In this document: positions 1 through 64,000 of the stretch, piece by piece
How positions within the stretch are numbered: position 1 is the stretch's first letter
How the letters are laid out: the number at the start of each line of letters is the position of its first letter
From: an uncultured Chloroflexia bacterium
Lineage (GTDB): Bacteria; Chloroflexota; Anaerolineae; Anaerolineales; UBA4823
Reading direction: 5' to 3'
Length of the DNA: 64,000 nucleotides
Assembly: GCA_963705155.1 (NCBI GenBank)
Contig: CAVPJC010000001.1
Location: 292,392 to 356,391, forward strand
Position numbers and translations under genes: made by a program
The notes under the pieces: generated by a model
What the model was told of the DNA's origin: nothing
Seen by the model: the letters and a program-made list of their open reading frames with translations, nothing else
Databases searched by the model: none

Positions 1-615
1 CATGCCGCCCGTGACACGGGCGCGCCAGGCAATGCTGCCGCCCACCTTCAACCCGGGCTGTTCCGAGACCCCGCTGCGAGCAGCCCGCGCCCGCAGCAGC
101 CGCAGCACCTCATCAACCAGCACAAACAAATAGCGCCACATCAGCCCGATGACCGTCACCAGCAGGCGCGGCATGCGCACGGCGCGCATTGCCAGCAGCA
201 GGTCGGGGAAAGAAGTGCTGGCTGCCAGCACAATCGCCGCCTGCACAGATATCCACGATTTCAACGCCACACTGATAAAACGCACCATGCCCTCCTGGGA
301 GGCTGTCAGGATCCAGTCACCCAGAGGAAGCCGGAAGAGCGGGACGCCCGGCATGCTAAAGATCACCGGCAGAGCAGCCAGCACAAACGGCAGGGCCAGC
401 GCAGCACGCCGCAGCACATAACCCACCCCCAGGTCGGAGAGCAATTCCACAGAAAGCACCAGCGCAAAGAGCAGGATGTACACCGGCCATGCTCCTTCCG
501 GGGTCAACGCACAGGTAAAAATAAACGCCAGCGCCAGCACAAACTTGACCCGCGGATCCAGTGCATGGATGGGGCTGCTGCGCGGCTGGTAAGGGTCTAA
601 AAAATGAGCATGCAT
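1..615 (-). CDS. cbiQ: ECF/cobalt-type transporter transmembrane (T) component CbiQ, first ~205 codons; gene runs off the window start
   Basis: Hand translation of the minus strand from ATG 615-613 gives MHAHFLDPYQPRSSPIHALDPRVKFVLALAFIFTCALTPEG... This has the CbiQ/EcfT-type N-terminus (LDPRxK) and hydrophobic helices. The start overlaps the cbiM stop (TGATG). It is not in the ORF track because there is no stop in the window. Confidence 0.8.
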   Translation of the reverse strand, partial: MHAHFLDPYQPRSSPIHALDPRVKFVLALAFIFTCALTPEGAWPVYILLFALVLSVELLSDLGVGYVLRRAALALPFVLAALPVIFSMPGVPLFRLPLGDWILTASQEGMVRFISVALKSWISVQAAIVLAASTSFPDLLLAMRAVRMPRLLVTVIGLMWRYLFVLVDEVLRLLRARAARSGVSEQPGLKVGGSIAWRARVTGGM

Positions 616-1568
616 CAGCCTGCCTGTGTGCGGTTGCGGCGGGTAACAGCTACTGCCAGCGCTGCCCCAAAGACAATCAATACGCCCGCGATGCCAGCCA
701 GGATCGTCGCCAGGGCCTCATTGGAAACACCCGGCAGTACATAATCAGGAATGATATTGAAGAGCGGCCCGCGCGCTGCATCCAGAAAGCCCTTCTGCTC
801 GGCCACCCATTCCAGCCCGTCTGGATTCGATGAAGCCAGCGGCGACGCCACCGCCAGCCCCACTGCAATCAACAACCCCACCAGCCACACCGCCTTCCCG
901 GCAGGCTGGCGCTCGCCGCCGGCCTGCAGCAGGTCGCGGCGGGAGGCATACAGGAAAGCCAGCGCGCCGGTGGTTATCAGCCCTTCGCCAATGCCGATCA
1001 ACGCATGGATGCCGCCCATGGCCGGTATGGCCAGGTTGGCAGGCGAAGTGCCAGAAAGCGCCAGTTGCAGACCCACGCCCAGTGCGGCTATTTCAATGGA
1101 AAGCCAGGCAGCCGCAAAACCGCCCACGAACATGCCCCAGGGTTTATCTCCTGCCAATCGCCGCACAGTTTGGTAAACCATGTAGGAAACCGCCACACCC
1201 ACCACGCCCATATTGAAGATATTGGCGCCGAGGGCCAACAGACCGCCATCCTGAAAAACCAGCGCCTGGACACCCACCACACAGGTGAGCACCAGCACGG
1301 CTGCCCATGGGCCAAGCAAAATCGTTGCAATCGCCGCGCCCATCAAATGCCCCGATGTGCCGCCCGCAACCGTGAAGTTTAACATCTGCCCGGCAAAGAT
1401 GGCTGCCGCCAGGACCCCCATCATCGGCACCTGGCGCTCACCCAGGTCTTTCCCTGCCCGCCGCAGGGCATACGCCACCACGCCGATCGTAACTGCCCAC
1501 AAAACCAGTGAAACCAGAACTGACAAGAAACCATCTGGAATATGCATCTGAACCGGAGCCGCAAACAT
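615..1568 (-). CDS. cbiM: Cobalt/nickel ECF substrate-capture component CbiM with C-terminal PDGLE-type extension
   Basis: ORF 615..1586. It contains the MHIPDGFL motif (metal-binding N-terminus of CbiM/NikM), multiple TM helices, and a C-terminal SSNPDGLEW motif plus a terminal TM. AGGAGG lies 5 nt upstream of ATG 1568. The mature N-terminus may be the MHIPDG Met at 1547. Confidence 0.85.
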   Translation of the reverse strand: MFAAPVQMHIPDGFLSVLVSLVLWAVTIGVVAYALRRAGKDLGERQVPMMGVLAAAIFAGQMLNFTVAGGTSGHLMGAAIATILLGPWAAVLVLTCVVGVQALVFQDGGLLALGANIFNMGVVGVAVSYMVYQTVRRLAGDKPWGMFVGGFAAAWLSIEIAALGVGLQLALSGTSPANLAIPAMGGIHALIGIGEGLITTGALAFLYASRRDLLQAGGERQPAGKAVWLVGLLIAVGLAVASPLASSNPDGLEWVAEQKGFLDAARGPLFNIIPDYVLPGVSNEALATILAGIAGVLIVFGAALAVAVTRRNRTQAG

Positions 1569-1582
1569 AAATACCTCCTGTA

Positions 1583-2029
1583 TCAATTTCCGGGTTGTTT
1601 TCCACTACATTCAGCGCAGACACCGATAATGGAGAGATGTTTCAAATCAGCGCTGAATGCGTATTGTTTTTTCAAAGCTGTTTCCAGCGAAGCCAGCAAG
1701 GCATGATCGGCATTGAATACATCGCCGCACTGCCGGCACACCAGGTGAATATGCGGACCATGCTGGATGGTCGCATACACCACGCGGCCATCCCACAGAT
1801 CGGCGCGCGTTGCCAGGCCTTTCTCCACCAGCAAATCCAATGTGCGGTAGATCGTGGCCAGATTGACCGCGCTGGTGCGCGCTTTAACCAGATCGGAAAC
1901 TTCTTCGGCGGTAAGGTGCCCTTCGGCGTGGGCGATGGCCTCGATGATCATCTCCCTTTGAGGGGTCAGGCGGTAACCGAGCTGGCGTAGTGTTTGAATA
2001 AGCGTATGGCAGTGGGTCATTGCAATCAC
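1583..2029 (-). CDS. Fur-family metal-responsive transcriptional regulator
   Basis: The 148-aa ORF has a winged-helix N-terminus (ATIYRTLDLL), an HGPHIHLVCRQCG motif and a VCAEC second CxxC pair, which together mark the Fur fold and its structural Zn site. It lies directly upstream of cbiM in the same orientation. GTG 2029 or ATG 2020 could be the start. Confidence 0.85.
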   Translation of the reverse strand: MIAMTHCHTLIQTLRQLGYRLTPQREMIIEAIAHAEGHLTAEEVSDLVKARTSAVNLATIYRTLDLLVEKGLATRADLWDGRVVYATIQHGPHIHLVCRQCGDVFNADHALLASLETALKKQYAFSADLKHLSIIGVCAECSGKQPGN

Positions 2030-2033
2030 TCTC

Positions 2034-2053
2034 TATTGCGAATATTCGCAATA
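2034..2053. promoter_or_regulatory. Perfect 20-bp palindrome TATTGCGAATATTCGCAATA, candidate operator of the Fur-family regulator
   Basis: I checked the palindrome base by base. It sits 5-14 nt upstream of the regulator start codon. Confidence 0.5.
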
Positions 2054-2084
2054 GAATTATACCAGAAATTATCCGATTTGTAGC

Positions 2085-2123
2085 TTAAATTAAACGCCAG
2101 GGTGGTTCAAAACCGCCCTGGCG
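2085..2123 (-). terminator. Candidate intrinsic terminator downstream of trxA
   Basis: An 11-bp stem (CGCCAGGGTGG / CCGCCCTGGCG, one G-U pair) at 2095-2123 is followed on the minus strand by TTTAATTTAA. Confidence 0.45.
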
Positions 2124-2156
2124 CCAACAGCCTCGATGCGTAAAACGCTATCTGCT

Positions 2157-2480
2157 TTAGATGTACGGCCCAAATTTCGCCACCAGCCGGTCTTTGGGCT
2201 GGTACCCGCTCACCCGCTGGCTTACTTCTCCGTGCACGAACAACATTAGGGTAGGCACCCCCATTACCTGGTACTGCATTGCCAGGTCCGGGTTGTGGTC
2301 CACATCCAACTTAACCACTTTCACTTTACCAATCCAGTCAGCAGCAAGCTGCTTGACCACCGGGTCCAGCATCCTGCAGGGACCGCACCAGACTGCAGTG
2401 AAATCCACCAGCACAGGCTGTTGTGATTCCAGCACTTCACGCTGGAAGGTATCTTCGCTGACATAAACGGTTTCGGCCAT
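2157..2480 (-). CDS. trxA: Thioredoxin
   Basis: 107 aa with the WCGPC active site and a typical thioredoxin length and sequence (VLVDFTAVWCGPCRML...). Confidence 0.92.
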   Translation of the reverse strand: MAETVYVSEDTFQREVLESQQPVLVDFTAVWCGPCRMLDPVVKQLAADWIGKVKVVKLDVDHNPDLAMQYQVMGVPTLMLFVHGEVSQRVSGYQPKDRLVAKFGPYI

Positions 2481-2593
2481 GTGTTCTCCTGTAAAACACG
2501 CCTTTCGAGCAGCGCGGTAATCAAATCATCTGGTTTGATCTTCATGGTACCCAGTCTGGTTGGAAATGTCAAGATGACAACCGGCGATCCATC

Positions 2594-2622
2594 TTGACAG
2601 AACCCCTTTTTTGCAGATAATA
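2594..2622 (+). promoter_or_regulatory. Candidate sigma-70 promoter for the pheS leader
   Basis: TTGACA at 2594-2599, a 16-17 nt spacer, then GATAAT/ATAATA at 2616-2622. Confidence 0.35.
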
Positions 2623-2639
2623 AACGATACAACCTGATC

Positions 2640-2951
2640 ATGCAAATGCGATGATGGAGGAAAGTAAACTGGCGAAAGCCAACAGGGAGGCGGGCGCTGC
2701 AGAATGCAGCGCATCTGGGCAAAGACTGAGACCCCCGCCCGGTGGAACCCGGTTGAAGTTCCCTTCGGAGCAGCTCAAGTGAACGGGTAACAGGCGTTAC
2801 CAGCAGTAGTTTGAGCCGCAGCCTCAGCGTTAGAGGAGGAGAATTGAGCAAGTTTTCTCGATTTATCAAGCGAGCCGGCTGTGACCGGCTAACTCGGGTG
2901 GTACCGCGGGAAATTTCATCCCGTCCCAGGTGAGGGGCGGGTGTTTTTTTT
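2640..2951 (+). promoter_or_regulatory. T-box leader (tRNA-sensing riboswitch) controlling pheS-pheT
   Basis: The Stem I base resembles UGCGAUGAUGG...AAGUA (2645-2668), and a GGUGGAA distal-loop-like motif sits at 2741-2747. The canonical T-box sequence AACUCGGGUGGUACCGCGGG is at 2891-2910. A terminator hairpin and a U-run follow immediately. UUC triplets at 2759-2761 and 2764-2766 are candidate Phe specifiers, but I could not resolve which. Confidence 0.75.
2920..2951 (+). terminator. T-box attenuator/terminator hairpin
   Basis: CCCGTCCC (2920-2927) pairs with GGGGCGGG (2934-2941) and is followed by TGTTTTTTTT. The 5' arm can alternatively pair with the T-box GGGUGG segment to form the antiterminator. 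Confidence 0.75.
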
Positions 2952-2973
2952 AATGACAGATATAGGAGGATCT

Positions 2974-4034
2974 ATGTTAGATGATTTAAGCCAGATCGAA
3001 AAAGCCGCCCTGGCGGCACTGGGCAGTGTACAGGATGACGCCTCTCTGGAGGCCTGGCGTGTAGCCCACCTGGGCCGCAGTGCGCCAATCATGCAGGCTT
3101 TTGACCGGCTGGGACAACTCCCCAAAGAAGAGCGCCCTGCCATTGGGCGCCGCGCCAACGAGGTCAAGCGCGCCATCGAAGCCGCCCTGGCCGAACGCCT
3201 CGAAATCATGCGCCAGGCGACCCTGCAGCGCACCCTGCAAGCCGAGCGCCTGGATGTGACCCTGCCGGGCCGCCCCAGACCCTCGGTCGTTTGCATCCTG
3301 CCACCCGCACCCTGCGCGAGATTTGCCGCGTGTTCGGCGAGATGGGTTTCCAGGTCTACCGCTCGCCAGAGGTGGAAACCGACGAAATCAATTTCCAGCT
3401 GCTCAACTTCCCGGTGGGGCACCCGGCCCGTGAAATGCAGGATACCTATTTCGTGGAAAGCAGCCGGGCGCGCGGTGACAACCCCATTCTCATGCGCACA
3501 CACACCTCACCCGGGCAAATCCGCGCCATGCGCGAGTATTCGGCTGAAAACCCGGACAACCCACCGCCGGTGCGCCTCATCCTGCCGGGTATGTGCTTTC
3601 GCTACGAACAGATCACCATCCGCCACGAGATGCAGTTCAACCAGGTGGAAGTGTTGGCGGTGGGTGAAAAGATCACCTTTGGCGACCTCAAAGGCACCGT
3701 CAGCGAGTTTGCCCGCCGCATGTTCGGGCAAAATGTGCACACGCGCTTCCGCGCCTCATATTTCCCCTTCACCGAGCCCAGCGCCGAGGTGGATGTGGAG
3801 TGCTTCGTGTGCGGCGGCAGCGGCTGCGGCGTGTGCAAAGGCTCCGGCTGGCTCGAGATCATGGGCTGCGGTATGGTACACCCGGTGGTGCTGCAAAACG
3901 GCGGCTATGACCCTGCCCGCTACAGCGGTTTTGCCGCTGGCATGGGCCCGGAGCGCATCACCATGCTGCGCCACCGCATTGACGACATCCGCTCTTTCTG
4001 GGCGAATGATATGCGGTTTTTGGAACAGTTTTGA
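2974..4034 (+). CDS. pheS: Phenylalanine--tRNA ligase alpha subunit (frame broken once, near 3270)
   Basis: AGGAGGA lies 4 nt upstream of ATG 2974. The N-terminal part (MLDDLSQIEKAAL...LDVTLPGRP) is in frame 1. The rest (LGRLHPATRTLREI...FPFTEPSAEVDV...) is the 3291..4034 ORF frame. Adding one C to the CCCC run at about 3270 restores ...LPGRPQTLGRLHP... Confidence 0.9.
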
Positions 4035-4035
4035 A

Positions 4036-4065
4036 AGAGAATCGGGAATAGAAATTAGAGATTCG
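4036..4065 (+). repeat. Left arm of an imperfect inverted repeat flanking the four-helix-bundle gene
   Basis: AGAGAATCGGGAATAGAAATTAGAGATTCG matches the reverse complement of 4533-4562 at 23 of 30 positions (hand alignment). Confidence 0.6.
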
Positions 4066-4083
4066 TCGATAAAAAAGGCTATT

Positions 4084-4584
4084 ATGAGCATTAAAGGATT
4101 GGAAAAACTGGAAACCTGGCGGAAGGCAAAGGACTTCTCGATAAAAATTTATCGAGAAGTTGTCCCATTACTGCCGCCAGAAGAAAAATGGGGGCTGAGT
4201 CAGCAAATCCGCAGGTCAGCTGTGAGCATCCCGGCCAACATTGCTGAAGGGTACGGGCGTTTTTACTACCAGGACAATGTTCGCTTTTGCTACAATGCAC
4301 GCGGCTCACTCACAGAAACGCTCAGTCATATTTCCATTGCTTATGAGCTTGGCTTTCTTCCCGAAGCGCTTTTTACGGAATTTGAAACACAAGGCGATGA
4401 TCTGATGCGTCTGATCCATGGCTATATCGCCTATCTGAAGCGCAGCAAACAGGGAGAGTCAGACCCTGGAAACGCCCGCGCGGTTCACGATGTTGGGGAG
4501 CCTTACATCGCTGAAGAACTGGATGAAGAGCACGATTCTCTATTCTCTAATCGCGATTCTCGTTTTTCTCAGGAGATCGACTAA
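4084..4584 (+). CDS. Four-helix-bundle protein (23S rRNA intervening-sequence protein family)
   Basis: MSIKGLEKLETWRKAKDF...QIRRSAVSIPANIAEGYGRFYYQDN...ARGSLTETLSHISIA carries the family hallmark NIAEG..R...GS..E. The gene is visibly lower in GC than pheS and pheT. Its stop overlaps the pheT start (TAATG). Confidence 0.8.
   Translation: MSIKGLEKLETWRKAKDFSIKIYREVVPLLPPEEKWGLSQQIRRSAVSIPANIAEGYGRFYYQDNVRFCYNARGSLTETLSHISIAYELGFLPEALFTEFETQGDDLMRLIHGYIAYLKRSKQGESDPGNARAVHDVGEPYIAEELDEEHDSLFSNRDSRFSQEID
4533..4562 (+). repeat. Right arm of the inverted repeat flanking the four-helix-bundle gene
   Basis: CGATTCTCTATTCTCTAATCGCGATTCTCG contains two CGATTCTC copies, complementary to GAGAATCG/GAGATTCG in the left arm. 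Confidence 0.6.
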
Positions 4585-7189
4585 TGAAAATACCCCTTTC
4601 CTGGCTTAAAGATTTTGTTGATATCGACCTGCCCCTCGAAGACCTGGCCCACCAGCTCACCATGGCCGGGCTGGAGGTGGAGGAGATTCGATGCGTGGGC
4701 CTGCCGCTGCCGGGCGACAATGCAGATGGCAGTTCCGGCGGGCATGCCCGCCCCCAGACCAGGCTCTCCGGGCTGGAATGGGATCCTGCCAAGATCGTCA
4801 CGGCCTCGGTTTCGGAGGTCATGCCTCACCCCAACGCCGACCGGTTGGTTCTGTGCAAGCTCTACGATGGCGAAGGCGAGCACATCGTGCTCACCGGCGC
4901 CCCCAACCTTTACCCCTACAAGGGCCTGGGACGGCTGGATAAACCGCTCAAGGTGCCCTATGCCCGTGAAGGTGCCCGCATTTACGATGGTCACCAGCCC
5001 GGCCAGGTGCCCACGACCCTCAAGCGCACCAAAATCCGCGGGGTCGAATCCTATTCCATGATCTGCTCTGAAAAAGAGCTGGGCATATCTGAAGAACATG
5101 AAGGCGTCATCATTTTTGATGAGGATGCCCCGGTGGGCGTCCCGCTGGTGGAATACATTGGCGATGCCGTGCTGGATATTTCGATACTGCCCAACACCGC
5201 TCGCGCCGCCAGTGTGCTCGGTGTGGCCCGTGAAGTGGCTGCCATCACCGGTAAACCGCTCAAAATCCCGCCGGATTACTTCGATATGCACGCCGCCGGA
5301 GGGCAGGTGCAGGCCCGGATCGAAATTCGCAATCCGCAGCTCAACCCGCGCTTTGTCCTGGGTCTGATCCGGGATATTCACATCGGCCCCAGCCCGTATC
5401 AAATCCAGCGCCGATTGCGCCTGGCGGGCATGCGCCCGATCAACAACATCGTGGATGCCACCAACTATGCCATGCTGGAGCTGGGCGAACCACTGCATGC
5501 CTTCGATTACGATGTGCTGGTGCAGCGCGCCGCCGGGGCTGCACCCACCATCATCACCCGCACCGCCCACCCCGGCGAGCGCTTGACCACCCTGGATGGC
5601 GTGGAGCGCAGCCTGGATGAAACCACCGTGCTGGTGTGTGATACCGCCGGCCCGCTTTCCATTGCCGGCGTCATGGGCGGCGCTGAAACCGAGGTGAGCG
5701 CAAATACCCGCAGTGTGCTGCTGGAGGGCGCCTCCTGGAATTTCATCAATATTCGCAAGACGGCCCAGGCGCAGAACCTGCCCTCCGAGGCCAGCTACCG
5801 CTTCTCGCGCGGCGTCCATCCGGCTCAGGCAGAACGCGGCGTGCGCCGCGGCCTGGAACTGATGCGCCGGTGGTCAGGCGGTGAGGTGGCGCAGGGCCTG
5901 GTGGATAACTACCCCCTCCCGCCGCAGGATCCACAGGTACCAATTACTCCTGCTGAGGTAAAGCGCTTGCTGGGCATCACCCTGACGGCTGTAGAAATTG
6001 CCGCCCTGCTGCGCCGCCTTGAATTTACCGTTGAGCTGGATGGCGACACAGTGCGCGCAACCACGCCCGATCACCGGCTGGATATCGGCGTGGGCATTAC
6101 CGGCGCAGCCGACCTGGTGGAGGAGATCGCCCGCGTCTACGGATACGACAACATCCCCGCCTCCCGCCTGGCCGATGAACTCCCCCCGCAGCGCGGCAAC
6201 CCTTCGCTGGAAAGCGAAGACCGCATTCGCGACCTGCTGGTCTATCTGGGCTTCCAGGAAGTAATCAGCTACCGGCTGACCTCCCCCGAGCGGGAAGCGC
6301 GCCTGTTTCCATCCGCGGCTGTTCACGGACCTGGTGAGGCTGCTCAGGAAGATTTTGCCACCCGGGGCAGCCTTATGTGCGCCTGGCGAACCCCATCGCC
6401 AGCGACCGCGCTGTGCTGCGCCAGAGCCTGCTCTCCAGCGTGATGGAGGTGATGGAGCGCAACGCCCGCCTGCGCCAGCGCATGGCGCTCTTTGAAATCG
6501 GGCCTGTCTTCCAGCATACAGGTGAAGACGACCTGCCGCGCGAGCCGCAGCGCGTGGCTTTGCTGCTGGCAGGTCCACGCTCCGCCCCCGGCTGGCAGCC
6601 TGCCGATACGGCCCCAATGGATTTTTATGATCTGAAAGGTGTGCTTGAAGCGCTGCTGAACAGCCTGCACATCCCGGACATTCGATTCGAGCCGGGCGCT
6701 CACCCCTCCTACCACCCGGGCAAATGCGCCCGCATTCTCTCGGGCAGTCAGCTACTGGGCATCAGTGGCGAGCTGCACCCCCTGGCGCGCGCCGGTTACG
6801 ACCTGCCGGTTACTCTTGCTGCTACCCCGCTGCTGGCTGCCGAGCTGGATCTTGACGCGCTTCAAAGTCTCATCCTTATCCTGTATGATTCGCTCCCCGT
6901 GCCAGAATTCCCGCCCGTACTGGAAGATCTGGCCGTGGTGGTCGAAGAAGGCTTGCCTGCCGAGCGTGTCGAACAGGTCATCCGCGCCGCCGGCGGGAAG
7001 ACCGTCACCAGTATCCGCCTGTTCGATGTTTACCGCGGCGGACAGGTGGGCGCCGGCATGAAGAGCCTGGCTTACAGCCTCACCTACCAGGCTGCAGACC
7101 GCACCCTGACGGACAAAGAAGCCGCACAGGTGCGCCAGCGTGTCATCCGCCAGTTGGAGCAGGAGCTGGGAGCAAAATTGAGGGCCTGA
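4584..7189 (+). CDS. pheT: Phenylalanine--tRNA ligase beta subunit (two frame breaks near 6310-6370)
   Basis: MKIPLSWLKDFVDIDL... is the classic PheT N-terminus, followed by B3/4 and B5 regions. The C-terminal part continues as ORF 6377..7189 (YVRLANPIASDRAVLRQSLL...). The intermediate frame reads PRLFTDLVRLLRKILPPG, and removing one G from the GGGG run at about 6365 gives ...ILPPGQPYVRLANP. Confidence 0.9.
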
Positions 7190-7212
7190 AAAATAAAAAG
7201 TCCCCCACCTTT

Positions 7213-7240
7213 TTGAGAACCGGCGGGCTGAGGGTATAAT
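7213..7240 (+). promoter_or_regulatory. Candidate sigma-70 promoter
   Basis: TTGAGA at 7213-7218, a 16-nt spacer, TATAAT at 7235-7240, about 50 nt upstream of ATG 7292. Confidence 0.3.
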
Positions 7241-7291
7241 TCAGGCAGTTCGTATTCGGCTTTCAATTCTTATCATCGTCAGGAGGTTTGC

Positions 7292-7594
7292 ATGGACCGC
7301 AGAACAACCGGAATTGTCGCTACAATCGTCGCCGTCTTACTGTGTGGCTGCCCCGGGTTGGTCAGCCTGTGCTTTGGCGCCATGTTTGCCCTGGTGGGAG
7401 GCATCCCGGGCGCAGATATTGACGTGTTTGGAAGCAGCGACCCAGGCAACGCCGTGGGTCTGGGCATCGGGGGAATATGCCTGGGCATCATCTTCATCAT
7501 CATCCCCGTCGTGGTCGGCTTTCTGATGCTGCGCAACAAACCCGCAGCTATACCGCCCGCCGGACCCAGCGAACCACTGCCCCCGGCGATCTAA
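7292..7594 (+). CDS. Small hypothetical membrane protein (2 TM, Pro-rich tail)
   Basis: 100-aa ORF preceded by AGGAGG. It has two hydrophobic helices (IVATIVAVLLCGCPGLV; ICLGIIFIIIPVVVGFLML). I recognise no family. Confidence 0.55.
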   Translation: MDRRTTGIVATIVAVLLCGCPGLVSLCFGAMFALVGGIPGADIDVFGSSDPGNAVGLGIGGICLGIIFIIIPVVVGFLMLRNKPAAIPPAGPSEPLPPAI

Positions 7595-7617
7595 ACCCCC
7601 AACCGCGCTCGACAATT

Positions 7618-7660
7618 TTTCTGTATTCGCTCATAGCTTTATTTTGAGCGAATACAGAAA
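7618..7660. repeat. Perfect 16-bp-stem hairpin (TTTCTGTATTCGCTCA / TGAGCGAATACAGAAA, 11-nt loop)
   Basis: Pairing checked base by base. It lies 24 nt after the stop at 7594 and at the edge of a lower-GC gene. No clean U-tract follows on either strand. Confidence 0.6.
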
Positions 7661-7795
7661 TTCTGGAATAACCAACTGTTCACCCGGCGCTCCTATTTAA
7701 TCCCAATACTATTTATCTCTGGCGCCACCCTGTGGCTCAGATTAACCAACCTGGGTTACTCAGACCTGCAGGGAGACGAGATCAAAGCCCTGGCA

Positions 7796-9175
7796 TTGCT
7801 CAAACCCGGGCAAGATTTGCTGAGCTTTATTATTAAGCAGAGAAAGGGTCCCACTCAGTTCCTGGTCACTTACCTGGTCGGGCTCCTGCAGCCAGAATAT
7901 CAAAATAACTTCCTGACCCGGCTGCCTTTTGCCCTTGCCGGCATCCTGGCGGTCGGAGTTTTTTATCAGGTTATCCAGCTTCATTATGGTAAAAAAATTG
8001 GATTGTTTGCTGCCCTGTTTTTCAGCCTGAACGGTATCTTTATTGGATTATCAAGAATAGCGCAGTACCAATCGCTGGTTCTCCTGTTTTCTGTCTTGAC
8101 CTTATATTTCTTCAGTCTCGCAGCAAAAGAAAACCGCCTGAAAATTGGCGGTATCTATCTGGGAGTGTGCTGCTGGGCGGCCGCGCTGCTCACACACTAT
8201 GACGGCATCTTTATTGCTCCTTATGCAATTTATCTGCTCATCCGCTGGTACAAAGCCCCGTCGCACATCGCCTCTCGGGAAAAAGGCAAACACCTGGTTC
8301 TGGCTTCTGCCCTTTTTACGATCCTGCTGATCATCTTCTTCATTCCTTTCGGTCTTTCAGTATCCAACGCTACCCAGAGTTACTGGTTGGAACGATTGAT
8401 GGGCGAAGGCGCCGCCGATCAGCTCCCCAGTTCCATCATCACATTCACACTGTATAATCCCACAATTATCCTTTATATTGATCTGCTTCTGGTACTCTCT
8501 GCACTGGTGTACGCAAAATCACTGCTCCCGGTCATCTTGTGGGCAATTCTCCCCTGGAGTGTTTTGGAAATTCTGGTGTTTGACCCCGGGACTCACATCT
8601 ACAACTACCTGTTGCCGGCCTGTGTCATGCTGGCGTTTGGTTTGAAAACCCTTGAAACCGCGCTCAACACAATGATTAAAGGTCGGGCAAGGTTGGTTCT
8701 AACCACCGCACTGCCAGCCAGTTTATTTGTATTCCTGTTCATGGTTGCCCACCTGATTTTTATCGATCATACTCCCGAGTACCCCTGGAATAATCGCGGT
8801 ATCCTTGGCTGGGTGGTTGGCTTGCCAGATGAAAAATACCGGGTATGGCCGTATGGTTTTCCGTATAACCGACGATGGGATGAGATTGGCGATTTTGTAA
8901 AATTGGACCAGAACAGTACTTATTACAGCACCAACGAAAACAAGTCCATAGCCAGCTATCATATCCCCTATCCATTTGATATCGATAAAGCCGGATATTA
9001 CATTCATATCTACCACCCTCAGAGCCTGCATGACCGGATAGCCAGCGATAAAATCCGCTACTGGCTCAAAAATCATCCCCCGCTCAAAGTATTCAAAGTC
9101 AACAACCAGGTCGTCTCCGAAATTTACTTCATGCCCGCTGGTAGTTTTGAAGAGATCCGCCAGGCCGGGTATTGA
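7796..9175 (+). CDS. Polytopic membrane glycosyltransferase, GT39/ArnT/PMT-like (true start probably upstream)
   Basis: The protein has many TM helices. The frame is open back to 7637 and there encodes a TM1 plus a GDEIKA loop (the DE motif of GT-C enzymes), but no ATG/GTG/TTG occurs before TTG 7796. GC is about 45% versus about 62% in the flanks. Confidence 0.65.
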   Translation: MLKPGQDLLSFIIKQRKGPTQFLVTYLVGLLQPEYQNNFLTRLPFALAGILAVGVFYQVIQLHYGKKIGLFAALFFSLNGIFIGLSRIAQYQSLVLLFSVLTLYFFSLAAKENRLKIGGIYLGVCCWAAALLTHYDGIFIAPYAIYLLIRWYKAPSHIASREKGKHLVLASALFTILLIIFFIPFGLSVSNATQSYWLERLMGEGAADQLPSSIITFTLYNPTIILYIDLLLVLSALVYAKSLLPVILWAILPWSVLEILVFDPGTHIYNYLLPACVMLAFGLKTLETALNTMIKGRARLVLTTALPASLFVFLFMVAHLIFIDHTPEYPWNNRGILGWVVGLPDEKYRVWPYGFPYNRRWDEIGDFVKLDQNSTYYSTNENKSIASYHIPYPFDIDKAGYYIHIYHPQSLHDRIASDKIRYWLKNHPPLKVFKVNNQVVSEIYFMPAGSFEEIRQAGY

Positions 9176-9200
9176 GTCGCTGGATAAACCCTCCTAAATC

Positions 9201-11081
9201 TCACAGGCAGCCCTCCACAATTTCGGCTGCCAGGTCAAAGCGGCTGAACTGCGGCATAAGGTACACGCCGCTGGCCCAGGTGCGCATCTGCTCGATGAGA
9301 TCCAGGGCAATGCGCACACCTTCCTGTGGCGCCTTCTCACCGGCTGAACGCACACGGCGTTGAATTTCATCAGGGATGGAAACCCCGGGGACTTCGTTGT
9401 GCAAAAAGGCGGCATGCCGGGCGCTGTACAACGGCAGCACTCCCGCCAGCACAGGTATTTCCAGCAAGCCGTGCTGCATTTCATAGGCTTTGATGAAATC
9501 CGCTGCCTGCTCCGGCTGGTACACCGGCTGGGTCAGCAAAAAATCCGCCCCGGCTCTCAGTTTACGGCGCAAGTTCTTTATTTCCTGTTCGGGGTCCTGC
9601 GGGGCCAGATTCAGGGCGCAGCCCACAAAGAAGGAGGTCGGCTGGCCGATATCCACGCCGGCATGATCCAGACCGGCATTGAAATTTTGCTTGATCAGCT
9701 TGATCAAGCCGGACGGCACCAGGTCGTAATTATCCATAGCTTCGGGGTAATCACCGATGGCGGTCGGGTCGCCCATCACCACAAACACATTGCGAATGCC
9801 CAGAGCGTGGGCAGCCAGCAGGTCGCCCTGCACACGCAGAAGGTTGCGGCCGCGCGTGGGGAAGTGCAGGGTGGTTTCAATCTTAAATTCGCGCTGGATG
9901 ATGCTGCACACCGCCCACGGGCTCATACGCATGCGCGCCATGGGGCTGTCGGCAATGTTGATTACATCGGCTCCGGCTTCCGCCAGCAGGCTGGCGCCCG
10001 CGATGAGCTTGTGGGTCGAAAGGCCGCGCGGCGGGTCCATCTCCACCGAGACCACAAATTTTCCCGCAGACAGTTTTTGCGCCAGGCGGGAGGGATGCTC
10101 GGCCAGAGAAGGGCGCTCTTCCGCCTCCACCGGCAGCGCCGGCTCACCCATCGAGATGGTTTGACCGGCAGCGATTTTCTCCAAAGCCGCGCCCAATGCA
10201 GCAATATGGGCAGGCGTGGTGCCGCAGCAGCCGCCCACCAGGCTGGCGCCCGCTTCGTAAAAGGCCTGGGCGTATTCGCCAAAATAGTCCGGGTTGGCCG
10301 GGTACATGATGCGCCCGCCTACCTGTTCGGGCCAGCCGGCGTTGGGCATCACCGAAAAACGCATTCCGGGCGCAGCCAGGCGCATTTGCTTTAAGATGCG
10401 CCAGATCTGCGCCGGGCCTTCCGAGCAGTTCACACCGATCACATCTACAGCCAGACCGGCCAGCTCAAGGGCCACTTTTTCAGGGCTGTCGCCCAGCAGG
10501 GTGCGGTCGTCACGGGTGAAGGTCATCGAGGCCGCTACCGGCAGAGTGCACACCTGGCGGGCGGCAGCTACCGCCTCACGCACTTCATACAGGTCGCTGA
10601 AAGTCTCGATGAAAATCAGGTCGGCGCCGGCCTGTGCCAGAGCGCCGATTTGCTCTGCAAAAGCCTGGCGCGCTTGCTCGGGCTGCACCCTGCCGAAGGG
10701 CGCCAGGCGCACTCCCAGCGGACCCACATCGCCTGCCACCAGCACATCCCGGCCCGCCGCCAACCCCGCCTGCCGGACCAGCTCCACACCGGAGCGGTTG
10801 ATCTCCTTCAACCGGCGCTCCAACCCGTGAGCCGCCAGCTTGAATCGGTTGGCCCCAAAGGTGTTGGTCTGGATGATGCGCGCTCCGGCATCTATATACG
10901 CCCGGTGCACCTCGCTTACCAGTGCAGGGTTTTCCAGGTTGAGAGCGTCAAAACATGCCTCGAAACCCACCCCGCGGGCGTTCAGCATGGTACCCATGGC
11001 GCCGTCACCCAGCAGAGGGATCGAAGAAATGGATAGAAGTTCTAGAAATTTTGAAACCGGCTGCACATCACTCTCGATCAT
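9201..11081 (-). CDS. Bifunctional homocysteine S-methyltransferase / methylenetetrahydrofolate reductase (YitJ-like)
   Basis: The N-terminal domain is LLGDGAMGTML...TNTFGAN...GGCCGTTPAHI (Zn-dependent Hcy methyltransferase). The C-terminal MTHFR domain is VSVEMDPPRG...HFPTRGRN. GAGGAA lies upstream of ATG 11081. Confidence 0.85.
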   Translation of the reverse strand: MIESDVQPVSKFLELLSISSIPLLGDGAMGTMLNARGVGFEACFDALNLENPALVSEVHRAYIDAGARIIQTNTFGANRFKLAAHGLERRLKEINRSGVELVRQAGLAAGRDVLVAGDVGPLGVRLAPFGRVQPEQARQAFAEQIGALAQAGADLIFIETFSDLYEVREAVAAARQVCTLPVAASMTFTRDDRTLLGDSPEKVALELAGLAVDVIGVNCSEGPAQIWRILKQMRLAAPGMRFSVMPNAGWPEQVGGRIMYPANPDYFGEYAQAFYEAGASLVGGCCGTTPAHIAALGAALEKIAAGQTISMGEPALPVEAEERPSLAEHPSRLAQKLSAGKFVVSVEMDPPRGLSTHKLIAGASLLAEAGADVINIADSPMARMRMSPWAVCSIIQREFKIETTLHFPTRGRNLLRVQGDLLAAHALGIRNVFVVMGDPTAIGDYPEAMDNYDLVPSGLIKLIKQNFNAGLDHAGVDIGQPTSFFVGCALNLAPQDPEQEIKNLRRKLRAGADFLLTQPVYQPEQAADFIKAYEMQHGLLEIPVLAGVLPLYSARHAAFLHNEVPGVSIPDEIQRRVRSAGEKAPQEGVRIALDLIEQMRTWASGVYLMPQFSRFDLAAEIVEGCL

Positions 11082-11168
11082 CGGTAATGATTCCTCACGC
11101 TGTGGTTCTCCCGGCATGCAATCAGCCGGTCTCCCATTTTATCATCCTGTGACGCGCAGAGGGCGGAC

Positions 11169-11196
11169 TTGACTTTCAAACTGCCGGAACTATAAT
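11169..11196 (+). promoter_or_regulatory. Candidate sigma-70 promoter for the isochorismatase-family gene
   Basis: TTGACT at 11169-11174, a 16-nt spacer, TATAAT at 11191-11196, then AAGGAG and ATG 11221. Confidence 0.45.
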
Positions 11197-11220
11197 CAAA
11201 ACATAAAAAAGGAGCGGCCC

Positions 11221-11754
11221 ATGCTCAGCTTGCAAAATAACACCGCTCTGCTGGTCATCGATGTCCAACAGGGCTTGTTTAGAAAGAGCATTCCAATCTT
11301 TAGAGCCAATGAGCTCTTGGTAAAGATCAACACCCTGATTGACAGCGCCCACCAGGCCGGAGCTCCCGTGTTCTTTGTACAGCATTCCAACCAGAAAATC
11401 CTGGTGTACGGCTCAGATGACTGGCAATTGCACCCGCAGCTCCAGCCCGGCCCGCAAGATTGCACCATCCATAAGCAACATGGCAACGCCTTTGAAGAGA
11501 CCAACCTGCAGGAAGAATTGAAGGCAAGGTACATCGACACACTGGTGGTAACCGGGTTGGTCACGCACGGCTGCGTGAAGGCCACCTGTCTGGGAGGGAA
11601 AGAGCTGGGGTATCGCGTGATCCTGGTTGAAGATGGACACAGCAGCTACAGCAAAGACGCCGCCCGGCTGATCGAGGAGTGGAACCAAAAACTGGCTCAG
11701 GGGATTGTCGAGTTGAGATCGACTGCCGAGATAACTTTTGCGGTTGCAGCTTGA
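11221..11754 (+). CDS. Isochorismatase-family cysteine hydrolase
   Basis: ALLVIDVQQGLF..., LVVTGLVTHGCVKATC (catalytic Cys context), 177 aa. Confidence 0.85.
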   Translation: MLSLQNNTALLVIDVQQGLFRKSIPIFRANELLVKINTLIDSAHQAGAPVFFVQHSNQKILVYGSDDWQLHPQLQPGPQDCTIHKQHGNAFEETNLQEELKARYIDTLVVTGLVTHGCVKATCLGGKELGYRVILVEDGHSSYSKDAARLIEEWNQKLAQGIVELRSTAEITFAVAA

Positions 11755-11933
11755 GCCGCCGGAGCGTGCTGGCAAACGGATGGGCTCCAGGTGAATGGCT
11801 CGGGCCGTTGTCCGGTTGTTTTCCTTGTCCCGATGCCCACAAATATGATACCGTGATGTGTTGACGGTATAATATACCCACATTAAGCTTTCTCTTTAAC
11901 CATAGAAATTTATCTAACCGGTGCTGGTTACCT

Positions 11934-12920
11934 GTGGCTGCGATTGAACCGATCAGAAATTTTGAGCAGTTGAAAGTCCTGGCAGATCCGCGCCGGCTTT
12001 CCATTTTGCGCCGCCTGATGGCCGCCCCGGCTACCCTCACCCAACTTGGTCACGCCCTCGGCGAACATCCGGCCTGGATTCGCCACCACCTCAAACAACT
12101 GGAACGGGTGGGCCTGGTGGAAATGGTGGATGTGCAGGTCACCGGGGGTTTCGTTGAAAAATTTTACCGCGCCCGCGCCCGCGCTTTCATCTTCCAGGAA
12201 CTGATCCTGCCCGACAACCCATCTCGCGAGACCGTCTTGCTCTCCGGCAGCCACGACCTGGCCGTGGAGCTGCTCGCCCAGGCCCCAAAGGGCGATCTGG
12301 ATCTGCTCGTTATGCCGGTTGGCAGCCTCGATGGCCTGGTGGCTCTGCGCCAGGGCACCTGTCAGATTGCCGGCAGCCACCTGCTGGACCCCGTCAGCGG
12401 CGAATTCAACACCAGCTACGTGCGCCACCTGTTCCCCGACCGGGAGATGTCTATCATCACCCTGGCAGAGCGTGAGCAGGGCCTGTTGGTGCTGCCGGGC
12501 AACCCGCGCCAGATCCTGGGGATACAAGACCTGCCCAACGAGAACATTTCCCTGGTTAACCGCAACCGCGGCTCCGGCACGCGCCTGTGGTTGGATACAC
12601 ATTTCAAGCGCAGTGGTATCCAACCTGAACAGGTGCGCGGCTACCATTACCAGGTGCGCACCCATACCGATGTCGCCCTGGCTATCCGCCAGGGGCGCGC
12701 CGATGCCGGCCTCGGCATCCGTGCCGCTGCCCGCCAGTTTGGCCTGGATTTTATTCCCCTCTTCCAGGAGCGCTACGATCTGGTCCTGACCCGTGAGCAG
12801 TTGGATAACACGCGCATCCACCCGCTCTTCGAATACCTGGTGAGCAAAGAATTCCGCCGCAACGTGGAAGCACTCGGCGGGTACAACACAGCCCATACGG
12901 GTAACCGCACCGATCTCTAG
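11934..12920 (+). CDS. ArsR-type HTH fused to a periplasmic-binding-protein-like (molybdate/anion-binding type) domain
   Basis: The N-terminus is LADPRRLSILRRLMAAPATLTQLGHALGEHPAWIRHHLKQLERVGLV (an ArsR wHTH). The C-terminal ~230 aa are PBP-like (GSHDLAVELL...GSGTRLWLD...). Confidence 0.75.
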   Translation: MAAIEPIRNFEQLKVLADPRRLSILRRLMAAPATLTQLGHALGEHPAWIRHHLKQLERVGLVEMVDVQVTGGFVEKFYRARARAFIFQELILPDNPSRETVLLSGSHDLAVELLAQAPKGDLDLLVMPVGSLDGLVALRQGTCQIAGSHLLDPVSGEFNTSYVRHLFPDREMSIITLAEREQGLLVLPGNPRQILGIQDLPNENISLVNRNRGSGTRLWLDTHFKRSGIQPEQVRGYHYQVRTHTDVALAIRQGRADAGLGIRAAARQFGLDFIPLFQERYDLVLTREQLDNTRIHPLFEYLVSKEFRRNVEALGGYNTAHTGNRTDL

Positions 12921-13001
12921 CCTGCTCCTGTCACCGTCAATTTAATATCAAATCAAAAATTAAATATATTAAAATTTGGTTTCATTATTTTAATGATTTC
13001 C

Positions 13002-13029
13002 TTGACTTATTTGCATATTTTGCTATAAT
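13002..13029 (+). promoter_or_regulatory. Candidate sigma-70 promoter in an AT-rich spacer
   Basis: TTGACT at 13002-13007, a 16-nt spacer, TATAAT at 13024-13029. The surrounding 160 bp are strongly AT-rich. Confidence 0.45.
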
Positions 13030-13064
13030 AACATAAAGATCAGTCAGGTAAAGGAAGATTGCCG

Positions 13065-13451
13065 ATGAACAAACTACCAACAGCCTGCCCGCTGTGCGGC
13101 GGCGAGATCTCTGTTACCCGCATTCACTGTTTGGAATGCGATTCAACCATCGAAGGGCGCTTCACGGCCGGCTCTTTTGGTCAGCTCAGCCACGAGCAGC
13201 TTGATTTTATTGAAACGTTCATCCGCTGCGAAGGAAAAATCACGCGCATGGAAACTGAGCTGGGTCTTTCCTACCCCACCATCCGCAACCGCCTGCAAGA
13301 GGTGATCCGCGCCATGGGGTTTGAGCCGGGCGCCGGCGATGAACCCCCGGGTCTGAGCGGTGAAGGGCGTCAGAAGGTTTTGGAAGATCTGGATGCCGGG
13401 CGGATCTCGGTTGAAAAAGCCATGGGCATGCTGCAAGAGCGAGGAGGTTGA
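13065..13451 (+). CDS. DUF2089-type protein (zinc ribbon + HTH, C-terminal SHOCT-like helix pair)
   Basis: MNKLPTACPLCGGEISVTRIHCLECDSTIEG has two CxxC pairs. FIETFIRCEGKITRMETELGLSYPTIRNRL is the HTH. The tail is RQKVLEDLDAGRISVEKAMGMLQE. Confidence 0.8.
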   Translation: MNKLPTACPLCGGEISVTRIHCLECDSTIEGRFTAGSFGQLSHEQLDFIETFIRCEGKITRMETELGLSYPTIRNRLQEVIRAMGFEPGAGDEPPGLSGEGRQKVLEDLDAGRISVEKAMGMLQERGG

Positions 13452-13453
13452 AG

Positions 13454-14719
13454 ATGAGCCAAAAAATGGTTTCGACCGGCCCAACCCCACTTGTGGAAAT
13501 CGATGCTGTACAGGGTGATCTGCAGTTAAAAGGCTGGGAGCGCCAGGAAGTGCTGGTCAAAACAAGCCCCGGGGATGATCCGCTTGTGGAAATGCAGGCC
13601 GATGTGCTGCATATCACCTGTCATGGCGACTGCCTGGTGCGCGTCCCGGAAGAGGCCCGGGTGCAGGTGCACAGCGTCAACGGCAATGCACGTTTCAAGA
13701 TGCTTGAAGACGCCCTCAAAATCGACCTGGTTTCCGGCTCGTTGGAGCTGCGTGATGTAGGCGGCGCCCGGGTTGGCAAAGTCTATGGCGACCTGCTCGC
13801 CCGCCATATCGATGGCGACCTGCAGGTGGAACAGGTGAACGGCAACACCATTGCCAGAGATGTCCAGGGCGCCTGCAGCATTGCCCAGGTGGGAGGCAAT
13901 CTTAAATTGCGGGATGCCGAGGGCAGTGTGGATGTATCTGCCGGTGGCAACGCCAAGATCCAGCTCATGCTGCTCACCGGCGATCATTACGCCATCCATG
14001 CCGGCGGCAACATCTACTGCACCGTTCCCGAAGATGCCGGTCTGCAGGTCGATCTGCACAGCAGCGCCCACACCATCAAGGTGCATATGCCCGATGGCGC
14101 CAGCACGCGCTACGATCAAGACTGCCACCTGCCGCTGGGCAGTGGAGCGTCCATGAAGATCAGCGCCGGCGGGTCGATCCTGTTTGCCTGCCAGGAGATG
14201 GATTGGTCGGATATGGATGAGCTGCAAACCGAATTTGACGACGCCTTTACCGGTTTCACCGAGGAGTTCGGGCAGCATTTTGCCGGGCAGATCGAAGATC
14301 AGGTCCAAACGCAAATGAAGATTTTGGATGAGCAGATGGAGAACCTTTCCCACACCATCGCACAGGCAGGTCTTTCGGCTACAGATACCGAGCGCATTAT
14401 GGAGCGAGCGCGCGCCGCCAGCGAACGCGCCAGTGTCCAGGCCCAGGAAAAAATCCGCCGCGCCCAGGAAAAAATGGAACGCAAACTGGCAGCCGCCCAG
14501 CGCAAAGCCGAGCTGCGCAAAAACGCCCAGGAACGGCGCTCTCAGGAGCAGCGCCGGCGCTCGTGGAATTTCGAATGGTCCGCGCCACCGCCTACGCCGC
14601 CCAAACCCAATGCAGCCGTTGCCGATGAAGAACGCCTGGTGATCCTGCGGATGTTGGAGCAGAAAAAGATCACCCTTGAACAGGCGGAAAGCCTGCTCGC
14701 CGCCCTGGAAAACAGTTAG
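13454..14719 (+). CDS. DUF4097-like beta-helix protein with charged coiled-coil and C-terminal SHOCT-like module
   Basis: There are about 10 degenerate repeats of the VxGxhxhxx type (VNGNARFKM, VSGSLELRD, VGGNLKLRD, AGGNAKIQL...). These are followed by a KR/E-rich stretch, a Pro-rich linker and EERLVILRMLEQKKITLEQAESLLAALE. GAGGAGG lies 7 nt upstream of ATG 13454. Confidence 0.7.
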   Translation: MSQKMVSTGPTPLVEIDAVQGDLQLKGWERQEVLVKTSPGDDPLVEMQADVLHITCHGDCLVRVPEEARVQVHSVNGNARFKMLEDALKIDLVSGSLELRDVGGARVGKVYGDLLARHIDGDLQVEQVNGNTIARDVQGACSIAQVGGNLKLRDAEGSVDVSAGGNAKIQLMLLTGDHYAIHAGGNIYCTVPEDAGLQVDLHSSAHTIKVHMPDGASTRYDQDCHLPLGSGASMKISAGGSILFACQEMDWSDMDELQTEFDDAFTGFTEEFGQHFAGQIEDQVQTQMKILDEQMENLSHTIAQAGLSATDTERIMERARAASERASVQAQEKIRRAQEKMERKLAAAQRKAELRKNAQERRSQEQRRRSWNFEWSAPPPTPPKPNAAVADEERLVILRMLEQKKITLEQAESLLAALENS

Positions 14720-14737
14720 CCGCAAGGTGGATTAAAA

Positions 14738-15463
14738 ATGACCAGCGAAAATGAACGCCGGTTGATCCTGGAGATGATCCAAAGTGGCAAGATCAGCGCC
14801 GATGAAGGCCTGCGCCTGTTGAAAGCCGTGGAAGCCGACCTGCAGTCGCAGGATGAGCCTGCCCTTGGTGAAGGAGCTTATGACGAGCCAGCCGGTGTGC
14901 AAGACCTGGCGCAGCTCAGCCTCACCAGCGCGGCGGCGCAAGAACCTTCGAATGAGGCGGCCGGGGCAGCTCACGACCGCGCCGCTGAGCCCGACCGGCA
15001 AACCCCGGCCTCTTCCATGCCTGATATGGCCCATTGGCGGCGCATGTGGACCATCCCTCTATGGGTTGGGGTCGGCGTCACCGTATTTTCGTCTGTACTG
15101 ATGTACCTGGCTCAACGCGCCAATGGGATTGGTTTCCTTTTCTTTTGCACCTGGCTGCCCTTTTTGCTGGGCCTGACGATCATGATCCTGGCGTTTCAGA
15201 GCCGCTCTGCCCGCTGGCTGCATATCCGCATCCAGCAAAGGCAGGGCGAATGGCCTCAGAATATCGCCATCAGCTTTCCCATCCCCATCGGCCTGACCTC
15301 CTGGTTCCTGCGGAACTTCAAGCACAAGATCCGCGGGTTGGAGCACACTTCGGTGGATGAGCTGATTACAGCGCTTGGCAGCTCGACCGCCCCCGAAAAC
15401 CCGCTCTACGTGGAGGTGAACGAGGGTGAAGACGGCGAAAAGGTACAGATATACATTGGATAG
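14738..15463 (+). CDS. Membrane protein with N-terminal SHOCT-like module
   Basis: The N-terminus is ENERRLILEMIQSGKISADEGLRLLKAVE. An acidic/Ala-rich linker and 2-3 TM helices (IPLWVGVGVTVFSSVLMYL; FLFFCTWLPFLLGLTIMILAF) follow. Confidence 0.65.
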   Translation: MTSENERRLILEMIQSGKISADEGLRLLKAVEADLQSQDEPALGEGAYDEPAGVQDLAQLSLTSAAAQEPSNEAAGAAHDRAAEPDRQTPASSMPDMAHWRRMWTIPLWVGVGVTVFSSVLMYLAQRANGIGFLFFCTWLPFLLGLTIMILAFQSRSARWLHIRIQQRQGEWPQNIAISFPIPIGLTSWFLRNFKHKIRGLEHTSVDELITALGSSTAPENPLYVEVNEGEDGEKVQIYIG

Positions 15464-15499
15464 ACCCTGCGGGGAGGTACGTTAACCAGGAGCAACCTT

Positions 15500-15871
15500 A
15501 TGGCAACTACTGAAGAACGATTGAAAATCCTAAAAATGATTGATGAAGGCAAAATATCCGCCGAAGAAGGCGCCCGGCTGCTGGCGGCCCTATCGCAAGG
15601 CCAAAAGCCTGAGCGCAAGGCTGCCACGCGCGGCGTCGCAGGGGCGCGCTGGCTGCGTGTGCGCGTGACCGATGTGCTCACCGGCAAGCCCAAAGCAACG
15701 GTCAACCTACCCATGGGGCTGGTGGACGCCGGGCTCAACATCGCCGCCCAGTATGCCCCGGGGATTGCCTTTGATGAGCTGCTCCAGGCCATCAATGCCG
15801 GCGCTGAGGGCAAGATCATCGACGTGGTAGATGAAGAAGACGGCGAGCACGTAGAAATCTTTATCGAGTAG
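15500..15871 (+). CDS. Small soluble protein with N-terminal SHOCT-like module
   Basis: The N-terminus is TEERLKILKMIDEGKISAEEGARLLAALSQ. The C-terminal ~80 aa resemble the C-terminus of the preceding gene (...EDGEHVEIFIE versus ...EDGEKVQIYIG). Confidence 0.65.
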   Translation: MATTEERLKILKMIDEGKISAEEGARLLAALSQGQKPERKAATRGVAGARWLRVRVTDVLTGKPKATVNLPMGLVDAGLNIAAQYAPGIAFDELLQAINAGAEGKIIDVVDEEDGEHVEIFIE

Positions 15872-15875
15872 GTGC

Positions 15876-17249
15876 ATGGTGGAACAAAAAAAACAGCCCG
15901 CTGGTATGGTTGGTTTTACAGTTGTCTGGTTCGGACAAATCATTTCATTGGTCGGCACCAACATGTCGGGGTTTGCCCTCACCATCTGGGCCTACGAAAT
16001 CACCGGAAAAGCCACCGCACTGGCGTTGGTGGGTTTTTTCTTCGTCACCCCCATGCTGCTCTTCAGCCCGCTGGCCGGGGCGATTGTAGACCGCTCCAAT
16101 CGCAAGCTGATGATGATGCTCAGCGATCTGGCTTCCGGCCTGGCCACGGTGGGCATCCTCATTCTGTACCTGGCCGGCGATCTGCAAATCTGGCACCTGT
16201 ACATTGCCGCCGTGATCCAGGGCACCTTCCAAACCTTCCAGTGGCCGGCCTATTCTGCTGCCATCAGCACCATGCTGCCCAAAGAGCAGTACGGCCGCGC
16301 CAACGGTATGATGTCGCTGGCCGAATCCGGCTCGAATATCTTTGCCCCGTTGATGGCGGGTGCGCTGTTGGGCGTCATCGGCCTGGGCGGAATCCTGACC
16401 ATCGATATCATCACCTTCGTTTTTGCCATTGGGGCCTTATTGGTCGTGCACATTCCTCAACCGCGCCGCACCGAAGAAGGCCAGAAAGGCCAGGGCAGCA
16501 TCTGGAAAGAGGCCGCTTATGGCTTTCGCTATATCCTTGACCGACCCAGCCTCCTGGGGCTGCAGATCGTCTTCCTGCTGGGTAATTTCTTCGTTGGCAT
16601 CCCTTTTGCCATCCTGGCGCCCATGATCCTTGCCCGCACCGGCAACAATGAGCTGATCTTCGGCAGCGTTAGCTCTGCCGGCGCCGTCGGCGGCGTGGTG
16701 GGCGGGCTGGTGATGAGCGCCTGGGGCGGCCCCAAACGCCGTGTGCATGGCGTGCTGGCGGGTTGGGCCATCTCCAGCCTGTTTGGCCTTGTGTTCATGG
16801 GGCTGGGACGCGGCCTGGTGGTTTGGCTGGCAGCCAGTTTCTTCACAGCCTTCTTTGTCCCGATTATCAATGGCTCCAACCAGGCCATCTGGCAGGCCAA
16901 GGTCGCCCCCGATATTCAGGGACGCGTCTTTTCCATCCGCCGGCTGATTGCCTGGTTTGTCAACCCGCTTTCTATGCTCATCGCCGGCCCGCTGGCCGAC
17001 CTGGCCCTAGAACCTGCCATGCAGGAGGGCGGCAGCCTGGCAAGCAGCCTGGGCTGGCTGGTGGGAGTGGGCCCGGGAGCAGGTATGGCCCTGGTTTTCA
17101 TCTTCTGCGGCGCCATGGCCACCCTGGTGGGGATCGGCGGCTATGCCTTTCGCATGGTGCGCGATGTCGAAGTGCTCCTGCCTGATCACGACACGCTGGC
17201 AGACGCGCAGCCAGGCGTAGACGTAGAAACGAGCCCCGCCGTGGCGTAG
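15876..17249 (+). CDS. MFS transporter (EntS/macrolide-efflux-like)
   Basis: 457 aa with about 12 TM helices and the GAIVDRSNRKLMMM motif typical of the MFS_3 / enterobactin-exporter-like family. Confidence 0.85.
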   Translation: MVEQKKQPAGMVGFTVVWFGQIISLVGTNMSGFALTIWAYEITGKATALALVGFFFVTPMLLFSPLAGAIVDRSNRKLMMMLSDLASGLATVGILILYLAGDLQIWHLYIAAVIQGTFQTFQWPAYSAAISTMLPKEQYGRANGMMSLAESGSNIFAPLMAGALLGVIGLGGILTIDIITFVFAIGALLVVHIPQPRRTEEGQKGQGSIWKEAAYGFRYILDRPSLLGLQIVFLLGNFFVGIPFAILAPMILARTGNNELIFGSVSSAGAVGGVVGGLVMSAWGGPKRRVHGVLAGWAISSLFGLVFMGLGRGLVVWLAASFFTAFFVPIINGSNQAIWQAKVAPDIQGRVFSIRRLIAWFVNPLSMLIAGPLADLALEPAMQEGGSLASSLGWLVGVGPGAGMALVFIFCGAMATLVGIGGYAFRMVRDVEVLLPDHDTLADAQPGVDVETSPAVA

Positions 17250-17253
17250 CAGA

Positions 17254-17625
17254 TCACTCTCTTGGTTTGGGCTTGTTCGTGCGGTAACCGGCCCGCTTCC
17301 AGGCGCCCACGCCGCCCTGCAGGCTGTAAGCCTGGTAACCGCGGGCGCGCAGCCAGCGCACACCCGGCAGGCTGCGGTGTCCGCTGAGACACAATACCAC
17401 CACCGGACGGGAAGCATCCAGCTTCAGGCGTTCCATAGAAGCGGGCATACCGGTCAGCGGGGCATGCCTGGCCGAGCCAATGGTTCCCTGTTCATATTCA
17501 ACCCGGCTGCGCGCATCTGCAAGCTGCACTGGCTGGCCTGCCTTCAGCCAGTCCTGCAATTCTTTCGGGTTCACTTCGGGCACCCTGCCCACCGGCAGCC
17601 ACCAGAAATATGCTGCCAGCTTCAT
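17254..17625 (-). CDS. Rhodanese-domain sulfurtransferase
   Basis: It has the CLSGHRS active-site loop and is single-rhodanese length. Its start overlaps the OsmC stop. Confidence 0.85.
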   Translation of the reverse strand: MKLAAYFWWLPVGRVPEVNPKELQDWLKAGQPVQLADARSRVEYEQGTIGSARHAPLTGMPASMERLKLDASRPVVVLCLSGHRSLPGVRWLRARGYQAYSLQGGVGAWKRAGYRTNKPKPRE

Positions 17626-18101
17626 GAGGTTTTCCCGGGCGTGTACACACCGCTCTTCACCAGGGCAGCCGTGTCATCGGTTTCTTCATAAATGTGGTAT
17701 TTCAATTCGATTGGAAATACCTGGCCCAGCATCGCCTGCGCCGGGCAATAGCGCGTGGCCGAAAGCTCAATGGCGCGCAGAACCGCTGTTTCATCAAGGC
17801 CCTGACCGGTCAATGTGTATTCGATCACCGCGCTGGTAAAAACCCTGGGATGCTCCTGAGCCCGCACGGCATGCACTGCCACGTCAAACCGGGTGACCAC
17901 CTGGCGCTTCTTCTGCAAAATGGAGATCACATCCATCGCCGTGCAGCCCGCCAGCCCGGTGGCGATCAGCTCCATCGGGCGAAAACCATCTTCCGAGCCG
18001 CCTACAGCCGCCTCAGCCCCCAGGGGCACATTGAACCCGGTATCGGCCGAGCCATCAAAGCTCATGCCGCCCTTCCACTTTACGAGTGCATCCACAATCA
18101 T
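17622..18101 (-). CDS. OsmC-family peroxiredoxin-like protein
   Basis: 159 aa with GAEAAVGGSEDGFRPMELIATGLAGCTAMDV...SATRYCPAQAM, the two conserved OsmC cysteines. Confidence 0.85.
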   Translation of the reverse strand: MIVDALVKWKGGMSFDGSADTGFNVPLGAEAAVGGSEDGFRPMELIATGLAGCTAMDVISILQKKRQVVTRFDVAVHAVRAQEHPRVFTSAVIEYTLTGQGLDETAVLRAIELSATRYCPAQAMLGQVFPIELKYHIYEETDDTAALVKSGVYTPGKTS

Positions 18102-18685
18102 TCCTCCAGGAGCGGGGTGACGTACTTTTCCAACATCTCATCGTTGATCGCGCCCATCCAGGCCAGGCGCACGATGCCATCGCGATCTACAACATAGGAA
18201 GACGGCAGTGTATCCGTACGAAAAGCATCCAACGCCTTTTCGTCCGGGTCAGGCCACACCAGGAATGTGAGGCCATAATCGCGCGCAAAACGCGAAACAT
18301 CTCCGGGAGCGCTGCCTGCCTCAATGGCGATGATCGTAAAACGCTGCCTCTCATGCTTATCGAAATAGGCCTGCAGAGTGGGCATTTCTGCTTTGCAGGG
18401 CGGGCACCAGGTGGCCCAGTTGTTCACCAGCACCACCTGCCCACGGTGATCTGCCAGCGACACCGGGCTGCCGCCCAGGTCGGTCAGCTCGATCGGCGGA
18501 GCGGCGAAATTCACTTCGGCTGGTACTGTTACCGGCAGATCAGCCGGCGATTTTGCGCCAACCAGACCGGGCAGCAAGATGAATGCCGCAATCCCCAGAA
18601 CAACCAGCCCGCCTCCGATCAACGCCAGGGGCAGCACCTGAGAACGGCGGTTTACTCTGCGAGGGCGGGTTTTGGTTCTTTTCAT
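18098..18685 (-). CDS. TlpA/ResA-like membrane-anchored thiol:disulfide oxidoreductase
   Basis: An N-terminal TM anchor and VVLVNNWATWCPPCKAEMP (a WCxxC thioredoxin fold). Confidence 0.85.
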   Translation of the reverse strand: MKRTKTRPRRVNRRSQVLPLALIGGGLVVLGIAAFILLPGLVGAKSPADLPVTVPAEVNFAAPPIELTDLGGSPVSLADHRGQVVLVNNWATWCPPCKAEMPTLQAYFDKHERQRFTIIAIEAGSAPGDVSRFARDYGLTFLVWPDPDEKALDAFRTDTLPSSYVVDRDGIVRLAWMGAINDEMLEKYVTPLLEE

Positions 18686-18709
18686 CTCGTGAAGACACCT
18701 GTCTGGAGC

Positions 18710-19078
18710 CTAATGCTGGTGGATACGGCTCAGATCACTGGTGACACGCCCATCCATGAAAGCGCGCACAGCCGCCTCAATCTCACCACCGGTCATCACA
18801 ACATCCAACCCGGAGGAGCGCGCTTTCTGGTAAGCAGGTGTGCCCATGCCGCCGCACAGCAGCACTTTGCAATCGGCAATTGGGGCGAACATATCCTCAT
18901 GCCCGTGCGGCTGCCCGGATTGATGATCGGGATGCTGGCTGTGATGTGGTTTCAGGCGTTCTTCTTCAGCCAGGATGCGCCCGTTATCGATGGTAAATAC
19001 ACGGTAGGCGGGCGCCATACCAAAATGGCTGCTCAGGCTTTTCCCATCTTCTGTCACTGCGGCTATTTTATACGCCAT
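18710..19078 (-). CDS. NifB/NifX-family (dinitrogenase FeMo-cofactor-binding-like) small protein with a His-rich loop
   Basis: MAYKIAAVTEDGKSLSSHFGMAPAYRVF...CKVLLCGGMGTPAYQKARSSGLDVV, with an inserted HHSQHPDHQSGQPHGHED loop. Confidence 0.7.
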   Translation of the reverse strand: MAYKIAAVTEDGKSLSSHFGMAPAYRVFTIDNGRILAEEERLKPHHSQHPDHQSGQPHGHEDMFAPIADCKVLLCGGMGTPAYQKARSSGLDVVMTGGEIEAAVRAFMDGRVTSDLSRIHQH

Positions 19079-19102
19079 CAGAAGAGTCTCCGATCTTATC
19101 CA

Positions 19103-19792
19103 TCAGTTCTTCAGGGCGCGCCGGATTTCGGCAACCAGGTTGGCCTCAGGCACCGCGCCAACCACATTCCCGGCGCCATCATTAATGGTCGTCTGCGGCA
19201 CGCCGCTGACCGAATGCCGGTCTGAAAGCTCAGGGAACTCGATGGCTTCCACCATCTCGGCCTGCACAAAGGGACTTTCCATCGCCATCTGGTGAGCGAG
19301 CACCACGGCTCGCGGGCAGTAGGGTCAGGTTGGGGTGACGAATACTTGCAATAACACGGGCTCGCTTAAACCCTGGAGATACTGGCGGGTTTTTGCATCC
19401 AGTCCCGAATCGCGCCCGGAAACCAGCACCAGGTCATGGATCAGCGAGCTGAACTCATGACCGGAAGGAATGCCGGCCATGCGGATGCCGTAATCCAGCA
19501 CACCATCGCCATCTTGAGCTGCGATGACCAGGGTTGGGGCTTTATCCACATTGTACCGGGCGGCAGCCTCGGCATGCTCGTCAAGATCATATTTTTCCAG
19601 GCCGAGCTTATCCGAAATAGCCACCACCTCTTCCACCAGCTGGAGGGTATCGTCGCAGGTATCGCAGCCGTCCTTGCGCCCAAAATACAGCACCTGCACA
19701 GGCGCTACCAACTGCGCAAAAACCTCACCCACCTGCCGGACGATTTCATCATTCAGCAAACGTTCGTTCATATGGTGTAAATTTACTCCCAT
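19103..19792 (-). CDS. Two-domain glutaredoxin-like protein-disulfide oxidoreductase (PDO type) with an in-frame TGA at the first Cys of the second CxxC (candidate Sec)
   Basis: ORFs 19325..19792 and 19103..19306 are in the same frame, separated only by TGA 19325-19327. The first domain has the CDTC motif. The second motif reads VTPT-TGA-PYCPRAV, i.e. U/stop-PYC where PDO-type proteins have CPYC. Confidence 0.7.
19296..19313 (-). promoter_or_regulatory. Candidate bacterial SECIS hairpin
   Basis: On the mRNA, the stem GCGAGC-CGUGGU-GCUCGC begins 11 nt after the UGA. The stem is 6 bp and perfect, and the 6-nt loop contains GGU. Confidence 0.4.
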
Positions 19793-19822
19793 CGACCCAC
19801 ACGGGGTTGATTGATTGTCCTA

Positions 19823-20017
19823 TCAGGTAAAACAGCCGCAGGAAACCTGCCCGCAGTTCGGGCAGGCCAGGTTGAGCAAACCATCATAATCCAGTGTTTG
19901 CTCTTTACACCTGGGGCACAAATCGCCGGCCTTCGGCGCCTGCTCCCGGGGCTGCGTCACAAGCGGCTGCAAAGCTGCCGGGCTGCTCACCGGCTTCTGA
20001 ACCGTTTTTATCTCCAT
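19823..20017 (-). CDS. Small zinc-ribbon protein (hypothetical)
   Basis: 64 aa, MEIKTVQKP...CPRCKEQTLDYDGLLNLACPNCGQVSCGCFT, with two CxxC pairs. It lies between the anti-sigma and PDO genes on the same strand. Confidence 0.45.
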   Translation of the reverse strand: MEIKTVQKPVSSPAALQPLVTQPREQAPKAGDLCPRCKEQTLDYDGLLNLACPNCGQVSCGCFT

Positions 20018-20060
20018 GCTGATTGGTTGCCAGACCCACCCGAAAGATGCCAGCCCGCCT

Positions 20061-20303
20061 TTACAGGAAATTATCCAGGTCCAGGCGGCGAAACAGACGC
20101 TGGCGAACCTCCTCAGGCGCGGAAACCCTGGCAGCCAATTCATGATACAGGCTGATCGTTTTGTTAAGGGTATCCACCACCACGCGGCAGTTTTCACAGC
20201 CTGCCAGGTGACGCTCGATCTCTGCGCAGATTTCATCCTGCAGGACCCCATCCACATAATCCGAGAGCGAACCCAGCAAATAGCGGCAGTTTTCGTGCTC
20301 CAT
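20061..20303 (-). CDS. Soluble zinc-binding anti-sigma factor (ZAS, RsrA-like)
   Basis: 80 aa with no TM helix. It has Cys6 and the H32-x3-C36-x2-C39 (HLAGCENC) motif. Its start abuts the sigma-factor stop. Confidence 0.8.
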   Translation of the reverse strand: MEHENCRYLLGSLSDYVDGVLQDEICAEIERHLAGCENCRVVVDTLNKTISLYHELAARVSAPEEVRQRLFRRLDLDNFL

Positions 20304-20911
20304 TATGTACGCTTCCCTTCAATTAATCGATCGCCGAAGTAGCCCGATAGATCTTCGCGCAGGTGCAGACGGGCGCGTGACAGGCGGGTTTTCACGGCTG
20401 TCTCACTCAAATTGAGCACATCGGCAGTTTCCTGTGTTGAAAGACCCTGGATGTCTCGCAATACGAAGACAACCCTCAGGCTGTCTGGCAATTGCCCGAT
20501 CGCCTCATCCAGGTGACGCTGCGCTTCGGCAGAAATAAACTCGGATTCAGGCAGGCAGCACCAATCTGCAATTTGCACCGGTTCCTGTTCGCCGTCTTCG
20601 GTTTTTATCGGCTCGTCCACCGAGACCATGTTGGGCTTGCTGCGCCTCAGCGCCATCAGGGCTTCATTGGTGGCGATACGGTATAACCAGGTGGAGATGC
20701 TGGAACGCCCGTCAAAATCTTTGATGTGTTTGAACGCCTTGATAAAAGTTTCCTGCAGCACATCCTCGGCATCCTGCTGGTCATTGAGCATCTTGCTTGC
20801 CAGACGGTAGATGAGCTCATAATTGCTCTCCACCAGCCGGGCAAATTCAGCCCGGTCGCCCGAACGCAGGGCTTCCAGGGATAAGGTCTCGGTTTTCTTG
20901 CCGTTGCTCAT
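20303..20911 (-). CDS. ECF-family RNA polymerase sigma-70 factor
   Basis: Region 2 is YRLASKMLNDQQDAEDVLQETFIKAF...STWLYRIATNEAL. Region 4 is VFVLRDIQGLSTQETADVLNLSETAVKTRLSRAR. I prefer the ATG at 20911 with an upstream AAGGA over the ORF-track start at 20965. Confidence 0.85.
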   Translation of the reverse strand: MSNGKKTETLSLEALRSGDRAEFARLVESNYELIYRLASKMLNDQQDAEDVLQETFIKAFKHIKDFDGRSSISTWLYRIATNEALMALRRSKPNMVSVDEPIKTEDGEQEPVQIADWCCLPESEFISAEAQRHLDEAIGQLPDSLRVVFVLRDIQGLSTQETADVLNLSETAVKTRLSRARLHLREDLSGYFGDRLIEGKRT

Positions 20912-21035
20912 TAGATGCATCCTTGACGAAAAGGTTACCGGTTCTGGCCTCGAAGATTTTATCATATTGACGGAGATTACCGCCTATGCTATAGTCCTGA
21001 CCAGACGATTGGTCTATACTGCGCTGGAGGCAGCC

Positions 21036-21839
21036 TTGAGCTTTATCTCCCTGACAACAGATTTCGGCATCAAAGATGGTAATGTCGGCGTAATGAAGGG
21101 TGTGATTTGGAACATTTCACCTCACACCCAGATTGCCGACCTCAGCCACATGATCGGCCCCCAGAATATCCTGGAGGCCGCCCTGATCCTTGGGCGATCA
21201 GCGCCGTACTTCCCATCGGGAACCATCCATCTGGTAGTGGTCGATCCGGGGGTGGGCACCTCCCGCCGCCCCATCGCGGCGCGCCTGGGTTACCAGTTTT
21301 TCGTCGGCCCAGATAACGGCTCTTGCAGCTTGCTGCTCGAACGCGCCGAGCATGAAAAAGCCACGATCGAATTTGTCCACTTGAACCGGCCGCGTTATTG
21401 GCTGCACGATATCAGCCACGTATTCCACGGGCGCGATATCTTCTCACCGGTGGCTGCCCATCTGGCGAATGGGGTGCCGCTCGTCGAGGTGGGTACGCCG
21501 ATTAACGATCCCGTGCGCCTCAAGCTGCCCCGGCCGCAAGCCACCCCCACCGGCTGGAAAGGCGAGGTGCTGCACATCGATCATTTTGGCAATATTTCCA
21601 CCAATATCCTGCGCGAGCAGCTTGGCGCTCCGTCCAGCGTCAGCATCCGGCTGTGCGGCGCCGAAATTCAAGGGCTGATCAACACCTTCGGCGAACGGCA
21701 GCCGGGCGACCTGGTGGCGCTTTACGGCAGCACCGGCAATCTGATCGTCTCGGTCGTCAACGGGAGCGCCGCTCTGCGCCTGAACCCGGCCATCGGCGAC
21801 GATGTCCTCGTTACAACCCCTGCTGAAAATCAAGCCTGA
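21036..21839 (+). CDS. SAM hydrolase / SAM-dependent halogenase family protein (DUF62, SAM hydroxide adenosyltransferase-like)
   Basis: ISLTTDFGIKDGNVGVMKGVI...HLVVVDPGVGTSRR...FVGPDNG...HVFHGRDIFSP...IDHFGN are family hallmarks. GGAGG lies upstream of TTG 21036, in frame with ORF 20823..21839. Confidence 0.85.
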   Translation: MSFISLTTDFGIKDGNVGVMKGVIWNISPHTQIADLSHMIGPQNILEAALILGRSAPYFPSGTIHLVVVDPGVGTSRRPIAARLGYQFFVGPDNGSCSLLLERAEHEKATIEFVHLNRPRYWLHDISHVFHGRDIFSPVAAHLANGVPLVEVGTPINDPVRLKLPRPQATPTGWKGEVLHIDHFGNISTNILREQLGAPSSVSIRLCGAEIQGLINTFGERQPGDLVALYGSTGNLIVSVVNGSAALRLNPAIGDDVLVTTPAENQA

Positions 21840-21842
21840 CGG

Positions 21843-23471
21843 GTGCGTGTGGAAACTACGCTGGTTATTGAAAACCTATCCTTTCGTTATCGCGATCGCC
21901 AGGACCTGGCCATCAAGGACATTTCCCTCCAGGTCTCGCAGGGTCAACTGGTATTAATTGCCGGCGCCAGCGGCTGCGGCAAGACCACCCTCGTGCGCTG
22001 CATCAACGGGCTGATCCCGCGCAGCTATAAGGGCGAAATCCAGGGACGCATTCTGGTCAATGGGCAGCCCATCGAGAAAATGCTGCTCTCACGCATCTCT
22101 CAAATGGTGGGCACCGTCCTTCAGGATCCAGAGCGCCAGATCCTCGGAACCCGGGTGAGCAGCGAGGTGGCCTTTGGTTTGGAGAACCTGGGCCTGCCCC
22201 GTCCCGAGATACGCCAGCGCGTCCAGACCGCCATGGAATATCTCGGCATCAGCGCCCTCGCCGAACGGGAGACCTTCAACCTGTCCGGAGGAGAGAAACA
22301 GAAGGTGGCCCTGGCAGGCGTTTTGGCAATGCACCCAAACATCCTGCTGCTGGATGAGCCGCTCGCCAGCCTGGACCCTGCCAGCGCTCAGGAAACCCTG
22401 GCCCTTGTTCGCCGCCTGGCCGATGAAGGCATGACCATTTTGATGGTCGAGCACCGGGTGGAAGATGGTTTCAAAATCAGGCCCGACCTGGCAATCTTCA
22501 TGGCAGATGGCCAAATCCGTTACCAGGGGCCGGTATCGGGGTTTAACAATGTGGTGGATTACCGCGCTGTTAAAATGCCCGCCCAAATGGTAATGGAGCG
22601 CGCTGTGGTTGACCCGCCGCCTGCGGAAATTCGTTTCTTGCCGGCTGTCTCTGCCGCCCCAGGCTCTGATAAACCGCTGGTGCAGTTCGAGAATGTGCGC
22701 TTCGAGTATGAGCAGAACCGCGACGTGCTGCAGGATATCTCTCTCTCCATTCGCCGCGGCGATGTGATCGCCGTCCTGGGTCCCAACGGCGCAGGCAAGA
22801 CCACCCTTGTCAAGCACGCCATCGGCCTGCTGAAACCCAAATCAGGCCGGGTGCTGGTGGATGCAGAAGATACGCGCCAGATGAGTGTGGCCCAGATTGC
22901 AGGCACGTTGGGGTATGTCTTCCAAAGCCCCAGCCACATGCTTTTTGCCTCTACCGTTGAAGAGGAGCTGGCCTTTGGCCCCACCAACCTGCGCCACCAG
23001 CCCGAGGCAATCAAGAAGGAGGTGAAGGAAGCACTTGAGATCGTCAATCTTTCCGGAAAAGAAAAGGATCCCCCGCTGTCACTCTCGTTCGGACAGCAAA
23101 AGCGCGTCAGCATCGCTGCCATCCTTGCCATGCGCTCCCGGATACTGGTGATGGACGAGCCCACGGCTGGACAGGATTATAAAAACTACATGGAATTTAT
23201 GGATGCCATCCTCCAGCTGCCGTATTTTGAGGCCATTTTATTCATCACCCACGATGTCGACCTGGCAGTCATCTACGCCAACCGTGTTTTATTGGTAGCT
23301 CAGGGCAGGCTCGTGGATGATGGCCCACCCCAGGATGTGCTGCGTGATTACAATCGCCTGGCCGCCTGCCGGCTGGTGCCGACCTCGCTTTTGCAGGCCA
23401 ATTTTGACCGGCTGCCAGCCAGCGGACGTTTCTTACGTGCCGAGGCGTTGGCGCATGTTCGTTCTCTTTAA
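21843..23471 (+). CDS. ECF transporter ATPase, tandem EcfA-EcfA' fusion (two ABC domains)
   Basis: It has two Walker A sites (GASGCGKTT, GPNGAGKTT), two LSGGEKQ/LSFGQQK signatures and two Walker B sites (LLLDEP, LVMDEP). Confidence 0.9.
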   Translation: MRVETTLVIENLSFRYRDRQDLAIKDISLQVSQGQLVLIAGASGCGKTTLVRCINGLIPRSYKGEIQGRILVNGQPIEKMLLSRISQMVGTVLQDPERQILGTRVSSEVAFGLENLGLPRPEIRQRVQTAMEYLGISALAERETFNLSGGEKQKVALAGVLAMHPNILLLDEPLASLDPASAQETLALVRRLADEGMTILMVEHRVEDGFKIRPDLAIFMADGQIRYQGPVSGFNNVVDYRAVKMPAQMVMERAVVDPPPAEIRFLPAVSAAPGSDKPLVQFENVRFEYEQNRDVLQDISLSIRRGDVIAVLGPNGAGKTTLVKHAIGLLKPKSGRVLVDAEDTRQMSVAQIAGTLGYVFQSPSHMLFASTVEEELAFGPTNLRHQPEAIKKEVKEALEIVNLSGKEKDPPLSLSFGQQKRVSIAAILAMRSRILVMDEPTAGQDYKNYMEFMDAILQLPYFEAILFITHDVDLAVIYANRVLLVAQGRLVDDGPPQDVLRDYNRLAACRLVPTSLLQANFDRLPASGRFLRAEALAHVRSL

Positions 23472-23493
23472 GTTCATTTCATAGGAGCTAGCC

Positions 23494-24426
23494 ATGAAAC
23501 GCAACCTTCTCTCAGTGATTGTCGCATTGGTAGTTGTCTTCTTGATCCTGGTCTTGCTGGTTGTTGTGGGCGGCGCTATCAGCGAGCGTTTCCAGACCGG
23601 AGAAAACCCGCTTCTGCGCTTCGTTTTCGTCGCCATCGGATGTCTGATTGCCTTTTTCATCTATTATTTCACCAGTCAGAACCCCATCTGGGAGATCGGT
23701 ACACGCCAGGTGGTGTATATGGCTATTGGCGCAGCGCTGTATGCTGTATTTTCTTATATTTTTAACGGCACCGTTTTTGCGGTTCCCTCCGTCAGCCAGG
23801 TGGCCTTGCGTCCAGCCATCGCCATCCCCATGTTCTTCGGGTATGCCTTTGGGCCTGCGGTCGGTTTCTTCTCCGGAGCGGTGGGCAACATGTTCGGCGA
23901 CGCCCTGACAGGTTTTGGCCTTTCTCCGCAATGGAGTGTAGGCAATGGTTTGGTGGGCCTGATTGCCGGGATGGCAGGGCTTTACGCCGATAAGAAAAAG
24001 GGATTGAACACTGTATTGATTGCTGGCGCTGTCCTGACCGCCCTCTTCACGATCTTTTACCTGCTCAATCCGACCATTTCCAATATGACCTACTTTAATG
24101 AGGCGGAAAATGCCTTCGGCGACCAGCAGATCACCCTGCTTGCCGGCATCTCTATCGCCATTGGCTTCATCCTTGTGCTTGTGGTGCGTTTTGCTTTTGG
24201 ACAGAACCTGGATGTAGCTGCCGCCGTCACCTGGAGCATGCTGGGCAACATCCTGGGCATTGGGTTTGCCGCTGTTTCTGACATCTGGATCAACGGTTTC
24301 ACGCCGGCGGTTGCCATCGTGGGTGAATTCCTGCCTGCAGCCGGCCCGAACCTGATTTTTGCCGCCATTCTGGTTCCAATTCTGGTGGGGGCGTACGCCG
24401 CGGTGCAACGCCAGTCAGGGCGCTGA
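23494..24426 (+). CDS. ECF transporter substrate-specific (S) component, substrate unknown
   Basis: A 310-aa polytopic membrane protein lying between the ecfA fusion and ecfT. The Gly-rich helices (GPAVGFFSGAVGNMFGD) are typical of S components. Confidence 0.65.
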   Translation: MKRNLLSVIVALVVVFLILVLLVVVGGAISERFQTGENPLLRFVFVAIGCLIAFFIYYFTSQNPIWEIGTRQVVYMAIGAALYAVFSYIFNGTVFAVPSVSQVALRPAIAIPMFFGYAFGPAVGFFSGAVGNMFGDALTGFGLSPQWSVGNGLVGLIAGMAGLYADKKKGLNTVLIAGAVLTALFTIFYLLNPTISNMTYFNEAENAFGDQQITLLAGISIAIGFILVLVVRFAFGQNLDVAAAVTWSMLGNILGIGFAAVSDIWINGFTPAVAIVGEFLPAAGPNLIFAAILVPILVGAYAAVQRQSGR

Positions 24427-24522
24427 TTCACGCCTCATGCTGCGTGATCCGTTCTGGCTTGCAAGGCAGGCTACAGATCACGCAGCATGTCTCCTGCTTT
24501 GTAAAGATATCCATCATCTGCT

Positions 24523-25373
24523 ATGCTTGTCACCTGGCGCTATCGCGCAAGAAATTCTCAGATCCAAAAATTCGACCCCCGGGCGTGGTTCATTTTCTAC
24601 GCCTGCTTCCTGGCATCCGCGCTCTTTTTTTGGGATGTGCGCTTCCTGGTCTTTTTTCTTGTCATAGCACTGGTTGTGGTGTTCTCATCCAGGGTGACCT
24701 GGCATGAAATCGCGCCGCGCCTGGATGTTTATCAGCGGCTTTATCATTTTCTACACCACGATCATTTTTCTGACTGGCCGGGGCGGGGTTGAATTCTATA
24801 ACCAGGAAACCCTGATCCGGCGGCTGGATGCACCCTTCACCCTCTTTTGGCTGGCGGCCCGGCCTGGATATTACGGTGGAGCGCACTTTCTTTGCACTGG
24901 CGCAGCTTGTTCGGGTATTCAGCATCGCCAGCGTCACCATTCTGATTCCCTACACCGTTAATCCGGCCCAATACGGCATCACCTTCCGCGGACTGGGTCT
25001 ATCCGACAAGATTGCCTATGCCATGGATCTGACCATGCGCTTTGTCCCCACCTTCGGTCGGGATTTTCAGATGACCATGGATGCCCAACGCGCCCGGGGG
25101 TATGAACTGGAAAAGATACGCGGCGGCCTGGTTGCCCAGGTTCGCAAACTGGCTCCATTGATCGTGCCCGTCACCATCCATGCCATTATCGGCAGCGAGG
25201 ACATCATCGATGCGATGGATTTACGTGCCTTTGGTGTGGGGCCGCGCACCTGGCTGGAACAGCTTCACTACCGGCGGCGCGATTACGCCCTGATCACCTT
25301 CTCGGTCGTGTTACTGATCACTTCGCTCTTTCTTTCATTGCTGGGCTTCGGCCGTTTCTGGGCGCCGGTCTAA
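24523..25373 (+). CDS. ECF transporter transmembrane (T) component EcfT (two frame breaks, near 24700 and 24855)
   Basis: Three overlapping ORFs (24523.., 24704.., 24828..) together spell an EcfT: QKFDPRAW..., ...PFTLF|GWRPGLDITVERTFFAL..., ARGYELEK... (coupling-helix Ala-Arg-Gly motif). The second break is an extra T in a TTTT run. Confidence 0.75.
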
Positions 25374-25391
25374 TTCGTAAAGTAAAACTCT

Positions 25392-27815
25392 ATGGATGCC
25401 GCCCTGCAGAATGACACCCTTCGCCTGCTGGTTGACCCGCCCGCCGGCACCTGGAGTGTTTACAACTTGCAAGCCGGGGATCAGAGCGTCACTGGCGTAC
25501 ACACCTGGGCTGCCTGCCGCTCTCGTGGCGATCATCTGCGCTTGCCGGAAGTCGGCAGTCGACCTGTGGTTACGACGGGAGCTGCCTCGTCTCCACATGG
25601 GCTGCTTCACCTGCTAAACCTTGATTATCCGGCCCGCGAGCAGGGAATGAGGGTCGCATTGACCTTTGCCATACCCGAAAGCCACCCTCTGCTGTTGTGG
25701 AAACTGGAAATCGAAAACAGCTCCACCCGTTCCATCCAGCTGGAGCGAGTGGAAATGCTGTACGCCGTTCCACCCACAGGCGAGCTGCATCTGGGCCAGT
25801 CGGCCAGCCAGCCGGTGGGCCAGCCGGCCTTCTTCTCGAACGGGTGGCAATCCTGGTCTTATGCCGGGGTTTATGGAGCCGGCGATCGCTATCGGCGCAC
25901 CCGCCTGGGGCCTTTTCGGGAGCCCACCGACTTCAACGCCGGTACACCCCAGCCCTGGCGGCGAGATCATTTTGCCAGTGATATGTTTGGCGTGCTCGGC
26001 GACCGGCGCTCGCGGGCCGGCGTCCTGGCAGGCTTCCTCTCGCAGCGCCAGCAGTTTGGCTCGCTGGAAGCTCACCTCGCTCCGCTGCGGCTGCGCCTGT
26101 GGGCTAACGGCGATAGAGCCCGGCTCGATCCGGGAGCTGTCTGCACCACGGATTGGGCCTGCCTGAGTTTTTTGGATGTGGACGACCCCGACCCGCTCGG
26201 AGCCTACATCCAGGCTGTAGCCCGAGAGCATGATCTACACCAACTCCGCAGCACACCCATCCCCACCGGCTGGTGCTCCTGGTATCAATTTTCCACTAAA
26301 GACTATATCGGCGCCGTTTCCGCCCGGGATATCCAGGCCAACTTGCAGGCTTTGTCTGCCGCCCGGCCGGGCCTGCCGCTGCAGGTCTGCCAGATCGATG
26401 ATGGCTTTGAGCAGGTTCCCGGCGACTGGCAAACCTTCACCCCCGGTTTCCCCCTGGGCGTGGCTCCCCTGGCAGACGAAATTCACCGGGCAGGTTTTAC
26501 CCCGGGTATCTGGCTGGCTCCCTTCATTGTTGACCGCCGCTCAAACCTGGCAGCCGCCCACCCCGATTGGCTCCTGCGCGGCCCGACAAACCTGTACGCT
26601 AACGCCGGTTACCTGTGGAATGGTTTCGCCGCTGCCCTGGACCTGACAAACTCCGCTGCATTGGAATACGCTGCAGACACCGTCCACACCGCCGTGCACG
26701 CCTGGGGTTTTGACTACCTCAAGCTGGATTTTCTATACGCTGCCGCACTGCCAGGCCGCTACCGCGATGCCACCCGCACCCGGGCGCAGGTGCTGCATGC
26801 CGGTCTCACCGCCCTGCGCCGGGCTGCCGGTGAAAATGCCATCCTCCTGGGGTGCGCCTGCCCGCTGGGTTCCGCCATCGGATTGGTGGATGCGATGCGG
26901 ATTGGCGCCGATACCGGCTCGCGCTGGTCGCCTGCCTTCGCCGGCATTGAGAGCTCTTTCCGCCGCGAGCCAAACCTGCCCGCCGCTCGCAATGCCCTGC
27001 ACAACGCCATCAGTCGCGCCCCGCTGCACGGCCGCTGGTGGAACAATGACCCCGATTGTCTGCTCCTGCGCCCCACCACTCACCTGACACCCGACGAAGT
27101 CCTGACTGCCGCCAGCGTTATCGCCCTCACCGGCGGCTCCCTGCTGCTTTCCGACGATCTGACAGCCCTGCCGCCCGAAAGGCGCCGGATCGCCGAGGTG
27201 CTCCTGCCGCTCATCGGCAAAGCGCCCCGGGTGCTCGATTGGTTCGACGCCGCCCCATCTGCCCGCCTGCGTCTCGACCTGCAGGGCCCCGCCGGAAGCT
27301 GGAGCCTGCTTGCGCTGATCAACTGGGCCGACCATCCCGCCGACCTGTCCCTGCGTTTGGAAGACTTTCATTTTCACAGCGCTGACAGCCGCAGTGGAGA
27401 GTTTTACGCCCGCCGTTTCTGGCTCCCGCAGCACGCATTAACTGTCGAGCTCCTGCAGGCAAACACCCCCCTGATATTGAGGGACATTCCTGCGCATGGC
27501 GCAGTGGTCTTCGCTGTGCGCCCGGCGCTGCCAGGGGCGCCGCAATATCTGGGCAGCGACCTGCACATCTCGCAGGGATTGGAGGTTGCCAGTTGGAATG
27601 TAATTCAGAGTGGCAGCGACCCGGCCCAGTCACAGCTTCAGATCGAGCTTTCACGCCCCGGGCCTGCTCGTGGGCGCTTTTTCCTGGCGCTGCCGCGTCC
27701 ACCGCGGCAGGCCGCCCTGAACGGCAGCCCTCTGGCGTGGGAAACCTGCGGCCAGGACTGCTACGCTTTTCCGGTAGAATTCGAACAAACCGCCAGGATA
27801 CGCATCACGATTTGA
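25392..27815 (+). CDS. Glycoside hydrolase family 36-like (alpha-galactosidase family)
   Basis: 807 aa with GWCSWYQF, CQIDDGFE, FDYLKLDFLY and WNNDPD motifs, typical of the GH36/GH27 clan D catalytic core. Confidence 0.75.
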   Translation: MDAALQNDTLRLLVDPPAGTWSVYNLQAGDQSVTGVHTWAACRSRGDHLRLPEVGSRPVVTTGAASSPHGLLHLLNLDYPAREQGMRVALTFAIPESHPLLLWKLEIENSSTRSIQLERVEMLYAVPPTGELHLGQSASQPVGQPAFFSNGWQSWSYAGVYGAGDRYRRTRLGPFREPTDFNAGTPQPWRRDHFASDMFGVLGDRRSRAGVLAGFLSQRQQFGSLEAHLAPLRLRLWANGDRARLDPGAVCTTDWACLSFLDVDDPDPLGAYIQAVAREHDLHQLRSTPIPTGWCSWYQFSTKDYIGAVSARDIQANLQALSAARPGLPLQVCQIDDGFEQVPGDWQTFTPGFPLGVAPLADEIHRAGFTPGIWLAPFIVDRRSNLAAAHPDWLLRGPTNLYANAGYLWNGFAAALDLTNSAALEYAADTVHTAVHAWGFDYLKLDFLYAAALPGRYRDATRTRAQVLHAGLTALRRAAGENAILLGCACPLGSAIGLVDAMRIGADTGSRWSPAFAGIESSFRREPNLPAARNALHNAISRAPLHGRWWNNDPDCLLLRPTTHLTPDEVLTAASVIALTGGSLLLSDDLTALPPERRRIAEVLLPLIGKAPRVLDWFDAAPSARLRLDLQGPAGSWSLLALINWADHPADLSLRLEDFHFHSADSRSGEFYARRFWLPQHALTVELLQANTPLILRDIPAHGAVVFAVRPALPGAPQYLGSDLHISQGLEVASWNVIQSGSDPAQSQLQIELSRPGPARGRFFLALPRPPRQAALNGSPLAWETCGQDCYAFPVEFEQTARIRITI

Positions 27816-27877
27816 GGCATCTGCAGCCAGCACCTCGGCGTAGCCGCATCCAATTTTCGCAAGACAGCCAATCTACC

Positions 27878-29995
27878 ATGTCAACTTACCCAGCCTCCCT
27901 CACGCCCTTCTTTGCCCCCCGGGGGGTAGCCGTTATCGGCGCATCCTCCGATCCCGCCAAATTGGGTTACAGCCTGGCGCGCAACCTCGTCCAGAGCAGC
28001 TACCCGGGCGCGGTGTATCTGGTTAATCCCAGAGGCGGCAGCTTGCTCGGGCAGCCCACCTTCGCCTCGATCGCCGATGTGCCCGACCCGCTGGACCTGG
28101 CTGTCCTGCTCATCCCTGCCCCCGCCGCCCCTGCCATGCTGCGCCTCTGCGGCGAGCGCGGGCTGCGCGCTGTGATCCTCAGCTCCGGCGGTTTCCGTGA
28201 GACCGGACCTGAAGGCGCCGCACTGGAACAGGAATGCCTGGAGATCGCCGCCCGCTACAACATGCGCCTGCTGGGCCCCAACTGCATCGGTCTGCTGGAT
28301 ACCCACCTGCCGCTGGATACCACCTTCCTGCCGCCCCCCGGCCCGCTGCCCGGCGACGTGGCCTTCATCTCCCATTCCGGCGCCATCTGTGCCGCGGTGA
28401 CCGATTGGGCTCGCGGCCAGGGCTTCGGTTTTTCCCGTCTGGTCAGCCTGGGCAACCAGGCCGATGTGAGCGAGACCGATGTGCTCGCCCCGGTGGCCGA
28501 TGACCCGTTCACACGGGTGTTGACCCTCTACCTGGAAGGCGTCCGGGATGGACGCCGCTTTGTGGCGGAGGCCGGGCGCATCTCGCGCCAGAAACCCATC
28601 ATCGCCCTCAAGGTGGGGCGGTTTGCCAGCGGGCAGCGCGCCGTGGCTTCTCACACCGGCGCTTTGGCCGGGCAGGAGAACGCCTACGACGCAGCCTTTC
28701 GCCGCGCCGGCGTGATCCGGGCCAGCACCAGCCGAAGAGATGTTCGATTGGGCACGCGCCCTGGCCTGCTGCCCGCTGCCCGCCGGGCGCAGCATGGCCG
28801 TGCTGACCAACGCCGGCGGCCCGGGCGTCACAGCCGCTGATGCCCTGGAGGCCAACGGCCTGAAGCTGGCCGAGCTTGCCGCCGGCACCCGCCTCGCCCT
28901 GGGCGGCCTGCTGCCTCCCGCCGCCAGCCTGCACAACCCGGTGGATATGCTCGCCTCCGCCTCACCCGAACAGTACTCCGCCTGCCTGCGCCTGCTGCTG
29001 GAAGACCCGGCAGTGCACGGCGTCTCGTCATCCTGCCGCCGCCGCCCCTGTTTGCAGCCAGCGGCCATCGCCCAAGACCTCATTCCCGTCATTCAGGCTG
29101 CCGGCAAACCCGTCATCCTGGCCCTGATGGGCGACGGCCTGATCCTGGCAGCCGCCGATCTCTTCCGCGCTCGCCCGCATACCCGAGTACCGCTTTCCCG
29201 AGCGGGCGGCCTCTGCCCTGGCGGTGCTTGCCCGGCGCGCCGAATTCATCGCCCGCCCCCCGGCCCGCAATAGATCGCCTGCCAGTACCGGATGCCGGTC
29301 ACCTGCGAGACCTGCTGAAACCGCAGGCTTCTGAGACCCTGCCGCCTTCCGAAGTCTTTGCGCTGCTGCGCCTGTGCGGCATTGCCGCCCTGCCCGTCAG
29401 AGCTGGCGCGCTCTGCCAGAAGAAGCCGCCGGAATAGCCCGGGAATTGGGTTTCCCGGTGGCGCTCAAGGTGGCCTCGCCCGACATCTCCCACAAGTCCG
29501 ATGTGGGCGGCGTGCTGCTCAATCTGGAAGATACCCGTGCAGTTCTGCGAGGGTTTTCACACCGTTACCCAGAAAGCCAGCCTGGCCTGCCCGGCAGCCC
29601 GCATTGAAGGCGTGCACGTACAGCGCATGCTGACCGGCGGGCAGGAAGTGATCGTCGGCGCTGTGCAAGACCCGCAGTTTGGCCCGCTGGTGATGTTCGG
29701 CTCAGGCGGCATCGAGGTGGAGGGTTTGAACGATGTGGCCTTTGCCCTGGCGCCGCTCAGCCGTGAAGAAGCCGCCTGGATGCTGGATTCCACCTGGGCC
29801 GGGCGCAAACTGGACGGTTACCGCAACCTGCCGCCCGCCGACCGCGCCGCCGTGCTGCAAGCCATCCTGCGCCTGGGCCAGCTTGCCGCCGATTATCCCG
29901 ACCTGGCAGAGATCGAGATCAACCCGCTGCGAGTCTTGCCCGCAGGTCAGGGCGCTTTTGCCCTGGACGTGCGCGCCCGTGTGCGGGTCGTTTGA
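27878..29995 (+). pseudogene. ADP-forming acetyl/acyl-CoA synthetase (fused alpha+beta, CoA-binding + ATP-grasp), about 7 frame breaks as assembled
   Basis: The N-terminus is FFAPRGVAVIGASSDPAKLGY...LLGPNCIGL...SHSGA...ASHTGALAG. It continues in other frames as EEMFDWARALA...VLTNAGGPGV..., then GFPVALKVASPDISHKSDVGGVLLNL..., ending EIEINPLRV. The pieces are ORFs 27593.., 28740.., 29228.., 29374.. and 29501... Confidence 0.8.
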
Positions 29996-30091
29996 ACATA
30001 ATCGCCCGCAGGCTGGTAAATATGGATAGGTATCCTTCCGGGCGCCGGCAGGCAGGCAGATCCGATGAACGACAAAAAACTACCCTGACCC

Positions 30092-30880
30092 ATGAATAAC
30101 ACTTCCCGCCGCAGACTGGGCTTCTTACTGGGGGCCCTTGCAGGCCTGGCTTACAGCCTGGTCTCCTATTACGTCAACGTGCTCTACCTGCCCGGCCTGC
30201 CTTTGCAGGCTCCCTCCACCGGGCGCTTTATGGCGGTGATCCTCACCACGCTGGCGGCCGGCGGGTTGGGCTTGCTGGCCGCCTGGCCTGAAGACGCCCT
30301 GCCCGGCGTGCTTGCCAGTATCGTCCTGGGCACATTGGGTCTCTCACTCCTGACAGTGTGGAATGTGATCAGCAGCTCACAGAGCGCCTTTGGCACCCTG
30401 GTGATGCTCGTGATCACCTTCCTGCCGCGCACCTTTCTGCTTTTGCCCTTTGCCCTGCTGGTGCGCTGGTCGTTGAATTTATGGTCTGCTGAGCTGCAAA
30501 ATCCCAACTTTTCACCGGTCAAGCTGGGTTTGAACCTGCTGTTGATTGCCCTGCTGCTGGCCGCGCTGGGCTCCTTCTCACTGTACTCCACCTTCGGGCG
30601 CACCGCTCTCACCACCACCCACCTCCTGGTAGAACAGGGCATGCAGGCCGGCGCTCCAGAGGCGCTACCCTCCGAGTTAAAGCTGGTGGAGGGTTTTGTG
30701 CAGGGCGCCCGCGGCGCCTACACGCTCGAGCTCACCGATAACCCCGACGACCTGCCTATCCAGCGCGCCATGACAGGCTTCAACGAAGAAGTCTACGGTG
30801 TGTTTGTGCGCTTCGAAAATGGCTATCGGTTCGGCTGTGTCTTTACCCCCGGCGCTCGGGCCGAATGCAGGACCTATTAG
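30092..30880 (+). CDS. Hypothetical polytopic membrane protein
   Basis: 262 aa with 5-6 hydrophobic helices and a soluble C-terminal ~90 aa. I recognise no family. Confidence 0.5.
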   Translation: MNNTSRRRLGFLLGALAGLAYSLVSYYVNVLYLPGLPLQAPSTGRFMAVILTTLAAGGLGLLAAWPEDALPGVLASIVLGTLGLSLLTVWNVISSSQSAFGTLVMLVITFLPRTFLLLPFALLVRWSLNLWSAELQNPNFSPVKLGLNLLLIALLLAALGSFSLYSTFGRTALTTTHLLVEQGMQAGAPEALPSELKLVEGFVQGARGAYTLELTDNPDDLPIQRAMTGFNEEVYGVFVRFENGYRFGCVFTPGARAECRTY

Positions 30881-31989
30881 GCGTAAACCCCCTCCACCAA
30901 CCTCAACAGCGCAGCCAGCCCTTTCGCCAGCGGCGGGATCTGGACCGCCTCATTCAGCGTATGCGCGCCGCTGCCGGTGGTCAAACCCACGCACACCGCC
31001 GGCAGTCCCTGGCTGAGCGGCGCATTGGCATCGGTGGAGCCAATGTTTAATTTGGGCTGCACGCCGGCCAGTTCCAGGCTGTGGGCAGCCAGGCGCACCA
31101 GCGGATGATTGGCAGGGATCGCACCGGCGGGCCGCTGCCCAACCACCTCGATTGTCAGGCGCACCCCGGGGCGCTCGGCAGCCCGCGCCAATTTTTCAAC
31201 CTGCCCGCACAGCGCAGCCAGCGCCTGCGGATCTTCAGAACGCAGGTCCAGCAGCAGGCTGGCGCCTGCCGCAATCGTGTTCACCGAAGTTCCCCCGGAA
31301 ATGACGCCCACATTGAGCGTTGTGCGCGGTTTTTCGGGCAGCGGCAGCGCCGCCAACGCCGTCACCAGCGCCGCCAGCTCGTGGATCGCCGATGGGTTTC
31401 CATAATCCACCCACGAATGGCCCCCGCCGGTCTGCACGCCAATCTGGTAGCGGCGCACCCCCAGCCCGCGGTGGTACACCTGCCCCAGCGCCATCCCCTC
31501 CAGAATCACGTAGGCTTTTGCCTGTTTGCCAAAGCGCTCCACCACGGCCTGCATACCCCGCAGGTCGCCCAGGCCTTCCTCGCCCACGTTGGCGGCCAGC
31601 CAGATATCGCCCGGCAGTCGGGAAGGCTGCCCGGGCAGGTCGCGCAGCATCCAGAGCAGGCCAAACAACCCCGCCACACCCGTTGAGTTGTCGCCAATCC
31701 CCGGCCCGGCAATCTGATCGGCAGAGTACTGCAGGGTCAAATCCGTCTCCTGCGGAAACACCGTGTCCAGGTGGGCCGAGACGACCAGCGGCGGCGCCTC
31801 GCCGCTCCCGGGCAGGCGCCCGAAGGCATTGCCGGCGGCGTCCAGCGCCACATCGCACAACCCCTCGGCCCGGAACTGTTCCAAAACAAAAGCCGCCCGG
31901 GCTTGTTCGGCAAAGGTGGGTGCCGCCACCTGCTGGATGGCAGCCGCCATTTTGAGCACCCGCTGGATCAGATCCGGATCGATCCTCAT
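30877..31989 (-). CDS. M20-family metallopeptidase (ArgE/DapE/CPG2-like)
   Basis: MRIDPDLIQRVL...VVSAHLDTVFP...GIGDNSTG...EEGLGDLRG are the metal-ligand motifs of M20. ATG 31989 overlaps the upstream gene's stop (ATGA). Confidence 0.85.
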   Translation of the reverse strand: MRIDPDLIQRVLKMAAAIQQVAAPTFAEQARAAFVLEQFRAEGLCDVALDAAGNAFGRLPGSGEAPPLVVSAHLDTVFPQETDLTLQYSADQIAGPGIGDNSTGVAGLFGLLWMLRDLPGQPSRLPGDIWLAANVGEEGLGDLRGMQAVVERFGKQAKAYVILEGMALGQVYHRGLGVRRYQIGVQTGGGHSWVDYGNPSAIHELAALVTALAALPLPEKPRTTLNVGVISGGTSVNTIAAGASLLLDLRSEDPQALAALCGQVEKLARAAERPGVRLTIEVVGQRPAGAIPANHPLVRLAAHSLELAGVQPKLNIGSTDANAPLSQGLPAVCVGLTTGSGAHTLNEAVQIPPLAKGLAALLRLVEGVYA

Positions 31990-33005
31990 AGTTTCCTCAC
32001 CCCCTGGCGCAGCGCTTCCAACCGGGCTTCCGCCAGGCCCGGCAGCGCATCCAGTGCATAGAATGGTCCAACCCCCTCCACCACCAGCGAAGCCGAAATA
32101 TTGCCGAACAGCGCCGCCTGCAGAGCGTCGTAGGTGCGCCGGTAGCCTGCCAGGAAACCGCCGCAAAAGGCATCGCCGGCCCCGCTCGGGTCAACCAGCC
32201 GCGACGGGTAAGCCGGGATTTCCCAGCGGGTGCGCGCCGCCGCATCGTAGAGCAGCTGCCCGCCCTCGCCGCGCTTCATCACGATAATCTCGCAGCCATA
32301 AGCCGCCAGCGCCTCCGCCATCTCCCACAGGTCGCTGCTGCGCCCCTGGAACAGGGCGCAGATCTCCTCTTCAGAAGGCAAAAATGCCGTCAGCCCGGTC
32401 ACCAGGGCCGGCACCTGATCCCAGAAAGTGGGGTTCATATATCCCGGCGAGGGGTCCAGCGTGACCGTGGTGAACTGCGCCTGGCGCAGCACCGCCGGCA
32501 GCAGGCTGTGGGTTAGATAATCCACCGGGCACAGGTGCGCCGCGCTGGCGTCCAGAAAGTCGGGCGGGATATCCGCCTGGCGCAGCGAGATGGGCTGCAG
32601 GCGGGTTTTGCTGTCCGGGTTTCCCGCCGGGCTGCGGTAGCCCAGCAGCTCGCGTGGGAAAGGCAGCTCCAGGCGGGCAAAATGCGCCACGGGGTCATCC
32701 AGTAGGCGGTTGGTGCGGCTGGTGTATGCCGCAAAATAGCGCATGTCCACCGGCTGCGCCAGCATGCGGATGCCGCGCGTATCCAACCCCCTGCGGGCAA
32801 ATTCTTCCACCCAATCCGGTGGATAATCCTCGCCGGCGCGTGCCAGCACTGCCGGGGGCGGCTCCGGCTCCCACACCGCCAGCCCCACCGCCGCATACAA
32901 CACATTCCCCCCGGGGACATCCAGTAGCACCTGGTTGGAAGGCAGAATCAAGTATTCCCGCAGCAATTGCCCGGCAACCAGAAAACGCGGCGACTTGGGA
33001 TCCAT
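31986..33005 (-). CDS. PfkB-family carbohydrate kinase
   Basis: VDPSGAGDAFCGGFLAG is the PfkB signature 2, with an N-terminal GGNVLYAAVGL. I prefer the start at ATG 33005 (MDPKSPRF...). Confidence 0.8.
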   Translation of the reverse strand: MDPKSPRFLVAGQLLREYLILPSNQVLLDVPGGNVLYAAVGLAVWEPEPPPAVLARAGEDYPPDWVEEFARRGLDTRGIRMLAQPVDMRYFAAYTSRTNRLLDDPVAHFARLELPFPRELLGYRSPAGNPDSKTRLQPISLRQADIPPDFLDASAAHLCPVDYLTHSLLPAVLRQAQFTTVTLDPSPGYMNPTFWDQVPALVTGLTAFLPSEEEICALFQGRSSDLWEMAEALAAYGCEIIVMKRGEGGQLLYDAAARTRWEIPAYPSRLVDPSGAGDAFCGGFLAGYRRTYDALQAALFGNISASLVVEGVGPFYALDALPGLAEARLEALRQGVRKL

Positions 33006-33148
33006 ATTGAAATTATACGTTAAGTGCAGAGGAATGGGGATATTACCTTTTTCCAGGGGTGGCTGAACTCTCGGGCTAATAAATCTCATCGCAGGGGCAA
33101 CAGAGGGCTTATAGAGCTGGCGGCCGTAAAAAGCATTTGCTCGAATTC

Positions 33149-33162
33149 GTGACAAATGTCAC
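33149..33162. promoter_or_regulatory. Inverted repeat GTGACA-AA-TGTCAC followed by an A10 run, upstream of the Rhs gene
   Basis: Seen directly in the sequence. It lies about 110 nt upstream of ATG 33270 in the divergent 265-bp intergenic region. Confidence 0.3.
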
Positions 33163-33269
33163 AAAAAAAAAACATGACGAAGGGCACTATTTTCATGTCA
33201 GGAAAACCTCTATGCTGATCTTGTCAAGGTCGTCCTCGCTCATTGCGCTGCATGCTGGAGGGAAAACTC

Positions 33270-36200
33270 ATGCATCACACGCCCGCCCGCCGCCTGACCC
33301 ACCTGATCCTGATCCTCTCGATGCTCCTGCCCGGACTGGCGCCCACGCCCACCCGGGCAGCTTCTTTGTACCAGGCCGGCGACGGCACGCCCACGCCCAG
33401 CGCCACACCGGAGGCGACTGAAACGCCCATCCCTTCCGAGACGCCAATTCCGGAAGTTACAGCGGAAGTCATCTCATCTACTCTGGAGATTCCATCACCG
33501 ACTGCCACACTGACGCCGACGTTGGATGTGACACCCACTCCCACGGCGACCGTGACACCTACGTTGCCCGCGCCAACCCCTATCATAACGACTACGAGCG
33601 TCCCAACTCCTGTGGAGACTGCGCCCGGTGGAGAAATCCTCGTCGCCGATCCTATGAGCCTGACCCTTAGTGCGGATGCTTCCCGTATCACTCCGGGCGG
33701 GGTGCTCAATCTATCCTGGCAGATCGACGGTTGGGCAGACAGTTATAAAGATGTATCTCTGGTCATCCAACCCCCTGCCGGTTTCAGCACTCTGGATGGC
33801 ACGCAGGGTGTTCTCGATGGACAGATCGGTCCCATTAGCCTTGCAGTGCTCTCTGCCGCTGATACGCTTCACTGGCAGATCCCGGCTGACCTGCCTGGTC
33901 CTTACACCCTGACCGCCATACTGAGCCAGGGCGGGAAAGCCATCACGACGCGCACAATTACCCTGCAGGAGACCGGCCTGACCCGCCTGCCTGTCGAAGG
34001 CGGAGTAGCCTCAGGATTAGGTGACCGAGTACGCGTCATTTTTCCCGCCCAGGTGGATGTCCAGATGCTGGATGTTCGCATCCGCCGACCGGTAGCTGCC
34101 TCCATGCCGCCCTACTCTCCCACCGGCGACCCTTTTGAGATCATCGCGCAGGCCAACGGCGAAGCCGTAGAAGCTTTTGACCCACCTCTCACCATCGAAG
34201 CGGCATACACCGGCTTGCGTCCCGCCCAGATCGCCTATTACGACCCTCTCCGGCAAGCCTGGCTGCCTCTCGAAACCGAATGGGATCAGGATGCCGGGGT
34301 GCTGCGCGCCCGGAGCAGCCACCTGACCGTCTTCGACACACCGGTCGTAGACTGGGAGACGGCCCGCACCCCCTCGGTGAAAGACTTCCAGGTCTCCCAG
34401 CAAACCGGGGCAGCCACGTACTCCTTCCCCATCTGGACCCCACCCGGCCTGGCCGGTTTGCAGCCAACATTGGCCCTGTCATACAACAGCCAGACCGCCG
34501 ACAGCGCCACCGCCCCCTACACTCAGGCTTCCTGGGTGGGCATGGGCTGGTCGCTGGATACCGGCTACATCCAGCGCAGCCAACACGCACCCGATCATGA
34601 TACCTACTCGCTGCTGGCGGGTGGGGTCAGCTCGAGCCTGCTGAAGGATAATACCGGCAAATACCACCTGGCCGACGAGAACTACTGGAAAGTGGAGTAC
34701 GATGCGACCAACGACAAATGGACGGCCTGGGATAAAAACGGAACGATCTACCGTTTCGGCAAGAACGCCAACAACACCTACGACGCCCGCGCCCGTTTCC
34801 CGATCTGCAACTCCAACGGAACCATTTCCATGCGAACCTGGAACTGGCCGCTGGTGGAAGTGGAGAACATCTTCAGCCAGAAACTGAGCTACACCTACGA
34901 TTTGACCGACACCAAACGCACCGATTTGTGTGACGATACTCGCACCACGCATCTGGCCGTCTACCCGGAGTATATCACCTACCCCAACGGCAAGTACCGG
35001 GTCAAATTCAATCTGGAAGAGCGCTACGACCACCGCCTGGAGTGGGAAGACAATAACGCTCAGACCTACTTCATGCACAAGCGCCTGAACACGATCGAGA
35101 TCCAACACAATGCGAGCGGAACCTGGCAGAGCGTACGCAGCTATGACCTGACTTACAACGCCGTCATCTTCCCCGGCTGGACATGGGATTACACCTACAA
35201 CGCCCGCACGTTCTCCCTGTCTGGCATCCAGGAAACCGGTCTGAACTCCGCCGCGCTGCCTGCCACCACCTTCAGCTATGCAGACGATCTGCACCTGACC
35301 CTGGCGGGCAATGGCTACGGCGGGAGCGTGGACTTCAGCTATGATCCCGTTTCGTGGTACGATCTCAGCAATGCTGAAGACCACATCCGCAAATATCATT
35401 TCGATCCAGGATCGGATGACTGCGATTCTTGGGACGGCGCCCAGTCTTCGTGTGACGCCCAGGAAGTCCTGCACATCGATGGCGAGGCGGTCCACCTTTT
35501 GCAGCCATCCGCGTTTGGGCCGGGCACAGCCTACAAGGTATCCGCCCGCATCTACAACGAGATCCAGACGGCGCAGAACGCCTCCATCGGTTTGCGCCAT
35601 GCCGCCAGCAGCAACAGCTACATCAGCGCATTGATCCCGGCTTACACATGGAAGGAATTCGAGGGGGTGGTGATCCTGCCTGCCGCTACGCAGTATGGCC
35701 GTGATTGGGAGTTTCGCCCGTTGATGGTGATGGCCTGCCCCAACTGCAAGGTGGAAGACTTCGAGATCACCTGGCTGCCCAGCCGCTACCGGGTAACGGC
35801 GCGCACCACCCACGACAGCGTCACCGGCGCCAGCCAGGTCTACCGCTACGAATACGACGACCCCGCCACCAACGACGCCGAGCACTCGGCCGCCGTGGCG
35901 GGCGAAGACCCGGAGGATGACGACGACCTGTATGATGATCCATATACGCAATACCGCGGCAATGCCATGAGCCGCGAGATTGGCCCGCTGGGAACGGACG
36001 GCACGCAGCGTGTGACCACCACCTGGTATGCCCAGGACGACGCCCGCAAGGGCCAGGCGCTGGGCACGCTGGTGGGCACGCAGTCCTACACCCAGACCTT
36101 CGAAGCCGACCAGTGGAGCGCCTACGCCAGTGACTGGAGCTACTGGAGCTCGAGGCAGATCGCACCGGCCTTCGAGCGCAAGAGCGGGGATGGCGCCCTT

Positions 36201-39200
36201 GTGGTCACCGAAGACTACGGCGAATGGAACAACACCGTGCACCGCAACGAGCACGCCGTCTCGGACGGAGAAGCCATCCTGGTGCAGTTCCAGATCACAG
36301 GCACCACCCCCGGCCAGTCCGAAGCGGTGCTGGCGCTGGAAGTGGGCGATTGGGGAGCCAGCTACCTGCGCTGGGGGGTGCAAGCCAACCTGGGCAGTGC
36401 ATTGTACGCCAGCTACTGCCTGGGAACGAGCTGCTACCACAACACTCTGGCCGATTTGAATTACTTCAAGAAAGGGGCCTGGTACAGCCTGCTGCTGGCG
36501 GTGGATGATGACCAGAAGTTCTTGATGCGCGTCTGGCCGCGCAGCGACCCCTCGGACGCTCGCGAGTACACCTTGAGCCACCCCAGCCTGCCGGGTAAGG
36601 ACTGGCGCTTTGCGGCCTACGCCAACCGCGCCCGGCTGCACCTGGACGAATACAGCGAAGGCAGGCTGTATTCACTCTCCACCACCGGCTATGACAGCGG
36701 CCTCGTCGCTCCCCTGGACGCCGCCTTCAGTGGCTTCCGGGATCTGGCGATCAACTGGACGCGCCCGGTGACCGCTTCGCAGATGAGCTTCAACGGCGAT
36801 GGAACCTGGATCGGCACGCGTACCATTTCTCTGTATGACCCCACCTACCAGAACGGAATCCAGTACGGCAACCAGACGGGTGTCGTCGAAGCCAGGTGGA
36901 GCGGCAGCGCCTGGCTGGATTACCGGGCTGTGCGCACCTGGTACTACCCCTACACCCAGAACGGCAAACACCTGGTGGGACTGCCGGCGGCGGTCAACCG
37001 CTACAAATGCGAGGACGCCGCCTGCGACTACGCCGATAGCGATCTGACCGCCTCGCAGTGGAACCTGTACGACGGGCAGAGCGGGTACTGGATCAGCCCG
37101 AGCAGCGGCAGGCTGACCGCCCAGCGCACAATGACCTGTTTTGCCGACGCCAACAAGGTATGTTATGCGACCTACCAGGCCAACCCAAGCTACGCCCTGT
37201 TCAGCGACCGTCAGTTCGAGTACGACGACTGGGGCAACCCGGTCAAGGTGAAAACCTCGCCGGACTACGGCTGGTTCCTGATGAGCTCGCCCTGGACCAG
37301 CCAACTGGCGAACACCAACCTGCGCGAAACCAGCTCGTGTTACGGCACAGCCAACCAACCCAGCGGCTGCACGGATGACGGCTACCACACCTACCGGCTG
37401 TGGGAGAAGAGCCCGCTGACGGCCAGCACAAACCAGACAGTCTACTGGTCGTATTCCGGTGCGCTGTGGCCCGGATCGAGCTACACCGGCTACAGCCTGG
37501 GCGTGCCGGTCAGCGAGACCGACCCCAACAGTGTAACCACCTGGGCCGAGTACGACGGCCTGGGACGCATGACCAAGGTGATCAAGCCCGGCGACAGCAG
37601 CGCCTACCCGACGCTGCAGGCGGTGTATCACGACGACTGGCAGCCCTTCCTGGTGGATGTGCACCAGCGCCTCACCGCGGGTACCGGCGCCACCTACAGC
37701 CAGCGCAAGCTCTACAACGGCCTGGGGCAGGTCATCCAGGTGCAGACGCCAGCGCGCCGAAGTCTCCGACAATGCCTGTTCCACGGATGCCGATACCAAC
37801 CCGGATGTCTGCGATCTGATCGTGGATACGGCTTACGACGGCTACGGGCAGGTCAATGCACAGACCGTACCCTACGCCCTGGACGACTGGTATTCGGGCA
37901 TGCCGGGGTATCCCACCCCCTCCGCGGGCAGAATTTCATCGGCAGCCCGCGCAACTACACCGCCACGGTCTACGACGTTCTGGGCCGCACGAACAGCGTG
38001 ACCGCCCCGGACGGGACCGAGCACGCTGACCGGCTACCCGGATACTTCTGCGGGCTATGCGGCTTACAACGAAGTGCGCCTGCAGGACGCCCGCGGCAAC
38101 ACCACGCGTACCATTTCGGACGTGTGGGGCCATGCCTATCAGGTCATCCCGCTCAATGGGAATAACGACGGCAGCCCGATCAACCCCACCGTGGCCTACA
38201 CCTACGATGCGCTCGACCGGCTTCTGACCGCCGCCCGCGGCGGAGCCACCGTCAGCCTGAGCTACGATTACGCCGGGCGGATGACGCAGCAGATCGACCC
38301 CGATCTGGGCACATGGGTTTATACTTATAACGCCATGGGAAACCCGACCAGCCGGAAAGACGCCCGTTGCAATGGCAGCAGTTGCGTGACGATCAACTAT
38401 GCCTACGACCACGCCAGCCGCCTGACGCAGAAGGGCTACAGCATCCCCACCGGGTTGAATGTGGCGGCAACCCCCGCGGCGACCTACTTCTACGACGCCG
38501 GGGGAGCGGCAGCCTACGCCATTGGCAGGCGCACCAGCATGACGGATGGCAGCGGCTCGACGACCTGGACGTATGACAGCCGCGGGCGCATGACCCAGGA
38601 GAGCAAGGTCATCAGTGGATCAGGCACCTTTGTGACCCAGTACACCTACAACTCCGCCGACCTGCCGGTAACGATGCGCTACCCGGCGAATGCCAGCGGT
38701 GGATTGGGTGAGACCGTCACCACCACCTACCTGCCGCAGAGACTGGTCAACAGCGTGATCGGCGCCAACACCTACGTCAAATCCAGCACCTACGACGCCG
38801 CCGGGCGGGTGGACGTGCGCCTGCTGGGCGACAGCAGCGGCACGGCAGTGGTCAAGACCGATTTCGATTACTTCGCCTGGAGCGACGTCAACGGCAACGG
38901 GCGGCTCAAACGGATCAAGTCGGAAGATGTGTCACCGTTGACCACGCTGCAAGACTTGCGCTATTACAACACATCCACCGGGGCATCCTTCTATGACGCC
39001 GTGGGCAACCTGACGCGCATCGACGACTACAAGAGCGGCGCGCCGCAAGGGCAGTATTTTGGTTACGACAACCTGTACCGTATCACCAGCGCCTACGCTT
39101 CGGGCGGGACTGGTGGAAACGGCGATTACACCACCGAGAGCTACAATTATGACGCCACAACCGGCAACCTCACCAGCAAGAGCACGGTGGGCAGCTACAG

Positions 39201-39992
39201 TTACGGAACCCAGTCCAGCGGCTGCCTGGAAGGGGCGCTGGCGGCCCACCCGCATGCCGTGGTGACCACAGTGGGAACGACCACGACCACCTACTGCTAT
39301 GACAGGAACGGCAATATGACCCGCCGCGACCCGAGCGGCACGCCAGTATACAACTTCCAATACAACGCCGAGAACCAGATGACGGGGGTGAGCGGCACGG
39401 CCACGGCATCGTTCACATATGATGGCGACGGCAACCGGGTGAAGAGCACGGCAGGGGAGTGACCACCGCCCACGTGGGGGCGTATTTCGAATGGACCGGC
39501 AGCACGGTTACAATGAAGAAGTATTACAGCGCGGGCGGGGCGCGCGTGGCAGTGCGCACGGGGGGCAGCACGCTGGCCTTCATCCTGACCGACCACCTGG
39601 GGAGCACCAGCATCACCACGACCAGCGCCGGTGTGTTGAGCACCGACAACCGCTACAAGGCCTGGGGGGAGTCAAGATACGCCAGCGGGACGCTGCCGAC
39701 GAAGTTCACCTACACCGGGCAGTATTCGAATGTTGCCGAGTTTGGGCTGATGTTTTATGGGGCACGCTGGTACGACAGTTCGCTATCCAGGTTCGCGCAA
39801 GCCGATATCATCGTACCGCTGCAAAACCAGGGCGTGCAGGCGTGGGATCATTATGCGGCGATGAATAATAATCCGGTCAGGTACAACGATCCGAGCGGGC
39901 ATATGGCGGTTTGTCCGGATTGCGGGGGTGGAGGGAATATTTCTGATCAAGAAAAGCTGGAAAGATCCGCTATGCTCGTGCGGCACAAGTAA
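33270..39992 (+). CDS. Secreted giant Rhs/YD-repeat polymorphic toxin (SpvB/TcB-like N-region, YD shell, RHS core); at least 5 frame breaks as assembled
   Basis: GGAGGG precedes ATG 33270. The signal peptide is MHHTPARRLTHLILILSMLLPGLAPTPTRAAS, followed by a Thr/Pro-rich linker. The SpvB-type motif is [29 protein letters not shown]...GMGWSL. Dozens of YD repeats follow (YTYDALDRL, YDYAGRM, YTYNAMGNP...). The RHS core is FTYTGQYSNVAEFGLMFYGARWYDSSLSRFAQAD...NNPVRYNDPSGH. The pieces are ORFs 33243.., 37657.., 38074.. and 39459... Confidence 0.85.
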
Positions 39993-40048
39993 ATCCTCAA
40001 TCGTCTTTAATTAATACCGATGAAATTGCAGAAAAAGCTGGAACTGGT

Positions 40049-40447
40049 TTGGATATGACAAGTATAGCTCAAGGAGCTTTTGCATTAAAAGTTACGGATG
40101 CAATATTACCGGGTCCAGTTTTTGGTGTCATTATCAATTCAGGCATCCAAATACTACAAGACAGTGACCAAAATTTCAATCCGGATGAGGCCGTGTTACG
40201 GGTTGCTACCGCAGCTGCTGAAGGTGTTGCTTTGGATCTGGTGTCTACTTATTTTGGAGATGTTGGTGGTGCAGTTGGTATCGGTTTGGGGGCTGCTGTA
40301 GCACCAGGACCCGTTGCACCAATCATTGGGTTTGGGACTGGCTACTCAGTTGGTGCTGTGTCGAGTTATTTCAATACGAGAAACGTAATTGAAAATGTCA
40401 ACGAAACATATATTTTTCCAGCAATACATCAAATAACTGATAAGTAA
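40049..40447 (+). CDS. Gly/Ala-rich (glycine-zipper-like) protein; probably the frameshifted C-terminal toxin tip of the Rhs protein
   Basis: Its frame is open back to about 39943 and overlaps the Rhs frame across an A-run. It contains GDVGGAVGIGLGAAVAPGPVAPIIGFGTGYSVGAV. GC is low. Confidence 0.5.
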   Translation: MDMTSIAQGAFALKVTDAILPGPVFGVIINSGIQILQDSDQNFNPDEAVLRVATAAAEGVALDLVSTYFGDVGGAVGIGLGAAVAPGPVAPIIGFGTGYSVGAVSSYFNTRNVIENVNETYIFPAIHQITDK

Positions 40448-40514
40448 ATATTCAAGATAGTTTCGATTCCTATGCTCTGAGAATGCGATTTCAACAGGAA
40501 CGGAGATTGCACCA

Positions 40515-41195
40515 ATGGGTCATCTAATTATTTGCGCTCTAGCATCAGTTGCGCCTGGGTTGGGTTTCTGGTTACTTGGGGAGAGACGTCGGGGCACAAT
40601 CATCGCTAGTATTTTTGCTTTCTTTCTCTTTGGAAATTGGATTTTTGGCATTTTGGGATTTGGCTCAAGTACCAAAATATTACTTATTCTGCCTGTTGGT
40701 TTTTGGATTGTCCAACTATTGATTACTTTGGAAAGAATATATATGCGTTACCAACAAATAAAACATCCGGAAAAAGCAGCTGTTATTCCCAATAAAACCA
40801 ATATTGCAAATGACTTGACCAATTATCACCCATCCGTTCAGGCGGCATATCAAGTTGTTATAGCTCAACCAGGAATTGATCGTCAACTACTCCTAGCAGC
40901 AATATTTGGTATTCAAATATCTAGCCGAAAGGCATGGGTATATATTCCATACCGCATATTGTATTTGGGTCTGACACATGAATTTACAATAATAGTTGAA
41001 GCGGACAAACTTGGTACGCCGATGTTGATTGAACGCTTGGAAAACAGTAAAATTATAAATAAAAGTTATATCCAAGGTTCAATGAATGACCAATTAAAGC
41101 TTGAATTTAGAGATGGTGAAATTATCAACTTATTAGTAACAATACAACAACGTGCGGAGACCGCAGTGTTCGCATCTATGTTCATAGATGCATAA
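40515..41195 (+). CDS. Hypothetical membrane protein, candidate Rhs immunity protein
   Basis: 226 aa with 3 N-terminal TM helices and a soluble C-terminal domain. GC is very low (about 37%). It lies immediately downstream of the toxin tip. Confidence 0.45.
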   Translation: MGHLIICALASVAPGLGFWLLGERRRGTIIASIFAFFLFGNWIFGILGFGSSTKILLILPVGFWIVQLLITLERIYMRYQQIKHPEKAAVIPNKTNIANDLTNYHPSVQAAYQVVIAQPGIDRQLLLAAIFGIQISSRKAWVYIPYRILYLGLTHEFTIIVEADKLGTPMLIERLENSKIINKSYIQGSMNDQLKLEFRDGEIINLLVTIQQRAETAVFASMFIDA

Positions 41196-41201
41196 AAATT
41201 T

Positions 41202-41669
41202 ATGTCTATTCTCATCCTGTCCCGGCCAAACTTAACCAGTGCTCTGACCGTTACATCTGCTACTAATGGCAACTACAGCGAGAGCTACGATTACGACGCC
41301 GCCAGCGGCAACCCCTCCCAGAAAGCGGGTGGAAATTACACCTACGATATGGTCAAAAAACATGCCGTGCGCCGCGTAAACGCCAGCGGCGGCGCCTCCA
41401 AAACCATCCAGGTGCGGGCGTATTCCACGCCGTGCAGCGATGGCGTGCGCGCCACGATGGAGCTGCGCGTCAATGGCAGCCTGGTAACCACCTGGAGCAA
41501 CGTGGCTGTGGCCTGGACAACCCACAGCGCCAACACTCCCCTGTCGGGTAAAGACCAGATCGAAGTGGTGTTTACCAACGACTGCTACAACGGCGGTTAT
41601 GACCGCAACCAGTTTTCACACGAATGTCAGGCAGGGTATGGTTCCGGGGGATTGGAGAGCGGGTTGTGA
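41202..41669 (+). CDS. Orphan Rhs-repeat fragment joined to a carbohydrate-binding-module-like domain
   Basis: NGNYSESYDYDAASGNPSQKAGGNYTYDMVKKHAV parallels GNGDYTTESYNYDATTGNLTSKSTVGSYSYG...HPHAV of the main gene (about 39120-39260). Next comes IQVRAYS...MELRVNGSLVTTW...IEVVFTNDCYNGGYDRN (CBM-like). The 3' end is unclear. Confidence 0.45.
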   Translation: MSILILSRPNLTSALTVTSATNGNYSESYDYDAASGNPSQKAGGNYTYDMVKKHAVRRVNASGGASKTIQVRAYSTPCSDGVRATMELRVNGSLVTTWSNVAVAWTTHSANTPLSGKDQIEVVFTNDCYNGGYDRNQFSHECQAGYGSGGLESGL

Positions 41670-41806
41670 TTTGGCTCGGGAAACCGGTATGAAATATTTG
41701 TTGGGTTGGTGGGCAGGCTTTTCCTGCGTATGGCCGTCGTTTTTTGCCCACCAATCCAACCTACGACTATTGACTCTAGACTGATGATACGTTATCCTAT
41801 ACACAA

Positions 41807-43186
41807 ATGTATAGAATGAGTGAACTTAACCAATTGAACCGCAAGATATTTCACACCAACGACCTGGCTGTTTTGTGGAAGATAACCAATCGGCACAATC
41901 TGTATATGACCATCACCCGCTACATTGACAGGGGGGTGCTGTTTCCAATCTATAAAGGCATGTACGCTACGGTTTCCCCGGCCTCCCTGAACCCCCTGGA
42001 ACTGGGCCAGGCTGTTATTCACCGGTACACCTACCTGACGACCGAATCGGTCCTCGCGCAGGCGGGGATTATCTCTCAATTGGTCTACGATTATACTTTT
42101 GTCGCCGATCTGTCCAAGCGCGTCTCAGTCGGAACCTGGTCTTTTCGGTATCGCAAGCTCAAAGATATTTATCTCCATAATCCTGCTGGTATCGTCGATC
42201 ACAGTGGAGTTTTTATCGCTACTGCAGAACGAGCCGTGGCGGATTTGCTTTATTTCAACCCTAAATATCACTTTGATGTTCCGGAAAGCATCGATTTCGA
42301 AAAGGTCAAGTTAATCCAACAAGAAGTCGGATATCCTCCTGTTAAACTGTTTAATGTACAATGCCATGGTATAAGCCGTTTTTCGATGTTGGTAGGGAAC
42401 GCTGATCGCTTGACAACAACCCACAGAAAACAGCTCCTCCTGCAGCGCCTGGATGAGATCGGCGCCTCCCTGGCCCGCTCCTCCGGCGCCCTGGCCCTGA
42501 TCGGCCTGGGTTCGGTGGGCCTGGAACAGGAGCGCCTGGACGCATACTCCGATCTCGACTTCTTCGTCATCGTCGAGACCGGCTGCAAGGCCGCCTTCCT
42601 GGACGACCTGTCCTGGCTGAGCGCCATCCACCCGGTCGCCTACCGTTTCAAGAATACCGCCGATGGCTACAAGCTGCTCTTCGCCGACGATATCTTCTGC
42701 GAATTTGCCATTTTTGAGCCGCACGAGCTGCAGGCCGTGCCCTTTGCCGCAGGCCGCATCGTCTGGAAGGCGCCCGGCGTCAGCGATGACATCGGCATCC
42801 CCGCCCGGCCTCCCGGGGCGCAAGCACCCGCCGCGTTGGAATGGCTGCTGGGGGAAGCCCTCACCTGCCTGTACGTCGGTATGGGGCGTTACCGGCGCGG
42901 TGAAAAACTCTCGGCCCAGCGTTTCATCCAGCATTACGCCGTCGACCGCCTGCTGGAGTTATCCAGCCGGGTGGAAAGCGAAGCGCCCGCCTTGCGGGAC
43001 GCGTTTGCCCCGGAGCGGCGCTACGAGCAGCGCTTTCCGCAAACCGCCCGCCTGCTGCCGCAGTTCGTCCAGGGCTACGCCGCCATCCCCCAATCGGCCC
43101 TGGCGATCCTCGATTTCCTCGACCGGCACTTTGAGGTGGATGCCGCCCTCAAAACCAAAATCCGCCAACTGTGCCTGCCAGAGTAA
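41807..43186 (+). CDS. AbiEi-like antitoxin/wHTH domain fused in frame to a nucleotidyltransferase (ANT(6)/KNTase-like) domain
   Basis: The N-terminus is IFHTNDLAVLWKITNRHNLYMTITRYIDRGVLFPIYKGMYA (AbiEi-type). The C-terminal half is ALIGLGSVGLEQERLDAYSDLDFFVIVE (the GS..x..D.D NTase motif) plus a helical domain. There is no stop between the two halves. GC jumps at about 42380-42420. Confidence 0.6.
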   Translation: MYRMSELNQLNRKIFHTNDLAVLWKITNRHNLYMTITRYIDRGVLFPIYKGMYATVSPASLNPLELGQAVIHRYTYLTTESVLAQAGIISQLVYDYTFVADLSKRVSVGTWSFRYRKLKDIYLHNPAGIVDHSGVFIATAERAVADLLYFNPKYHFDVPESIDFEKVKLIQQEVGYPPVKLFNVQCHGISRFSMLVGNADRLTTTHRKQLLLQRLDEIGASLARSSGALALIGLGSVGLEQERLDAYSDLDFFVIVETGCKAAFLDDLSWLSAIHPVAYRFKNTADGYKLLFADDIFCEFAIFEPHELQAVPFAAGRIVWKAPGVSDDIGIPARPPGAQAPAALEWLLGEALTCLYVGMGRYRRGEKLSAQRFIQHYAVDRLLELSSRVESEAPALRDAFAPERRYEQRFPQTARLLPQFVQGYAAIPQSALAILDFLDRHFEVDAALKTKIRQLCLPE

Positions 43187-43229
43187 CGATTTCTGCTGCC
43201 CATGCGTGCGCCGCCAGGGGGCTCAGGGC

Positions 43230-45092
43230 TCAACCGCCACCAGCACCGCCCTGCACCACCCTGCGCCAGCGGTATGCGCCGTCCGCCTCGTCATAGCCCT
43301 GGCAGGTGATCAGCGTGACCCACGCCCGTTCCTCGTGCCGCAGCACCTTGAGCTGGTCGGGAGAGACCATGCTGTTCTCGCGCACCTCGTAGATATAGCG
43401 CTGCCCCCAGGCATGGATGATCACCCGGTCGCCCCATTGCAAAGTTTGCAGGTTGGCAAACGGCCCCGGGCTGCCATCCGCCAGGGTGGAATGCCCGGCC
43501 AGCCCGCTGTTTCCCTCCCAGGTGGGATAGGCGGTCCCTTCCAGGTATCCGGCTTCGCCCCCCAGCCAGCGCACATCCCAGCCGCTGCCGCTCTTTGGCA
43601 CCCCCAGGATGGCCATCTTTTGGCCCAGCGCAGGGATTTCCAGGCTCATTTCATCCTGCTGAGAATAGGCCAGGGCAGCGGGCTGCGCCGGCAGAGGGGT
43701 GTGCACATCGGGCGCAAAACCCGTGGCCGGCAGCTGCACCGCCCCCAGCAGGTTTAAAAACGCCTCACCGGCGCGTGTTTTGGCTTCGAGGTTGCGCCCG
43801 CTGGCCCCGGCGACAAACCAGTCGCGCGAAAGGGCCACCGACTTGCCAAACAGGTCATTCTCGCCTGCCGGGTCGGTGACGGCGCGGGTCTGCATGTTCC
43901 ACGCGCCTTTGCTCTTTTTGAAAATATACACCGCCCCGGCGCCATTGTTACCCGCCTGAACGGCCCCATCGGCCCCGACCACTACCGTGTCGCCGTAGAT
44001 ATCCACCGCCTGGCCGAGCCGCTCAAAAACCTGGGCGCCCTGCGCCGCCAGCATGGCTTCCTCCACCCATTCGTCCCCCCGGTCGCTGAATACGTAGGCT
44101 GCCCCCGCGCTGGTGACCTGCCCCCCGCCCAGGTCGGGATCGGCATGATACGCCCCCACCACGATCGTCTTTCCATGGATTGCCAGTGAATTGCCAAAAG
44201 CATCCCCGGCTCGACCGTTTTCCGCTTCCAGCCGGGCTTCGCTTTGCCATGTTTTTCCGCTGCGCCGGAACACCCACACCTTCCCCGGCCCGCTCTCGCC
44301 CGTCAGGTTGAACTGCGGCGCGCCCACGCCGATCAAATCGCCCTGTACCGCCACCGACGTGCCAAAATAATCGCCCAGCCACGGGTCAGGCGGCAGAAGT
44401 CGGGCCTGCTGGCTCCAGTTTTTTCCGCTGCTGCGGTAAAAAACATACGCTGCGCCCACGTCGATCAGGGTACCCATGTCCTTCGTCTCGGCTGCCACCA
44501 CCACCGTGGATTTGTCAACCGCCACCCCTGAGCCAAATGAGTCGTCTTCTGCCGGGTCGGCGGCAGTGAGAATGGCCTGCTGCACCCACTTCCCGCTGCT
44601 GCGGGCGAAAACGTAGGCCGCGCCGGCGTCATCCAACCACCCGTCCTCCTGATCCTCATCCGCCAGGTCGACGCCGGTGGCGCCCACCACGATGGTATTG
44701 CCGCTGATTCCCACGGATACGCCAAAGGTATCGCCTGCCGCGGCGTCATCAGCCGTCAACCTGGCTTCCAGAACCCAGGTATTGCTGCTGCGCACATAAA
44801 CATAGGCTGCCCCGGCATTGCTCACCGCTCCCCCGCCCAGGTCGGGATCGGCGTTGCGCGCCCCGATGACCGCCGTGTTGCCGTCGATCGCCACCGCGCT
44901 GCCGAACTCATCCAGGCTTTTTCCGTCGGGCGCAGCCAGCGACCACTGCTGCACGACCCCCAGGGTTGGGACCGCGCTGCCCGACGCCTGCCAGCCAGAG
45001 GCCAGCCCCGCCTGCGCCGCAGGCAGCAGCGCCAGCAGCAGCAAAACAGATATGGATAGGTATCGTTTAACCAGATTCAGGGTTGCAGCCAT
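43230..45092 (-). CDS. Secreted seven-bladed FG-GAP-like beta-propeller fused to a C-terminal sortase domain
   Basis: GGAGGTG precedes ATG 45092, and a signal peptide follows. Seven repeats of the form FG.SVA..G.T.VVGA ... GAAYVF are present. LPATG is at 43719-43733. The sortase motifs are LEIPALG, GNSGLAGHS, TLITC (Cys codon 43302-43304) and YRWRRVV. Confidence 0.8.
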   Translation of the reverse strand: MAATLNLVKRYLSISVLLLLALLPAAQAGLASGWQASGSAVPTLGVVQQWSLAAPDGKSLDEFGSAVAIDGNTAVIGARNADPDLGGGAVSNAGAAYVYVRSSNTWVLEARLTADDAAAGDTFGVSVGISGNTIVVGATGVDLADEDQEDGWLDDAGAAYVFARSSGKWVQQAILTAADPAEDDSFGSGVAVDKSTVVVAAETKDMGTLIDVGAAYVFYRSSGKNWSQQARLLPPDPWLGDYFGTSVAVQGDLIGVGAPQFNLTGESGPGKVWVFRRSGKTWQSEARLEAENGRAGDAFGNSLAIHGKTIVVGAYHADPDLGGGQVTSAGAAYVFSDRGDEWVEEAMLAAQGAQVFERLGQAVDIYGDTVVVGADGAVQAGNNGAGAVYIFKKSKGAWNMQTRAVTDPAGENDLFGKSVALSRDWFVAGASGRNLEAKTRAGEAFLNLLGAVQLPATGFAPDVHTPLPAQPAALAYSQQDEMSLEIPALGQKMAILGVPKSGSGWDVRWLGGEAGYLEGTAYPTWEGNSGLAGHSTLADGSPGPFANLQTLQWGDRVIIHAWGQRYIYEVRENSMVSPDQLKVLRHEERAWVTLITCQGYDEADGAYRWRRVVQGGAGGG

Positions 45093-45112
45093 TTTACTCA
45101 CCTCCACCTAGC

Positions 45113-46049
45113 TCACCGGGTTGCCAGCGCCAGAAAAACATCTTCCAGCGTGGGTTCCACCTGTTCAACACGTACAGCCTGCAGGCCCGCCTCGTTCAGG
45201 CGATCCTCCAAAACCTTTGCGGTTACATCTGCCGGAGCGATGGCCCGCAGATGGTCACCGGTCAGTCCGGCGCGGAAAACACACGGACAACTTTCCAGAG
45301 CGTTCAAGGCTACCAACAGCGGCGGTTCCTGCTCATGATCCGCCTCGCCAACAAACACATCCCATGCCAGGCCCGGCAGCGCCGTTTCCTTCAAAGCCGA
45401 GGGTGTATCCATCGCCAGCAGCCGGCCATCGCGCATGATGCCCACCCGCCCGCAGTATTCGGCCTCATCCATGTAATGCGTGGTCACCAGGGCTGTCACG
45501 CCCTGCCCCACCAGCGTCATAGATCAGATCCCAGAAGGCCCGCCGCGCCGTCGGGTCGACGCCGCTGGTGGGCTCATCCAGAAACAGCAGGCGCGGCCGG
45601 TGCACAATCGCCGTCCCCAGCGCCAGTCGCTGCCGCCAGCCTGCCGACAGGCTGCCCACCAGCTCCTTTTGCAGGGCGTTTAGACCCACCAGGTCCAGCA
45701 CCTCGTCCAGCCGCTGGCGGCGTGTCTCACCGTAAACACCGGCATAGAACGCCAGGTTTTCTCCCACGGTCAGATCATGGTACAGGGCGAACTTCTGCGA
45801 CATGTACCCCACCTGGGTGCGGATGCGCTCCGCATCCCGCACCACATCGTACCCCAGCACGCTCGCCTGCCCTGCGGTGGGGCGCAGCAGCCCCAGCAGC
45901 ATGCGGATGGTGGTGGTCTTGCCCGAGCCGTTCGGCCCCAGGTAACCCACCACCTCGCCCTGCCCCATCTGAAACGTGACGTGATCCACGGCGACGAATT
46001 CACCGAAGTTTCGCGTCAGGTCCTTGGTGATGATGACATCTTCAGGCAT
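45113..46049 (-). CDS. ABC transporter ATP-binding protein (one frame break near 45510)
   Basis: MPEDVIITKDLTRNFG..., GPNGSGKTT, LSAGWRQRL and LLFLDEP, then ...VTALVTTHYMDEAEYC in ORF 45113..45520. Confidence 0.8.
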
Positions 46050-47012
46050 TGTTGTTTTCCAGCAAATCGATAAAAACATCTTCCAGCTGGGCCGGAACCA
46101 GGCGCAGTTGGATGATTTCGCCGCCCGCCTCGGGGATGCGCTGGCTCCAGCCGCTCCATCACCGCCTGGGCGCAGCCTGTGCGCACATGCAAATGGATCC
46201 GGTCGCCAAACATGTGCGCATCCTGCACATCTTCATCCTGGCTGGGCCAGGCCGGCGCAGCAGCGCCAGCGGGCTGGCCGCGCAGCTCCAGGATGCGCCC
46301 ATCCAGGCGGTGTCCGCAGACCCGACGGCGTGCCTTCCACCAGCAGCCTGCCGTTCTGCATGAACCCCACCCGCCGGCAGCGGGCCGCTTCGTCCATATA
46401 GGGGGTGCTCACCAGCACCGCCACGCTCTCTTCGCCTTTCCGGCGCCGCCAGGCGGATGATGAGCTGCCAGAAATCCTGGCGTGTCACCGGATCCACGCC
46501 GGTGGTGGGCTCGTCCAGCAGCAGCACGCGCGGGCGGTGCACCAGCGCGGCCGCCAGGCCCAGCTTTTGCTTCATCCCGCCGGAGAGCTTCCCCGCCCGG
46601 CGGTCGATAAAGGCGTCCAGCCCCACAAAGCGCAGGATCTCCATGCAGCGCGGCCGCCACTCGGCGGCGGGCAAGGCCGCGCACCTCGGCAAAGAAGCGG
46701 ATATTCTCCATGACGGTCAGGTCCTCGTACAATGAAAAGCGCTGCGGCAGGTAGCCAATCTGAGCGCGGGCCTGCTCGGTCTGGCGCAGTACATCGTACC
46801 CGCCGATCTCAATCTGCCGGAGCCGGCCGCCGTGCCGGCCGGTCGGGCCGCAGCGCGCCGCACAGCAGCCGCAGGGTGGTGGTCTTGCCGGCGCCATCCG
46901 GCCCGACCAGGCCGTAAATTTCGCCGGACGCCACCTGCAGGCTCAGATCCACCACAGCCTGTGTGGCGCCAAAGGATTTATTCAGTGAAACAGCGTTGAT
47001 CAGGCTGTTCAT
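46042..47012 (-). pseudogene. ABC transporter ATP-binding protein, 5 or more frame breaks as assembled
   Basis: The pieces sit in 5 frames: [15 protein letters not shown]...GPDGAGKTT; [20 protein letters not shown]; [33 protein letters not shown]; [14 protein letters not shown]; and [14 protein letters not shown]. The reconstructed stop is at 46042-46044, overlapping the next start. Confidence 0.75.
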
Positions 47013-47019
47013 AAGCGGG

Positions 47020-48374
47020 TTATTTGAAAATCACATCCACCGGCATGCCCGGTTTCAACTTGCCTTCCGGGTTTGTAATTGCCAGTTGGATGGCATATAC
47101 GGTGGTGCGCCGGCCTTCCTCCGTTTGCACATTGCGCGGTGTGAACTCCGCCTGGTCGGCGATACGCGCCACCACAGCTGAGAATATCTCGCCTGGGAAC
47201 AAATCGATCTCTCACCTCCACCGCCTGGCCCAGGCTGACCTCACCGTAGCGGTCTTCGGGCACGTAAACCGTGATGGTCAGGTCATCCAGGCGCGCCAGC
47301 GTGAGCAGCGGCGCCCCGGCACAGCCACCTCTCCTGGCTCCACAGAGCGGGTGAGCACCACCCCCTCCACCGGGGCCTTGATCGTCAGCTTGCCGATCTG
47401 TGTCTCGATCACCTGCAGCGGCAGAACGGGCTACCTCCACCTGCGCCTGGGCGGCTGCCAGCTGCTCCGGGCCTGGCTCGGCCTGTGCTGCCGCCAGGCT
47501 GGCTTCGGCTATCTATCAGGCGCGCCTGCGCCAGGGCCAGCGCATCCGGGTCGATGCCCGTCCTGCAGCTCTGCGTAGCTGCCGCTGCGAATCTGCCAGC
47601 CTGCGCCTCCGCCAGGGCCACATCGGCGTTTAGCCAGGGACAGCTCATACTTGTTGGCTGTGCCCAACCAGGTTGTTATATCGTTCCACCACGGCATCGT
47701 ACTGCTTTTGCGCTGCCGGCTAGCTTGCGCCTGCAGAACGGCGCGGGTCAGGTTGCTTTGATCTTTGTTTTCATATGGGCTCAAAATCTTCCTGCGCCTT
47801 TTCCAGCTTATCCTGGGCAATCACCACCGAGGCCCAGGCCGCATCGATATCCGCCGGGTTGGCCTGGGTACTGACATTATCCAGGTACTGCTGCGATTTA
47901 TCGCGGGCTTTGTCAATCGAGGCGATCGTTTGCTAGGGTCTGGGCTTCAGCCAGACCTGGGCTGATCGTACAGCGCCTGCAGGGCCTGCTGTGCATTGGT
48001 CAGCTCCATCTCGGCAGAAGCCATCGCCAGGGCGCGCTGCTCGTCGGAAAGCCCTTTGGCAGCCAGCTCGTAGTTGGCCTGCGCCTGGCGCCAGAGCAGC
48101 CTGGGCCTGGGCCAGCTGCGCCTGCAGCAAGGCGCCATCGAAACGCACCAGCACATCACCGGCCTGCACTGCATCGCCTTCTTGAGCCAGCACTTCGAGC
48201 ACATGCCCCGCCAGCTCGGGGGCTACCAACACCTGGATGGCTTCGATGGTGCCCGAAGCTGCAAGTTCACCAGACACGGCATCCGTGCGGTTGTTGTTCA
48301 GATACCACCAGCCGGCCGCAGCCAGGGCAATCAGTAAAATGACGGGTGCAATTCTTCGTCGGGTTGGGATGCAT
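47020..48374 (-). pseudogene. HlyD-family periplasmic adaptor (membrane-fusion) protein, multiple frame breaks as assembled
   Basis: GGAGGA precedes ATG 48374. By hand translation, a TM anchor (RRIAPVILLIALAAAGWWYL) sits in a shifted frame. Other pieces are GTIEAIQVLVAPELAGHVLEVLAQEGDAVQAGDVLVRFD and the C-terminus FTPRNVQTEEGRRTTVYAIQLAI...GMPVDVIF. Confidence 0.75.
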
Positions 48375-48426
48375 AAACTTCCTCCGTTCTACATCGTCAA
48401 TGGTGAGCGGGTTGTCGCAGCCTGTC

Positions 48427-49562
48427 TCAATCCAGGCGCTTTCGGAAACGCAGCGACGCCAGGGTCATGATACTCAGGCCAAATATCGCCAGGGCAATAA
48501 TCTCATTGCGCAGTGCGGCCGATGCCAACGCCTTTCAGCATCAGCGTGCGGATGATCACCAGGTAGTAGCGCAGCGGCATCAGATACGAAATCCACTGCA
48601 GCAATTTGGGCATGGCTTCGATGGGAAAGAAGAAACCGGACAGGAACATGCTGGGCAGCAGAGTCATCCACACCGTCAGCATGGCTTCCTGCTGGGTGTT
48701 GGCGATGGTGGAGGCCAGCAGACCGATGCCCAGGCTGGAGAGCAGGAACAGACCCGATAGCGCCAGGATCAGCCACAAATCGCTGCGGATGGGCACCTTG
48801 AACCACCAGGAACCCACCGCCAGCACCTCCAGCGTGTTCAAGAAGGCCAGGATCACGTAAGGCAGCAATTTTCCAACCACCAATTCCCAGGGGCGGATCG
48901 GTGTGACGATCAACTGCTCGATCGTGCCACGCTCCGCTCGCGCACAATCGCCGTGGCGGTCAGGATGGAAGTGAGGGCAAACAGGATCATGCCGATCACA
49001 CCCGGGATCATGAAATAGGCGCTCACCAGGTCGGGGTTGTACCACACCTGGGTGCGCACCTCGACGGGGGGCTGCACCGCCGTGGTTTGGCCGCGCCGCG
49101 GCCATGCGCTCCACCAGGATGCGTGTGGCATGCTGCTGGCCGATAAACTGCGCCGCCGAAAGCGCTGTGGATGCCACGGTGGGATCGCTGCCATCCAGCA
49201 CAAAAGCCACCTGGGCCACCTCACCGGCCTGCAGGCGGCTGCCGTAATCCGGCGGGATGATCATCCCGGCGCGTGCTTTGCCGCTATCGATCAGGTCGCG
49301 CAGCTCATCCTCGGAATCCACATCGTAGGCGATGCTGAAGTAGTCGGCGGCGCGGTAGGCATCCAGCAAAGCGCGCGCTTCCGGGCTGCGGTCCTGGTTA
49401 TAGACTGCCAGGGGCACGTTGCGCACATCGTTGGTGGCAGCAGTACCCCAGCAGCACCAGCTGCATCACCGGGATCACCAGCACCAGGATCAGCGTGCGC
49501 GGATCGCGCAGGATCTGGATGAATTCTTTGCGTACCAGTGAAACCAGACGGGAATTGATCAT
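48427..49562 (-). pseudogene. ABC-2-type efflux permease, multiple frame breaks as assembled
   Basis: MINSRLVSLVRKEFIQILRDPRTLILVLVIPVMQLVLLGY (hand translation from ATG 49562), then ATNDVRNVPLAVYNQD..., then the ABC-2 membrane domain ...IANTQQEAMLTVWMTLLPSMFLSGFFFPIEAMPKLLQWISYLMPLRYY. The start overlaps the tetR stop (ATGA). Confidence 0.75.
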
Positions 49563-50183
49563 GTTACCTCCGGCGCGGCAGACCCATTTTTTATAATACC
49601 GTACAGATAAATATCCACAAACGTATCCAGAGCCCGGTCGTGCATCTCTCGGGGGAACTGGTTTCCCACCAGCAGCTCGGTCATCACATAGGAAAAGAAT
49701 AAACCCACAAAAGTGCGCACCAGCATCATGGCCGGGATCGGGCGCAGTTCGTCCCTGGAGTCGACAAACCGCTGCACAAAGTCTAAAATCTGGGGGAAAA
49801 CGATCTGGAATAGAGCCGGGACATGCTGCCCATTAAACTCAACCACCTCAATAAACATCAGGTTGAGCAGATCGGTGCGCTTCCCCAGGCCTTCCACCAA
49901 CCGCCGGGCGGCGTCACGCACGAACTCATCCATGCTGCCGCCCTCAGCCGCGTTAATCAGCGGCAGCACCTCAAGATAGGGGTGCCGTTCCAATAATACG
50001 GTTTTGAAGATCTTCGTCTTTGCCAGAAAAATGGTTATAAATACTGCCCAGGGCAATGCCGGTCTCCTGGGCAATCTGGCGCATGGAGGTGCCGTGATAG
50101 CCTTTCAGCATAAACAGGTTATACGCCGCCTGGAGGATCTCCGTGCGGGTGCGCTCACCGCGTGTGATCGTTTCTTCAGACAT
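49559..50183 (-). CDS. TetR/AcrR-family transcriptional regulator (one frame break near 50012)
   Basis: The N-terminal HTH is RTRTEILQAAYNLFMLKGYHGTSMRQIAQETGIALGSIYNHF (ORF 49971..50183). The ligand domain is ORF 49559..50074. Removing one A at about 50012 gives ...GKDEIFKTVLLERHPY. Confidence 0.8.
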
Positions 50184-50201
50184 CCGCTGCCTCCTACCCT
50201 A

Positions 50202-50215
50202 AACGAACGTTCGTT
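50202..50215. promoter_or_regulatory. Perfect 14-bp palindrome AACGAACGTTCGTT, candidate TetR operator
   Basis: It lies 19 nt upstream of the tetR start codon. Confidence 0.45.
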
Positions 50216-50280
50216 CATATTCTATATCAGATAAATACCCGTGTCAACTATCGTTTTTGCACACCCGGGTGTGTCTATAA

Positions 50281-50323
50281 CAAAAAAGACCGGGGAATTT
50301 GCGGATAAACGCAAATTCCCCGG
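50281..50323 (-). terminator. Intrinsic terminator downstream of the pterin dehydratase gene
   Basis: A perfect 14-bp stem, CCGGGGAATTTGCG / CGCAAATTCCCCGG, is followed on the minus strand by TCTTTTTTG. Confidence 0.65.
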
Positions 50324-50350
50324 TCGGGAAATTCGTTCAAACTCGCCCTC

Positions 50351-50689
50351 CTACAACGCATCCGTCCTGGCTGCCAGGATGAAATCGTTGCGGTGCAGCC
50401 CGTTGATCTTATGCGTCCACCAACTCACCGTCACCTGCCCCCACTCGGTGAGCAGCGCCGGGTGATGGTCCTCGGCCTCAGCCAGCCGCCCCACCTGGTT
50501 GGAAAATTCCATTGCCTGGGCGAAGTTTTTGAACTTAAAAACACGCTGCAGGCGTTTTACGCCGGCAACATCAATCACCTGCCATTCTGGCACATGACTG
50601 TGCAGAGCATGAATTTCGCCATCCGTCATGGCTGGTCCTGCATTCCGGCAGGGCACACAGCTTTCGTCTCGCAGCCCGCCGGCTGCCAT
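50351..50689 (-). CDS. Pterin-4-alpha-carbinolamine dehydratase
   Basis: EWQVIDVAGVKRLQRVFKFKNFAQAMEFSNQVGRLAEAEDHHPALLTEWGQVTVSWWTH is the PCD/DCoH signature (E.E.HHP). I prefer the start at ATG 50689. Confidence 0.85.
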   Translation of the reverse strand: MAAGGLRDESCVPCRNAGPAMTDGEIHALHSHVPEWQVIDVAGVKRLQRVFKFKNFAQAMEFSNQVGRLAEAEDHHPALLTEWGQVTVSWWTHKINGLHRNDFILAARTDAL

Positions 50690-50714
50690 TACCCGGGAAA
50701 CATTCGTCACAGAA

Positions 50715-50942
50715 TTACCTCTCGTCTCCCAGTAGAGCCACCTGGCGCAGCAGGCCAAAAACCAGCAGCCCCATACGCACCCCTTCTCCTGCTGAAACGG
50801 CCAGAGGTTTTTCTTCGCGCACCGCTCTCTGGATCAGCAGATAGGCCGCCCCGGCGCCTACCACAGCGCCCAGAACGGTGCCGACCAGCAGCGCCTTCGT
50901 TTTCCAGTTCTCTACAGCCTGTTCTTCAATGATTTCAGTCAT
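50715..50942 (-). CDS. Small hypothetical membrane protein
   Basis: 75 aa with two hydrophobic segments. I recognise no family. Confidence 0.4.
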   Translation of the reverse strand: MTEIIEEQAVENWKTKALLVGTVLGAVVGAGAAYLLIQRAVREEKPLAVSAGEGVRMGLLVFGLLRQVALLGDER

Positions 50943-50953
50943 TTTCCTTCCCT

Positions 50954-51421
50954 CTACCTGTTCTCCACGTCTGCCCGGCGCCCACGCTGAAGCGCGCGCA
51001 GCAGGGCCTGCACGGCAGCCTGAGATTGCCGGGTACGCAGCACCGGCTCAACAGCTTTGTCGTTCAGCGTTAATAAACGGAATTTGATCAGCAAAAATAT
51101 ATCCTGGACCTGCAGGAACCATCCCGGCAGCCTGCCCAGCAGCCAGGTCACTCCATAAATTATCCCCAACAGCAGCACCAGAAATACCAGCGAAAAGAAC
51201 ATCGCCGGTACGATCAACCAGACCGTTGAAATATCCGCCCAACCGGGTAAATCGCCCGCTCCGCTGGCTCCGGCCCACACTACCCCACCCGCTGCTGCCA
51301 GGATCACCAGGCCCCCCACCACCAGCGGGGCTGTGATCTGCCAGAAGACTTCCCTGCGGTGAGCGAGGTGGGTCAGCGGGTTGCGCCTCATCTGATTGGG
51401 TGTTCTAAATTCACTTGCCAT
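50954..51421 (-). CDS. Hypothetical membrane protein
   Basis: 155 aa with 3 TM helices. I recognise no family. Confidence 0.45.
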   Translation of the reverse strand: MASEFRTPNQMRRNPLTHLAHRREVFWQITAPLVVGGLVILAAAGGVVWAGASGAGDLPGWADISTVWLIVPAMFFSLVFLVLLLGIIYGVTWLLGRLPGWFLQVQDIFLLIKFRLLTLNDKAVEPVLRTRQSQAAVQALLRALQRGRRADVENR

Positions 51422-51515
51422 GCAGATATTTTAACATACTTGCACGATTTATTCTCCGTTGACCTTCCTGACCTGCCATGCTAAAATCGCAAGCGTTTCA
51501 CCTATCAAGGGAGCG

Positions 51516-52421
51516 ATGACCATGAACGACCACCTCGTTCGAGTACTGCTGGTTGAAGATAACAGCGATTACGCCTGGATGCTGCGGCTGGTTCTCACCC
51601 AGATCTACCCCGACCAGTTTGAGCTGACTCAGGTAGATACCCTTGCCGATGCTATGACACACCTGGATGGGACACCATGTGATGTCATCCTGCTGGATCT
51701 ATCCCTGCCCGACAGCACAGGGTACGAAACCTTCCTGCAGACGCGCCACCGCGCCCCCGATGTGCCCATCGTTGTGATGACCGCCATGGATGATAAGGAG
51801 CTTGCCCTCCAATCCGTGCGCGAGGGCGCCCAGGATTTCCTGGTGAAAGGCGATATGGATATCATCCAGCTGGTGCGCTCCATCCAGTATGCTGTGGAAC
51901 GCTACCGCAACCTGGCTGACCTGAAGCGCCAGTCGCTCATCGACGATCTCACCGGGCTGCTCAACCGGCGCGGTTTCCTCTCCCTCGGAGCGCAGCACAT
52001 CAAGATTGCCGAGCGCTCCCATCGCAACATGCTGCTCTTCTATGCCGATTTGGACGGGCTCAAACAAATTAACGACCGCCTTGGACACCAGGTTGGTGAT
52101 GAGGCCCTGAAGAGCATTGCTGCCATCCTGCGGGAGACTTTCCGGTCATCAGACCTGATTGCCCGGCTTGGCGGGGATGAGTTTACCGTGCTCGCCATCG
52201 ATGCCCCCGACAGCACTACCGGCGCCATCCTGGGACGCCTGCAGCAAAAAATTAGCCAGCACAACCGGCAGTCATCCACTTACCAGCTCTCGCTCAGCGT
52301 GGGCACCGCCCGCTTTGATCCTCAGCAGACCCCCGATATTAACACCCTTATGTCTCTCGCCGATAAAGCCCTGTACGAATCCAAAGACAGCAAGAGCAGT
52401 ATCGCATCCAAAGCGGTATGA
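51516..52421 (+). CDS. Response-regulator receiver + GGDEF diguanylate cyclase
   Basis: AAGGGAG precedes ATG 51516. The REC domain is VLLVEDN...ILLDLSLPD. The GGDEF domain is DDLTGLLNRRGF...RLGGDEFTVLA. Confidence 0.9.
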   Translation: MTMNDHLVRVLLVEDNSDYAWMLRLVLTQIYPDQFELTQVDTLADAMTHLDGTPCDVILLDLSLPDSTGYETFLQTRHRAPDVPIVVMTAMDDKELALQSVREGAQDFLVKGDMDIIQLVRSIQYAVERYRNLADLKRQSLIDDLTGLLNRRGFLSLGAQHIKIAERSHRNMLLFYADLDGLKQINDRLGHQVGDEALKSIAAILRETFRSSDLIARLGGDEFTVLAIDAPDSTTGAILGRLQQKISQHNRQSSTYQLSLSVGTARFDPQQTPDINTLMSLADKALYESKDSKSSIASKAV

Positions 52422-52999
52422 AAACCATCTGCGTCTTTTGTGGATCGTCCGATAAAATACATCCCCACTACCTGGCAGCCGCCAGCCAGATGGGGGCTGC
52501 CATCGCGGCCCGCGGTATGCGCCTGGTGTATGGGGCCGGCAGCACCGGGCTGATGGGCGCGGTCGCCGATGGCGCACTGCAGGCGGGCGGCGAAGTGATC
52601 GGCGTCATTCCGGAATACTTCAATACCCCGCGGCTGGCGCACAACGGCCTCACCCGCCTCGAAGTGGTGGATACCCTTCACCAACGCAAAGCGCGCATGG
52701 TGGAGCTTGCCGATGCTTTTATCGCCTTGCCCGGGGGTTACGGGACGCTGGAAGAGCTGTTTGAAGTGCTCACCTGGGCCCAGATCGGCCTGCACAGCAA
52801 GCCGGTGGGGCTGCTCAATACTCGCGGCTATTATGACCGCCTGCTGAGCCTGGTGGAGCACGCCCGAGACGAAGGTTTCATTTATGCCGAACACCGCGCC
52901 CTCTTCACCTGTTCGGCAGCGCCCGATGAGTTGTTGACCGCTCTGGAAAACCACCGCTCCCCTGGCGGTCTGGAGCGTTGGCTGACCCACGAAGGTTAA
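52418..52999 (+). CDS. LOG-family (TIGR00730) nucleotide phosphoribohydrolase
   Basis: VYGAGSTGLMGAVADG and ALPGGYGTLEELFE motifs. The start overlaps the upstream stop. Confidence 0.9.
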   Translation: MKTICVFCGSSDKIHPHYLAAASQMGAAIAARGMRLVYGAGSTGLMGAVADGALQAGGEVIGVIPEYFNTPRLAHNGLTRLEVVDTLHQRKARMVELADAFIALPGGYGTLEELFEVLTWAQIGLHSKPVGLLNTRGYYDRLLSLVEHARDEGFIYAEHRALFTCSAAPDELLTALENHRSPGGLERWLTHEG

Positions 53000-53973
53000 C
53001 CAGCCGCTCGCTGCGCTGCCAGCGCCACCCAATCCCCGCTCTGGCGCTGTTCCACCACCGGCAAAGCGTGCCGCTCCAGGGCCTCAACCACCGCCCCACC
53101 CTGCTCCGCCAGAATGCCCGAGAGCACCAGTATGCCGCCCGGTACAGCCAGCTCTCCCAGCCCATCGTCCAACAGGCGGATGATGACTGGCGCCAGGATG
53201 TTGGCAACCACCAGCGGCGCCTGGCGCAGCCCAAAATTACCGGCGCGCACCTCAGCCACGCTGCCCAGCCCCACCTCCAGCCGCTCACTCACCTCATTCA
53301 ACAGGCCGTTTTCCAGTGAGGCGGTGATCGATTCGGGGTCAATATCTACCCCCAGCGCCCGGCTCGCCCCCAGTTTCAACGCAGCCACTGCCAGGATCCC
53401 GGATCCGCAGCCGACATCAATCATGGACGGCGCAGATCCACCGTCCGGCTGCGACGCCTCATCCATTTCCTGGTATCGGCCGGCAACGTCCAGGTAGGTC
53501 TCAATCATCTCCAGGCACAATTGCGTGGTGGGATGTGTGCCCGTGCCAAACGCCATGCCGGGGTCCATGCGGATGGCAATCCGTCCCGGGTCAGGCGTCT
53601 CCAGCCAGGCCGGCACCACCATCAGCCTGCGCCCAATGGCAATGGGTTTGTAGTGTTCTTTCCAGGCCTCAGCCCAATCCTGTTCCTGCAGTGTGCGATA
53701 CTGCGCTGCCGGCAGCGGGCGAATACGTCCCAGGTACCAGAGCGCTTCTTCGATGCGCTGGCGGGTCTCCTCCACCTGGCTGTCCACCGGTAGATAACCG
53801 CACACCCGCAGCGGCCCCACCGGGTGGCCCTCGCTGTCATCGGCGTTGGCGGTCACCGCGGTCAATTCGATCACCACGCCGTTGCTCACGTAGCGGGCCA
53901 GCACTTCAGCGATCGCTTCCGCCAGCTCCCCATCCACAACCAGTGATATTTCAAGCCAGGTAGTGTCTTTCAT
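52996..53973 (-). CDS. prmA: Ribosomal protein L11 methyltransferase
   Basis: FGTGTHPTTQLCLE, the IDVGCGSGILA SAM motif, and its position downstream of dnaJ. Confidence 0.9.
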   Translation of the reverse strand: MKDTTWLEISLVVDGELAEAIAEVLARYVSNGVVIELTAVTANADDSEGHPVGPLRVCGYLPVDSQVEETRQRIEEALWYLGRIRPLPAAQYRTLQEQDWAEAWKEHYKPIAIGRRLMVVPAWLETPDPGRIAIRMDPGMAFGTGTHPTTQLCLEMIETYLDVAGRYQEMDEASQPDGGSAPSMIDVGCGSGILAVAALKLGASRALGVDIDPESITASLENGLLNEVSERLEVGLGSVAEVRAGNFGLRQAPLVVANILAPVIIRLLDDGLGELAVPGGILVLSGILAEQGGAVVEALERHALPVVEQRQSGDWVALAAQRAAG

Positions 53974-53992
53974 TCAGATTATCCCTGTGGGA

Positions 53993-55120
53993 TCAACCTC
54001 CCAGGGTCTCTTTGAGCCAATCCAAAAAGCTGCGCTCCTGGGGGCGCACTTCACTGCCCAGGCTCTTGGCAAGCTGCTCGAACAACTGGCGCTGTTCATT
54101 GGTCAAACGGGCGGGGATTTCAACATTCACCACCACCAGCTGGTCGCCGCGGCCGCTGCTGCGCAGGTAAGGAATGCCCTTGCTGCGCAGGCGCAGCACT
54201 TTACCCGGCTGTGTGCCTGCAGGGATCTTGAGCCGCGCCGGGCCGTCCACCGTGGGGACCTCCACCTCGGCGCCCAGCACGGCCTGAGCGATATTGATAT
54301 CCAGGTCCAACACGATATCATTTTCACGCCGCCGGAAGAACTGGTGCGCCTTGACATTGATGGTGATATACAGGTTGCCGTTTGGGCCGCCGTTGGCGCC
54401 GGGCTGGCCTTCGCCTGCCAGGCGGATTTGCGTGCCCGTATCGACGCCGCCAGGGATATTGACCATCTTTTTGCGCGTCCGGCGCTCAAAGCCACGCCCC
54501 TGGCAGGTGTGGCAGGGTGTGGCGATCGTCTCACCCACACCGTTGCAGGTGGGGCAGGTAGCCACCTGCACCATGGAGCCCAGGATGGTCTGCCGCACCT
54601 GGCGCACTTCGCCCGTACCGTTGCAGCTGTTGCAGCGCACAGGCGAGGTGCCTGGCTCCGCGCCAGAGCCGGAACACGTCGTGCATTGCTCATCGCGCAC
54701 GATCTCGATTTCTTTCTCAACACCAAACACCAATTCTTCAAAGGTCAGTTCCAAGCGGTAAGGCAGGTCGGCCCCCCGTCGCGGCGCATTGCGCGTCCGC
54801 CGTGAGGTGCGCCCAAAATTGCCAAAGCCAAAGAGATCGCCAAAGATATCGGCAAAATCGGTGAAATCTACGGAAACATCCGGCCCGCCGCCTGGCCCAC
54901 GCACGCCGGCATGCCCGAACCGGTCGTAAGCCGCGCGCTTATCGCTATCCGACAACACGGCATAGGCTTCGTTGATTTCCTTAAAACGCTCCTCGGCGTC
55001 CTTTTCCTTGTTCACATCCGGGTGATACTGCCGGGCCAGGCGCCGGAAAGCGGCCTTCAAATCGTCATTGGAGGCATTTTTGGGAACACCCAGGACTTCG
55101 TAATAATCGCGTTGCGCCAT
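53993..55120 (-). CDS. dnaJ: Molecular chaperone DnaJ
   Basis: The J-domain is DYYEVLGV...YHPD, followed by a G/F region and four CxxCxGxG zinc-finger repeats. Confidence 0.95.
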   Translation of the reverse strand: MAQRDYYEVLGVPKNASNDDLKAAFRRLARQYHPDVNKEKDAEERFKEINEAYAVLSDSDKRAAYDRFGHAGVRGPGGGPDVSVDFTDFADIFGDLFGFGNFGRTSRRTRNAPRRGADLPYRLELTFEELVFGVEKEIEIVRDEQCTTCSGSGAEPGTSPVRCNSCNGTGEVRQVRQTILGSMVQVATCPTCNGVGETIATPCHTCQGRGFERRTRKKMVNIPGGVDTGTQIRLAGEGQPGANGGPNGNLYITINVKAHQFFRRRENDIVLDLDINIAQAVLGAEVEVPTVDGPARLKIPAGTQPGKVLRLRSKGIPYLRSSGRGDQLVVVNVEIPARLTNEQRQLFEQLAKSLGSEVRPQERSFLDWLKETLGG

Positions 55121-55142
55121 AATCTCGCCTGAAGGTTAAACA

Positions 55143-55178
55143 GTTGAAGGTTGAAAGTCATCGCTTCCAACCTTCAAC
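55143..55178. repeat. 11-bp-stem hairpin in the dnaK-dnaJ spacer
   Basis: GTTGAAGGTTG / CAACCTTCAAC, checked by hand. The motif GAAGGTT occurs 2x in direct orientation at 55131-55153. Confidence 0.5.
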
Positions 55179-55193
55179 CATCAACCGCTAATT

Positions 55194-57127
55194 TTAGATG
55201 TTGCGAAATTCTCCGTCCACCACATCTTCACCTTCGGGACCAGCCCCAGGGCCGCCCGCCGGGCCGCCGGTCTGACCGCCGCTGCCGCCCGCGGCATCAG
55301 GGCCGGGAGTGCCTTGCTGCTGGTATGCGGCTGCACCCACCTGCTGCACCACCTGGTTCAGCGCCTCGGTTTCGCGGCGGATGCTCTCAACATCCTCGCT
55401 GTTCAAGACACCCCGCACCTTGCCCGCATGTTCTTCCACTTTGCTTTTCAGGTCTGCCGGAACTTTATCACCCAGGTCGCGCAGCACCTTTTCGCTGGTG
55501 TAGACAGCATTGTCGGCGCCGTTGCGGGCTTCAATCAGCTCTTTGCGCTTGCGGTCGTCATCTGCATGCGCTTCGGCTTCTTTGCGCATCCGTTCCACCT
55601 CGGAATCGGACAGGCCCGAAGAAGCCGTGATGGTGATGTGCTGGCTGCGGTTCGTGGCTTTATCCAGGGCGGTCACTTTCAGGATGCCGTTGGCGTCGAT
55701 ATCGAAGGTCACCTCAATTTGCGGGATGCCGCGCATCGCCGGGGGAATGCCATCCAGGATAAAGCGGCCCAACGACTTGTTGTCGGCTGCCATCGGGCGT
55801 TCGCCCTGCAGCACGTGGATCTCCACCTGGGGTTGGCTGTCGGATGCCGTCGAGAAGATCTGGCTCTTGCGGGTGGGAATGGTGGTGTTGCGCTCAATCA
55901 TCGAGCTGGCAACGCCGCCCAGGGTCTCAACTGAAAGAGACAGCGGGGTCACATCCAGCAGCAAGATGTCCTTTACCTCGCCGCCCAGCACACCTGCCTG
56001 GATCGCCGCGCCCACCGCCACGACCTCATCGGGGTTCACGCCTTTGTGGGGCTCTTTATTGAACAACTTGCGCACCGCCTCCTGAACCGCCGGCATGCGC
56101 GTCATTCCACCCACCAGCACCACCTCATCGATCTTGGAAGCCTCCAGACCGGCGTCTTTCAACGCCTGGCGCACCGGGCTCAAGGATCGCTCGATCAGGT
56201 CGGTGGTCAACTGCTCCAGCCGGGCACGCGTCAGGGTCATCACCAGGTGCTTGGGGCCGCTGGCATCCGCTGTGATGTAGGGCAGGTTGATCTCGGTTTG
56301 CATCATGGTGGAAAGCTCGATCTTGGCCTTCTCGCCGGCCTCTTTCAAACGCTGCAGCGCCTGGCGGTCGTTGCGCAGGTCGATGCCATTCTCGCGTTTG
56401 AATTCGTCGGCAATAAAGTCGATAATGCGTTGGTCAAAGTCATCGCCGCCCAGGAAGGTATCGCCGCTGGTGGAGCGCACCTGGAAGACACCATCGCCCA
56501 CATCCAGGATGGAGATATCAAAGGTGCCGCCGCCCAGATCGTAAACCGCGATGACCTCGTCTTTCTTCTTGTCCAGCCCGTACGCCAGGGATGATGCAGT
56601 CGGCTCATTGATGATGCGCAGCACTTCCAGCCCAGCAATCTTGCCGGCGTCTTTGGTGGCGTTGCGCTGAGCATCATTGAAATACGCCGGCACAGTGATG
56701 ACCGCCTGGGTCACCGTTTCGCCCAGGTAGGCCTCAGCGTCTGCCTTGAGCTTGCCCAGGATCATGGCTGAAACTTCCGGAGGGGAGTATTCCTTGCCAT
56801 CCAGGATCACCCGCATATCGCCATTGGGCGCCTGGGCCACTTTGTAGGGTACGCGCGTCAGAGCTTTTTGCACTTCAGCATCATTGAATTTGCGCCCCAT
56901 AAAACGTTTAATCGAAGAAACAGTGTTTTCCGGGTTTACAACACTCTGGTTACGGGCGACGCGGCCGATCAGGCGCTCGCGGTTCTTATTCACCGCCACC
57001 ACCGACGGCACCAGGCGTTCGCCCTCCGCCGATGAGATGACGACCGGCTCGCCGCCTTCCATTACAGCCACCACCGAGTTTGTGGTTCCCAGGTCGAATT
57101 CCTATAATTTTTGCCATTTATTGCCTC
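55194..57127 (-). CDS. dnaK: Molecular chaperone DnaK (frame break in codon ~8, near 57105)
   Basis: ORF 55194..57074 is a full Hsp70 body. Upstream, ATG 57127 gives MAKIIGI, then the frame slips. Removing one T from GGAATTCGAC gives [22 protein letters not shown]. Confidence 0.95.
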
Positions 57128-57176
57128 CGTGATTGTCTTTATCCGCAGGTTGAATTGGATAAACGATTGATAAGTT

Positions 57177-57731
57177 CTACTTTGCCACACGCACTTGCGC
57201 AGGGCGGAGCACACGCTCGCCCAGCATGTACCCTTGCTTCACCATTTCGATGATCTCACCGCTCTCATGCTCCGGGCTGTCTTCATGCGAAATTGCTTCA
57301 TGCAGCGTGGGATCAAAATACTGCCCGTCTGCAGACATGGTGGTTACACCGGCTAAATCGAGGATATTGGAAAATTTGCGGTAAATCAACTCCACGCCTC
57401 CGGCCCAGGCGGCGCCATCGCCTTCCTGTGGGCGGTTCTTCAGGGCTCGGTCGAGATCATCCAGCACATCCAGAAAGCGCTTGATCACACTGGCGCTGGC
57501 GTTCTGGTGGGCCTGCGCCTGCTCGCGTTCAACACGTTTCTTATAATTGGCAAAATCCGCCCTGGATCGCTGCCACCCGTCCAGGTATTCGTCGGCTTTA
57601 GATTTCCATTCAATCACTTCGTTTTTCAATGCCTCTAGCTCCACATTCAACGCATCTTCAACTGGCTCAGCGCTTTCCTGTGCAGCGATTTCTTGATTTT
57701 CTTCGGGTGTGATGTGCTCATCTGCCATCAT
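57177..57731 (-). CDS. grpE: Nucleotide exchange factor GrpE
   Basis: RSRADFANYKKR..., DPTLHEAI... and the position between hrcA and dnaK. Confidence 0.9.
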   Translation of the reverse strand: MMADEHITPEENQEIAAQESAEPVEDALNVELEALKNEVIEWKSKADEYLDGWQRSRADFANYKKRVEREQAQAHQNASASVIKRFLDVLDDLDRALKNRPQEGDGAAWAGGVELIYRKFSNILDLAGVTTMSADGQYFDPTLHEAISHEDSPEHESGEIIEMVKQGYMLGERVLRPAQVRVAK

Positions 57732-57747
57732 CCTGTGCACAACTCCT

Positions 57748-58782
57748 TTACTCGGTATGTAAATCCACAACCATCTCACTCAGCAGGCCAGCCACATAAC
57801 GCACCGTGGAAATGGTCTGCCCGTAGGCCATCCGGATGGGCCCTAAAACGCCCAGCGTGCCCGTCGCCAGCCCCGGCACACCGTAGCGAGCCAGGACCAT
57901 CGAGCAGTCGCGCAGCTCTTCCCATGTACCTTCGCCCCCGATCAACACCTGGACACCTCCCACACCGCCGGTCAGCACCGTGCGCGTGAGCAGGTCTTCC
58001 AGCAGCGAGCGCTCTTCCAGAATGCGCAGGGCTTTGCGCGCCACTTCCACCTCGGCGAACTCCGGCTCGTTGAGCACCTGGGAGATGCCATCACGGTACA
58101 CTTCGCCGCCCAGAATAGCCTGAGAACGGCGCATATCGTCAGTGATCAGCTTGAGCACATCCTGCTCCAGCACATCCACCTGGCTCATCTGTGCGGCAAT
58201 GCCTTCCACCGTCTGCCCCTGGCAAACCGCATTCAAATGGAGCGCCGCGGCGCTCAAACGCTCCTGATCTACCGGTTCGGCCAGGCTCAACATTTGCTGG
58301 CGCACATCGCCGCCGGCCAGCACCAGCACCATCAGCACCTGGCGTCCCAGGGTGTTGATCAGCTCAAGGTGCTTGAAGCGCGGCTGTTCTGCATGCGGAG
58401 CGGTGACCAGCGCCGCAGCCTGCGAGTGCTGCGCCAGCACCGAGGCCGCCAGCCGCATCCAACGGTCAACGTCCGTGCCTGCCTGGTAAAATTGGTGGGC
58501 GATGGTGTGCTTGGTGGTTGCCGGCAGGTCGGTATGACCCATCAACTGGCGCACAAAATAGCGATAGCCCTCTTCGGTCGGCTCGCGGCCCGCCGAAGTG
58601 TGCGGCTGTCGCAGGTAGCCCATATCGGTCAGCGCCACCATATCATTGCGAATCGTGGCTGAGCTGTAATCCAGGTGGTAATGCTGCACCAGGTGCGAAG
58701 AACCCACCGGTTGGGCCGATTCAATATAATCGCGAATGACCAGCGCCAGGATCAGTCTTTGCCGTTCAGATAAATTCATCAT
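57748..58782 (-). CDS. hrcA: Heat-inducible transcription repressor HrcA
   Basis: MNLSERQRLILALVIRDYIESAQPVGS...SSATIRNDM is the classic HrcA N-terminus. A CIRCE element lies upstream. Confidence 0.92.
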   Translation of the reverse strand: MMNLSERQRLILALVIRDYIESAQPVGSSHLVQHYHLDYSSATIRNDMVALTDMGYLRQPHTSAGREPTEEGYRYFVRQLMGHTDLPATTKHTIAHQFYQAGTDVDRWMRLAASVLAQHSQAAALVTAPHAEQPRFKHLELINTLGRQVLMVLVLAGGDVRQQMLSLAEPVDQERLSAAALHLNAVCQGQTVEGIAAQMSQVDVLEQDVLKLITDDMRRSQAILGGEVYRDGISQVLNEPEFAEVEVARKALRILEERSLLEDLLTRTVLTGGVGGVQVLIGGEGTWEELRDCSMVLARYGVPGLATGTLGVLGPIRMAYGQTISTVRYVAGLLSEMVVDLHTE

Positions 58783-58796
58783 TCACCGTTTCTGTT

Positions 58797-58823
58797 TTAG
58801 CACTCGCGTACCTAGAGTGCTAA
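58797..58823. promoter_or_regulatory. CIRCE operator (HrcA binding site)
   Basis: TTAGCACTC-GCGTACCTA-GAGTGCTAA is an exact match to the consensus TTAGCACTC-N9-GAGTGCTAA. Confidence 0.92.
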
Positions 58824-58836
58824 AACAACGTGTATG

Positions 58837-58865
58837 ATGATACCATGACGAAAAAAGAACGTCAA
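58837..58865 (-). promoter_or_regulatory. Candidate sigma-70 promoter of the hrcA operon
   Basis: On the minus strand: TTGACG (58865-58860), a 17-nt spacer, TATCAT (58842-58837), with CIRCE immediately downstream. Confidence 0.55.
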
Positions 58866-58956
58866 GAATACACCCTTTTACAGGCTGAATTTCTGATACA
58901 GGATTAACAATTGCAACAATTGGGCCACAAGGCGGCCTGCAGGCATCCGCCGGCGG

Positions 58957-59709
58957 TCACCCGTGGGCGTACTTTCTCAACTGCATCAATGCCTGGTTGA
59001 AATCCTCGGGATAAGGGGCTGTGAAGGTCAATACCTCGCCGCTTACCGGATGAGCGATGCTCAACGACCAGGCATGCAGCCCGGGCCGTGTCAGTAAAGC
59101 GTCTTCCCCCTGCTGGCCGCCCTGAAAGCCCGGCTTGGAATGGGAGAGGTGCAGCCCCTCCCCACCGCCGTACAACGCATCTCCAACCAGCGGACAGCCA
59201 ACTGCCGCCAGGTGGGCGCGGATCTGGTGTGTACGACCGGTATGGGGTTCAGCCTGCAGCAGAGCGTAGCCGCCAAAACGCTCCAGCACCCGCACATAGG
59301 TCTCCGCCGGCTTGCCGCCGCCTCCATCCACCACGGTGCGGTGACGCCGGTCGCCGTTGGCGCGCAGCCGCAGGTGAATGGTCTTCTCATCCCATTCAGG
59401 GGCGTTTCCGGTGATGGCGTGGTAAATTTTTGACACCGCCCGGGTTTCAAACTGCGTGTTCAGCCAACGGTGAGCGTCTGCTGAACGCGCCAGAAGCAGT
59501 ACACCGCTGGTTTCCTTATCCAGGCGGTGCACTATCCACAATCTCCCAAAAGCTGGCTCCAGCAGGCTGCGGACATACGGCAAGTCAGGATTGTACCCAT
59601 CTGGCAGCGTGGCCAGCCCGGCTGGCTTGTTGATCACCAGCAGGCTATCATCGGAGTACAGATGCATAGATTGGATCTGCAAGCTTTGATCTTTCATGGG
59701 GCTGGTCAT
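58957..59709 (-). CDS. RluA-family pseudouridine synthase
   Basis: It has the HRLDKETSGVLLLA catalytic motif and TGRTHQIRAHL. Confidence 0.85.
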   Translation of the reverse strand: MTSPMKDQSLQIQSMHLYSDDSLLVINKPAGLATLPDGYNPDLPYVRSLLEPAFGRLWIVHRLDKETSGVLLLARSADAHRWLNTQFETRAVSKIYHAITGNAPEWDEKTIHLRLRANGDRRHRTVVDGGGGKPAETYVRVLERFGGYALLQAEPHTGRTHQIRAHLAAVGCPLVGDALYGGGEGLHLSHSKPGFQGGQQGEDALLTRPGLHAWSLSIAHPVSGEVLTFTAPYPEDFNQALMQLRKYAHG

Positions 59710-59748
59710 TGCATTGTTTTACGCCGCCGCTCCGGCATCCACCACGCC

Positions 59749-61137
59749 TTACAGCACGATCAGCCGGTTAGCCCGGTCCACGGTGCCGCTCAGGTCATAG
59801 GTCATGGCGCCGGTGATCCGCACGGGCACCAACTCACCCGGCGGGACCTCCCCTTCCACAATCACAACACCATCGATTTCGGGGGCATCTCGGAAGCTGC
59901 GCCCCAGCGATATGGGGCTGCCAGAGCCCTGGCTGGCGCCATCTTCTTCCAGCACGCCCTGGCCTTCCACCAGCACATCCAGGGTTTTGCCCACCCAGGC
60001 CTGGTTTCGCTCCAGCGAAATTCCCTGCTGGATCTGCATCAGGCGTTCCCAACGCTCCTGCTTTACCTCGGCAGGAACGGGATCGCCCAGCGGCTCACTG
60101 GTCGTACCGGGTTCAAACGAAAACTGGAAAGCGCCAACCCGGTCAAAACGGATCTCCTGCACAAAATCGAGCAGACTCTGGAACTCGTCCTCGGTTTCAC
60201 CAGGATAGCCGACAATAAAGGTCGTGCGCAGCGCCAGGTTGGGGATGGCGGAGCGCATTTTAGCGAGAGTGGCATGCACCCAATCGATGTTGGCGGGCCG
60301 GCGCATGCGCCGCAAGGTCAGGGGATGGGCATGCTGCAGGGGCATGTCCAGATACGGAAGTATTTTGGGGTTGGAGGCCATCACATCCACCAGGTGATCG
60401 GTGACATAACCAGGATAGGCGTACATGATGCGGATCCAATCCACCCCGGGGACGGCCGGGACGAGCTGCTCCAGCAGGTGCGCCAGGCCATCTTTTATGC
60501 CCAGGTCATGGCCGTAATCGGTGGTGTCCTGCGCAATCAAAATCAGCTCGCGCACACCCAGGTCTTGCAGGGTTTGCGCCTCAGCCAGGATGGTGTGGAG
60601 CGGGCGGCTGACAGCGGTGCCTTTGATCAGGGGAATGGCGCAAAAAGCACACGGCCGGCGGCAGCCATCGGCGATCTTGAGGTAGGCGCTGGCGCCCTGG
60701 ATGGCGGCCCGCAGCGCCCCACCTTCATCGATCCCCACGGTGGGGGCGTCCGGCAGGTGGTAGACCGGTTCAGGATGCTTTCCGCCGCGCAGCCTTCCGA
60801 CGACATCCACAATATCCATCCAGCGGCGCGTACCCAGGATGCCATCGATGCCAGGCACCTGGCGGGCCACTTCGCTCCCGTAGCGCTGCGTCAGGCAGCC
60901 CGCCGCGATGAGCACCTGACCCTTGCGCTTACCCCCGGCCAGCTCGCCCAGCACACGCAGCGATTCTTCTTTTGCCGGGCCGATAAAACCACAGGTGTTA
61001 ACGATCAGCACCTCAGCCCGCCGCGGGTTTTCCACGGCGTGGTAACCAGAACCGGCCAGAAGCTGGGCCATCAATTCGGAATCAACCGTATTTTTTGCAC
61101 AACCTAAAGATACCAGGTGAAAAGTCTTTGATTTCAT
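59749..61137 (-). CDS. rimO: Ribosomal protein S12 methylthiotransferase RimO (radical SAM)
   Basis: The N-terminus is VSLGCAKNTVDSELMAQLL. The radical-SAM cluster is CRRPCAFCAIP. A C-terminal TRAM domain is present. I prefer the start at ATG 61137. Confidence 0.85.
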   Translation of the reverse strand: MKSKTFHLVSLGCAKNTVDSELMAQLLAGSGYHAVENPRRAEVLIVNTCGFIGPAKEESLRVLGELAGGKRKGQVLIAAGCLTQRYGSEVARQVPGIDGILGTRRWMDIVDVVGRLRGGKHPEPVYHLPDAPTVGIDEGGALRAAIQGASAYLKIADGCRRPCAFCAIPLIKGTAVSRPLHTILAEAQTLQDLGVRELILIAQDTTDYGHDLGIKDGLAHLLEQLVPAVPGVDWIRIMYAYPGYVTDHLVDVMASNPKILPYLDMPLQHAHPLTLRRMRRPANIDWVHATLAKMRSAIPNLALRTTFIVGYPGETEDEFQSLLDFVQEIRFDRVGAFQFSFEPGTTSEPLGDPVPAEVKQERWERLMQIQQGISLERNQAWVGKTLDVLVEGQGVLEEDGASQGSGSPISLGRSFRDAPEIDGVVIVEGEVPPGELVPVRITGAMTYDLSGTVDRANRLIVL

Positions 61138-61151
61138 ATGGATAACAACCA

Positions 61152-62144
61152 TTAAGGAACAGATGCGCCCGGCGCAGTGCTGCTGGGCCGCGGCGAGGGC
61201 GCCGGTGTAAAGGTCAATGTAGGAGTGGGCTGCAGTACCCCTTCCAGAGAATAAATCCGGTTCACCACCTGCCCGGAAAAGCCCAGCGGCCCCAGATCCT
61301 GCTGGTTGAAGAAGATTTGCAAACCGGCCCCGTTGCCGGTCAGAATCTCGACCGTTTCATCCCCCACGTATTGGTAAGCCGTACCTGGCTGCACGCGACC
61401 CTCGAACTCGATCTCACCATCCACCGTAACGCGCATCCAGGCGCGCTGGCGGATGGTGATATAAACCTGCACCTGGCTGCTGCTGCCGGGCGGGGCGGTA
61501 ACCTGAAGCGCGCCTTCCGGTAAAATGGGCGTGGCGGGGATCACAGCCGGAGCGGTGGGACTGGGAGGTCGCGGCGTGGCTGTGGGTGTTTCGGTTGGGT
61601 CTGCCAGCAGCACGCTGGCTATCGAGGGCGCGGTGGGTGATGGCTGCTCCTGGGTCTGCATGGCAAAAATGCGGATGGCAGCCCAGATGACAAACGCTGT
61701 CAGAAAAATCACAGAAAAAAGCACAACCAGCATCTCACCGCTGAAAATGCGGTCCAAAGGGGCGGGCAGGCGCGGCCCTGGCGCCGGGGTGCGCTCAGGC
61801 GCCGGCGGGCGAGCCGCCTGGCGCACTGCCAGCTGCGCCTGCAGGGCCTCGGCAAAACGCAGCAGCAGAGGTTCGGGGTCCATTCCCAGGAAGGCGGCGT
61901 AATTGCTGAGCATGCCCCGTCCCTGCACCGGGGAGGGCAGGTTTTCCAGATCGCCAAATTCAAGCGCCTTGAGGTAATGCCGGCGCAGGTGCGTATGGCG
62001 CTCAACATCATCCAGCGAGAGGCCAAGTAGCTGGCGCTGCCGCTGCAGGCGCGCACCGATTTCGTCAAAAATCTCGGCCGCCGAGCCAGTTTGCAGACCG
62101 TTGGAGGCCACCGGGCTGGCCGCCGGTTCTGCCGGCGCGGGCAC
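61152..62144 (-). CDS. RodZ-like protein (XRE-type HTH, TM anchor, DUF4115-like C-terminal domain)
   Basis: LLGLSLDDVERHTHLRRHYLKALEFGDLENLPSPVQGRGMLSNYAAFLG, a TM helix (MLVVLFSVIFLTAFVIWAAI), a Pro/Thr linker, and a C-terminal beta domain ...WMRVTVDGEIEFEGRV. Confidence 0.7.
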   Translation of the reverse strand: MPAPAEPAASPVASNGLQTGSAAEIFDEIGARLQRQRQLLGLSLDDVERHTHLRRHYLKALEFGDLENLPSPVQGRGMLSNYAAFLGMDPEPLLLRFAEALQAQLAVRQAARPPAPERTPAPGPRLPAPLDRIFSGEMLVVLFSVIFLTAFVIWAAIRIFAMQTQEQPSPTAPSIASVLLADPTETPTATPRPPSPTAPAVIPATPILPEGALQVTAPPGSSSQVQVYITIRQRAWMRVTVDGEIEFEGRVQPGTAYQYVGDETVEILTGNGAGLQIFFNQQDLGPLGFSGQVVNRIYSLEGVLQPTPTLTFTPAPSPRPSSTAPGASVP

Positions 62145-62385
62145 GCGCCTCCTCCGGGTTTTGCAGATCAGCCAGAAGAGCGCTGCTTTTCAGCCCCAGG
62201 TAACCGGCATAGATGCGCACAAAGCCGCGGGCCTGGGCCTGGGAAGGTATCGCGGCAAAGTCGCCGTCTTCCAGCGACTTCAGATAGTGCACGCGCACAT
62301 GCGTTGCCTGGGCTACCTGCTCCAGGGTTAGAGATTGCGCCTGGCGGGCCTGGCGCAACTGCTGGCCAATCTCAACATTCATCAA
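62065..62385 (-). CDS. Second RodZ-type HTH module (separate ORF, or N-terminal part of the downstream gene)
   Basis: LRQARQAQSLTLEQVAQATHVRVHYLKSLEDGDFAAIPSQAQARGFVRIYAGYLG has the same module type as the next gene. The two ORFs overlap by 80 nt in different frames. Confidence 0.6.
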   Translation of the reverse strand: MMNVEIGQQLRQARQAQSLTLEQVAQATHVRVHYLKSLEDGDFAAIPSQAQARGFVRIYAGYLGLKSSALLADLQNPEEARARAGRTGGQPGGLQRSANWLGGRDF

Positions 62386-62410
62386 AACTCAAAGCTCTCA
62401 AGCGGCTGCC

Positions 62411-62452
62411 GAACAAAAGGCGGGGTTCCCTGGGTGTCCGGGTAACCCCGCC
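62411..62452 (-). terminator. Candidate intrinsic terminator downstream of rplI
   Basis: The stem GGCGGGGTT / AACCCCGCC (62419-62452) is followed on the minus strand by TTTTGTTC. Confidence 0.5.
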
Positions 62453-62509
62453 CCTTTTTCTGGCGGTGAGTACAGATATGGGCAGGCGAACCCTGCTGTG
62501 GCGGCCTGA

Positions 62510-63037
62510 TTATTCGGCGGCCGGGCTTGCGGCTTCAACTGTCTCAGGAGCAGCCTCAGGAGCAGCCTCAACCTCAACCAGGTTTACCGACTCGCCTTCA
62601 CGGTACACGATCACATTCACTTCGGGGATCAAGTCCAGGGTGAGGCGGATGCGCACTCTGTGCTCGCCCAGGGTGCGGATGGGTTGGGCATCCACCTGGC
62701 GGCGGTCGATGGTTACGCCAAACTTCTGCTGGATGGCGTCTGTAATCATCTGCGCGGTGATCGAGCCGTACAGCTTGCCGGTTTCGCCAGCTTTGGCGGG
62801 GAAGGCAATCACTCGCTTGGCCAGCTTGTCGGCCACGCCGCTCATCTCTTTGTTCAATTGCGACCGGCTCTCAGAAGCCTGAGAGCGGATATGCTCCACC
62901 CGCTTGAGCGCCCCGGGGGTCGCCAGTACGGCAAACCCCTGCGGAAGCAGGTAGTTGCGGCCGTAACCATCGGCAACGCGTTTCACGTCGCCGGCACGGC
63001 CCAGTTTGTACACGTCTTGCAAAAGTAAAACCCGCAT
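62510..63037 (-). CDS. rplI: 50S ribosomal protein L9 (with acidic Ala/Pro/Glu C-terminal tail)
   Basis: MRVLLLQDVYKLGRAGDVKRVADGYGRNYLLPQGFAV is the canonical L9 N-terminus. Confidence 0.92.
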   Translation of the reverse strand: MRVLLLQDVYKLGRAGDVKRVADGYGRNYLLPQGFAVLATPGALKRVEHIRSQASESRSQLNKEMSGVADKLAKRVIAFPAKAGETGKLYGSITAQMITDAIQQKFGVTIDRRQVDAQPIRTLGEHRVRIRLTLDLIPEVNVIVYREGESVNLVEVEAAPEAAPETVEAASPAAE

Positions 63038-63161
63038 TTCTCTAGCCCTTTCGACTAAAAGTGTAAGATCTGCACGAAGCAGACCCGGGCGAAGGGTACA
63101 ACGCTCCGGGCAGGGGGATTTTACCAGAAGGATGGGGTCCAGTCAACCAGGGATGGGGATC

Positions 63162-63953
63162 ATGTATAATCCAGGCATGCCATCGCGGGAGCGCTCTTTT
63201 CGGGTCGAAGCCGTGGTGCTGCGCCACAATAACTGGGGCGAGGCCGACCGCATGCTGGGGCTTTTTACCGCGAGATGGGCAAGATCCGCGCCCTGGCCAA
63301 AGGCGTCCGGCGGCTGCGCTCGCGCAAGGCAGGCCACCTGGAGCCGTTCACCCGCGTCAGCTTGCAGCTGGCGCACGGGCCGCGATATTTTAATCGTCAC
63401 CCAGGCCGAGACGGTCAACCCGTTCCTGCCGTTGCGTGAAGACCTGGCCCTGGTCGGGTGCGCTTCGTACGTCATCGAGCTGTTGGACCGCTTCACCTAC
63501 GAAGAAGGCGAAAATCCTTCCCTCTACCGCCTGCTGGTCGATACCCTGGCCCGCCTTGCAGAGGCGCAGCCGCCCGATCGGGTGCTGCGCTACTATGAAA
63601 TCCGCCTGCTGGATTTGCTGGGGTTTCGCCCCCAGCTGCTCACCTGCGCCCGCTGCGGCAAAGACATTCAGCCGGAAGACCAGTATTTTTCAGCCGAGCA
63701 CGGCGGCGTGCTGTGCCCGGCTTGCGGCAGGGGCATACCCGGTGTGCGCCCGGTGAGCATGCAAGCCCTGAAATTCCTGCGCCACTACCAGCGCAGCAGC
63801 TACAACGAATCCGCCCGCGCTCAGATCCCGGCGCCCATCTACCAGGAAATGGAAGCGCTGATGCAGTATTACCTCACCTACATCCTGGAGCGCGGCCTGA
63901 ATACCCCTGCCTTCATGCGCAGGATAAAACGTGACAGGGAAATGCAAGGTTGA
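63162..63953 (+). CDS. recO: DNA repair protein RecO (two compensating frame breaks, near 63262 and 63385)
   Basis: VEAVVLRHNNWGEADRMLGLFT..., then the true sequence EMGKIRALAKGVRRLRSRKAGHLEPFTRVSLQLAHG is in another frame, then DILIVTQAE... There is a zinc-finger CARCG...CPAC. ATG 63162 or 63177 could be the start. Confidence 0.85.
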   Translation: MYNPGMPSRERSFRVEAVVLRHNNWGEADRMLGLFTARWARSAPWPKASGGCARARQATWSRSPASACSWRTGRDILIVTQAETVNPFLPLREDLALVGCASYVIELLDRFTYEEGENPSLYRLLVDTLARLAEAQPPDRVLRYYEIRLLDLLGFRPQLLTCARCGKDIQPEDQYFSAEHGGVLCPACGRGIPGVRPVSMQALKFLRHYQRSSYNESARAQIPAPIYQEMEALMQYYLTYILERGLNTPAFMRRIKRDREMQG

Positions 63954-64000
63954 GGGCGGGCTTCAGGCGTTTTCCAGCAGCTTTCGCACCGTTTGGCTGA

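Follow-up and report, generated by a model that had tools for sequence, protein, structure and literature searches.

Proteins of the PF05635 four-helix-bundle (4HB) family were discovered inside intervening sequences (IVSs) of ribosomal RNA. One case lies in helix 45 of the 23S rRNA of Coxiella burnetii, where an S23p gene is enclosed by a 28-bp terminal stem with three copies of the heptamer GACAGAT; RNase III cuts at the first of these three heptamers, and the S23p gene itself is decaying and its protein is probably not made (PMC4990558). Members of PF05635 have further been noted in cas loci (PMC3936711) and, among CPR bacteria, in rRNA insertions (PMC11270868). Independently of any gene family, heptamer arrays and convergent pairs of them have been described from Xanthomonas (GGGAATC) and Nostoc (GGGGATT) (PMC4692102), and heptanucleotide elements from Geobacter metallireducens (PMC2700814). 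The literature searched yielded no description of operon-borne PF05635 cassettes bounded by arms of inverted heptamers. Here we analyse such a cassette, located between pheS and pheT in the window, a stretch of 64,000 nucleotides from an uncultured member of the Anaerolineales (Chloroflexota).

Like the 23S rRNA IVSs of Leptospira and Coxiella, this element consists of a PF05635 ORF inside long complementary arms, sits in a highly used transcript and has a sporadic distribution among lineages, and like that of Coxiella its arm is made of tandem heptamers (GACAGAT three times there, GAGAATC-like units four times here). It is not a 23S IVS, because it does not lie in rRNA: its host transcript is the pheS-pheT mRNA operon rather than a 23S rRNA helix (25 or 45), and it has been inherited mainly vertically, over a long time. 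Purifying selection on its protein is strong (dN/dS about 0.1), unlike in the Coxiella S23p, and whereas excision by RNase III has been shown for the Coxiella IVS, we infer it for the pheST cassette.

The Xanthomonas, Nostoc and Geobacter arrays are likewise intergenic, comprise about four 7-nt units and often form inverted pairs between co-directional genes, and the Xanthomonas unit GGGAATC is nearly the unit found here (GAGAATC/GGGAATA). In the corresponding papers these arrays are tied to no gene family, whereas here they bracket a PF05635 gene and co-vary with it. Avd, the accessory protein of diversity-generating retroelements (DGRs; 4dwl, 8ub7), which binds structured RNA in an RNP, has the same four-helix-bundle fold (TM about 0.8) and belongs to the same Pfam clan, but shares only ~10% sequence identity with the protein described here, whose gene has pheS and pheT as neighbours, and no arms are described around Avd genes. 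A DGR can be discounted here, since a reverse transcriptase with template/variable repeats is absent beside the cassette, and the spacer has no second ORF. Finally, REP/REPIN-RAYT elements, MITEs and repeat-framed small nuclease genes (Ssn) also combine short inverted repeats with or without a small gene, are intergenic, and are gained or lost between relatives, but here there is no HUH transposase or nuclease, the arms differ between copies, and this genome has no multi-copy family. Classification as a TIR transposon or MITE was likewise rejected: paralogous cassettes have no common ends, no target-site duplication or transposase was found, and the genome has a single copy.

A four-helix-bundle gene in the pheS-pheT operon

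A spacer of 549 nt separates pheS from pheT and contains one ORF only (4084-4584, 166 aa). The original prediction, made from the letters of the window, had described a split of the two genes by a lower-GC segment of ~0.55 kb encoding a 4HB protein, and both profile searches and base composition (GC 0.41-0.52 in the spacer, 0.59-0.68 in the DNA on either side) confirm this. It had also placed the right arm within the 3' end of the ORF with the ribosome-binding site and start of pheT next to it, in agreement with the AGGAG that follows and with the TAATG at the 4HB/pheT border, where the 4HB stop codon TAA (4582-4584) overlaps the pheT ATG (4584-4586). The features of the locus are as follows.

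2642-2931, + strand: T-box leader of the pheS-4HB-pheT transcript (Rfam RF00230, full model, 99.7 bits against a gathering score of 93, E=3.6e-22)
2920-2951: terminator-like hairpin and U-run, within/after the T-box leader
2974-4034, + strand: pheS, in two frames, with a 1-base indel in a C-run near 3267-3277
4034-4066, + strand: left arm, four heptamers, purine-rich (inverted-repeat search; shuffle z=9.1; paired in MFE and centroid folds)
4075-4078, + strand: weak Shine-Dalgarno sequence AAGG for the 4HB gene, located in the loop right behind the left arm (sequence reading)
4084-4584, + strand: 4HB protein gene, 166 aa (PF05635 1.4e-31; TIGR02436 5.2e-31)
4532-4564, + strand: right arm, pyrimidine-rich complement, inside the 3' end of the 4HB ORF (inverted-repeat search; a direct repeat reveals its internal periodicity)
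4571-4586, + strand: pheT Shine-Dalgarno sequence AGGAG (4571-4575) and start codon (sequence reading)
4584-7189, + strand: pheT, in two frames, with an indel near 6361-6443

The upstream neighbour of the spacer is pheS, ending with TGA at 4032-4034 (PF01409, 5.6e-87 for 3291-4031), and the downstream neighbour is pheT, starting from the ATG at 4584 (domains B3_4, B5, tRNA_bind and tRNA_synthFbeta). An indel splits the reading of each gene over two frames: for pheS, tblastn with the PheS of a relative yields a pair of HSPs in different frames, which meet at 3267-3276, within the C-run, and for pheT the ORFs 4584-6443 and 6377-7189 overlap, with the frame switch at a C/G run. The T-box leader at 2642-2931 makes pheS, the 4HB gene and pheT one regulated unit. 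No Rfam rRNA match was found within 2400-5000.

The 166-aa product is a clear member of PF05635, scoring above the curated cut-offs of both family profiles (PF05635, 109.2 bits, cut-off 33.8; TIGR02436, 107.1 bits, cut-off 24). It carries the family hallmark (R44-S48-N52-IAEG / G74-S75-E78), in which two alignments show R44, S48, N52, E55, S75 and E78 to vary little or not at all; the published family motif is GxxRxxxSxxxNxxE (PMC3936711). A C-terminal motif, KxSKQGxNEPGA...RE...Y, is also kept in the clade, and its final residues are encoded by the right arm. An AlphaFold model (AF2, monomer, from an alignment of 30 orthologues) has four long helices (residues 10-25, 38-56, 62-88 and 94-121), with pLDDT above 90 for residues 10-121 and below 50 for 123-161. 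The protein accordingly divides into a core (residues 1-122) and an acidic, disordered tail (123-166), of which the last ~17 residues come from the right arm. The best Foldseek match is Xcc0516 (2gsc; TM 0.93, rmsd 1.4 Å; phmmer against PDB, 2e-15), followed by BT_0352 (2rld; TM 0.88) and, third, by DGR Avd (4dwl, 8ub7).

Among orthologues dN/dS is 0.05-0.14, with dS often saturated, so the protein is under strong purifying selection. It has no catalytic motif, neither a reverse transcriptase nor another partner gene lies near the 4HB gene, and PADLOC gave no defence-system match. Homology to Avd makes binding of structured nucleic acid, perhaps of its own stem, the most likely activity of the protein.

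Complementary arms at pheS-pheT and around other PF05635 genes

The original prediction had reported imperfect inverted repeats of about 30 nt matching at 23 of 30 positions around the gene. They prove to be slightly longer and better matched: the arms (4034-4066 and 4532-4564) have 33 nt each, are 82% complementary and lie 465 nt apart. The left arm reads GAGAATC, GGGAATA, GAAATTA, GAGATTC, its first base being the last base of the pheS stop codon. Arm complementarity scores 36, against 15.9±2.2 (maximum 25) in 100 shuffles (z=9.1), whereas z>5 is reached at only 3 of 250 random gene-sized positions of the same genome (1.2%), and folding of 4020-4600 gives the long-range stem in the MFE and centroid structures alike. 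As in IVSs, long complementary terminal arms surround an ORF. A role of the right arm as an intrinsic terminator was rejected because the U-run that follows it in this genome is not conserved in relatives; the spacing between the arms is not terminator geometry either.

The same arrangement is found in ~30 Anaerolineales genomes, which have an arm-flanked pheS-4HB-pheT. The closest homologues among 61 related genomes (in G021, G006, G029, G035, G051 and G049) also lie at pheS-pheT, and a scan of public genomes with the single 4HB protein as query gave 33 close homologues; only two lack an Anaerolineales or Chloroflexota label, and 22 of the 33 have both pheS and pheT on the retrieved stretch. 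One filled pheS-pheT record is labelled Anaerolinea thermophila. Every close homologue has a purine-rich tandem array 5' of the ORF and its complement 3' of it, an outcome in favour of the original prediction, against which relatives with the gene and no flanking complementarity would have counted. The repeat unit differs by lineage, being GAGAATC here, GAGATTC in G021, AGAGART in the main clade, AATCAGG in G006, G029, G035 and G051, and AAGGTTGA in G049, and each lineage's unit is matched by its own complement in the other arm. The fourth arm pair from the loop is C-G at three loci (L063, L071, L078) and T-A at two others (L075, L081).

The geometry of the locus is also shared by the relatives. 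The pheS stop lies 0-19 nt from the first arm, which is followed by a Shine-Dalgarno sequence (AAGGAG or GGAG, at the position equivalent to that of AAGG here) and the 4HB start; the 4HB stop lies ~12 nt inside the second arm, which ends 10-24 nt before the pheT ATG with a GGAG in between, so that this Shine-Dalgarno sequence is left free. With the arms paired, the pheS stop comes to ~15-30 nt from the pheT start, and empty sites are spaced similarly. For this genome the geometry gives ~20 nt between stop and start, consistent with the earlier proposal that the stem brings the pheS 3' end near the pheT 5' end.

The arms are real, and they are a trait of the gene family rather than of the pheS-pheT site. 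Among PF05635 loci in relatives with both flanks available, the arms exceed z=5 at 20 of 27 and z=3 at 23, compared with 1.2% above z=5 in the random control, and in two Bacteroidota genomes arms occur at about half of 13 PF05635 loci. Each cassette carries its own repeat unit, with both arms matching: when arms were swapped among loci, the own partner scored 39.7 against 17.7±6.1 for swapped partners and was the best of 28 in 20 loci, the exceptions being close relatives with a common unit. Paralogous cassettes of one genome have different repeat units, and even paralogues that are 55-60% identical have unrelated ones. Read on the coding strand, purines dominate the upstream arm in 23 of 26 loci, and G exceeds C there in 23 of 27. 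The cassette is, as first proposed, the same kind of stem-bounded unit as ORF-bearing rRNA IVSs. Complementary arms of tandem 7-8-nt units closely flank most of the sampled PF05635 genes. None of 40 related 4HB loci sampled in the lineage lies inside an rRNA gene (Rfam), so the connection with true IVSs is drawn from other phyla and from published work.

Inheritance, loss and copying of the cassette

The phylogeny of pheS and pheT and that of the 4HB protein have common clades, and the pairwise identities correlate (Spearman 0.78). Together with the low dN/dS, this agreement shows that the cassette is old and was inherited with the locus while its protein was kept; it has followed the host locus through the diversification of the Anaerolineales. 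Most relatives have no cassette and a pheS-pheT spacer of -1 to 21 nt; mapped on the host tree, presence and absence require at least nine changes, six of which are forced by well-supported branches. The clearest case is G050 (locus L046), an empty site within a well-supported and otherwise filled clade of 16 members, whose spacer TAG-AAGGTGTCATC-ATG corresponds to the flank of its sister minus arms and ORF. Two other genomes retain ORF-less hairpins at pheS-pheT (G005, 90 nt; G039, 111 nt), and the nearest sampled relative of each has an intact cassette with an identical or very similar unit; a fourth genome (G004) has a solo left-type array at the site. No target-site duplication is visible between filled and empty sites. 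The cassette has been lost several times as one piece, arms and ORF together, restoring a normal spacer of 10-15 nt.

Copies with AGAGART-type arms elsewhere in the relatives' genomes nest in the pheS-pheT clade (AU test against an exclusive pheS-pheT clade, p=0.044). They lie upstream of a gene for a 715-aa dehydrogenase-like protein, between mscL and a UvrD-like helicase gene (uvrD), between a NeuB-like and another gene, and in a hydrogenase operon, which shows that the cassette has been copied together with its arms to other gene junctions. The cassette of G049 belongs to a different 4HB subfamily at the same site, and one clade of all pheS-pheT copies is rejected (p=0.0005), so that this junction has been colonised at least twice, independently. 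A specific link of the 4HB gene to PheRS function was considered and discarded, because close paralogues occupy unrelated junctions and the other subfamily occupies pheS-pheT in G049.

The suggestion that the cassette is possibly mobile holds only on the evolutionary scale, as seen in the clean losses, the copies at other junctions and the second colonisation of the site. It does not hold for this genome, where the cassette is present once, as an old copy that has descended vertically under purifying selection, and not as a recent insertion.

This genome (assembly 85% complete) has only one PF05635 gene, and a check for further copies of the arms did find related elements: contig C18 carries two hairpins that are built of GAGAATC-type units and contain no ORF, and both C18 and contig C7 have solo arrays. 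The hairpins were found by a relaxed periodicity scan and blastn-short; a strict periodicity scan of the genome returned almost nothing, because the arms are degenerate, and TRF at low thresholds on the whole genome returned mostly noise. Inverted tandem arrays of like build, with other units, also frame GxxExxY genes (PF13366, PD-(D/E)XK nuclease fold) of this genome, with z-scores of 17, 24, 7.8 and 5.5; two of these genes are decayed.

Possible roles of the arms: RNA stem, DNA hairpins or protein-binding arrays

The explanation that we favour, with moderate confidence, is that of an old, vertically inherited IVS-type cassette in the T-box-controlled pheST operon, whose arms would pair in the mRNA into a duplex of ~30 bp, leaving the 4HB cistron in a loop, and RNase III would probably cleave this duplex. 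Pairing would place the pheS stop close enough to the pheT start for the operon to keep its native geometry. By analogy with 23S rRNA IVSs, which RNase III excises without religation, cleavage of the arm duplex by this enzyme, encoded in this genome too, would set free the 4HB message and separate those of pheS and pheT; at the DNA level, the inverted arms may make the unit prone to precise deletion. A stem acting in RNA is favoured because of the analogy with the Coxiella IVS and because of the conserved geometry. A stem selected in sense RNA is normally expected to have an excess of G:U over A:C mismatches. However, the arms of 46 loci show no such excess (75 G:U-type against 93 A:C-type). 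Against this explanation also stand the complementarity of only 82% in this genome and the absence of rRNA-borne cassettes from the 40 sampled loci; moreover, the simple need for a stem leaves the tandem-heptamer build unexplained, and no function of the protein follows from it.

More tentatively, PF05635 genes and inverted heptamer arrays could be parts of one self-contained genetic system that inhabits transcribed junctions, both rRNA helices and operon spacers. In such a system, cleavage of the arm stem by RNase III would leave the host transcript unharmed, and the palindrome would permit precise loss and occasional copying at the DNA level. The conserved, presumably pentameric protein might act on its own stem (in protection, cleavage timing or copying), which would explain a purifying selection that lasts for the lifetime of the cassette. 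This genome's cassettes with GxxExxY nuclease genes would then be a parallel system with the same arm design.

A serious rival, though in our judgement a rather unlikely one, is that the arms act as DNA: they would form hairpins or cruciforms through which a host or other enzyme inserts, copies and excises the unit, and the RNA stem would be a by-product. In a variant of this idea, template-switch repair of quasi-palindromes keeps the arms complementary. The rival is serious because of the missing G:U excess, because loss takes exactly the arms and ORF, cleanly at the base of the stem, and because the design is common to the unrelated GxxExxY nuclease-fold family. It would also accommodate the movement of arms together with the ORF to new sites, as well as the ORF-less hairpins and solo arrays, both at the site in relatives and elsewhere in this genome. 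However, no transposase or recombinase lies in or beside the cassette, and filled and empty sites differ by no target-site duplication. The copies of one genome differ in their arms, and therefore offer no shared end sequence for recognition by an enzyme. This genome has one copy, and inheritance has been mostly vertical. Moreover, the constant strand polarity of the arms (the 23 of 26 loci above) and their co-orientation with the flanking genes point to a transcription- or translation-linked constraint.

Less probable still is that the heptamer arrays are binding sites, in RNA or DNA, of the 4HB protein, serving autoregulation or an RNP, with complementarity being secondary to the presence of the unit in both orientations. 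The four to six phased 7-nt units of each arm and the pentameric state of solved homologues (2gsc, 2rld, 4dwl) invite this comparison, as do the role of the structural homologue Avd in an RNA-binding RNP (8ub7), the mildly basic core of the protein (net +2 to +3), and the conservation of the AGAGART unit among orthologues whose synonymous sites are saturated (dS 0.8-1.7). A binding-array role for a presumed pentamer is possible but fits poorly, because the units of close paralogues in one genome are unrelated and because an unrelated protein family, GxxExxY, has arms of like design. In addition, arm hairpins exist without a gene, this genome having several hairpins and arrays with its single 4HB gene, and some members of PF05635 are acidic (core pI 5.3-5.8).

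That the repeat merely reflects chance or low complexity, or that it is a common terminator or a REP-like hairpin independent of the gene, as its imperfect arms, its simple purine- or pyrimidine-rich units and the U-run behind the right arm might suggest, is highly improbable and already contradicted by the comparative data, given its z-score of 9.1 against the rate of 1.2% at random positions, the like bracket with its own unit at each of ~30 orthologous loci and at most paralogues, the lack of conservation of the U-run and the distance between the arms.

Should the favoured explanation, a stem-bounded cassette in the pheST mRNA, be true, rRNA IVSs would be one habitat of a far wider class of such cassettes, ordinary operons included, and the very large PF05635 family, relatives of DGR Avd, would gain a function-linked context. 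It would also tie PF05635 to the long-noted and unexplained excess of heptamer repeats in bacterial genomes, and reveal a way of lodging an extra cistron between two essential, tightly coupled genes with no disturbance to either. With its many orthologous filled, empty and hairpin-only sites, the pheS-pheT lineage offers a good test bed.

Arm-like arrays elsewhere in the genome

The four-helix-bundle (4HB; PF05635) gene in the pheS-pheT spacer is bracketed by arms, i.e., complementary arrays of GAGAATC-like heptamers, and arrays of comparable build recur elsewhere in the same genome (G000):

G000:C17:35070-35610, GxxExxY gene (PF13366, PD-(D/E)XK-like)
G000:C12:227830-228530, GxxExxY gene
G000:C22:6654-7082, GxxExxY gene
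G000:C12:14300-14730, GxxExxY gene
G000:C18:191752-191822, C18:239690-239780, C18:96790-96825 and C7:55240-55270, ORF-less hairpins and solo arrays

The GxxExxY genes, two of which carry frameshifts, are flanked on both sides by arrays in inverted orientation whose units are 7-8 nt long (CGCAAAGG, TTCGTGT, CACCAAG, ACAGATG), a framing of the same design as the arms of the 4HB gene. The ORF-less hairpins and solo arrays on C18 and C7 share their unit type with the pheS-pheT arms themselves: their repeats are GAGAATC/GAGATTC-like.

Transcript context and C-terminal tail of the 4HB gene

Upstream of pheS lies a complete T-box leader with a terminator-like hairpin, and the 4HB gene is therefore part of a transcript controlled by tRNA charging:

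window 2642-2931, T-box leader (RF00230, 99.7 bits)
window 2920-2951, terminator-like hairpin of the leader

The 4HB proteins of the pheS-pheT clade share a conserved C-terminal motif, KxSKQGxNEPGA...RE..Y (alignment A2; window 4450-4581, residues 123-166), which most PF05635 members lack, followed by an acidic tail predicted to be disordered in the AlphaFold model. In the relatives, the final three residues (T-A/T-L) and the stop codon are encoded within the right arm, by its first unit. The coding region also contains a perfect 13-bp palindrome, ACTTCTCGATAAA-TT-TTTATCGAGAAGT (window 4133-4160, residues 17-26), absent from the orthologue of the related genome G021.

Unusual loci in relatives

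At locus L040 of G047, the pheS-pheT spacer (864 nt) is occupied by an unrelated insert. Of its two small ORFs, one is apparently membrane-anchored and the other has a Gly-rich segment. Because this spacer has neither the 4HB gene nor arms, it suggests that several kinds of insertion are tolerated at the junction. A close 4HB paralogue in G460 (L113; G460:C17:25444-25893), where no arms were detected, apparently continues without a frame change into the ORF downstream of it; the open frame spans 1501-2937 of the locus.

Frame splits in essential genes

Three genes read in two frames: pheS (window 3267-3277), pheT (window 6361-6443) and the RNase III gene (G000:C13:527383-527767), the split falling at a short C/G run in both pheS and pheT. 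As these genes are essential, the splits most likely represent assembly indel errors rather than pseudogenes, and similar splits may affect further ORFs of this genome.

Follow-up and report, generated by a model that had tools for sequence, protein, structure and literature searches.

The window analysed here, a 64-kb stretch of DNA from an uncultured member of the Anaerolineales (Chloroflexota), carries on its minus strand a cluster of co-directional genes, the fourth of which encodes a protein disulfide oxidoreductase (PDO) and is crossed by an in-frame TGA. The genes of the cluster and the features inside the PDO gene are listed below, with the number of orthologous loci in which each neighbour was found.

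20303..20965, minus strand: ECF-type sigma-70 factor, which opens the cluster (108 loci have it upstream of the PDO gene, about 90% of them in the same orientation)
20061..20303, minus strand: 80-aa zf-HC2 anti-sigma factor (PF13490) with the motif H-x3-C-x2-C, RsrA-like (112 loci)
19823..20017, minus strand: 64-aa open reading frame that separates the anti-sigma and PDO genes and whose tail, CPRC...CPNC, is zinc-ribbon-like (tail conserved in 64 loci)
19103..19771, minus strand: predicted PDO-type selenoprotein gene of 222 codons, MNERLL...ALKN, with Sec149
19655..19666, minus strand: CDTC, the CxxC of the N-terminal thioredoxin-fold unit (Cys36 and Cys39)
19325..19327, minus strand: in-frame UGA, predicted Sec149, at the first position of the C-terminal U-P-Y-C redox motif
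19316..19318, minus strand: Cys152 (TGC), probably the resolving residue of the UxxC and unchanged in all orthologue motif matches
19296..19313, minus strand: putative SECIS hairpin within the coding sequence, with the 5' arm GCGAGC at 19313-19308 and the loop CGUGGU at 19307-19302
19301-19296, minus strand: 3' arm GCUCGC of that hairpin, giving a perfect 6-bp stem
19103-19105, minus strand: TGA, the PDO gene's own stop codon
18710..19078, minus strand: NifX/NifB-C-like gene (dinitrogenase FeMo-cofactor-binding domain, PF02579), a variable member found in only 18 loci
18098..18685, minus strand: ResA/TlpA-like thiol-disulfide oxidoreductase with WCPPC (in 120 loci it lies downstream of the PDO gene, always in the same orientation)
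17622..18101, minus strand: OsmC-family protein, a possible thiol-dependent hydroperoxide reductase (102 loci)
17254..17625, minus strand: single-domain rhodanese, a variable cluster member (16 loci)

The minus-strand open reading frames 19325..19792 and 19103..19306 form one frame whose sole interruption is the TGA at 19325-19327, and the coordinates given for this split gene in an earlier, sequence-only reading of the window were confirmed. Translated across the TGA the product runs ...LLQVFVTPT-[TGA]-PYCPRAVVLAHQMAMESPFV..., that is, LLQVFVTPT followed by the TGA and then by PYCPRAVVLAHQMAME, and the N-terminal half holds the intact CDTC that had been assigned to the first domain. The likely start codon is ATG 19771, giving MNERLL..., 222 codons and Sec149, rather than the in-frame upstream ATG 19792, because orthologues begin M-x-E-K-L-L. 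TGA is an ordinary stop in the source DNA and is not reassigned genome-wide: besides the PDO gene, 25 of the window's 47 largest open reading frames terminate with it.

The predicted gene product is a two-domain protein disulfide oxidoreductase of the PDO / AhpF-N-terminal-domain family. With Cys put in place of Sec, residues 15-225 matched profile positions 2-208 of 209 of NCBIfam TIGR02187 ('PDO_seleno_TRX, protein disulfide oxidoreductase') with 261.9 bits against a curated cutoff of 185, and Pfam placed Thioredoxin_3/Glutaredoxin on residues 148-223 and Thioredoxin on residues 46-93. The top solved relative was the Pyrococcus furiosus PDO (1A8L, E 2.7e-44, aligned residues 15-217), followed by the PDOs of P. 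horikoshii, Aquifex and Aeropyrum and then by AhpF N-terminal domains. Similarity to 1A8L, 1J08, 2AYT, 2YWM and 2HLS extends over the full length (E 2.7e-44 to 3.6e-30), with two thioredoxin-fold units in tandem as in those proteins, and the full-length alignment with 1A8L, 1J08, 2AYT and 2HLS sets FVTPTCPYCP opposite FVTPT-U-PYCP. Since the C-terminal active-site stretch FVTPTCPYCP of the P. furiosus enzyme is otherwise identical to that of the window protein, the TGA substitutes the first Cys of the C-terminal CPYC active site, which is where the sequence-only reading had put it. At this position the archaeal and Aquificae PDOs (1A8L, 1J08, 2AYT, 2YWM, 2HLS) all have Cys. In the N-terminal unit the window protein has a CxxC, as does 1A8L, and the ten commonest orthologue motifs in that column are all CxxC (CDYC, CEYC, CPYC, CETC, CDTC and others).

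Selenoproteins of this kind are already known. A PDO selenoprotein family was described in Carboxydothermus hydrogenoformans and Symbiobacterium thermophilum (Zhang et al. 2006), with ABB15282.1 given as its example in reviews, and the PDO family is a recognised UxxC selenoprotein family, in agreement with the earlier appeal to UxxC thioredoxin-fold selenoproteins as an established class. The window protein shares with known members such as ABB15282.1 the same HMM family, a UxxC with a single Sec and the architecture of two thioredoxin folds. It differs from them in lineage, belonging to uncultured Anaerolineales/Chloroflexota and being 62-76% identical to the orthologues that we fetched, and in that the Sec forms make up about 55% of the orthologues sampled in the Anaerolineales clade.

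These orthologues were collected in two sets. A scan of one genome per species (GTDB) gave 80 loci, all in Anaerolineales/Chloroflexota MAGs and 62-76% identical, and a scan of JGI metagenome contigs gave 80 further loci; the best relatives in the two sets were only about 76% identical to the window protein. In the aligned Sec149 column of 152 full-length orthologues from both collections, 84 have TGA (hereafter TGA forms) and 68 have TGC or TGT (Cys forms), so the Cys/Sec alternation that the sequence-only reading had proposed to look for is present, and in exactly the same column. Parsimony on a neighbour-joining tree required at least 11 changes between the Sec and Cys states. CP070639.1, for example, has the TGA form and CP070764.1 the TGT form.

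The frame after the TGA stayed open for 71-83 codons, to the normal C-terminus, in 84 of 84 TGA forms, and none of them ended as two separate proteins. Mean pairwise identity after the TGA was 73.5% among the TGA forms, compared with 74.3% for the same region in the Cys forms and with 62.6% upstream of the TGA in the TGA forms themselves; a conserved GVPQT loop lies within the downstream region. By these comparisons purifying selection acts on the sequence past the TGA as strongly as it does in the Cys forms, with the frame always the same. Since the open frame is conserved past the TGA, translation must pass the UGA, and a pseudogene, a pair of separate proteins or a one-off sequencing error is ruled out as an account of this conservation.

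The hairpin just downstream was found as the sequence-only reading had described it, a perfect GCGAGC/GCUCGC stem with the loop CGUGGU, separated from the UGA by a spacer of 11 nt, CCCUACUGCCC. It lies within the codons for R-A-V-V-L-A (CGA GCC GTG GTG CTC GC), and the loop G, at the second position of CGUGGU, is the 19th nt after the UGA. The centroid fold consisted only of the 6-bp stem (-10.5 kcal/mol). Taken by itself, the window's 61-nt stretch folds with an energy that is unexceptional for DNA of 60% G+C (z = -0.33); the case for the hairpin must therefore rest on comparison. The covariance-model check that had been suggested came back empty, as an Rfam search of 19230-19360 left the hairpin unmatched up to E = 10 and the window gave no match at gathering scores, which is no argument against a SECIS function, given how short and gene-specific bacterial SECIS elements are.

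The comparison separates the two classes of orthologue sharply. When the 54 nt around the codon were aligned separately for TGA and Cys forms from the genome contigs, 98.3% of the cells in the six-pair stem held standard pairs in the TGA forms versus 71.4% in the Cys forms, and 5 of 39 TGA rows showed a double-sided change from G-C to A-U (Gln CAA together with Leu CTT). In the Cys forms of the same contigs double-sided stem changes were absent and pairing was not above that of shuffles. A perfect 6-bp stem was present in 35 of 39 TGA forms against 3 of 39 Cys forms in the genome contigs (Fisher 5.7e-14), and in 42 of 46 against 2 of 29 in the metagenome contigs (Fisher 5.9e-14), which gives 77/85 versus 5/68 for both collections. 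The same contrast was seen, again in both collections, in the loop and in the codons that make up the hairpin: a loop beginning CGUG (83/85 TGA versus 3/68 Cys forms), the Arg codon CGA (59/85 versus 4/68), the Ala codon GCC (83/85 versus 12/68) and the Val codon GTG (83/85 versus 36/68). The wobble position of the Pro codon immediately after the UGA was unconstrained. Because the peptide is near-identical in both classes, the difference in codons reflects selection on the RNA that acts only when the codon is UGA. One Cys form with TGT (L029) retains a perfect stem, and its local peptide is common to several TGA forms; we read it as a probable recent Sec-to-Cys reversion.

On these comparative data the hairpin is identified as a predicted bacterial SECIS. 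The minimal element of Escherichia coli fdhF likewise has an 11-nt distance to the UGA and a G-U in its loop, but unlike fdhF and other described elements the hairpin here has a short perfect stem without a bulged U or a conserved lower stem. Bacterial SECIS elements have a stem of 6-8 bp and, some 20 nt past the UGA, a conserved G in the loop (PMC4605307), where G stands at position 1 or 2 (PMC13582414). With an intragenic position just past the UGA, a 6-bp stem and a G at loop position 2, 19 nt from the UGA, the hairpin resembles the elements described in PMC4605307, and the earlier statement that its spacing lies within the bacterial range holds.

A scan of both strands of the window for open-frame TGA codons with a 6-bp stem 9-13 nt further on, its loop having GU near the start, gave three sites, of which only the one in the PDO gene falls in a recognisable gene. 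The second, in a frame without a family match that is out of frame with a PfkB gene, and the third, antisense to grpE, were rejected.

Taken together, the alternation among orthologues, the conserved downstream frame, the TGA-specific hairpin and the family membership make it very probable that the UGA at 19325-19327 is a selenocysteine codon in a two-domain PDO gene, and they bear out the sequence-only reading of it as a Sec codon and not a stop. Selection on the hairpin only beside UGA is also evidence that a SECIS-reading factor is working in these lineages. SelB is encoded, together with Sec-type formate dehydrogenases, in single-cell genomes of Anaerolineales, and a SelB also in Anaerolinea thermophila (PMC4959059); Chloroflexota MAGs carry Sec-type hydrogenases (PMC13582414). 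Within the DNA at hand, ARAGORN found no tRNA genes in the 64-kb window or in 38 TGA loci from the genome contigs, NCBIfam scans did not find SelA, SelB or SelD among 20 large open reading frames of the window, and tblastn with E. coli SelA, SelB and SelD sequences, which served purely as probes, gave no match in the window or in the flanks of loci L001-L080. An all-against-all screen for Sec/Cys pairs in the window and L001-L080 returned, besides the PDO gene, only antisense-frame artefacts, and a plain scan of the window for UxxC or CxxU was uninformative at 60% G+C.

The same hairpin could in principle direct the insertion of cysteine. This would be the work of a tRNAReC-type tRNA (SelC*, charged with Cys) delivered by SelB, either alone or beside tRNA-Sec. 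tRNAReC decodes UGA as Cys when a SECIS lies downstream, an inherent limit of selenoprotein calls made in silico (PMC13582414, 2026), and at least 11 switches between Sec and Cys within the clade would come easily if UGA and UGC were partly equivalent. However, neither the window nor the flanks of the TGA loci showed a tRNAReC-type tRNA, about 17% of all Sec-type genomes were found to have tRNAReC-like tRNAs, for the most part alongside UxxU motifs (PMC13582414), and the PDO family is recognised as a family of UxxC selenoproteins. We see a slim chance that the UGA and SECIS are decoded as Cys, or as a selenium-dependent mixture of Sec and Cys, through a SelB-delivered tRNA of this type; as a rival to the selenocysteine reading, SECIS-dependent Cys insertion has a slimmer one. 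If Cys or mixed decoding did occur, the switches between Sec and Cys among Anaerolineales PDO genes, set in an RsrA-like thiol-stress operon, would represent facultative recoding tuned to the selenium supply.

True termination at the TGA would leave a single-domain protein of 148 aa, perhaps with a separate C-terminal fragment initiated at GTG 19306. Gene callers yield exactly this 148-aa product (UCH60650.1 and JGI calls), and a GTG is indeed present in the hairpin loop. Against this, selection past the TGA equals that in the Cys forms and always keeps the same frame, a fragment starting at GTG 19306 would, from the alignment to 1A8L, begin too late to include either redox residue or the fold's first beta-strand, and the covariation in the stem is explained by RNA structure and not by a start codon. 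We consider termination very improbable.

An error of sequencing or assembly (TGC read as TGA), or a fresh nonsense mutation that has made the window copy a pseudogene, is more improbable still. Two essential genes of the window, pheS and pheT, contain frameshifts that resemble assembly errors, so that the sequence by itself leaves room for a single-base error. No independent copy of the species turned up to compare with it: metagenome contigs gave no match to an exact 56-nt stretch of DNA spanning the TGA, and look-ups of three window proteins by exact sequence were likewise empty. The lesions in pheS and pheT are, however, indels, and the TGA is a substitution-type difference unlike them, as had been pointed out in the sequence-only reading. 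Moreover, the complete set of Sec-form traits (the codons CGA-GCC-GTG-GTG-CTC, a perfect stem, a loop beginning CGUG) is present in the window sequence, as it is in few Cys forms, and 11 of the 12 orthologues closest to the window in the alignment are TGA forms, the nearest of all, L081, being a Cys form.

Near-cognate read-through of the UGA without SelB, inserting for example Trp, might be suspected since the base after the UGA is always C and UGA-C is a leaky stop context, but that C is forced by the following Pro codon, a Trp in the catalytic place would leave the enzyme inactive and the TGA-specific hairpin would remain unexplained, making this extremely improbable.

In the selenocysteine reading, which we prefer, the UGA at 19325-19327 would be recoded during translation. 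The 18-nt hairpin, acting as a SECIS, would bring SelB, loaded with GTP and Sec-tRNASec, to the ribosome to compete there with release factor 2, and the hairpin would be upheld through the choice of codons in R-A-V-V-L-A. Sec149 would then be the attacking nucleophile and Cys152 the residue that resolves the selenenylsulfide, roles assigned by inference, while the N-terminal unit would retain its ordinary CxxC.

Among the best 120 full-length database homologues, the Cys form was found in 118 of the 118 in which the motif could be located, and each of five close TGA orthologues that we looked up was stored as a complete 148-aa N-terminal product. UCH60650.1, for instance, is a 148-aa 'hypothetical protein JSV61_03995' on the 3.59-Mb chromosome CP070639.1, and other 148-aa stubs of TGA orthologues (JGI) are named 'glutaredoxin-like protein'. 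The Anaerolineales lineage and the extent of its Sec use appear to have gone unannotated so far, and since orthologues in public MAGs are stored as 148-aa stubs, the use of selenoproteins in Anaerolineales is under-counted. The gene in the window is not broken, and should be annotated as one selenoprotein of 222 residues with a transl_except for Sec at codon 149.

What is new here is a further, mis-annotated member of a known selenoprotein family and not a new kind of system. Knowledge of how selenocysteine is encoded is left unchanged, and the value lies in the correction of the annotation and in a comparative data set on Sec/Cys exchange and SECIS elements. Specifically, the repeated switches among 84 Sec and 68 Cys orthologues offer a clean natural experiment on the exchange of the two residues, and a compact 18-nt SECIS whose constraints can be read from synonymous sites should be useful for defining minimal recognition by SelB.

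Finally, the surroundings of the gene are conserved. The sigma factor, anti-sigma factor, PDO, redoxin and OsmC genes are syntenic in more than 100 of the 152 loci, in Sec and Cys forms alike, and this conserved cluster of regulators and redox proteins suggests that the PDO gene probably takes part in a thiol or oxidative stress response. The PDO may serve there as a cytoplasmic reductant or isomerase, with OsmC as a candidate target. The ResA/TlpA-like protein encoded downstream has a hydrophobic N-terminal stretch that looks like a putative membrane anchor.

The first two genes resemble the actinobacterial SigR-RsrA pair, in which an ECF sigma gene is likewise followed by that of a small soluble zf-HC2 anti-sigma factor with H-x3-C-x2-C. 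The anti-sigma gene of the window matches PF13490 with 38.7 bits against 22.2 and contains the motif HLAGCENC; its best NCBIfam match, TIGR03988 antisig_RsrA, spans nearly the full length, and the genes downstream encode thiol-redox proteins, as in the SigR-RsrA system. In contrast to that system, the phylum is a different one and the TIGR03988 score of 39.1 bits lies below the cutoff of 62.5, so that by this test the protein is not a member of the family; this RsrA-like anti-sigma factor may sense redox state.

The 64-aa open reading frame with the zinc-ribbon-like tail had no family match in Pfam or NCBIfam. The overlap of the open reading frames 20061-20303 and 19823-20257 raised the possibility that the anti-sigma gene was frameshifted. 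This was rejected, since the two parts lie in different frames in several orthologues too, and the small conserved zinc-ribbon open reading frame has its own start, ATG 20017.

The Sec-form orthologues of the protein disulfide oxidoreductase (PDO), those carrying TGA, are stored publicly as truncated 148-aa products at the loci L003, L004, L005, L009 and L018. The first of these (CP070639.1, positions 10001-10654 of the L003 locus; record UCH60650.1) bears the name 'hypothetical protein JSV61_03995', and the label given by JGI to the 148-aa Sec-form products is 'glutaredoxin-like protein'. Since the records hold these truncated products, the selenoproteins of the clade are unannotated.

One Cys-form orthologue, L029 (positions 6582-6635), has TGT as its codon and retains a perfect 6-bp hairpin with the loop UGUGGU, and its local peptide is common to several of the TGA forms. 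Judged from sequence, L029 looks like a recent Sec-to-Cys reversion, in which case the hairpin would be a fossil SECIS.

Upstream of the PDO gene in the window lie two small genes of the same putative operon:

19823-20017, minus strand: short ORF of 64 aa, located between the anti-sigma and PDO genes, whose CPRC...CPNC tail resembles a zinc ribbon
20061-20303, minus strand: anti-sigma factor of 80 aa, with Cys6 and H32-x3-C36-x2-C39

The 64-aa ORF had no Pfam or NCBIfam family match, and its CPRC...CPNC tail is kept in 64 orthologous loci. For the anti-sigma factor the best NCBIfam match, under the cutoff, was antisig_RsrA, and the spacing of its Cys6 and H32-x3-C36-x2-C39 residues agrees with that of the RsrA zinc ligands. 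These RsrA-like features suggest that the operon may be under redox-sensed control.

Elsewhere in the window lies the pheS-pheT region:

2642-2931, plus strand: T-box leader (Rfam RF00230, 99.7 bits), immediately 5' of pheS
2941-4584 and 3291-4034, plus strand: pheS, apparently split by a frameshift
about 4100-4440, plus strand: gene for a 23S rRNA-intervening-sequence protein / four-helix bundle (PF05635, TIGR02436)
4584-6443 and 6377-7189, plus strand: pheT, split over two overlapping frames

The domains of pheS fall in two frames, the N-terminal domain (PF02912) in that of ORF 2941-4584 and the class II core (PF01409, E 5.6e-87) in that of ORF 3291-4034; because pheS is essential, the split is probably an assembly indel error. 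The domains of pheT are likewise divided, with B3_4, B5 and tRNA_bind in the first ORF and FDX-ACB plus the bulk of the core domain (positions 62-212 of its 214-position profile) in the second, likely reflecting a second indel error in an essential gene. The PF05635/TIGR02436 gene, flanked by pheS and pheT, shares its frame with the long ORF 2941-4584.

Two further loci may be affected:

31986-33155, minus strand: 389-aa ORF with a partial PfkB match
33243-39462, plus strand: 1640-aa ORF followed by an overlapping 462-aa ORF

The PfkB match covers only the C-terminal portion of the protein, where residues 218-364 align with positions 150-295 of the profile, and this ORF may be another frameshifted gene. 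The 1640-aa ORF has a faint SpvB-like match and the 462-aa ORF has YD repeats; by these matches the pair resembles an Rhs/Tc-type toxin locus, which a frameshift around 38074-38165 may have split as well.

Follow-up and report, generated by a model that had tools for sequence, protein, structure and literature searches.

A C-terminal module of about 170 residues, consisting of an LPxTG recognition motif followed by a sortase domain, caps, as judged from sequence, more than 1,000 different surface proteins of Anaerolineae and appears to constitute an undescribed way of processing or attaching such proteins. One copy is encoded in the window (the whole stretch of 64,000 nucleotides analysed here), where the module follows a signal peptide and a seven-bladed β-propeller. 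The reading that we favour, as probable although well short of certain, is that of a self-contained sorting module, which would cleave its own LPxTG sequence between Thr and Gly and transfer the passenger to an acceptor in the envelope.

The gene and its passenger

As assembled, the open reading frame extends over 43230..45107 on the minus strand and begins with GTG (ORF listing). The true start, read from the sequence, is the ATG at 45092, and the GTG at 45107 falls within the Shine-Dalgarno sequence. The upstream stop codon occupies 45113-45115; therefore, the gap is 20 nt and not the 5 nt that the earlier note had placed between the gene and the neighbouring efflux operon. The same note had singled out the right catalytic cysteine; however, its number, C602, was counted from the GTG, and from the ATG the residue is C597.

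Near the 3′ end, a GGG run contains one extra G, and the resulting frameshift swaps the last β-strand, VVQAVLVAVEP, for VVQGGAGGG, giving the annotated C-terminus ...RRVVQGGAGGG*. Deletion of one G at 43249-43251 restores ...RRVVQAVLVAVEP*, with the stop codon at 43223-43225, in agreement with the family consensus. As frame switches affect all the neighbouring genes, an assembly error is indicated, and the one-base frameshift in the last strand of the window copy is probably of this kind; if it were real, the window copy would be inactive. The remainder of the 1.87-kb ORF is intact and aligns continuously with a relative at 62% identity. The features of the locus are the following.

43223..45092, minus strand: complete gene after frameshift correction (signal peptide, FG-GAP propeller, LPATG linker, sortase)
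45098..45105, minus strand: Shine-Dalgarno sequence GGAGGTGA, 5 nt before ATG 45092
45009..45092, minus strand: Sec-type signal peptide, residues 1-28, with a predicted cleavage site between AQA and G and without a lipobox Cys
43737..44966, minus strand: seven-bladed FG-GAP_2 β-propeller, residues 43-452, the passenger (Pfam, model, Foldseek)
43710..43733, minus strand: LPATGFAP, residues 454-461, LPxTG recognition motif with conserved FAP (family conservation)
43650..43709, minus strand: conserved linker of about 20-25 residues from the motif to strand β1, consensus xxxTxLPxQPxxxxY
43223..43649, minus strand: sortase catalytic domain, residue 482 to the C-terminus (Pfam, PDB profile search, model, Foldseek)
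43491..43493, minus strand: catalytic His534 (in LAGH), invariant, aligned with SrtA H120
43341..43352, minus strand: L581-K582-V583-L584, β6/β7 loop, in which L581, V583 and L584 covary with the first motif residue
43302..43304, minus strand: catalytic Cys597 (in TLITC), invariant, aligned with SrtA C184
43263..43265, minus strand: catalytic Arg610, invariant, aligned with SrtA R197
43249..43251, minus strand: GGG run with one extra G, causing the frameshift (sequence compared with family C-termini)
45113..50183, minus strand: upstream operon of TetR, ABC-2 permease, HlyD-like adaptor and two ABC ATPases (tblastn against the syntenic locus L081)

The predicted signal peptide reads MAATLNLVKRYLSISVLLLLALLPAAQA and is followed by G; its residues 2-21 form a helix in the model, and complete relatives have similar N-termini. 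Downstream of it, Pfam recognizes seven FG-GAP_2 repeats (E 3e-82), the full-length AlphaFold2 model shows a confident propeller over residues 43-452 (pLDDT mostly above 90), and Foldseek returns the seven-bladed propellers of integrin alpha as top hits (E ~1e-18). By all three, the passenger belongs to the seven-bladed closed propellers of the FG-GAP/integrin-alpha type. The architecture described in the earlier note (signal peptide, seven FG-GAP repeats, LPATG, sortase) is borne out by Pfam, the models and the sequence.

The sortase domain

Residues 484-614 match Pfam Sortase (PF04203; E 1.4e-19, 70.5 bits against a cutoff of 26.6), and TIGR01076 is reached at 39.5 bits against a cutoff of 39.35. 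A score above the curated threshold, the catalytic residues and an eight-stranded barrel place the domain in the sortase superfamily (PF04203, MEROPS C60). The AlphaFold2 model of the module by itself is confident (pLDDT 93.5, pTM 0.90), its top Foldseek matches are lidded class C sortases, and a PDB profile search agrees on class C. An HMM alignment places GFAP opposite the GLDPF segment of the sortase Ebp SrtC, some 30 residues ahead of β1; we interpret this segment as the class C lid motif DP[FWY]. The window protein has 23 residues after the catalytic Cys, and most relatives have 24-27; no transmembrane segment was found on either side of the sortase domain and no hydrophobic segment after the Cys.

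Assignment to a known sortase class was rejected, as no class model was matched at its cutoff. The NCBIfam class C model (NF033745) gave 47.8 bits against a cutoff of 160, class E 46.8 against 160, class D 37 against 165, SrtD 38.3 against 140, class F 28.3 against 166 and class GN 30.5 against 158.25, and none of the class A models among the NCBIfam profiles was matched. Class C was also rejected by its lid, the aligned segment being LPxTGFAP and not DP[WFY], and by its membrane anchor or anchors and pilin cluster, since the protein carries no anchor and has no conserved pilin-type neighbour.

The LPATG motif and linker

LPATG comprises residues 454-458 (43719-43733, exactly where the earlier note had located it) and is the sole LPxTG among ORFs of at least 60 amino acids in all six frames of the window. 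The scissile bond is presumed to be that between T457 and G458. The FG-GAP subfamily shows no variation at L454, P455, G458, F459 and P461. Across 334 non-redundant modules, the frequencies along the motif are L 84%, P 100%, T 96%, G 100%, F 99%, A 86% and P 96%; the first residue is otherwise A (6%), I (5%), V (2%) or M (1%), and position x is free (A 32%, E 18%, D 11%, S 10%, G 8% and others). PxTG is missing from only 4 of 331 modules. The distance from the motif Pro to the catalytic Cys is 141-143 residues in 96% of modules and 142 (P455 to C597) in the window protein, which also displays the other elements of the signature that we propose for the family: [LAIVM]PxTGF(A)P placed 141-143 residues before the Cys, an end soon after β8 and a signal peptide. 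Conservation of LPATG in orthologues had been named in advance as a check that could refute the idea of a functional motif; the motif is kept down to 45% identity and in the 334 modules, on unrelated passengers.

The pentapeptide is that of a classical LPXTG sorting signal; however, in such a signal no more than about 50 residues separate the motif from the C-terminus, and a hydrophobic helix and then a basic tail come after it. Here, the distance to the end is about 167 residues and a soluble sortase domain follows the motif, so the earlier observation that no hydrophobic helix and charged tail come after the motif holds. Moreover, the residues past the presumed scissile bond (GFAP, T, LPxQP, Y) are conserved as strongly as the motif itself. 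Because this differs from ordinary sortase substrates, the segment may be an element that stays bound for good. In the full-length AlphaFold2 model, motif and linker are undocked and of low confidence (pLDDT 31-41); in the module-only model, the motif segment is an ordered coil with pLDDT 86-94.

Covariation of the motif with the specificity loop

The positions most strongly coupled to L454 by mutual information are L581 (0.150, 11th of 13,530 pairs), L584 (0.125) and V583 (0.098), which hhalign aligns with V166, L169 and V168 of SrtA, respectively; the SrtA sequence used was verified to be identical to 1ija/2kid. In SrtA, these three residues bind LPXTG, and V168 and L169 are changed in laboratory-evolved variants that accept APxTG (PMC9126251). 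Modules with an L-type motif have Leu at position 584 in 212 of 280 cases. Phe occupies this position in 16 of 19 modules with an A-type motif and in 13 of 18 with an I-type motif; Ile at 583 accompanies the A-type motif in 16 of 19. Several clusters show the association between motif and loop, and it persists when the comparison is made within clusters (CMH p 9e-5). Phe at 584 ranks first among 289 column states tested, with a stratified p of 0.0023 that would fail correction for 289 tests, and the covariation is drawn from 51 sequences with a non-L motif, which provide 5 informative strata once relatedness is controlled. Since the first motif residue covaries with loop positions that bind LPXTG, each sortase domain appears to be tuned to its own motif. 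Together with motif conservation, this lends sequence-level support to the main proposal of the earlier note, namely, an enzyme with its own recognition motif where the two domains meet, by which it would process itself and so release or attach the propeller.

The module family and its passengers

An exhaustive phmmer search with residues 445-620 (linker and sortase) as the query yielded 4,473 clusters (at 50% identity) at E<1e-3 and 1,317 at E<1e-30. The best 150 matches all begin at query positions 1-12, the L of LPATG being position 10, and end within about 10 residues of the query end, almost always near the C-terminus of the protein. Host proteins range from 225 to 4,130 amino acids. Genomes were scanned with a 6-sequence alignment, the patterns of which reach close relatives only; the loci confirmed in this way are almost all from Anaerolineae. 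The module forms the end of large ORFs in 75 of 81 loci, complete ORFs start with a signal peptide, and single genomes hold several copies on different passengers. Locus L003 of Ornatilinea apprima P3M-1 (NZ_LGCL01000033.1) carries an intact gene.

The passengers are of the adhesin type and include DUF11/CLIPPER, Chlam_PMP, β-helix, Big, cadherin, SdrD_B and SpaA domains as well as propellers; fibrillar adhesins use CLIPPER, DUF7933 and SpaA as stalk domains (PMC12617251). In other phyla, FG-GAP_2 propellers carry a T9SS sorting domain (P0111, Chitinophagaceae) or FlgD_ig or dockerin domains (P0103), and thus the module occupies a place that elsewhere belongs to sorting or anchoring domains. 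The earlier framing of the protein as a propeller-sortase fusion therefore proves too narrow, the propeller being one of many interchangeable passengers; the same reason weighs against the alternative offered with it, namely, a propeller that serves to recruit substrates or to bind the wall.

Stand-alone short sortases bearing the motif were considered and rejected: matches of 170-300 amino acids lie mostly on contigs of about 1 kb and are fragments, and the two inspected on long contigs directly follow adhesin ORFs and represent split genes. No curated family model describes the LPxTG-sortase module, nor was a description of the passenger-LPxTG-sortase architecture found in the full-text literature covered, which excludes subscription journals.

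Gene neighbourhood

The genes of the upstream operon are all broken by frame switches, about 10 in number, which resemble the frameshift in the sortase gene. The TetR, ABC-2, HlyD, ABC, ABC arrangement is shared with locus L081 and absent beside the homologue in L082, and for this reason the efflux operon was rejected as a functional partner; its adjacency probably reflects just local gene order. ABC ATPases occur near 11 of the 81 module loci, which was judged to be background. All-against-all clustering of ORFs revealed no conserved neighbour gene family across the 81 loci; the second-largest ORF "family" in this clustering is a shadow ORF antisense to the module. Within these neighbourhoods, 889 kb of loci plus the window, no other sortase type and no convincing classical substrate with LPxTG, transmembrane segment and tail were detected.

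Proposed mechanism and alternatives

According to the self-sorting model, the protein would be exported by Sec and its signal peptide removed. The tether would then place the motif into the substrate groove of the sortase domain on the same chain, where Cys597 would attack the T457-G458 bond, leaving the propeller thioester-linked to the enzyme and GFAP as the new N-terminus of the latter. An amine in the envelope, most plausibly of peptidoglycan or another wall polymer, would resolve the thioester, so that the passenger would end covalently attached and the sortase domain would be discarded after a single turnover. The cleavage itself, its occurrence within a single chain and the identity of the acceptor are the parts of this model that we infer. 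A wider reading concerns covalent surface display in Anaerolineae, in which one single-use sortase per surface protein would ligate the passenger to the envelope and replace the membrane sortase and hydrophobic tail of Firmicutes and Actinobacteria, with motif and specificity loop co-diversifying (LPxTG, APxTG, IPxTG); to this we give roughly even chances. It counts against the self-sorting model that a sortase without a membrane anchor would not obviously have access to lipid II.

It is also conceivable, although unlikely, that the reaction takes place between molecules: the domain would act on the motif of a sister copy (or its own), and the acceptor would be an amine, of a Lys or the N-terminus, on another copy, yielding covalent polymers or fibres. 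The closest relatives, class C sortases, are pilin polymerases, SpaA, SdrD_B and CLIPPER, stalk domains of pilins or adhesins, are among the passengers, and covariation is to be expected equally for a reaction within one chain and for one between identical molecules. However, the FG-GAP subfamily lacks an invariant Lys and a pilin-like YPK motif, and mature N-termini vary. The rigid 142-residue spacing and the confident placement of the motif in the module-only model would likewise favour a reaction in one chain.

The strong conservation beyond the presumed scissile bond speaks for another reading, in which LPxTGFAP is a permanent autoinhibitory pseudo-substrate lid that is never cleaved; the protein would then serve as a secreted sortase for other substrates, targeted by its N-terminal domains. 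The nearest folds and sequences are indeed those of lidded class C sortases, the motif aligns with the segment taken as their lid, and the covariation is compatible with any substrate-like binding, whether or not it ends in cleavage. To our knowledge, however, class C lids avoid the scissile T-G pair, whereas here T (96%) and G (100%) are conserved beside intact His, Cys and Arg. Passengers of up to 4,130 amino acids with adhesin stalk repeats are implausible as enzyme-targeting domains, several copies per genome sit on differing passengers, and separate LPxTG-tailed substrates are missing from the 889 kb; a permanent lid is thus regarded as rather improbable.

Cleavage of the motif by a separate, membrane-anchored housekeeping sortase, with the fused domain serving in retention, folding or a second step, seems very doubtful. 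The motif is a canonical LPxTG, and the survey covered gene neighbourhoods, so such an enzyme could be encoded elsewhere in the genomes; nevertheless, the first-residue variants track the loop of the attached domain, which would be surprising if a single enzyme served all paralogues, and the proteins lack the hydrophobic segment and basic tail needed for membrane retention in classical sorting. Finally, a chance motif or functionless pseudogene relic, which the frameshifted last strand of the window copy and the abundance of frame switches in the region might suggest, is a negligible prospect here and already refuted for the family as a whole, given a motif that 334 non-redundant modules keep at constant spacing from the catalytic Cys, frame switches spread over all neighbouring genes, which point to assembly error, and an otherwise intact 1.87-kb ORF with a relative 62% identical.

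Significance

If the self-sorting model is correct, the module represents a new sortase architecture, with enzyme and substrate in one chain, deployed as a modular C-terminal domain on more than 1,000 protein clusters. Anaerolineae are a major, little-studied environmental lineage, the cell envelope of which is still debated. Database entries now carrying the name "sortase family protein" or "hypothetical" would have to be understood as surface proteins or adhesins that end in a self-sorting tail, and surveys that look for motifs in the last 50 residues only (e.g., PMC12617251) would miss proteins that bear the module. The natural pairing of the first motif residue with positions 583 and 584 mirrors the directed evolution of SrtA (PMC9126251) and provides testable rules of specificity. 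The family would moreover amount to a naturally occurring set of orthogonal self-ligating tags, and protein engineering could draw compact self-cleaving or self-ligating tags from it. It would also hint that the class C lid descends from a bound substrate, which is a hypothesis.

Comparison with known systems

The best profile and fold matches to the module are class C sortases (Actinomyces oris SrtC-1, 2xwg; GBS SrtC1; Enterococcus faecalis Ebp SrtC, 24rr), with which it shares the eight-stranded barrel, the His, TLxTC and Arg elements and an extended segment that covers the active site about 30 residues before β1. In contrast to them, it has a true LPxTG in place of the DP[WFY] lid and no N- or C-terminal membrane anchor. 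It is also C-terminal on its own presumed substrate, whereas a class C sortase is a separate enzyme encoded in a pilin operon.

As in the classical system of LPXTG substrates and a membrane sortase (Staphylococcus aureus SrtA), position x is free, the covarying loop aligns with V166, V168 and L169, and the cargo is typical of sortases. Unlike in that system, the motif is followed by the enzyme itself, enzyme and substrate form one polypeptide, and each enzyme presumably performs one turnover. The module also resembles the T9SS C-terminal domain with PorU of Bacteroidota in that C-terminal domains that are cleavable (for the module, by proposal) occur on very diverse surface proteins, and a homologous FG-GAP_2 propeller carries the T9SS domain in Chitinophagaceae. 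The folds are unrelated, however, and the T9SS domain is a signal for a separate transpeptidase, whereas the module would be the transpeptidase itself.

Engineered self-cleaving sortase tags (SrtA-LPXTG-target) combine a sortase and LPXTG in one chain. They are laboratory-made and run in the order enzyme, motif, target, whereas the module is natural, has the order passenger, motif, enzyme and belongs to a large, diversified family. Hedgehog/Hint proteins possess a C-terminal catalytic domain that links the new C-terminus of the passenger as a (thio)ester, hands it to a nucleophile and is discarded. The module may be likened to them in logic; fold and chemistry are unrelated, and the likeness is one of analogy only.

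The propeller-sortase gene

The gene and its parts, all on the minus strand, are as follows.

43230-45107, minus: ORF as assembled, propeller-sortase protein (ORF listing)
45092, minus: ATG, true start codon, with Shine-Dalgarno sequence GGAGGTGA 5 nt upstream
Residues 43-452, minus: propeller (AlphaFold2 model)
43719-43733, minus: LPATG, residues 454-458 (sequence)
43249-43251, minus: GGG run with one surplus G (comparison with family C-termini)

In this one ORF, Pfam detects Sortase at residues 484-614 (E 1.4e-19) as well as seven copies of the FG-GAP_2 repeat (E 3e-82), as the earlier note had proposed; the LPATG also lies where that note put it and is the sole LPxTG among six-frame ORFs of at least 60 aa in the window. 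AlphaFold2, with 57 homologues, predicts a confident propeller across residues 43-452, which in Foldseek resembles the seven-bladed propellers of integrin alpha (E ~1e-18). Since the GTG at 45107 falls inside the Shine-Dalgarno sequence and ATG 45092 is the real start, the gap to the upstream efflux operon is 20 nt, not the 5 nt first reported, and the catalytic cysteine is C597, the earlier C602 reflecting numbering from the GTG.

That operon (45113-50183, minus strand: TetR, ABC-2 permease, HlyD-like adaptor and two ABC ATPases) is syntenic in L081, one of the loci carrying related genes, and missing in L082; its five genes can be aligned with L081 only if the frame is switched about 10 times within 5 kb. 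The assembly is therefore indel-rich, probably because it stems from long reads, and ORF calls in the window need caution. By comparison with relatives, a frameshift has produced the C-terminus RRVVQGGAGGG of the assembled ORF: removal of one G from 43249-43251 yields RRVVQAVLVAVEP before the stop, which is the family consensus. Given the indel-rich assembly, this frameshift is most likely technical rather than biological.

A C-terminal module with many passengers

The propeller-sortase architecture is common to more than 90 protein clusters. Conservation of the LPATG in orthologues had been suggested as a check on the idea of an enzyme bearing its own motif; LPxTGF(A/P)P is retained at the junction in nearly all clusters, down to 45% identity, and L454, P455, G458, F459 and P461 are invariant together with H534, C597 and R610. 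An exhaustive phmmer search with residues 445-620 (linker and sortase only; clusters at 50% identity) returned 4,473 clusters; for 1,317, E fell below 1e-30. Among the 150 best hits, the match always starts at query position 1-12 (position 10 is the L of LPATG) and stops within about 10 residues of the query end, almost always near the C-terminus of hosts that range from 225 to 4,130 aa. The module closes a large ORF, many exceeding 2,000 aa, at 75 of 81 loci (a genome scan gave 80, and L081 was added), and complete module ORFs begin with signal peptides. Almost all of the scanned loci belong to Anaerolineae or Anaerolineales, among them the cultured Ornatilinea apprima P3M-1, and there are several copies per genome. 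Judged from these alignments, the window protein is a case of a module and not a propeller-specific fusion.

The passengers N-terminal of the module are domains of surface proteins: DUF11/CLIPPER, Chlam_PMP, beta-helix, Big, cadherin, SdrD_B, SpaA, CARDB and other propellers. CLIPPER, DUF7933 and SpaA form the stalks of fibrillar adhesins and are stabilised by isopeptide bonds (PMC12617251). The same propeller of FG-GAP_2 repeats occurs in other phyla, where it bears a T9SS sorting domain (protein record P0111), FlgD_ig or a dockerin (P0103); the module thus takes the place of sorting or anchoring domains.

Stand-alone "sortase-only" short proteins were rejected as a class, being mostly fragments on contigs of ~1 kb; the two inspected on long contigs lie directly behind adhesin ORFs and represent split genes. 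In L084, an in-frame TAA (7995-8003), six codons ahead of LPQTGF, cuts the sortase module off from its 1,357-aa adhesin ORF (CLIPPER/SdrD_B); this stop may reflect an error in sequencing, or may be genuine and mark a split or a read-through site. One contig (L083) carries two adhesin-plus-module genes (231-2205 and 5310-8516) about 3 kb apart, both split by the gene caller. Locus L010 (CAWBME010000007.1) holds a module gene other than the window's, with the motif APETGF. One further module gene (L032, JALVYU010000033.1) comes from a 2.4-kb contig placed in the bin of a Desulfurococcales archaeon; it is most likely misbinned Chloroflexota DNA. At 55 of the 81 loci a conserved "ORF family" (e.g., L004 5800-6333, minus strand) runs antisense to the module; it was rejected as a gene because it is a shadow ORF from high GC and sense-strand conservation.

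Motif conservation and sortase relatives

Motif composition in 334 non-redundant modules (%)
Position 1: L84, A6, I5, V2, M1
Position 2: P100
Position x: A32, E18, D11, S10, G8 and others
Position 4: T96
Position 5: G100
Positions +1 to +3: F99, A86, P96

PxTG is absent from only 4 of 331 modules, and in 96% the motif Pro stands 141-143 residues ahead of the catalytic Cys. Conservation of L, P, T and G around a position x that varies freely is the hallmark of LPXTG recognition; by these statistics the motif behaves like a sortase substrate.

By profile and fold, the closest relatives are lidded class C sortases: 24rr (3e-16), 2xwg, GBS SrtC1 and C. diphtheriae SrtA. No NCBIfam class model reached its cutoff, class C being best at 47.8 bits against 160. 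Polymerisation between molecules, of the kind that class C sortases carry out, is an unlikely reading. GFAP, T, LPxQP and Y, which follow the bond presumed to be cut, are as conserved as the motif. An HMM alignment to Ebp SrtC, of moderate confidence in this region, sets GFAP opposite GLDPF, ~30 residues before beta1. In our reading, GLDPF represents the lid motif of class C, DP[FWY]. AlphaFold2 signals on motif placement conflict: motif and linker have pLDDT 31-41 in the full-length model, whereas a module-only model (40 diverse sequences; pLDDT 93.5) predicts the motif region as ordered coil (86-94). It seems rather improbable that the LPxTG segment escapes cleavage and serves a secreted enzyme as a pseudo-substrate lid.

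Covariation of motif and loop

In APC-corrected mutual information (331 modules, effective number 262), the top partners of L454 are L581 (0.150), L584 (0.125) and V583 (0.098); L454-L581 ranks 11th of 13,530 pairs (>99.9th percentile). Moreover, V452 and Q453, immediately N-terminal of the motif, covary with A532, which an ungapped LAGH/IAGH alignment equates with SrtA A118, presumably part of the substrate groove. A profile alignment with S. aureus SrtA (sequence identical to 1ija/2kid) sets VSPDQLKVLRHE opposite VKPTDVGVLDEQ, so that L581, V583 and L584 correspond to V166, V168 and L169. These three residues, which lie in the closed beta6-beta7 loop of SrtA, bind LPXTG, and laboratory-evolved variants accepting APxTG or XPKTG carry substitutions at V168 and L169 (review, PMC9126251).

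Loop residues by first motif residue
L: 584 is L in 212/280 and F in 26/280; 583 mostly V or A
A: 584 is F in 16/19; 583 is I in 16/19
I: 584 is F in 13/18; 583 is V in 11/18

The motif-584 association (odds ratio 17.9) is seen again in several separate clusters, with contrasts within clusters as well; with relatedness stratified, it still holds for 584=F or M (CMH p 9e-5). When 289 column states were scanned without bias, 584=F came out on top and 584=L third, with 583=I and 583=V among the first ten; informative strata number only five, and the best single p (0.0023) would fail multiple-test correction over the 289 states. Each sortase domain thus appears tuned to its own motif. Processing of the motif by a separate sortase is very improbable: a first motif residue that tracks the loop of the attached domain is not expected from one shared housekeeping enzyme. 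Neither other sortase types nor classical LPxTG-TM-tail ORFs were found in the window together with 889 kb of loci. A chance motif or a dead gene can practically be dismissed.

Genomic context

No conserved gene family accompanies the module genes in the 81 loci. In the window, a 1,640-aa ORF with a weak SpvB match is followed by a 462-aa ORF with RHS repeats (33243-39462, plus strand); the pair is probably one frameshifted Rhs/YD-repeat polymorphic-toxin gene. Directly downstream lies a low-GC island (40001-43186; 44.7% vs ~60% elsewhere), perhaps of foreign origin or perhaps a toxin-tip/immunity region:

40515-41195: DUF6677-like ORF
41202-41669: CBM60-like ORF
41807-43186: 459-aa ORF without assignment, converging on the sortase gene

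Two housekeeping genes fit a location on the chromosome rather than on a mobile element:

9201-11117, minus: homocysteine S-methyltransferase fused to MTHFR
55194-57074, minus: DnaK/Hsp70

Proposed function and comparison with known systems

The best-supported reading of the architecture, modularity, motif statistics, covariation and absence of a membrane anchor, and one that we consider probable, is a self-contained C-terminal sorting module; from these observations we infer cleavage, a same-chain reaction and an acceptor. After Sec export, the tether would offer LPxT|G to the sortase domain of the same protein, and a Cys597-passenger thioester would form. Its resolution by an envelope amine would anchor the passenger, and the single-use enzyme would be discarded.

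Pfam holds only the generic Sortase model and NCBIfam release 20 no model specific to the module, whose proteins are labelled "sortase family protein" or "hypothetical" in databases; full-text literature, other than subscription journals, yielded no description of the architecture. The natural pairing of motif and loop parallels the laboratory-evolved variants of SrtA. The proposed chemistry is known and the architecture appears new: enzyme and presumed substrate share one chain, apparently deployed as a modular sorting domain.

Follow-up and report, generated by a model that had tools for sequence, protein, structure and literature searches.

The fused gene and its product

The window, i.e., the whole 64,000-nucleotide stretch analyzed here, carries on its reverse strand an open reading frame coding for a propeller, a sortase sorting motif and a sortase domain in one polypeptide. 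The frame comprises 625 aa when the GTG at 45107 is taken as start and 620 aa with the ATG at 45092, the start preferred in the initial annotation and likewise in the database record P0002 (620 aa). The features of the locus are as follows:

43230..45107, reverse strand: whole frame as assembled, from GTG 45107 or ATG 45092; probable true stop at 43223-43225 after removal of one nucleotide
45009..45092, reverse strand: Sec-type signal peptide (M6-A33), predicted cut before G34; from reading of the sequence, the same in orthologues
43740..44969, reverse strand: β-propeller of seven FG-GAP_2 blades, serving as passenger (aa ~47-456); from Pfam, AF2 and Foldseek
43719..43733, reverse strand: LPATG sorting motif (L459-G463), predicted scissile bond between T462 and G463; from conservation
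43644..43718, reverse strand: conserved post-motif segment, F464-A-P466 and linker; from conservation, pLDDT and the point where profile matches of free sortases start
43230..43643, reverse strand: sortase catalytic β-barrel (aa 489-625); from Pfam, invariant His/Cys/Arg and VIA-align
43223..43253, reverse strand: frameshift site, one extra base at ~43252/43253; from family comparison and a ~95%-identical contig
45113..50183, reverse strand: upstream operon with TetR, ABC-2 permease, YknX/HlyD-like adaptor and two ABC ATPases

The signal peptide has an n-region with K14 and R15, a hydrophobic core and AQA at positions 31-33, a pattern common to all orthologues of the FG-GAP-sortase protein, and the AF2 model places a disordered stretch (residues 31-46) after the N-terminal helix. 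In Pfam, FG-GAP_2 matches in seven stretches (E 3e-82), and aa 489-619 match Sortase PF04203 (70.4 bits at a cut-off of 26.6), while AF2 modelled the whole protein as a seven-bladed propeller joined to a β-barrel (pLDDT 87). The initial annotation, which had read a signal peptide, seven FG-GAP repeats and a sortase in one chain, is thereby confirmed, as is its position of LPATG, which corresponds to residues 459-463. The sortase motifs named there (LEIPALG, GLAGHS, TLITC and RWRRV) were all found, together with His539 (codon 43491-43493), Cys602 (43302-43304) and Arg615 (43263-43265). The upstream ABC ATPase frame ends at 45113 on the same strand; the spacing of 5 nt claimed earlier holds from the GTG, whereas from the ATG chosen there it is 20 nt. 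No RNA data set was among the public runs listed for the sequence.

The N-terminal domain was assigned, on its models, to the FG-GAP or integrin-alpha type of seven-bladed β-propeller: 28 blade strands were modelled with pLDDT >90, and Foldseek related them to the propellers of integrins alpha4, alpha5 and alphaV (E 1e-19). No acceptor lysine resembling the pilin motif was found in the propeller among 87 orthologues; K209 is moderately conserved (77/87), and K236 and K179 likewise. Homologous FG-GAP_2 propellers from other phyla (P0092 and P0121) carry other C-terminal sorting domains, e.g., T9SS type A.

A C-terminal cassette of Anaerolineae

The last ~170 residues of the protein, comprising LPxTG, the conserved linker and the sortase, form a cassette which recurs widely. 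A survey of this architecture and its junction motif, as suggested in the initial annotation, matched 1406 clusters to the cassette profile at E<1e-30, nearly all of them in the class Anaerolineae. In all of the top 150 matches the cassette occupies the extreme C-terminus, and the match begins at the motif, with carrier proteins ranging from 225 to 4649 aa. Their passenger domains (DUF11/CLIPPER, DUF7933, SdrD_B, Cna-B pilin, Big_1, CARDB, FG-GAP_3 and β-helix) are of types typical of sortase substrates and adhesins. Full-length cassette proteins have a signal peptide, the cassette itself has no transmembrane (TM) segment, and only 1-2 copies are present per genome. Judged by sequence, the fusion in the window is no one-off but belongs to a very large family within Anaerolineae.

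Among 87-90 orthologues of 43-71% identity, L459, P460, G463, F464 and P466 of the LPxTGF[AP]P stretch are invariant and T462 is kept in 86 of 90, with the x position left free (E in 39, A in 21, D in 13, S in 12 and N in 5). An invariant L, P and G with a nearly invariant T and a free x is the substrate-specificity pattern of sortases. LPxTG is also kept in 105-126 genus representatives, and the catalytic residues H539, C602 and R615 are invariant both in the orthologues and in 117-129 genus representatives. In 112 cassettes attached to unrelated passengers, P and G of the motif are present in all, L in 93, T in 106, and the following F, A and P in 110, 101 and 106, respectively; the eight residues ahead of L are unconserved, and conservation sets in exactly at L. 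Behind the motif, the linker residues T470, L472, Q475, P476 and Y481 are conserved.

This F-A-P and linker segment is specific to the fused cassettes. The nearest free-standing sortases of Anaerolineae (278-327 aa, with an N-terminal TM segment) align to the cassette profile only from position 34-35 and have no LPxTGFAP, which ties the motif to the passenger and not to the enzyme as such. On this sequence pattern, the LPATG at the junction is no chance occurrence. The initial annotation had named its loss from orthologues as an outcome that would count against self-processing, and the opposite was found; the idea put forward there, of an enzyme that brings along its recognition motif where the two domains join, gains support from the orthologues as well as from the 112-150 cassettes with unrelated passengers.

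The same genome and many other Anaerolineales encode a second fusion (L002 in the former), in which DUF11/CLIPPER repeats are followed by LPxTGG, a TM segment, a basic tail, another TM segment and a sortase, and LPxTG is kept in 112 of 118 members of this TM-linked family. It resembles the cassette proteins in being a natural substrate-sortase fusion, in belonging to the same lineage and in the LPxTG conserved ahead of the enzyme. In contrast to them, it lacks the F-A-P linker and has a full classical sorting signal with two TM helices, whereby both halves should stay tethered to the membrane. Moreover, the genome search for LPXTG-tailed substrates, also proposed at the outset, yielded classical cell wall sorting signal (CWSS) candidates, at least one of them with LPSTGF.

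In the full texts searched, a scope that leaves most subscription journals outside, no earlier description of a natural passenger-LPxTG-sortase fusion was found, the matches being engineered self-cleaving sortase tags and unrelated papers only.

Sortase class and placement of the motif in models

By its profile match and its models, the C-terminal domain falls into the Sortase superfamily (PF04203, MEROPS C60) with an eight-stranded β-barrel and a predicted transpeptidase activity on LPXTG. Compared with SrtA (7cfj/7f87), the cassette model gave Z 17.6 and an rmsd of 1.9-2.0 over 133 residues (VIA-align). The membrane anchor otherwise characteristic of the superfamily is missing: the catalytic domain is preceded by the propeller and LPxTG, and the cassette has no hydrophobic segment. 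None of the class-specific NCBIfam cut-offs for sortase classes A-F and GN was reached by the window protein (scores/cut-offs: class C 47.8/160, E 46.8/160, D 37/165, F 28.3/166 and GN 30.5/158), and the only NCBIfam model passed, the generic TIGR01076, was passed barely (39.5/39.35). Neither NCBIfam nor Pfam holds a dedicated family for the LPxTG-sortase cassette.

In classical sortase biology, the enzyme is a separate, membrane-anchored protein that meets its substrates while their sorting signal retains them in the membrane. The cassette proteins share with this system, exemplified by SrtA and protein A of S. aureus, the fold, the His-Cys-Arg residues, an LPxTG with free x, the signal peptide of the substrate, and passenger domain types known from Gram-positive surface proteins. 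They differ in that enzyme and substrate are one polypeptide and the enzyme is not anchored in the membrane. The sequence behind the motif differs as well, since the invariant F-A-P, an enzyme-packed linker and a 137-aa sortase domain stand where a classical surface protein has a hydrophobic segment and a basic tail. The absence of such a helix and charged tail had been pointed out in the initial annotation and is borne out here.

The best NCBIfam and sequence neighbors, along with classes D and E, are the class C sortases (S. pneumoniae SrtC-1, GBS SrtC1 and E. faecalis Ebp SrtC), which likewise have an N-terminal segment over the groove, ~25 residues before β1, and the structural alignment spans this segment. 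In contrast to class C, the window protein has a true LPxTG in place of the DP[FWY] lid, no C-terminal TM segment and no pilin gene cluster, its neighbors being ABC exporter genes.

As recommended earlier, AlphaFold modelling was carried out. In the AF2 model of the cassette of an intact orthologue (pLDDT 95.4), motif and linker (95-96) are ordered and lie packed against the catalytic barrel. For lidded class C sortases as well as for C. diphtheriae SrtA and B. anthracis SrtA, the alignment starts at model residue 5-7 and includes the motif; for lid mutants and class A/E sortases it starts only at 23-34. In HMMER, TGFAP falls opposite the PGLDP(F) lid of Ebp SrtC. As indirect evidence, these comparisons put the motif segment at the place of the class C active-site lid, and the models show it as an ordered part of the sortase domain.

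Proposed self-processing and alternative explanations

We observed the fusion architecture, its conservation pattern and its modular use, catalytic residues that are all intact, and a motif which the models show as ordered and placed like a lid. From them we infer cleavage, its action in cis or in trans, and the nature of the nucleophile. The reading we favor, with a probability of roughly 0.6, is that of a self-processing "autosortase" module, cut between Thr462 and Gly463, which would transfer the propeller to a nucleophile of the envelope. The integrin-like propeller, fused to the Anaerolineae-specific cassette, would be exported by Sec, after which the motif would sit in a sortase groove, either within its own chain or on a sister molecule. 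Together with His539 and Arg615, Cys602 would attack the Thr462-Gly463 bond to give a propeller-LPAT thioacyl enzyme, and an amine of the envelope would resolve this intermediate. Candidate acceptors are a side chain of peptidoglycan or lipid II, or else a lysine on a different surface protein; it speaks against this reading that a soluble cassette, unanchored in the membrane, could not readily reach lipid II. At the end, the propeller would be covalently attached and the sortase domain spent or released; overall, the cassette would act as a sorting signal at the C-terminus, supplied with an enzyme of its own for a single turnover.

Extended to the whole family, the same idea has about an even chance of being right, i.e., that the LPxTG-sortase cassettes are an unrecognized class of self-contained modules for protein sorting. 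In the surface proteins of many Anaerolineae, a single-use sortase behind its own LPxTG would cleave itself off and ligate the passenger to the envelope or to further subunits, giving covalent fibers or sheaths, with no membrane-bound sorting enzyme involved. The TM-linked DUF11 fusions would then be an evolutionary intermediate. Cassette genes with other passengers have different neighbors, none of them conserved, as expected for a self-sufficient module.

The joining of a sortase and LPXTG in one chain, by which the protein cuts itself, is known from man-made fusions such as BISOP, with the order sortase-LPXTG-target (PMC2901362). The cassette fusion differs in being natural and in its order of passenger, LPxTG and sortase, in which the passenger would become the acyl donor. 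By analogy, the logic may be shared with the Hedgehog/HINT C-domain and the T9SS CTDs, where a C-terminal module is removed and the N-terminal passenger is covalently transferred; the T9SS CTDs even take the same place as the cassette on homologous propellers in other phyla. Yet folds and chemistry of both are unrelated to the cassette, and T9SS requires a separate sortase-like enzyme. If the proposed reading is true, surface display would have a new route, natural and widespread, in which a single secreted chain contains both enzyme and substrate. This would have a bearing on the construction of the envelope in filamentous Chloroflexota, which is poorly understood, and would place sortases beside Hedgehog/HINT among single-turnover autoprocessing domains. 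It could also provide self-ligating protein tags, some from thermophiles, which need no added enzyme.

The lid position itself invites another explanation. In class C sortases the N-terminal segment can sit in the groove uncut, and LPxTGFAP might similarly be a pseudosubstrate that autoinhibits the groove, comparable to the DP[FWY] lid, while the passenger tethers or targets a sortase acting on other proteins. The ordered motif segment in the models, the low copy number of the cassette and the classical CWSS candidates in the genome would agree with it. We regard it as unlikely, since pseudosubstrates normally lose the scissile residues, whereas here T and G are kept and x is free; moreover, the motif is missing from the lineage's free sortases, adhesin-repeat passengers of up to 4,400 aa are implausible as tethers of an enzyme, and neither cassette nor passenger has a membrane anchor. 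The related proposal of the initial annotation, that the propeller recruits substrates or binds the wall on behalf of the enzyme, agrees less with the finding of one cassette behind many unrelated passengers. Processing in trans is quite improbable: the genome does encode a classical TM-anchored housekeeping sortase (contig C4), which might cut LPATG and anchor the propeller, with the fused domain serving for retention or recognition or being released as a soluble enzyme, and in at least one classical substrate the motif is also followed by F. This would leave unexplained both the invariance of the catalytic His, Cys and Arg in the fused sortase and the packing of motif and linker on it in the models. 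Mere release shares all the evidence for self-cleavage. Sortases hydrolyze slowly when a nucleophile is absent, and no membrane anchor keeps the cassette close to lipid II; water might resolve the thioester, making the cassette a removable pro-domain and the propeller a freed product. Keeping a full transpeptidase to hydrolyze one bond would be uneconomical, and the adhesin-like passengers are expected to be surface-bound, which makes this outcome improbable as well.

The remaining alternative concerns the window copy only, namely that it is a decaying pseudogene and nothing functional is made in this organism. At its 3' end the gene leaves the family frame for seven codons (QGGAGGG*), and skipping one base at ~43252/43253 gives RAVLVAVEP*, the family consensus, with its end at 43223; at least nine further breaks affect the upstream operon, which in this assembly is split into at least nine frame pieces. 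With its last β-strand garbled, the window copy may lack activity, provided that the indel is genuine. Probably it is not. The ~95%-identical metagenome contig lacks exactly the extra base at ~43252/43253, and all of the listed indels are extra bases in the window at positions where the short-read contigs of this relative have one base less, a one-directional pattern by which assembly errors are recognized. Apart from this, a single clean frame runs through the 1.75 kb between 44999 and 43251, and the metagenome-assembled genome (MAG) is 84.8% complete in 26 contigs. A true pseudogene is thus a poor prospect, and the insertion is probably an assembly error.

Synteny of the operon is kept in the FG-GAP-sortase orthologue group. 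As a part of the mechanism, the ABC exporter was rejected: PF12698 was present within 8 kb in 3 of 129 cassette carriers, as opposed to 6 at random places. By likeness band, it was met in fewer than 3 of 66 at 40-59% and in 3 of 60 at 60+%, with fewer than five tests in either of the two lower bands. Together with the differing neighbors of cassettes on other passengers, this restricts the ABC link to the FG-GAP_2 orthologue group, unless it is plain synteny. At type 2 loci, the product of the upstream Big_7-like gene is a membrane protein that has a zinc ribbon on the cytoplasmic side and no evident substrate features.

Reading frame and domains of the propeller-sortase gene

Both families proposed in the initial annotation were matched in Pfam, FG-GAP_2 with seven repeats (E 3e-82) and Sortase at aa 489-619 with 70.4 bits vs the cut-off of 26.6, and the LPATG was located where that annotation had placed it:

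43230 to 45107, minus strand: propeller-sortase open reading frame, 625 aa from GTG
start at 45092, minus strand: the same frame from ATG, 620 aa, the form held in the database (P0002)
43733 to 43719, minus strand: LPATG, residues 459-463

At the N-terminus a basic n-region leads into a hydrophobic core followed by AQA, a Sec-type signal of the same pattern in all orthologues. The AlphaFold2 model (87-sequence alignment; pLDDT 87.1, pTM 0.76) comprises a seven-bladed propeller resembling those of integrin alpha chains (Foldseek E 1e-19 to 1e-16) and a β-barrel.

The window protein ends with RRVVQGGAGGG (stop), in contrast to the family C-terminus RRVVRAVLVxV. With one base fewer at ~43252/43253 the frame would close with RAVLVAVEP (stop) at 43223. 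Indeed, a hot-spring metagenome run yielded a contig of 869 nt, ~94.5% identical, that is without exactly one base at 43252, and other contigs of that run, from a relative ~95% identical, are without single bases at 45092, 45516, 46147, 47418-47628 and further sites. The upstream operon (45113-50183), compared by tblastn with an intact orthologous operon, is split over frames, with TetR, ABC-2 permease, YknX-like adaptor and two ATPases in at least nine pieces, while tblastn followed the propeller-sortase gene from 44999 to 43251 in a single unbroken frame. The extra bases at 43252 and 45516 coincide with frame breaks. Assembly insertion errors are the likeliest cause of these breaks; the frameshift, if real, would remove part of β8. 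Given the probable indel error in the MAG assembly, gene calls throughout the window need care.

Conservation and modularity of the motif-sortase unit

The FG-GAP_2 plus Sortase architecture recurs in ~90 of the best 120 database relatives (identity 43-71%). In their alignment L459, P460, G463, F464 and P466 are invariant, T462 is kept in 86 of 90 (Ala in the other four), and position 461 is free (E39, A21, D13, S12, N5). His539, Arg615 and Cys602, the sole conserved cysteine, are invariant as well, and the linker residues T470, L472, Q475, P476 and Y481 are each more than 90% conserved. Judged from the alignment, the junction motif is conserved in the manner expected of a sortase substrate, the opposite of the loss among orthologues that would have spoken against the initial proposal of a recognition motif carried at the domain junction for self-processing.

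Searched against 1.84 billion cluster representatives, a profile built from alignment A1, which covers the C-terminal ~175 residues, matched 1406 clusters at E<1e-30. Among the best 150, with proteins of 225-4649 aa, the match lay at the extreme C-terminus and began at profile positions 2-7, which is the motif, in 150/150; exact LPxTG was present in 111, most others having [IVAM]PxTG or LPx[SA]G. The catalytic Cys follows 140-147 residues after the motif. In an alignment of 112 cassettes the eight residues preceding the motif are unconserved, and conservation sets in abruptly with it (L 93, P 112, x free, T 106, G 112, F 110, A 101, P 106). Full-length cassette proteins have signal peptides, and no TM-like segment was found in any cassette examined. 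The passenger domains (FG-GAP_3, DUF11/CLIPPER, DUF7933, SdrD_B, Cna-B pilin-like, Big_1, CARDB, β-helix, PMP repeats) form the repertoire of Gram-positive sortase substrates, whereas homologous FG-GAP_2 propellers of other phyla have different C-terminal domains for sorting or anchoring, T9SS type A among them. By sequence, LPxTG, linker and sortase form one modular C-terminal cassette.

The cassette was detected at ≥150 bits in 129 of 36,145 genus representatives, ~126 of them in the Chloroflexota class Anaerolineae (728 genera drawn). In this survey, of the kind suggested in the initial annotation, the junction motif is kept (L 105/108, P 123/123, T 123/123, G 126/126, F 120/126), together with the catalytic residues (H 117/117, C 129/129). 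Across 121 Anaerolineae genomes, true cassettes number one or two per genome and lie in open frames of 768-2986 aa. Two more matches are incomplete: one (G036) runs off the contig end, and the other, L009 on contig C4 of genome G101, is a sortase of the cassette type whose 203-aa frame has no LPxTG, possibly a truncated or decayed copy. Next in score, at 108-123 bits, come ordinary sortases of 278-327 aa that have a TM helix at the N-terminus and align only from profile position 34-35. Since these free enzymes are without LPxTGFAP, the motif travels with the passenger, not with the enzyme as such.

Cassette-family proteins carry generic "sortase family" names in databases, and no paper, Pfam entry or NCBIfam model recognising the junction LPxTG or the cassette was found in the literature and family databases searched. 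The initial annotation gave no characterised example of the fusion, and only engineered self-cleaving sortase fusions were found described (e.g., PMC2901362). The natural fusion would be a case of sortase/LPXTG sorting in cis and without a membrane anchor.

Motif placement and proposed processing

The cassette of an intact orthologue (P0003:462-638) was modelled with pLDDT 95.4 and pTM 0.91. TGFAP and the linker (residues 11-30) reach pLDDT 95-96 and are thus an ordered part of the domain in the model, not a floppy tether. Structural alignment of the barrel gave Z ~17 against enzymes of sortase classes A, C, E and F. Only against enzymes whose active site is covered by an N-terminal lid or appendage (GBS SrtC1, A. 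oris SrtC-1, S. pneumoniae SrtC-1/C-3, C. diphtheriae SrtA, B. anthracis SrtA) does the alignment reach model residues 5-7, upstream of LPxTG (9-13); against the lid mutants 3rbj and 6bwe, and against class A/E enzymes, it begins at residues 23-34. Moreover, in the HMMER alignment with the Ebp class C sortase, TGFAP...Y...LEIP of the cassette is paired with PGLDPF...Y...LTIP. The class C lid occupies the substrate groove, and by homology, an indirect argument, the cassette LPxTG would lie at or next to the catalytic centre.

We propose that the protein is exported by Sec and its signal peptide removed, whereupon the junction motif would dock in the groove of the fused sortase and Cys602 would attack the T462-G463 bond. 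The resulting propeller-LPAT thioester would be resolved by an envelope amine, leaving a spent sortase domain that starts with GFAP; the fused enzyme may act in cis or in trans.

The same lid alignment would fit an LPxTG segment that serves as a non-cleaved pseudosubstrate lid, a reading we consider unlikely beside the substrate-like conservation of the motif. Processing of the junction by the housekeeping sortase, for which the genome offers a TM-anchored enzyme, seems quite improbable beside the invariant His, Cys and Arg of the fused domain. We give equally little credence to hydrolytic release of the propeller, which would share the cleavage step and differ in the acceptor, and to a gene dead in its host, a reading that would take the shifted C-terminus as real.

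Other sortases, substrates and gene neighbourhood

With 5.27 Mb in 26 contigs and a completeness of 84.8%, the genome encodes three sortase domains and at least one classical sorting-signal protein, as sought in the initial annotation, ending with LPSTGF, a hydrophobic helix and RRLRTAN:

contig C4: classical TM-anchored sortase
window gene: propeller fusion
contig C19, L002:150-1866: DUF11/CLIPPER repeats, LPGTG, hydrophobic helix (TM), RARR, second helix (TM), sortase
contig C20, offsets 84270 and 90354, plus strand: classical substrate and its neighbour

The L002 fusion, whose N-terminal part is frame-broken in the assembly, belongs to a conserved family of 700-1000 aa (at least 118 clusters, named "sortase [Anaerolineales bacterium]") with LPxTG directly before the first TM in 112/118. 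By its sequence this family joins a complete, unmistakable sorting signal to its enzyme, and action on an upstream LPxTG in the same chain may for this reason be a recurring theme of the lineage. The F after G in the LPSTGF substrate matches the invariant F464 of the cassette, which hints at a lineage-wide P2' preference for F. The adjoining 839-aa ORF ends in an MPRTG-type signal.

An ABC-2 exporter operon precedes the gene on the same strand, at a distance of 28-66 nt, in five of six orthologous loci. Two operon layouts occur: for the window and for L016 and L018 the order is TetR, permease, YknX, ATPase, ATPase, and for L019-L021 it is YhfC, ATPase, permease, Ig-like membrane protein; L017 differs from both. 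The exporter context was absent beside cassettes with other passengers at the loci examined, and in the census of carriers an ABC exporter occurred in 3/129 vs 6 in the control, thus without enrichment. The link is treated as a property of the FG-GAP-sortase orthologue group.

On the plus strand at 33243-39992, a 1640-aa ORF with no Pfam match continues into a 462-aa ORF that overlaps it and has RHS repeats (E 7e-26); the pair looks like a single Rhs/YD-repeat polymorphic-toxin gene interrupted by a frame break. The stretch after them (~39500-42500) has a GC content of 0.40-0.50 vs ~0.63-0.65 in the flanks and carries small ORFs (DUF6677-like, CBM60-like) together with a 459-aa ORF at 41807-43186 that matches no family and is convergent with the sortase gene; the stretch may be an Rhs tip/immunity region or a foreign island.
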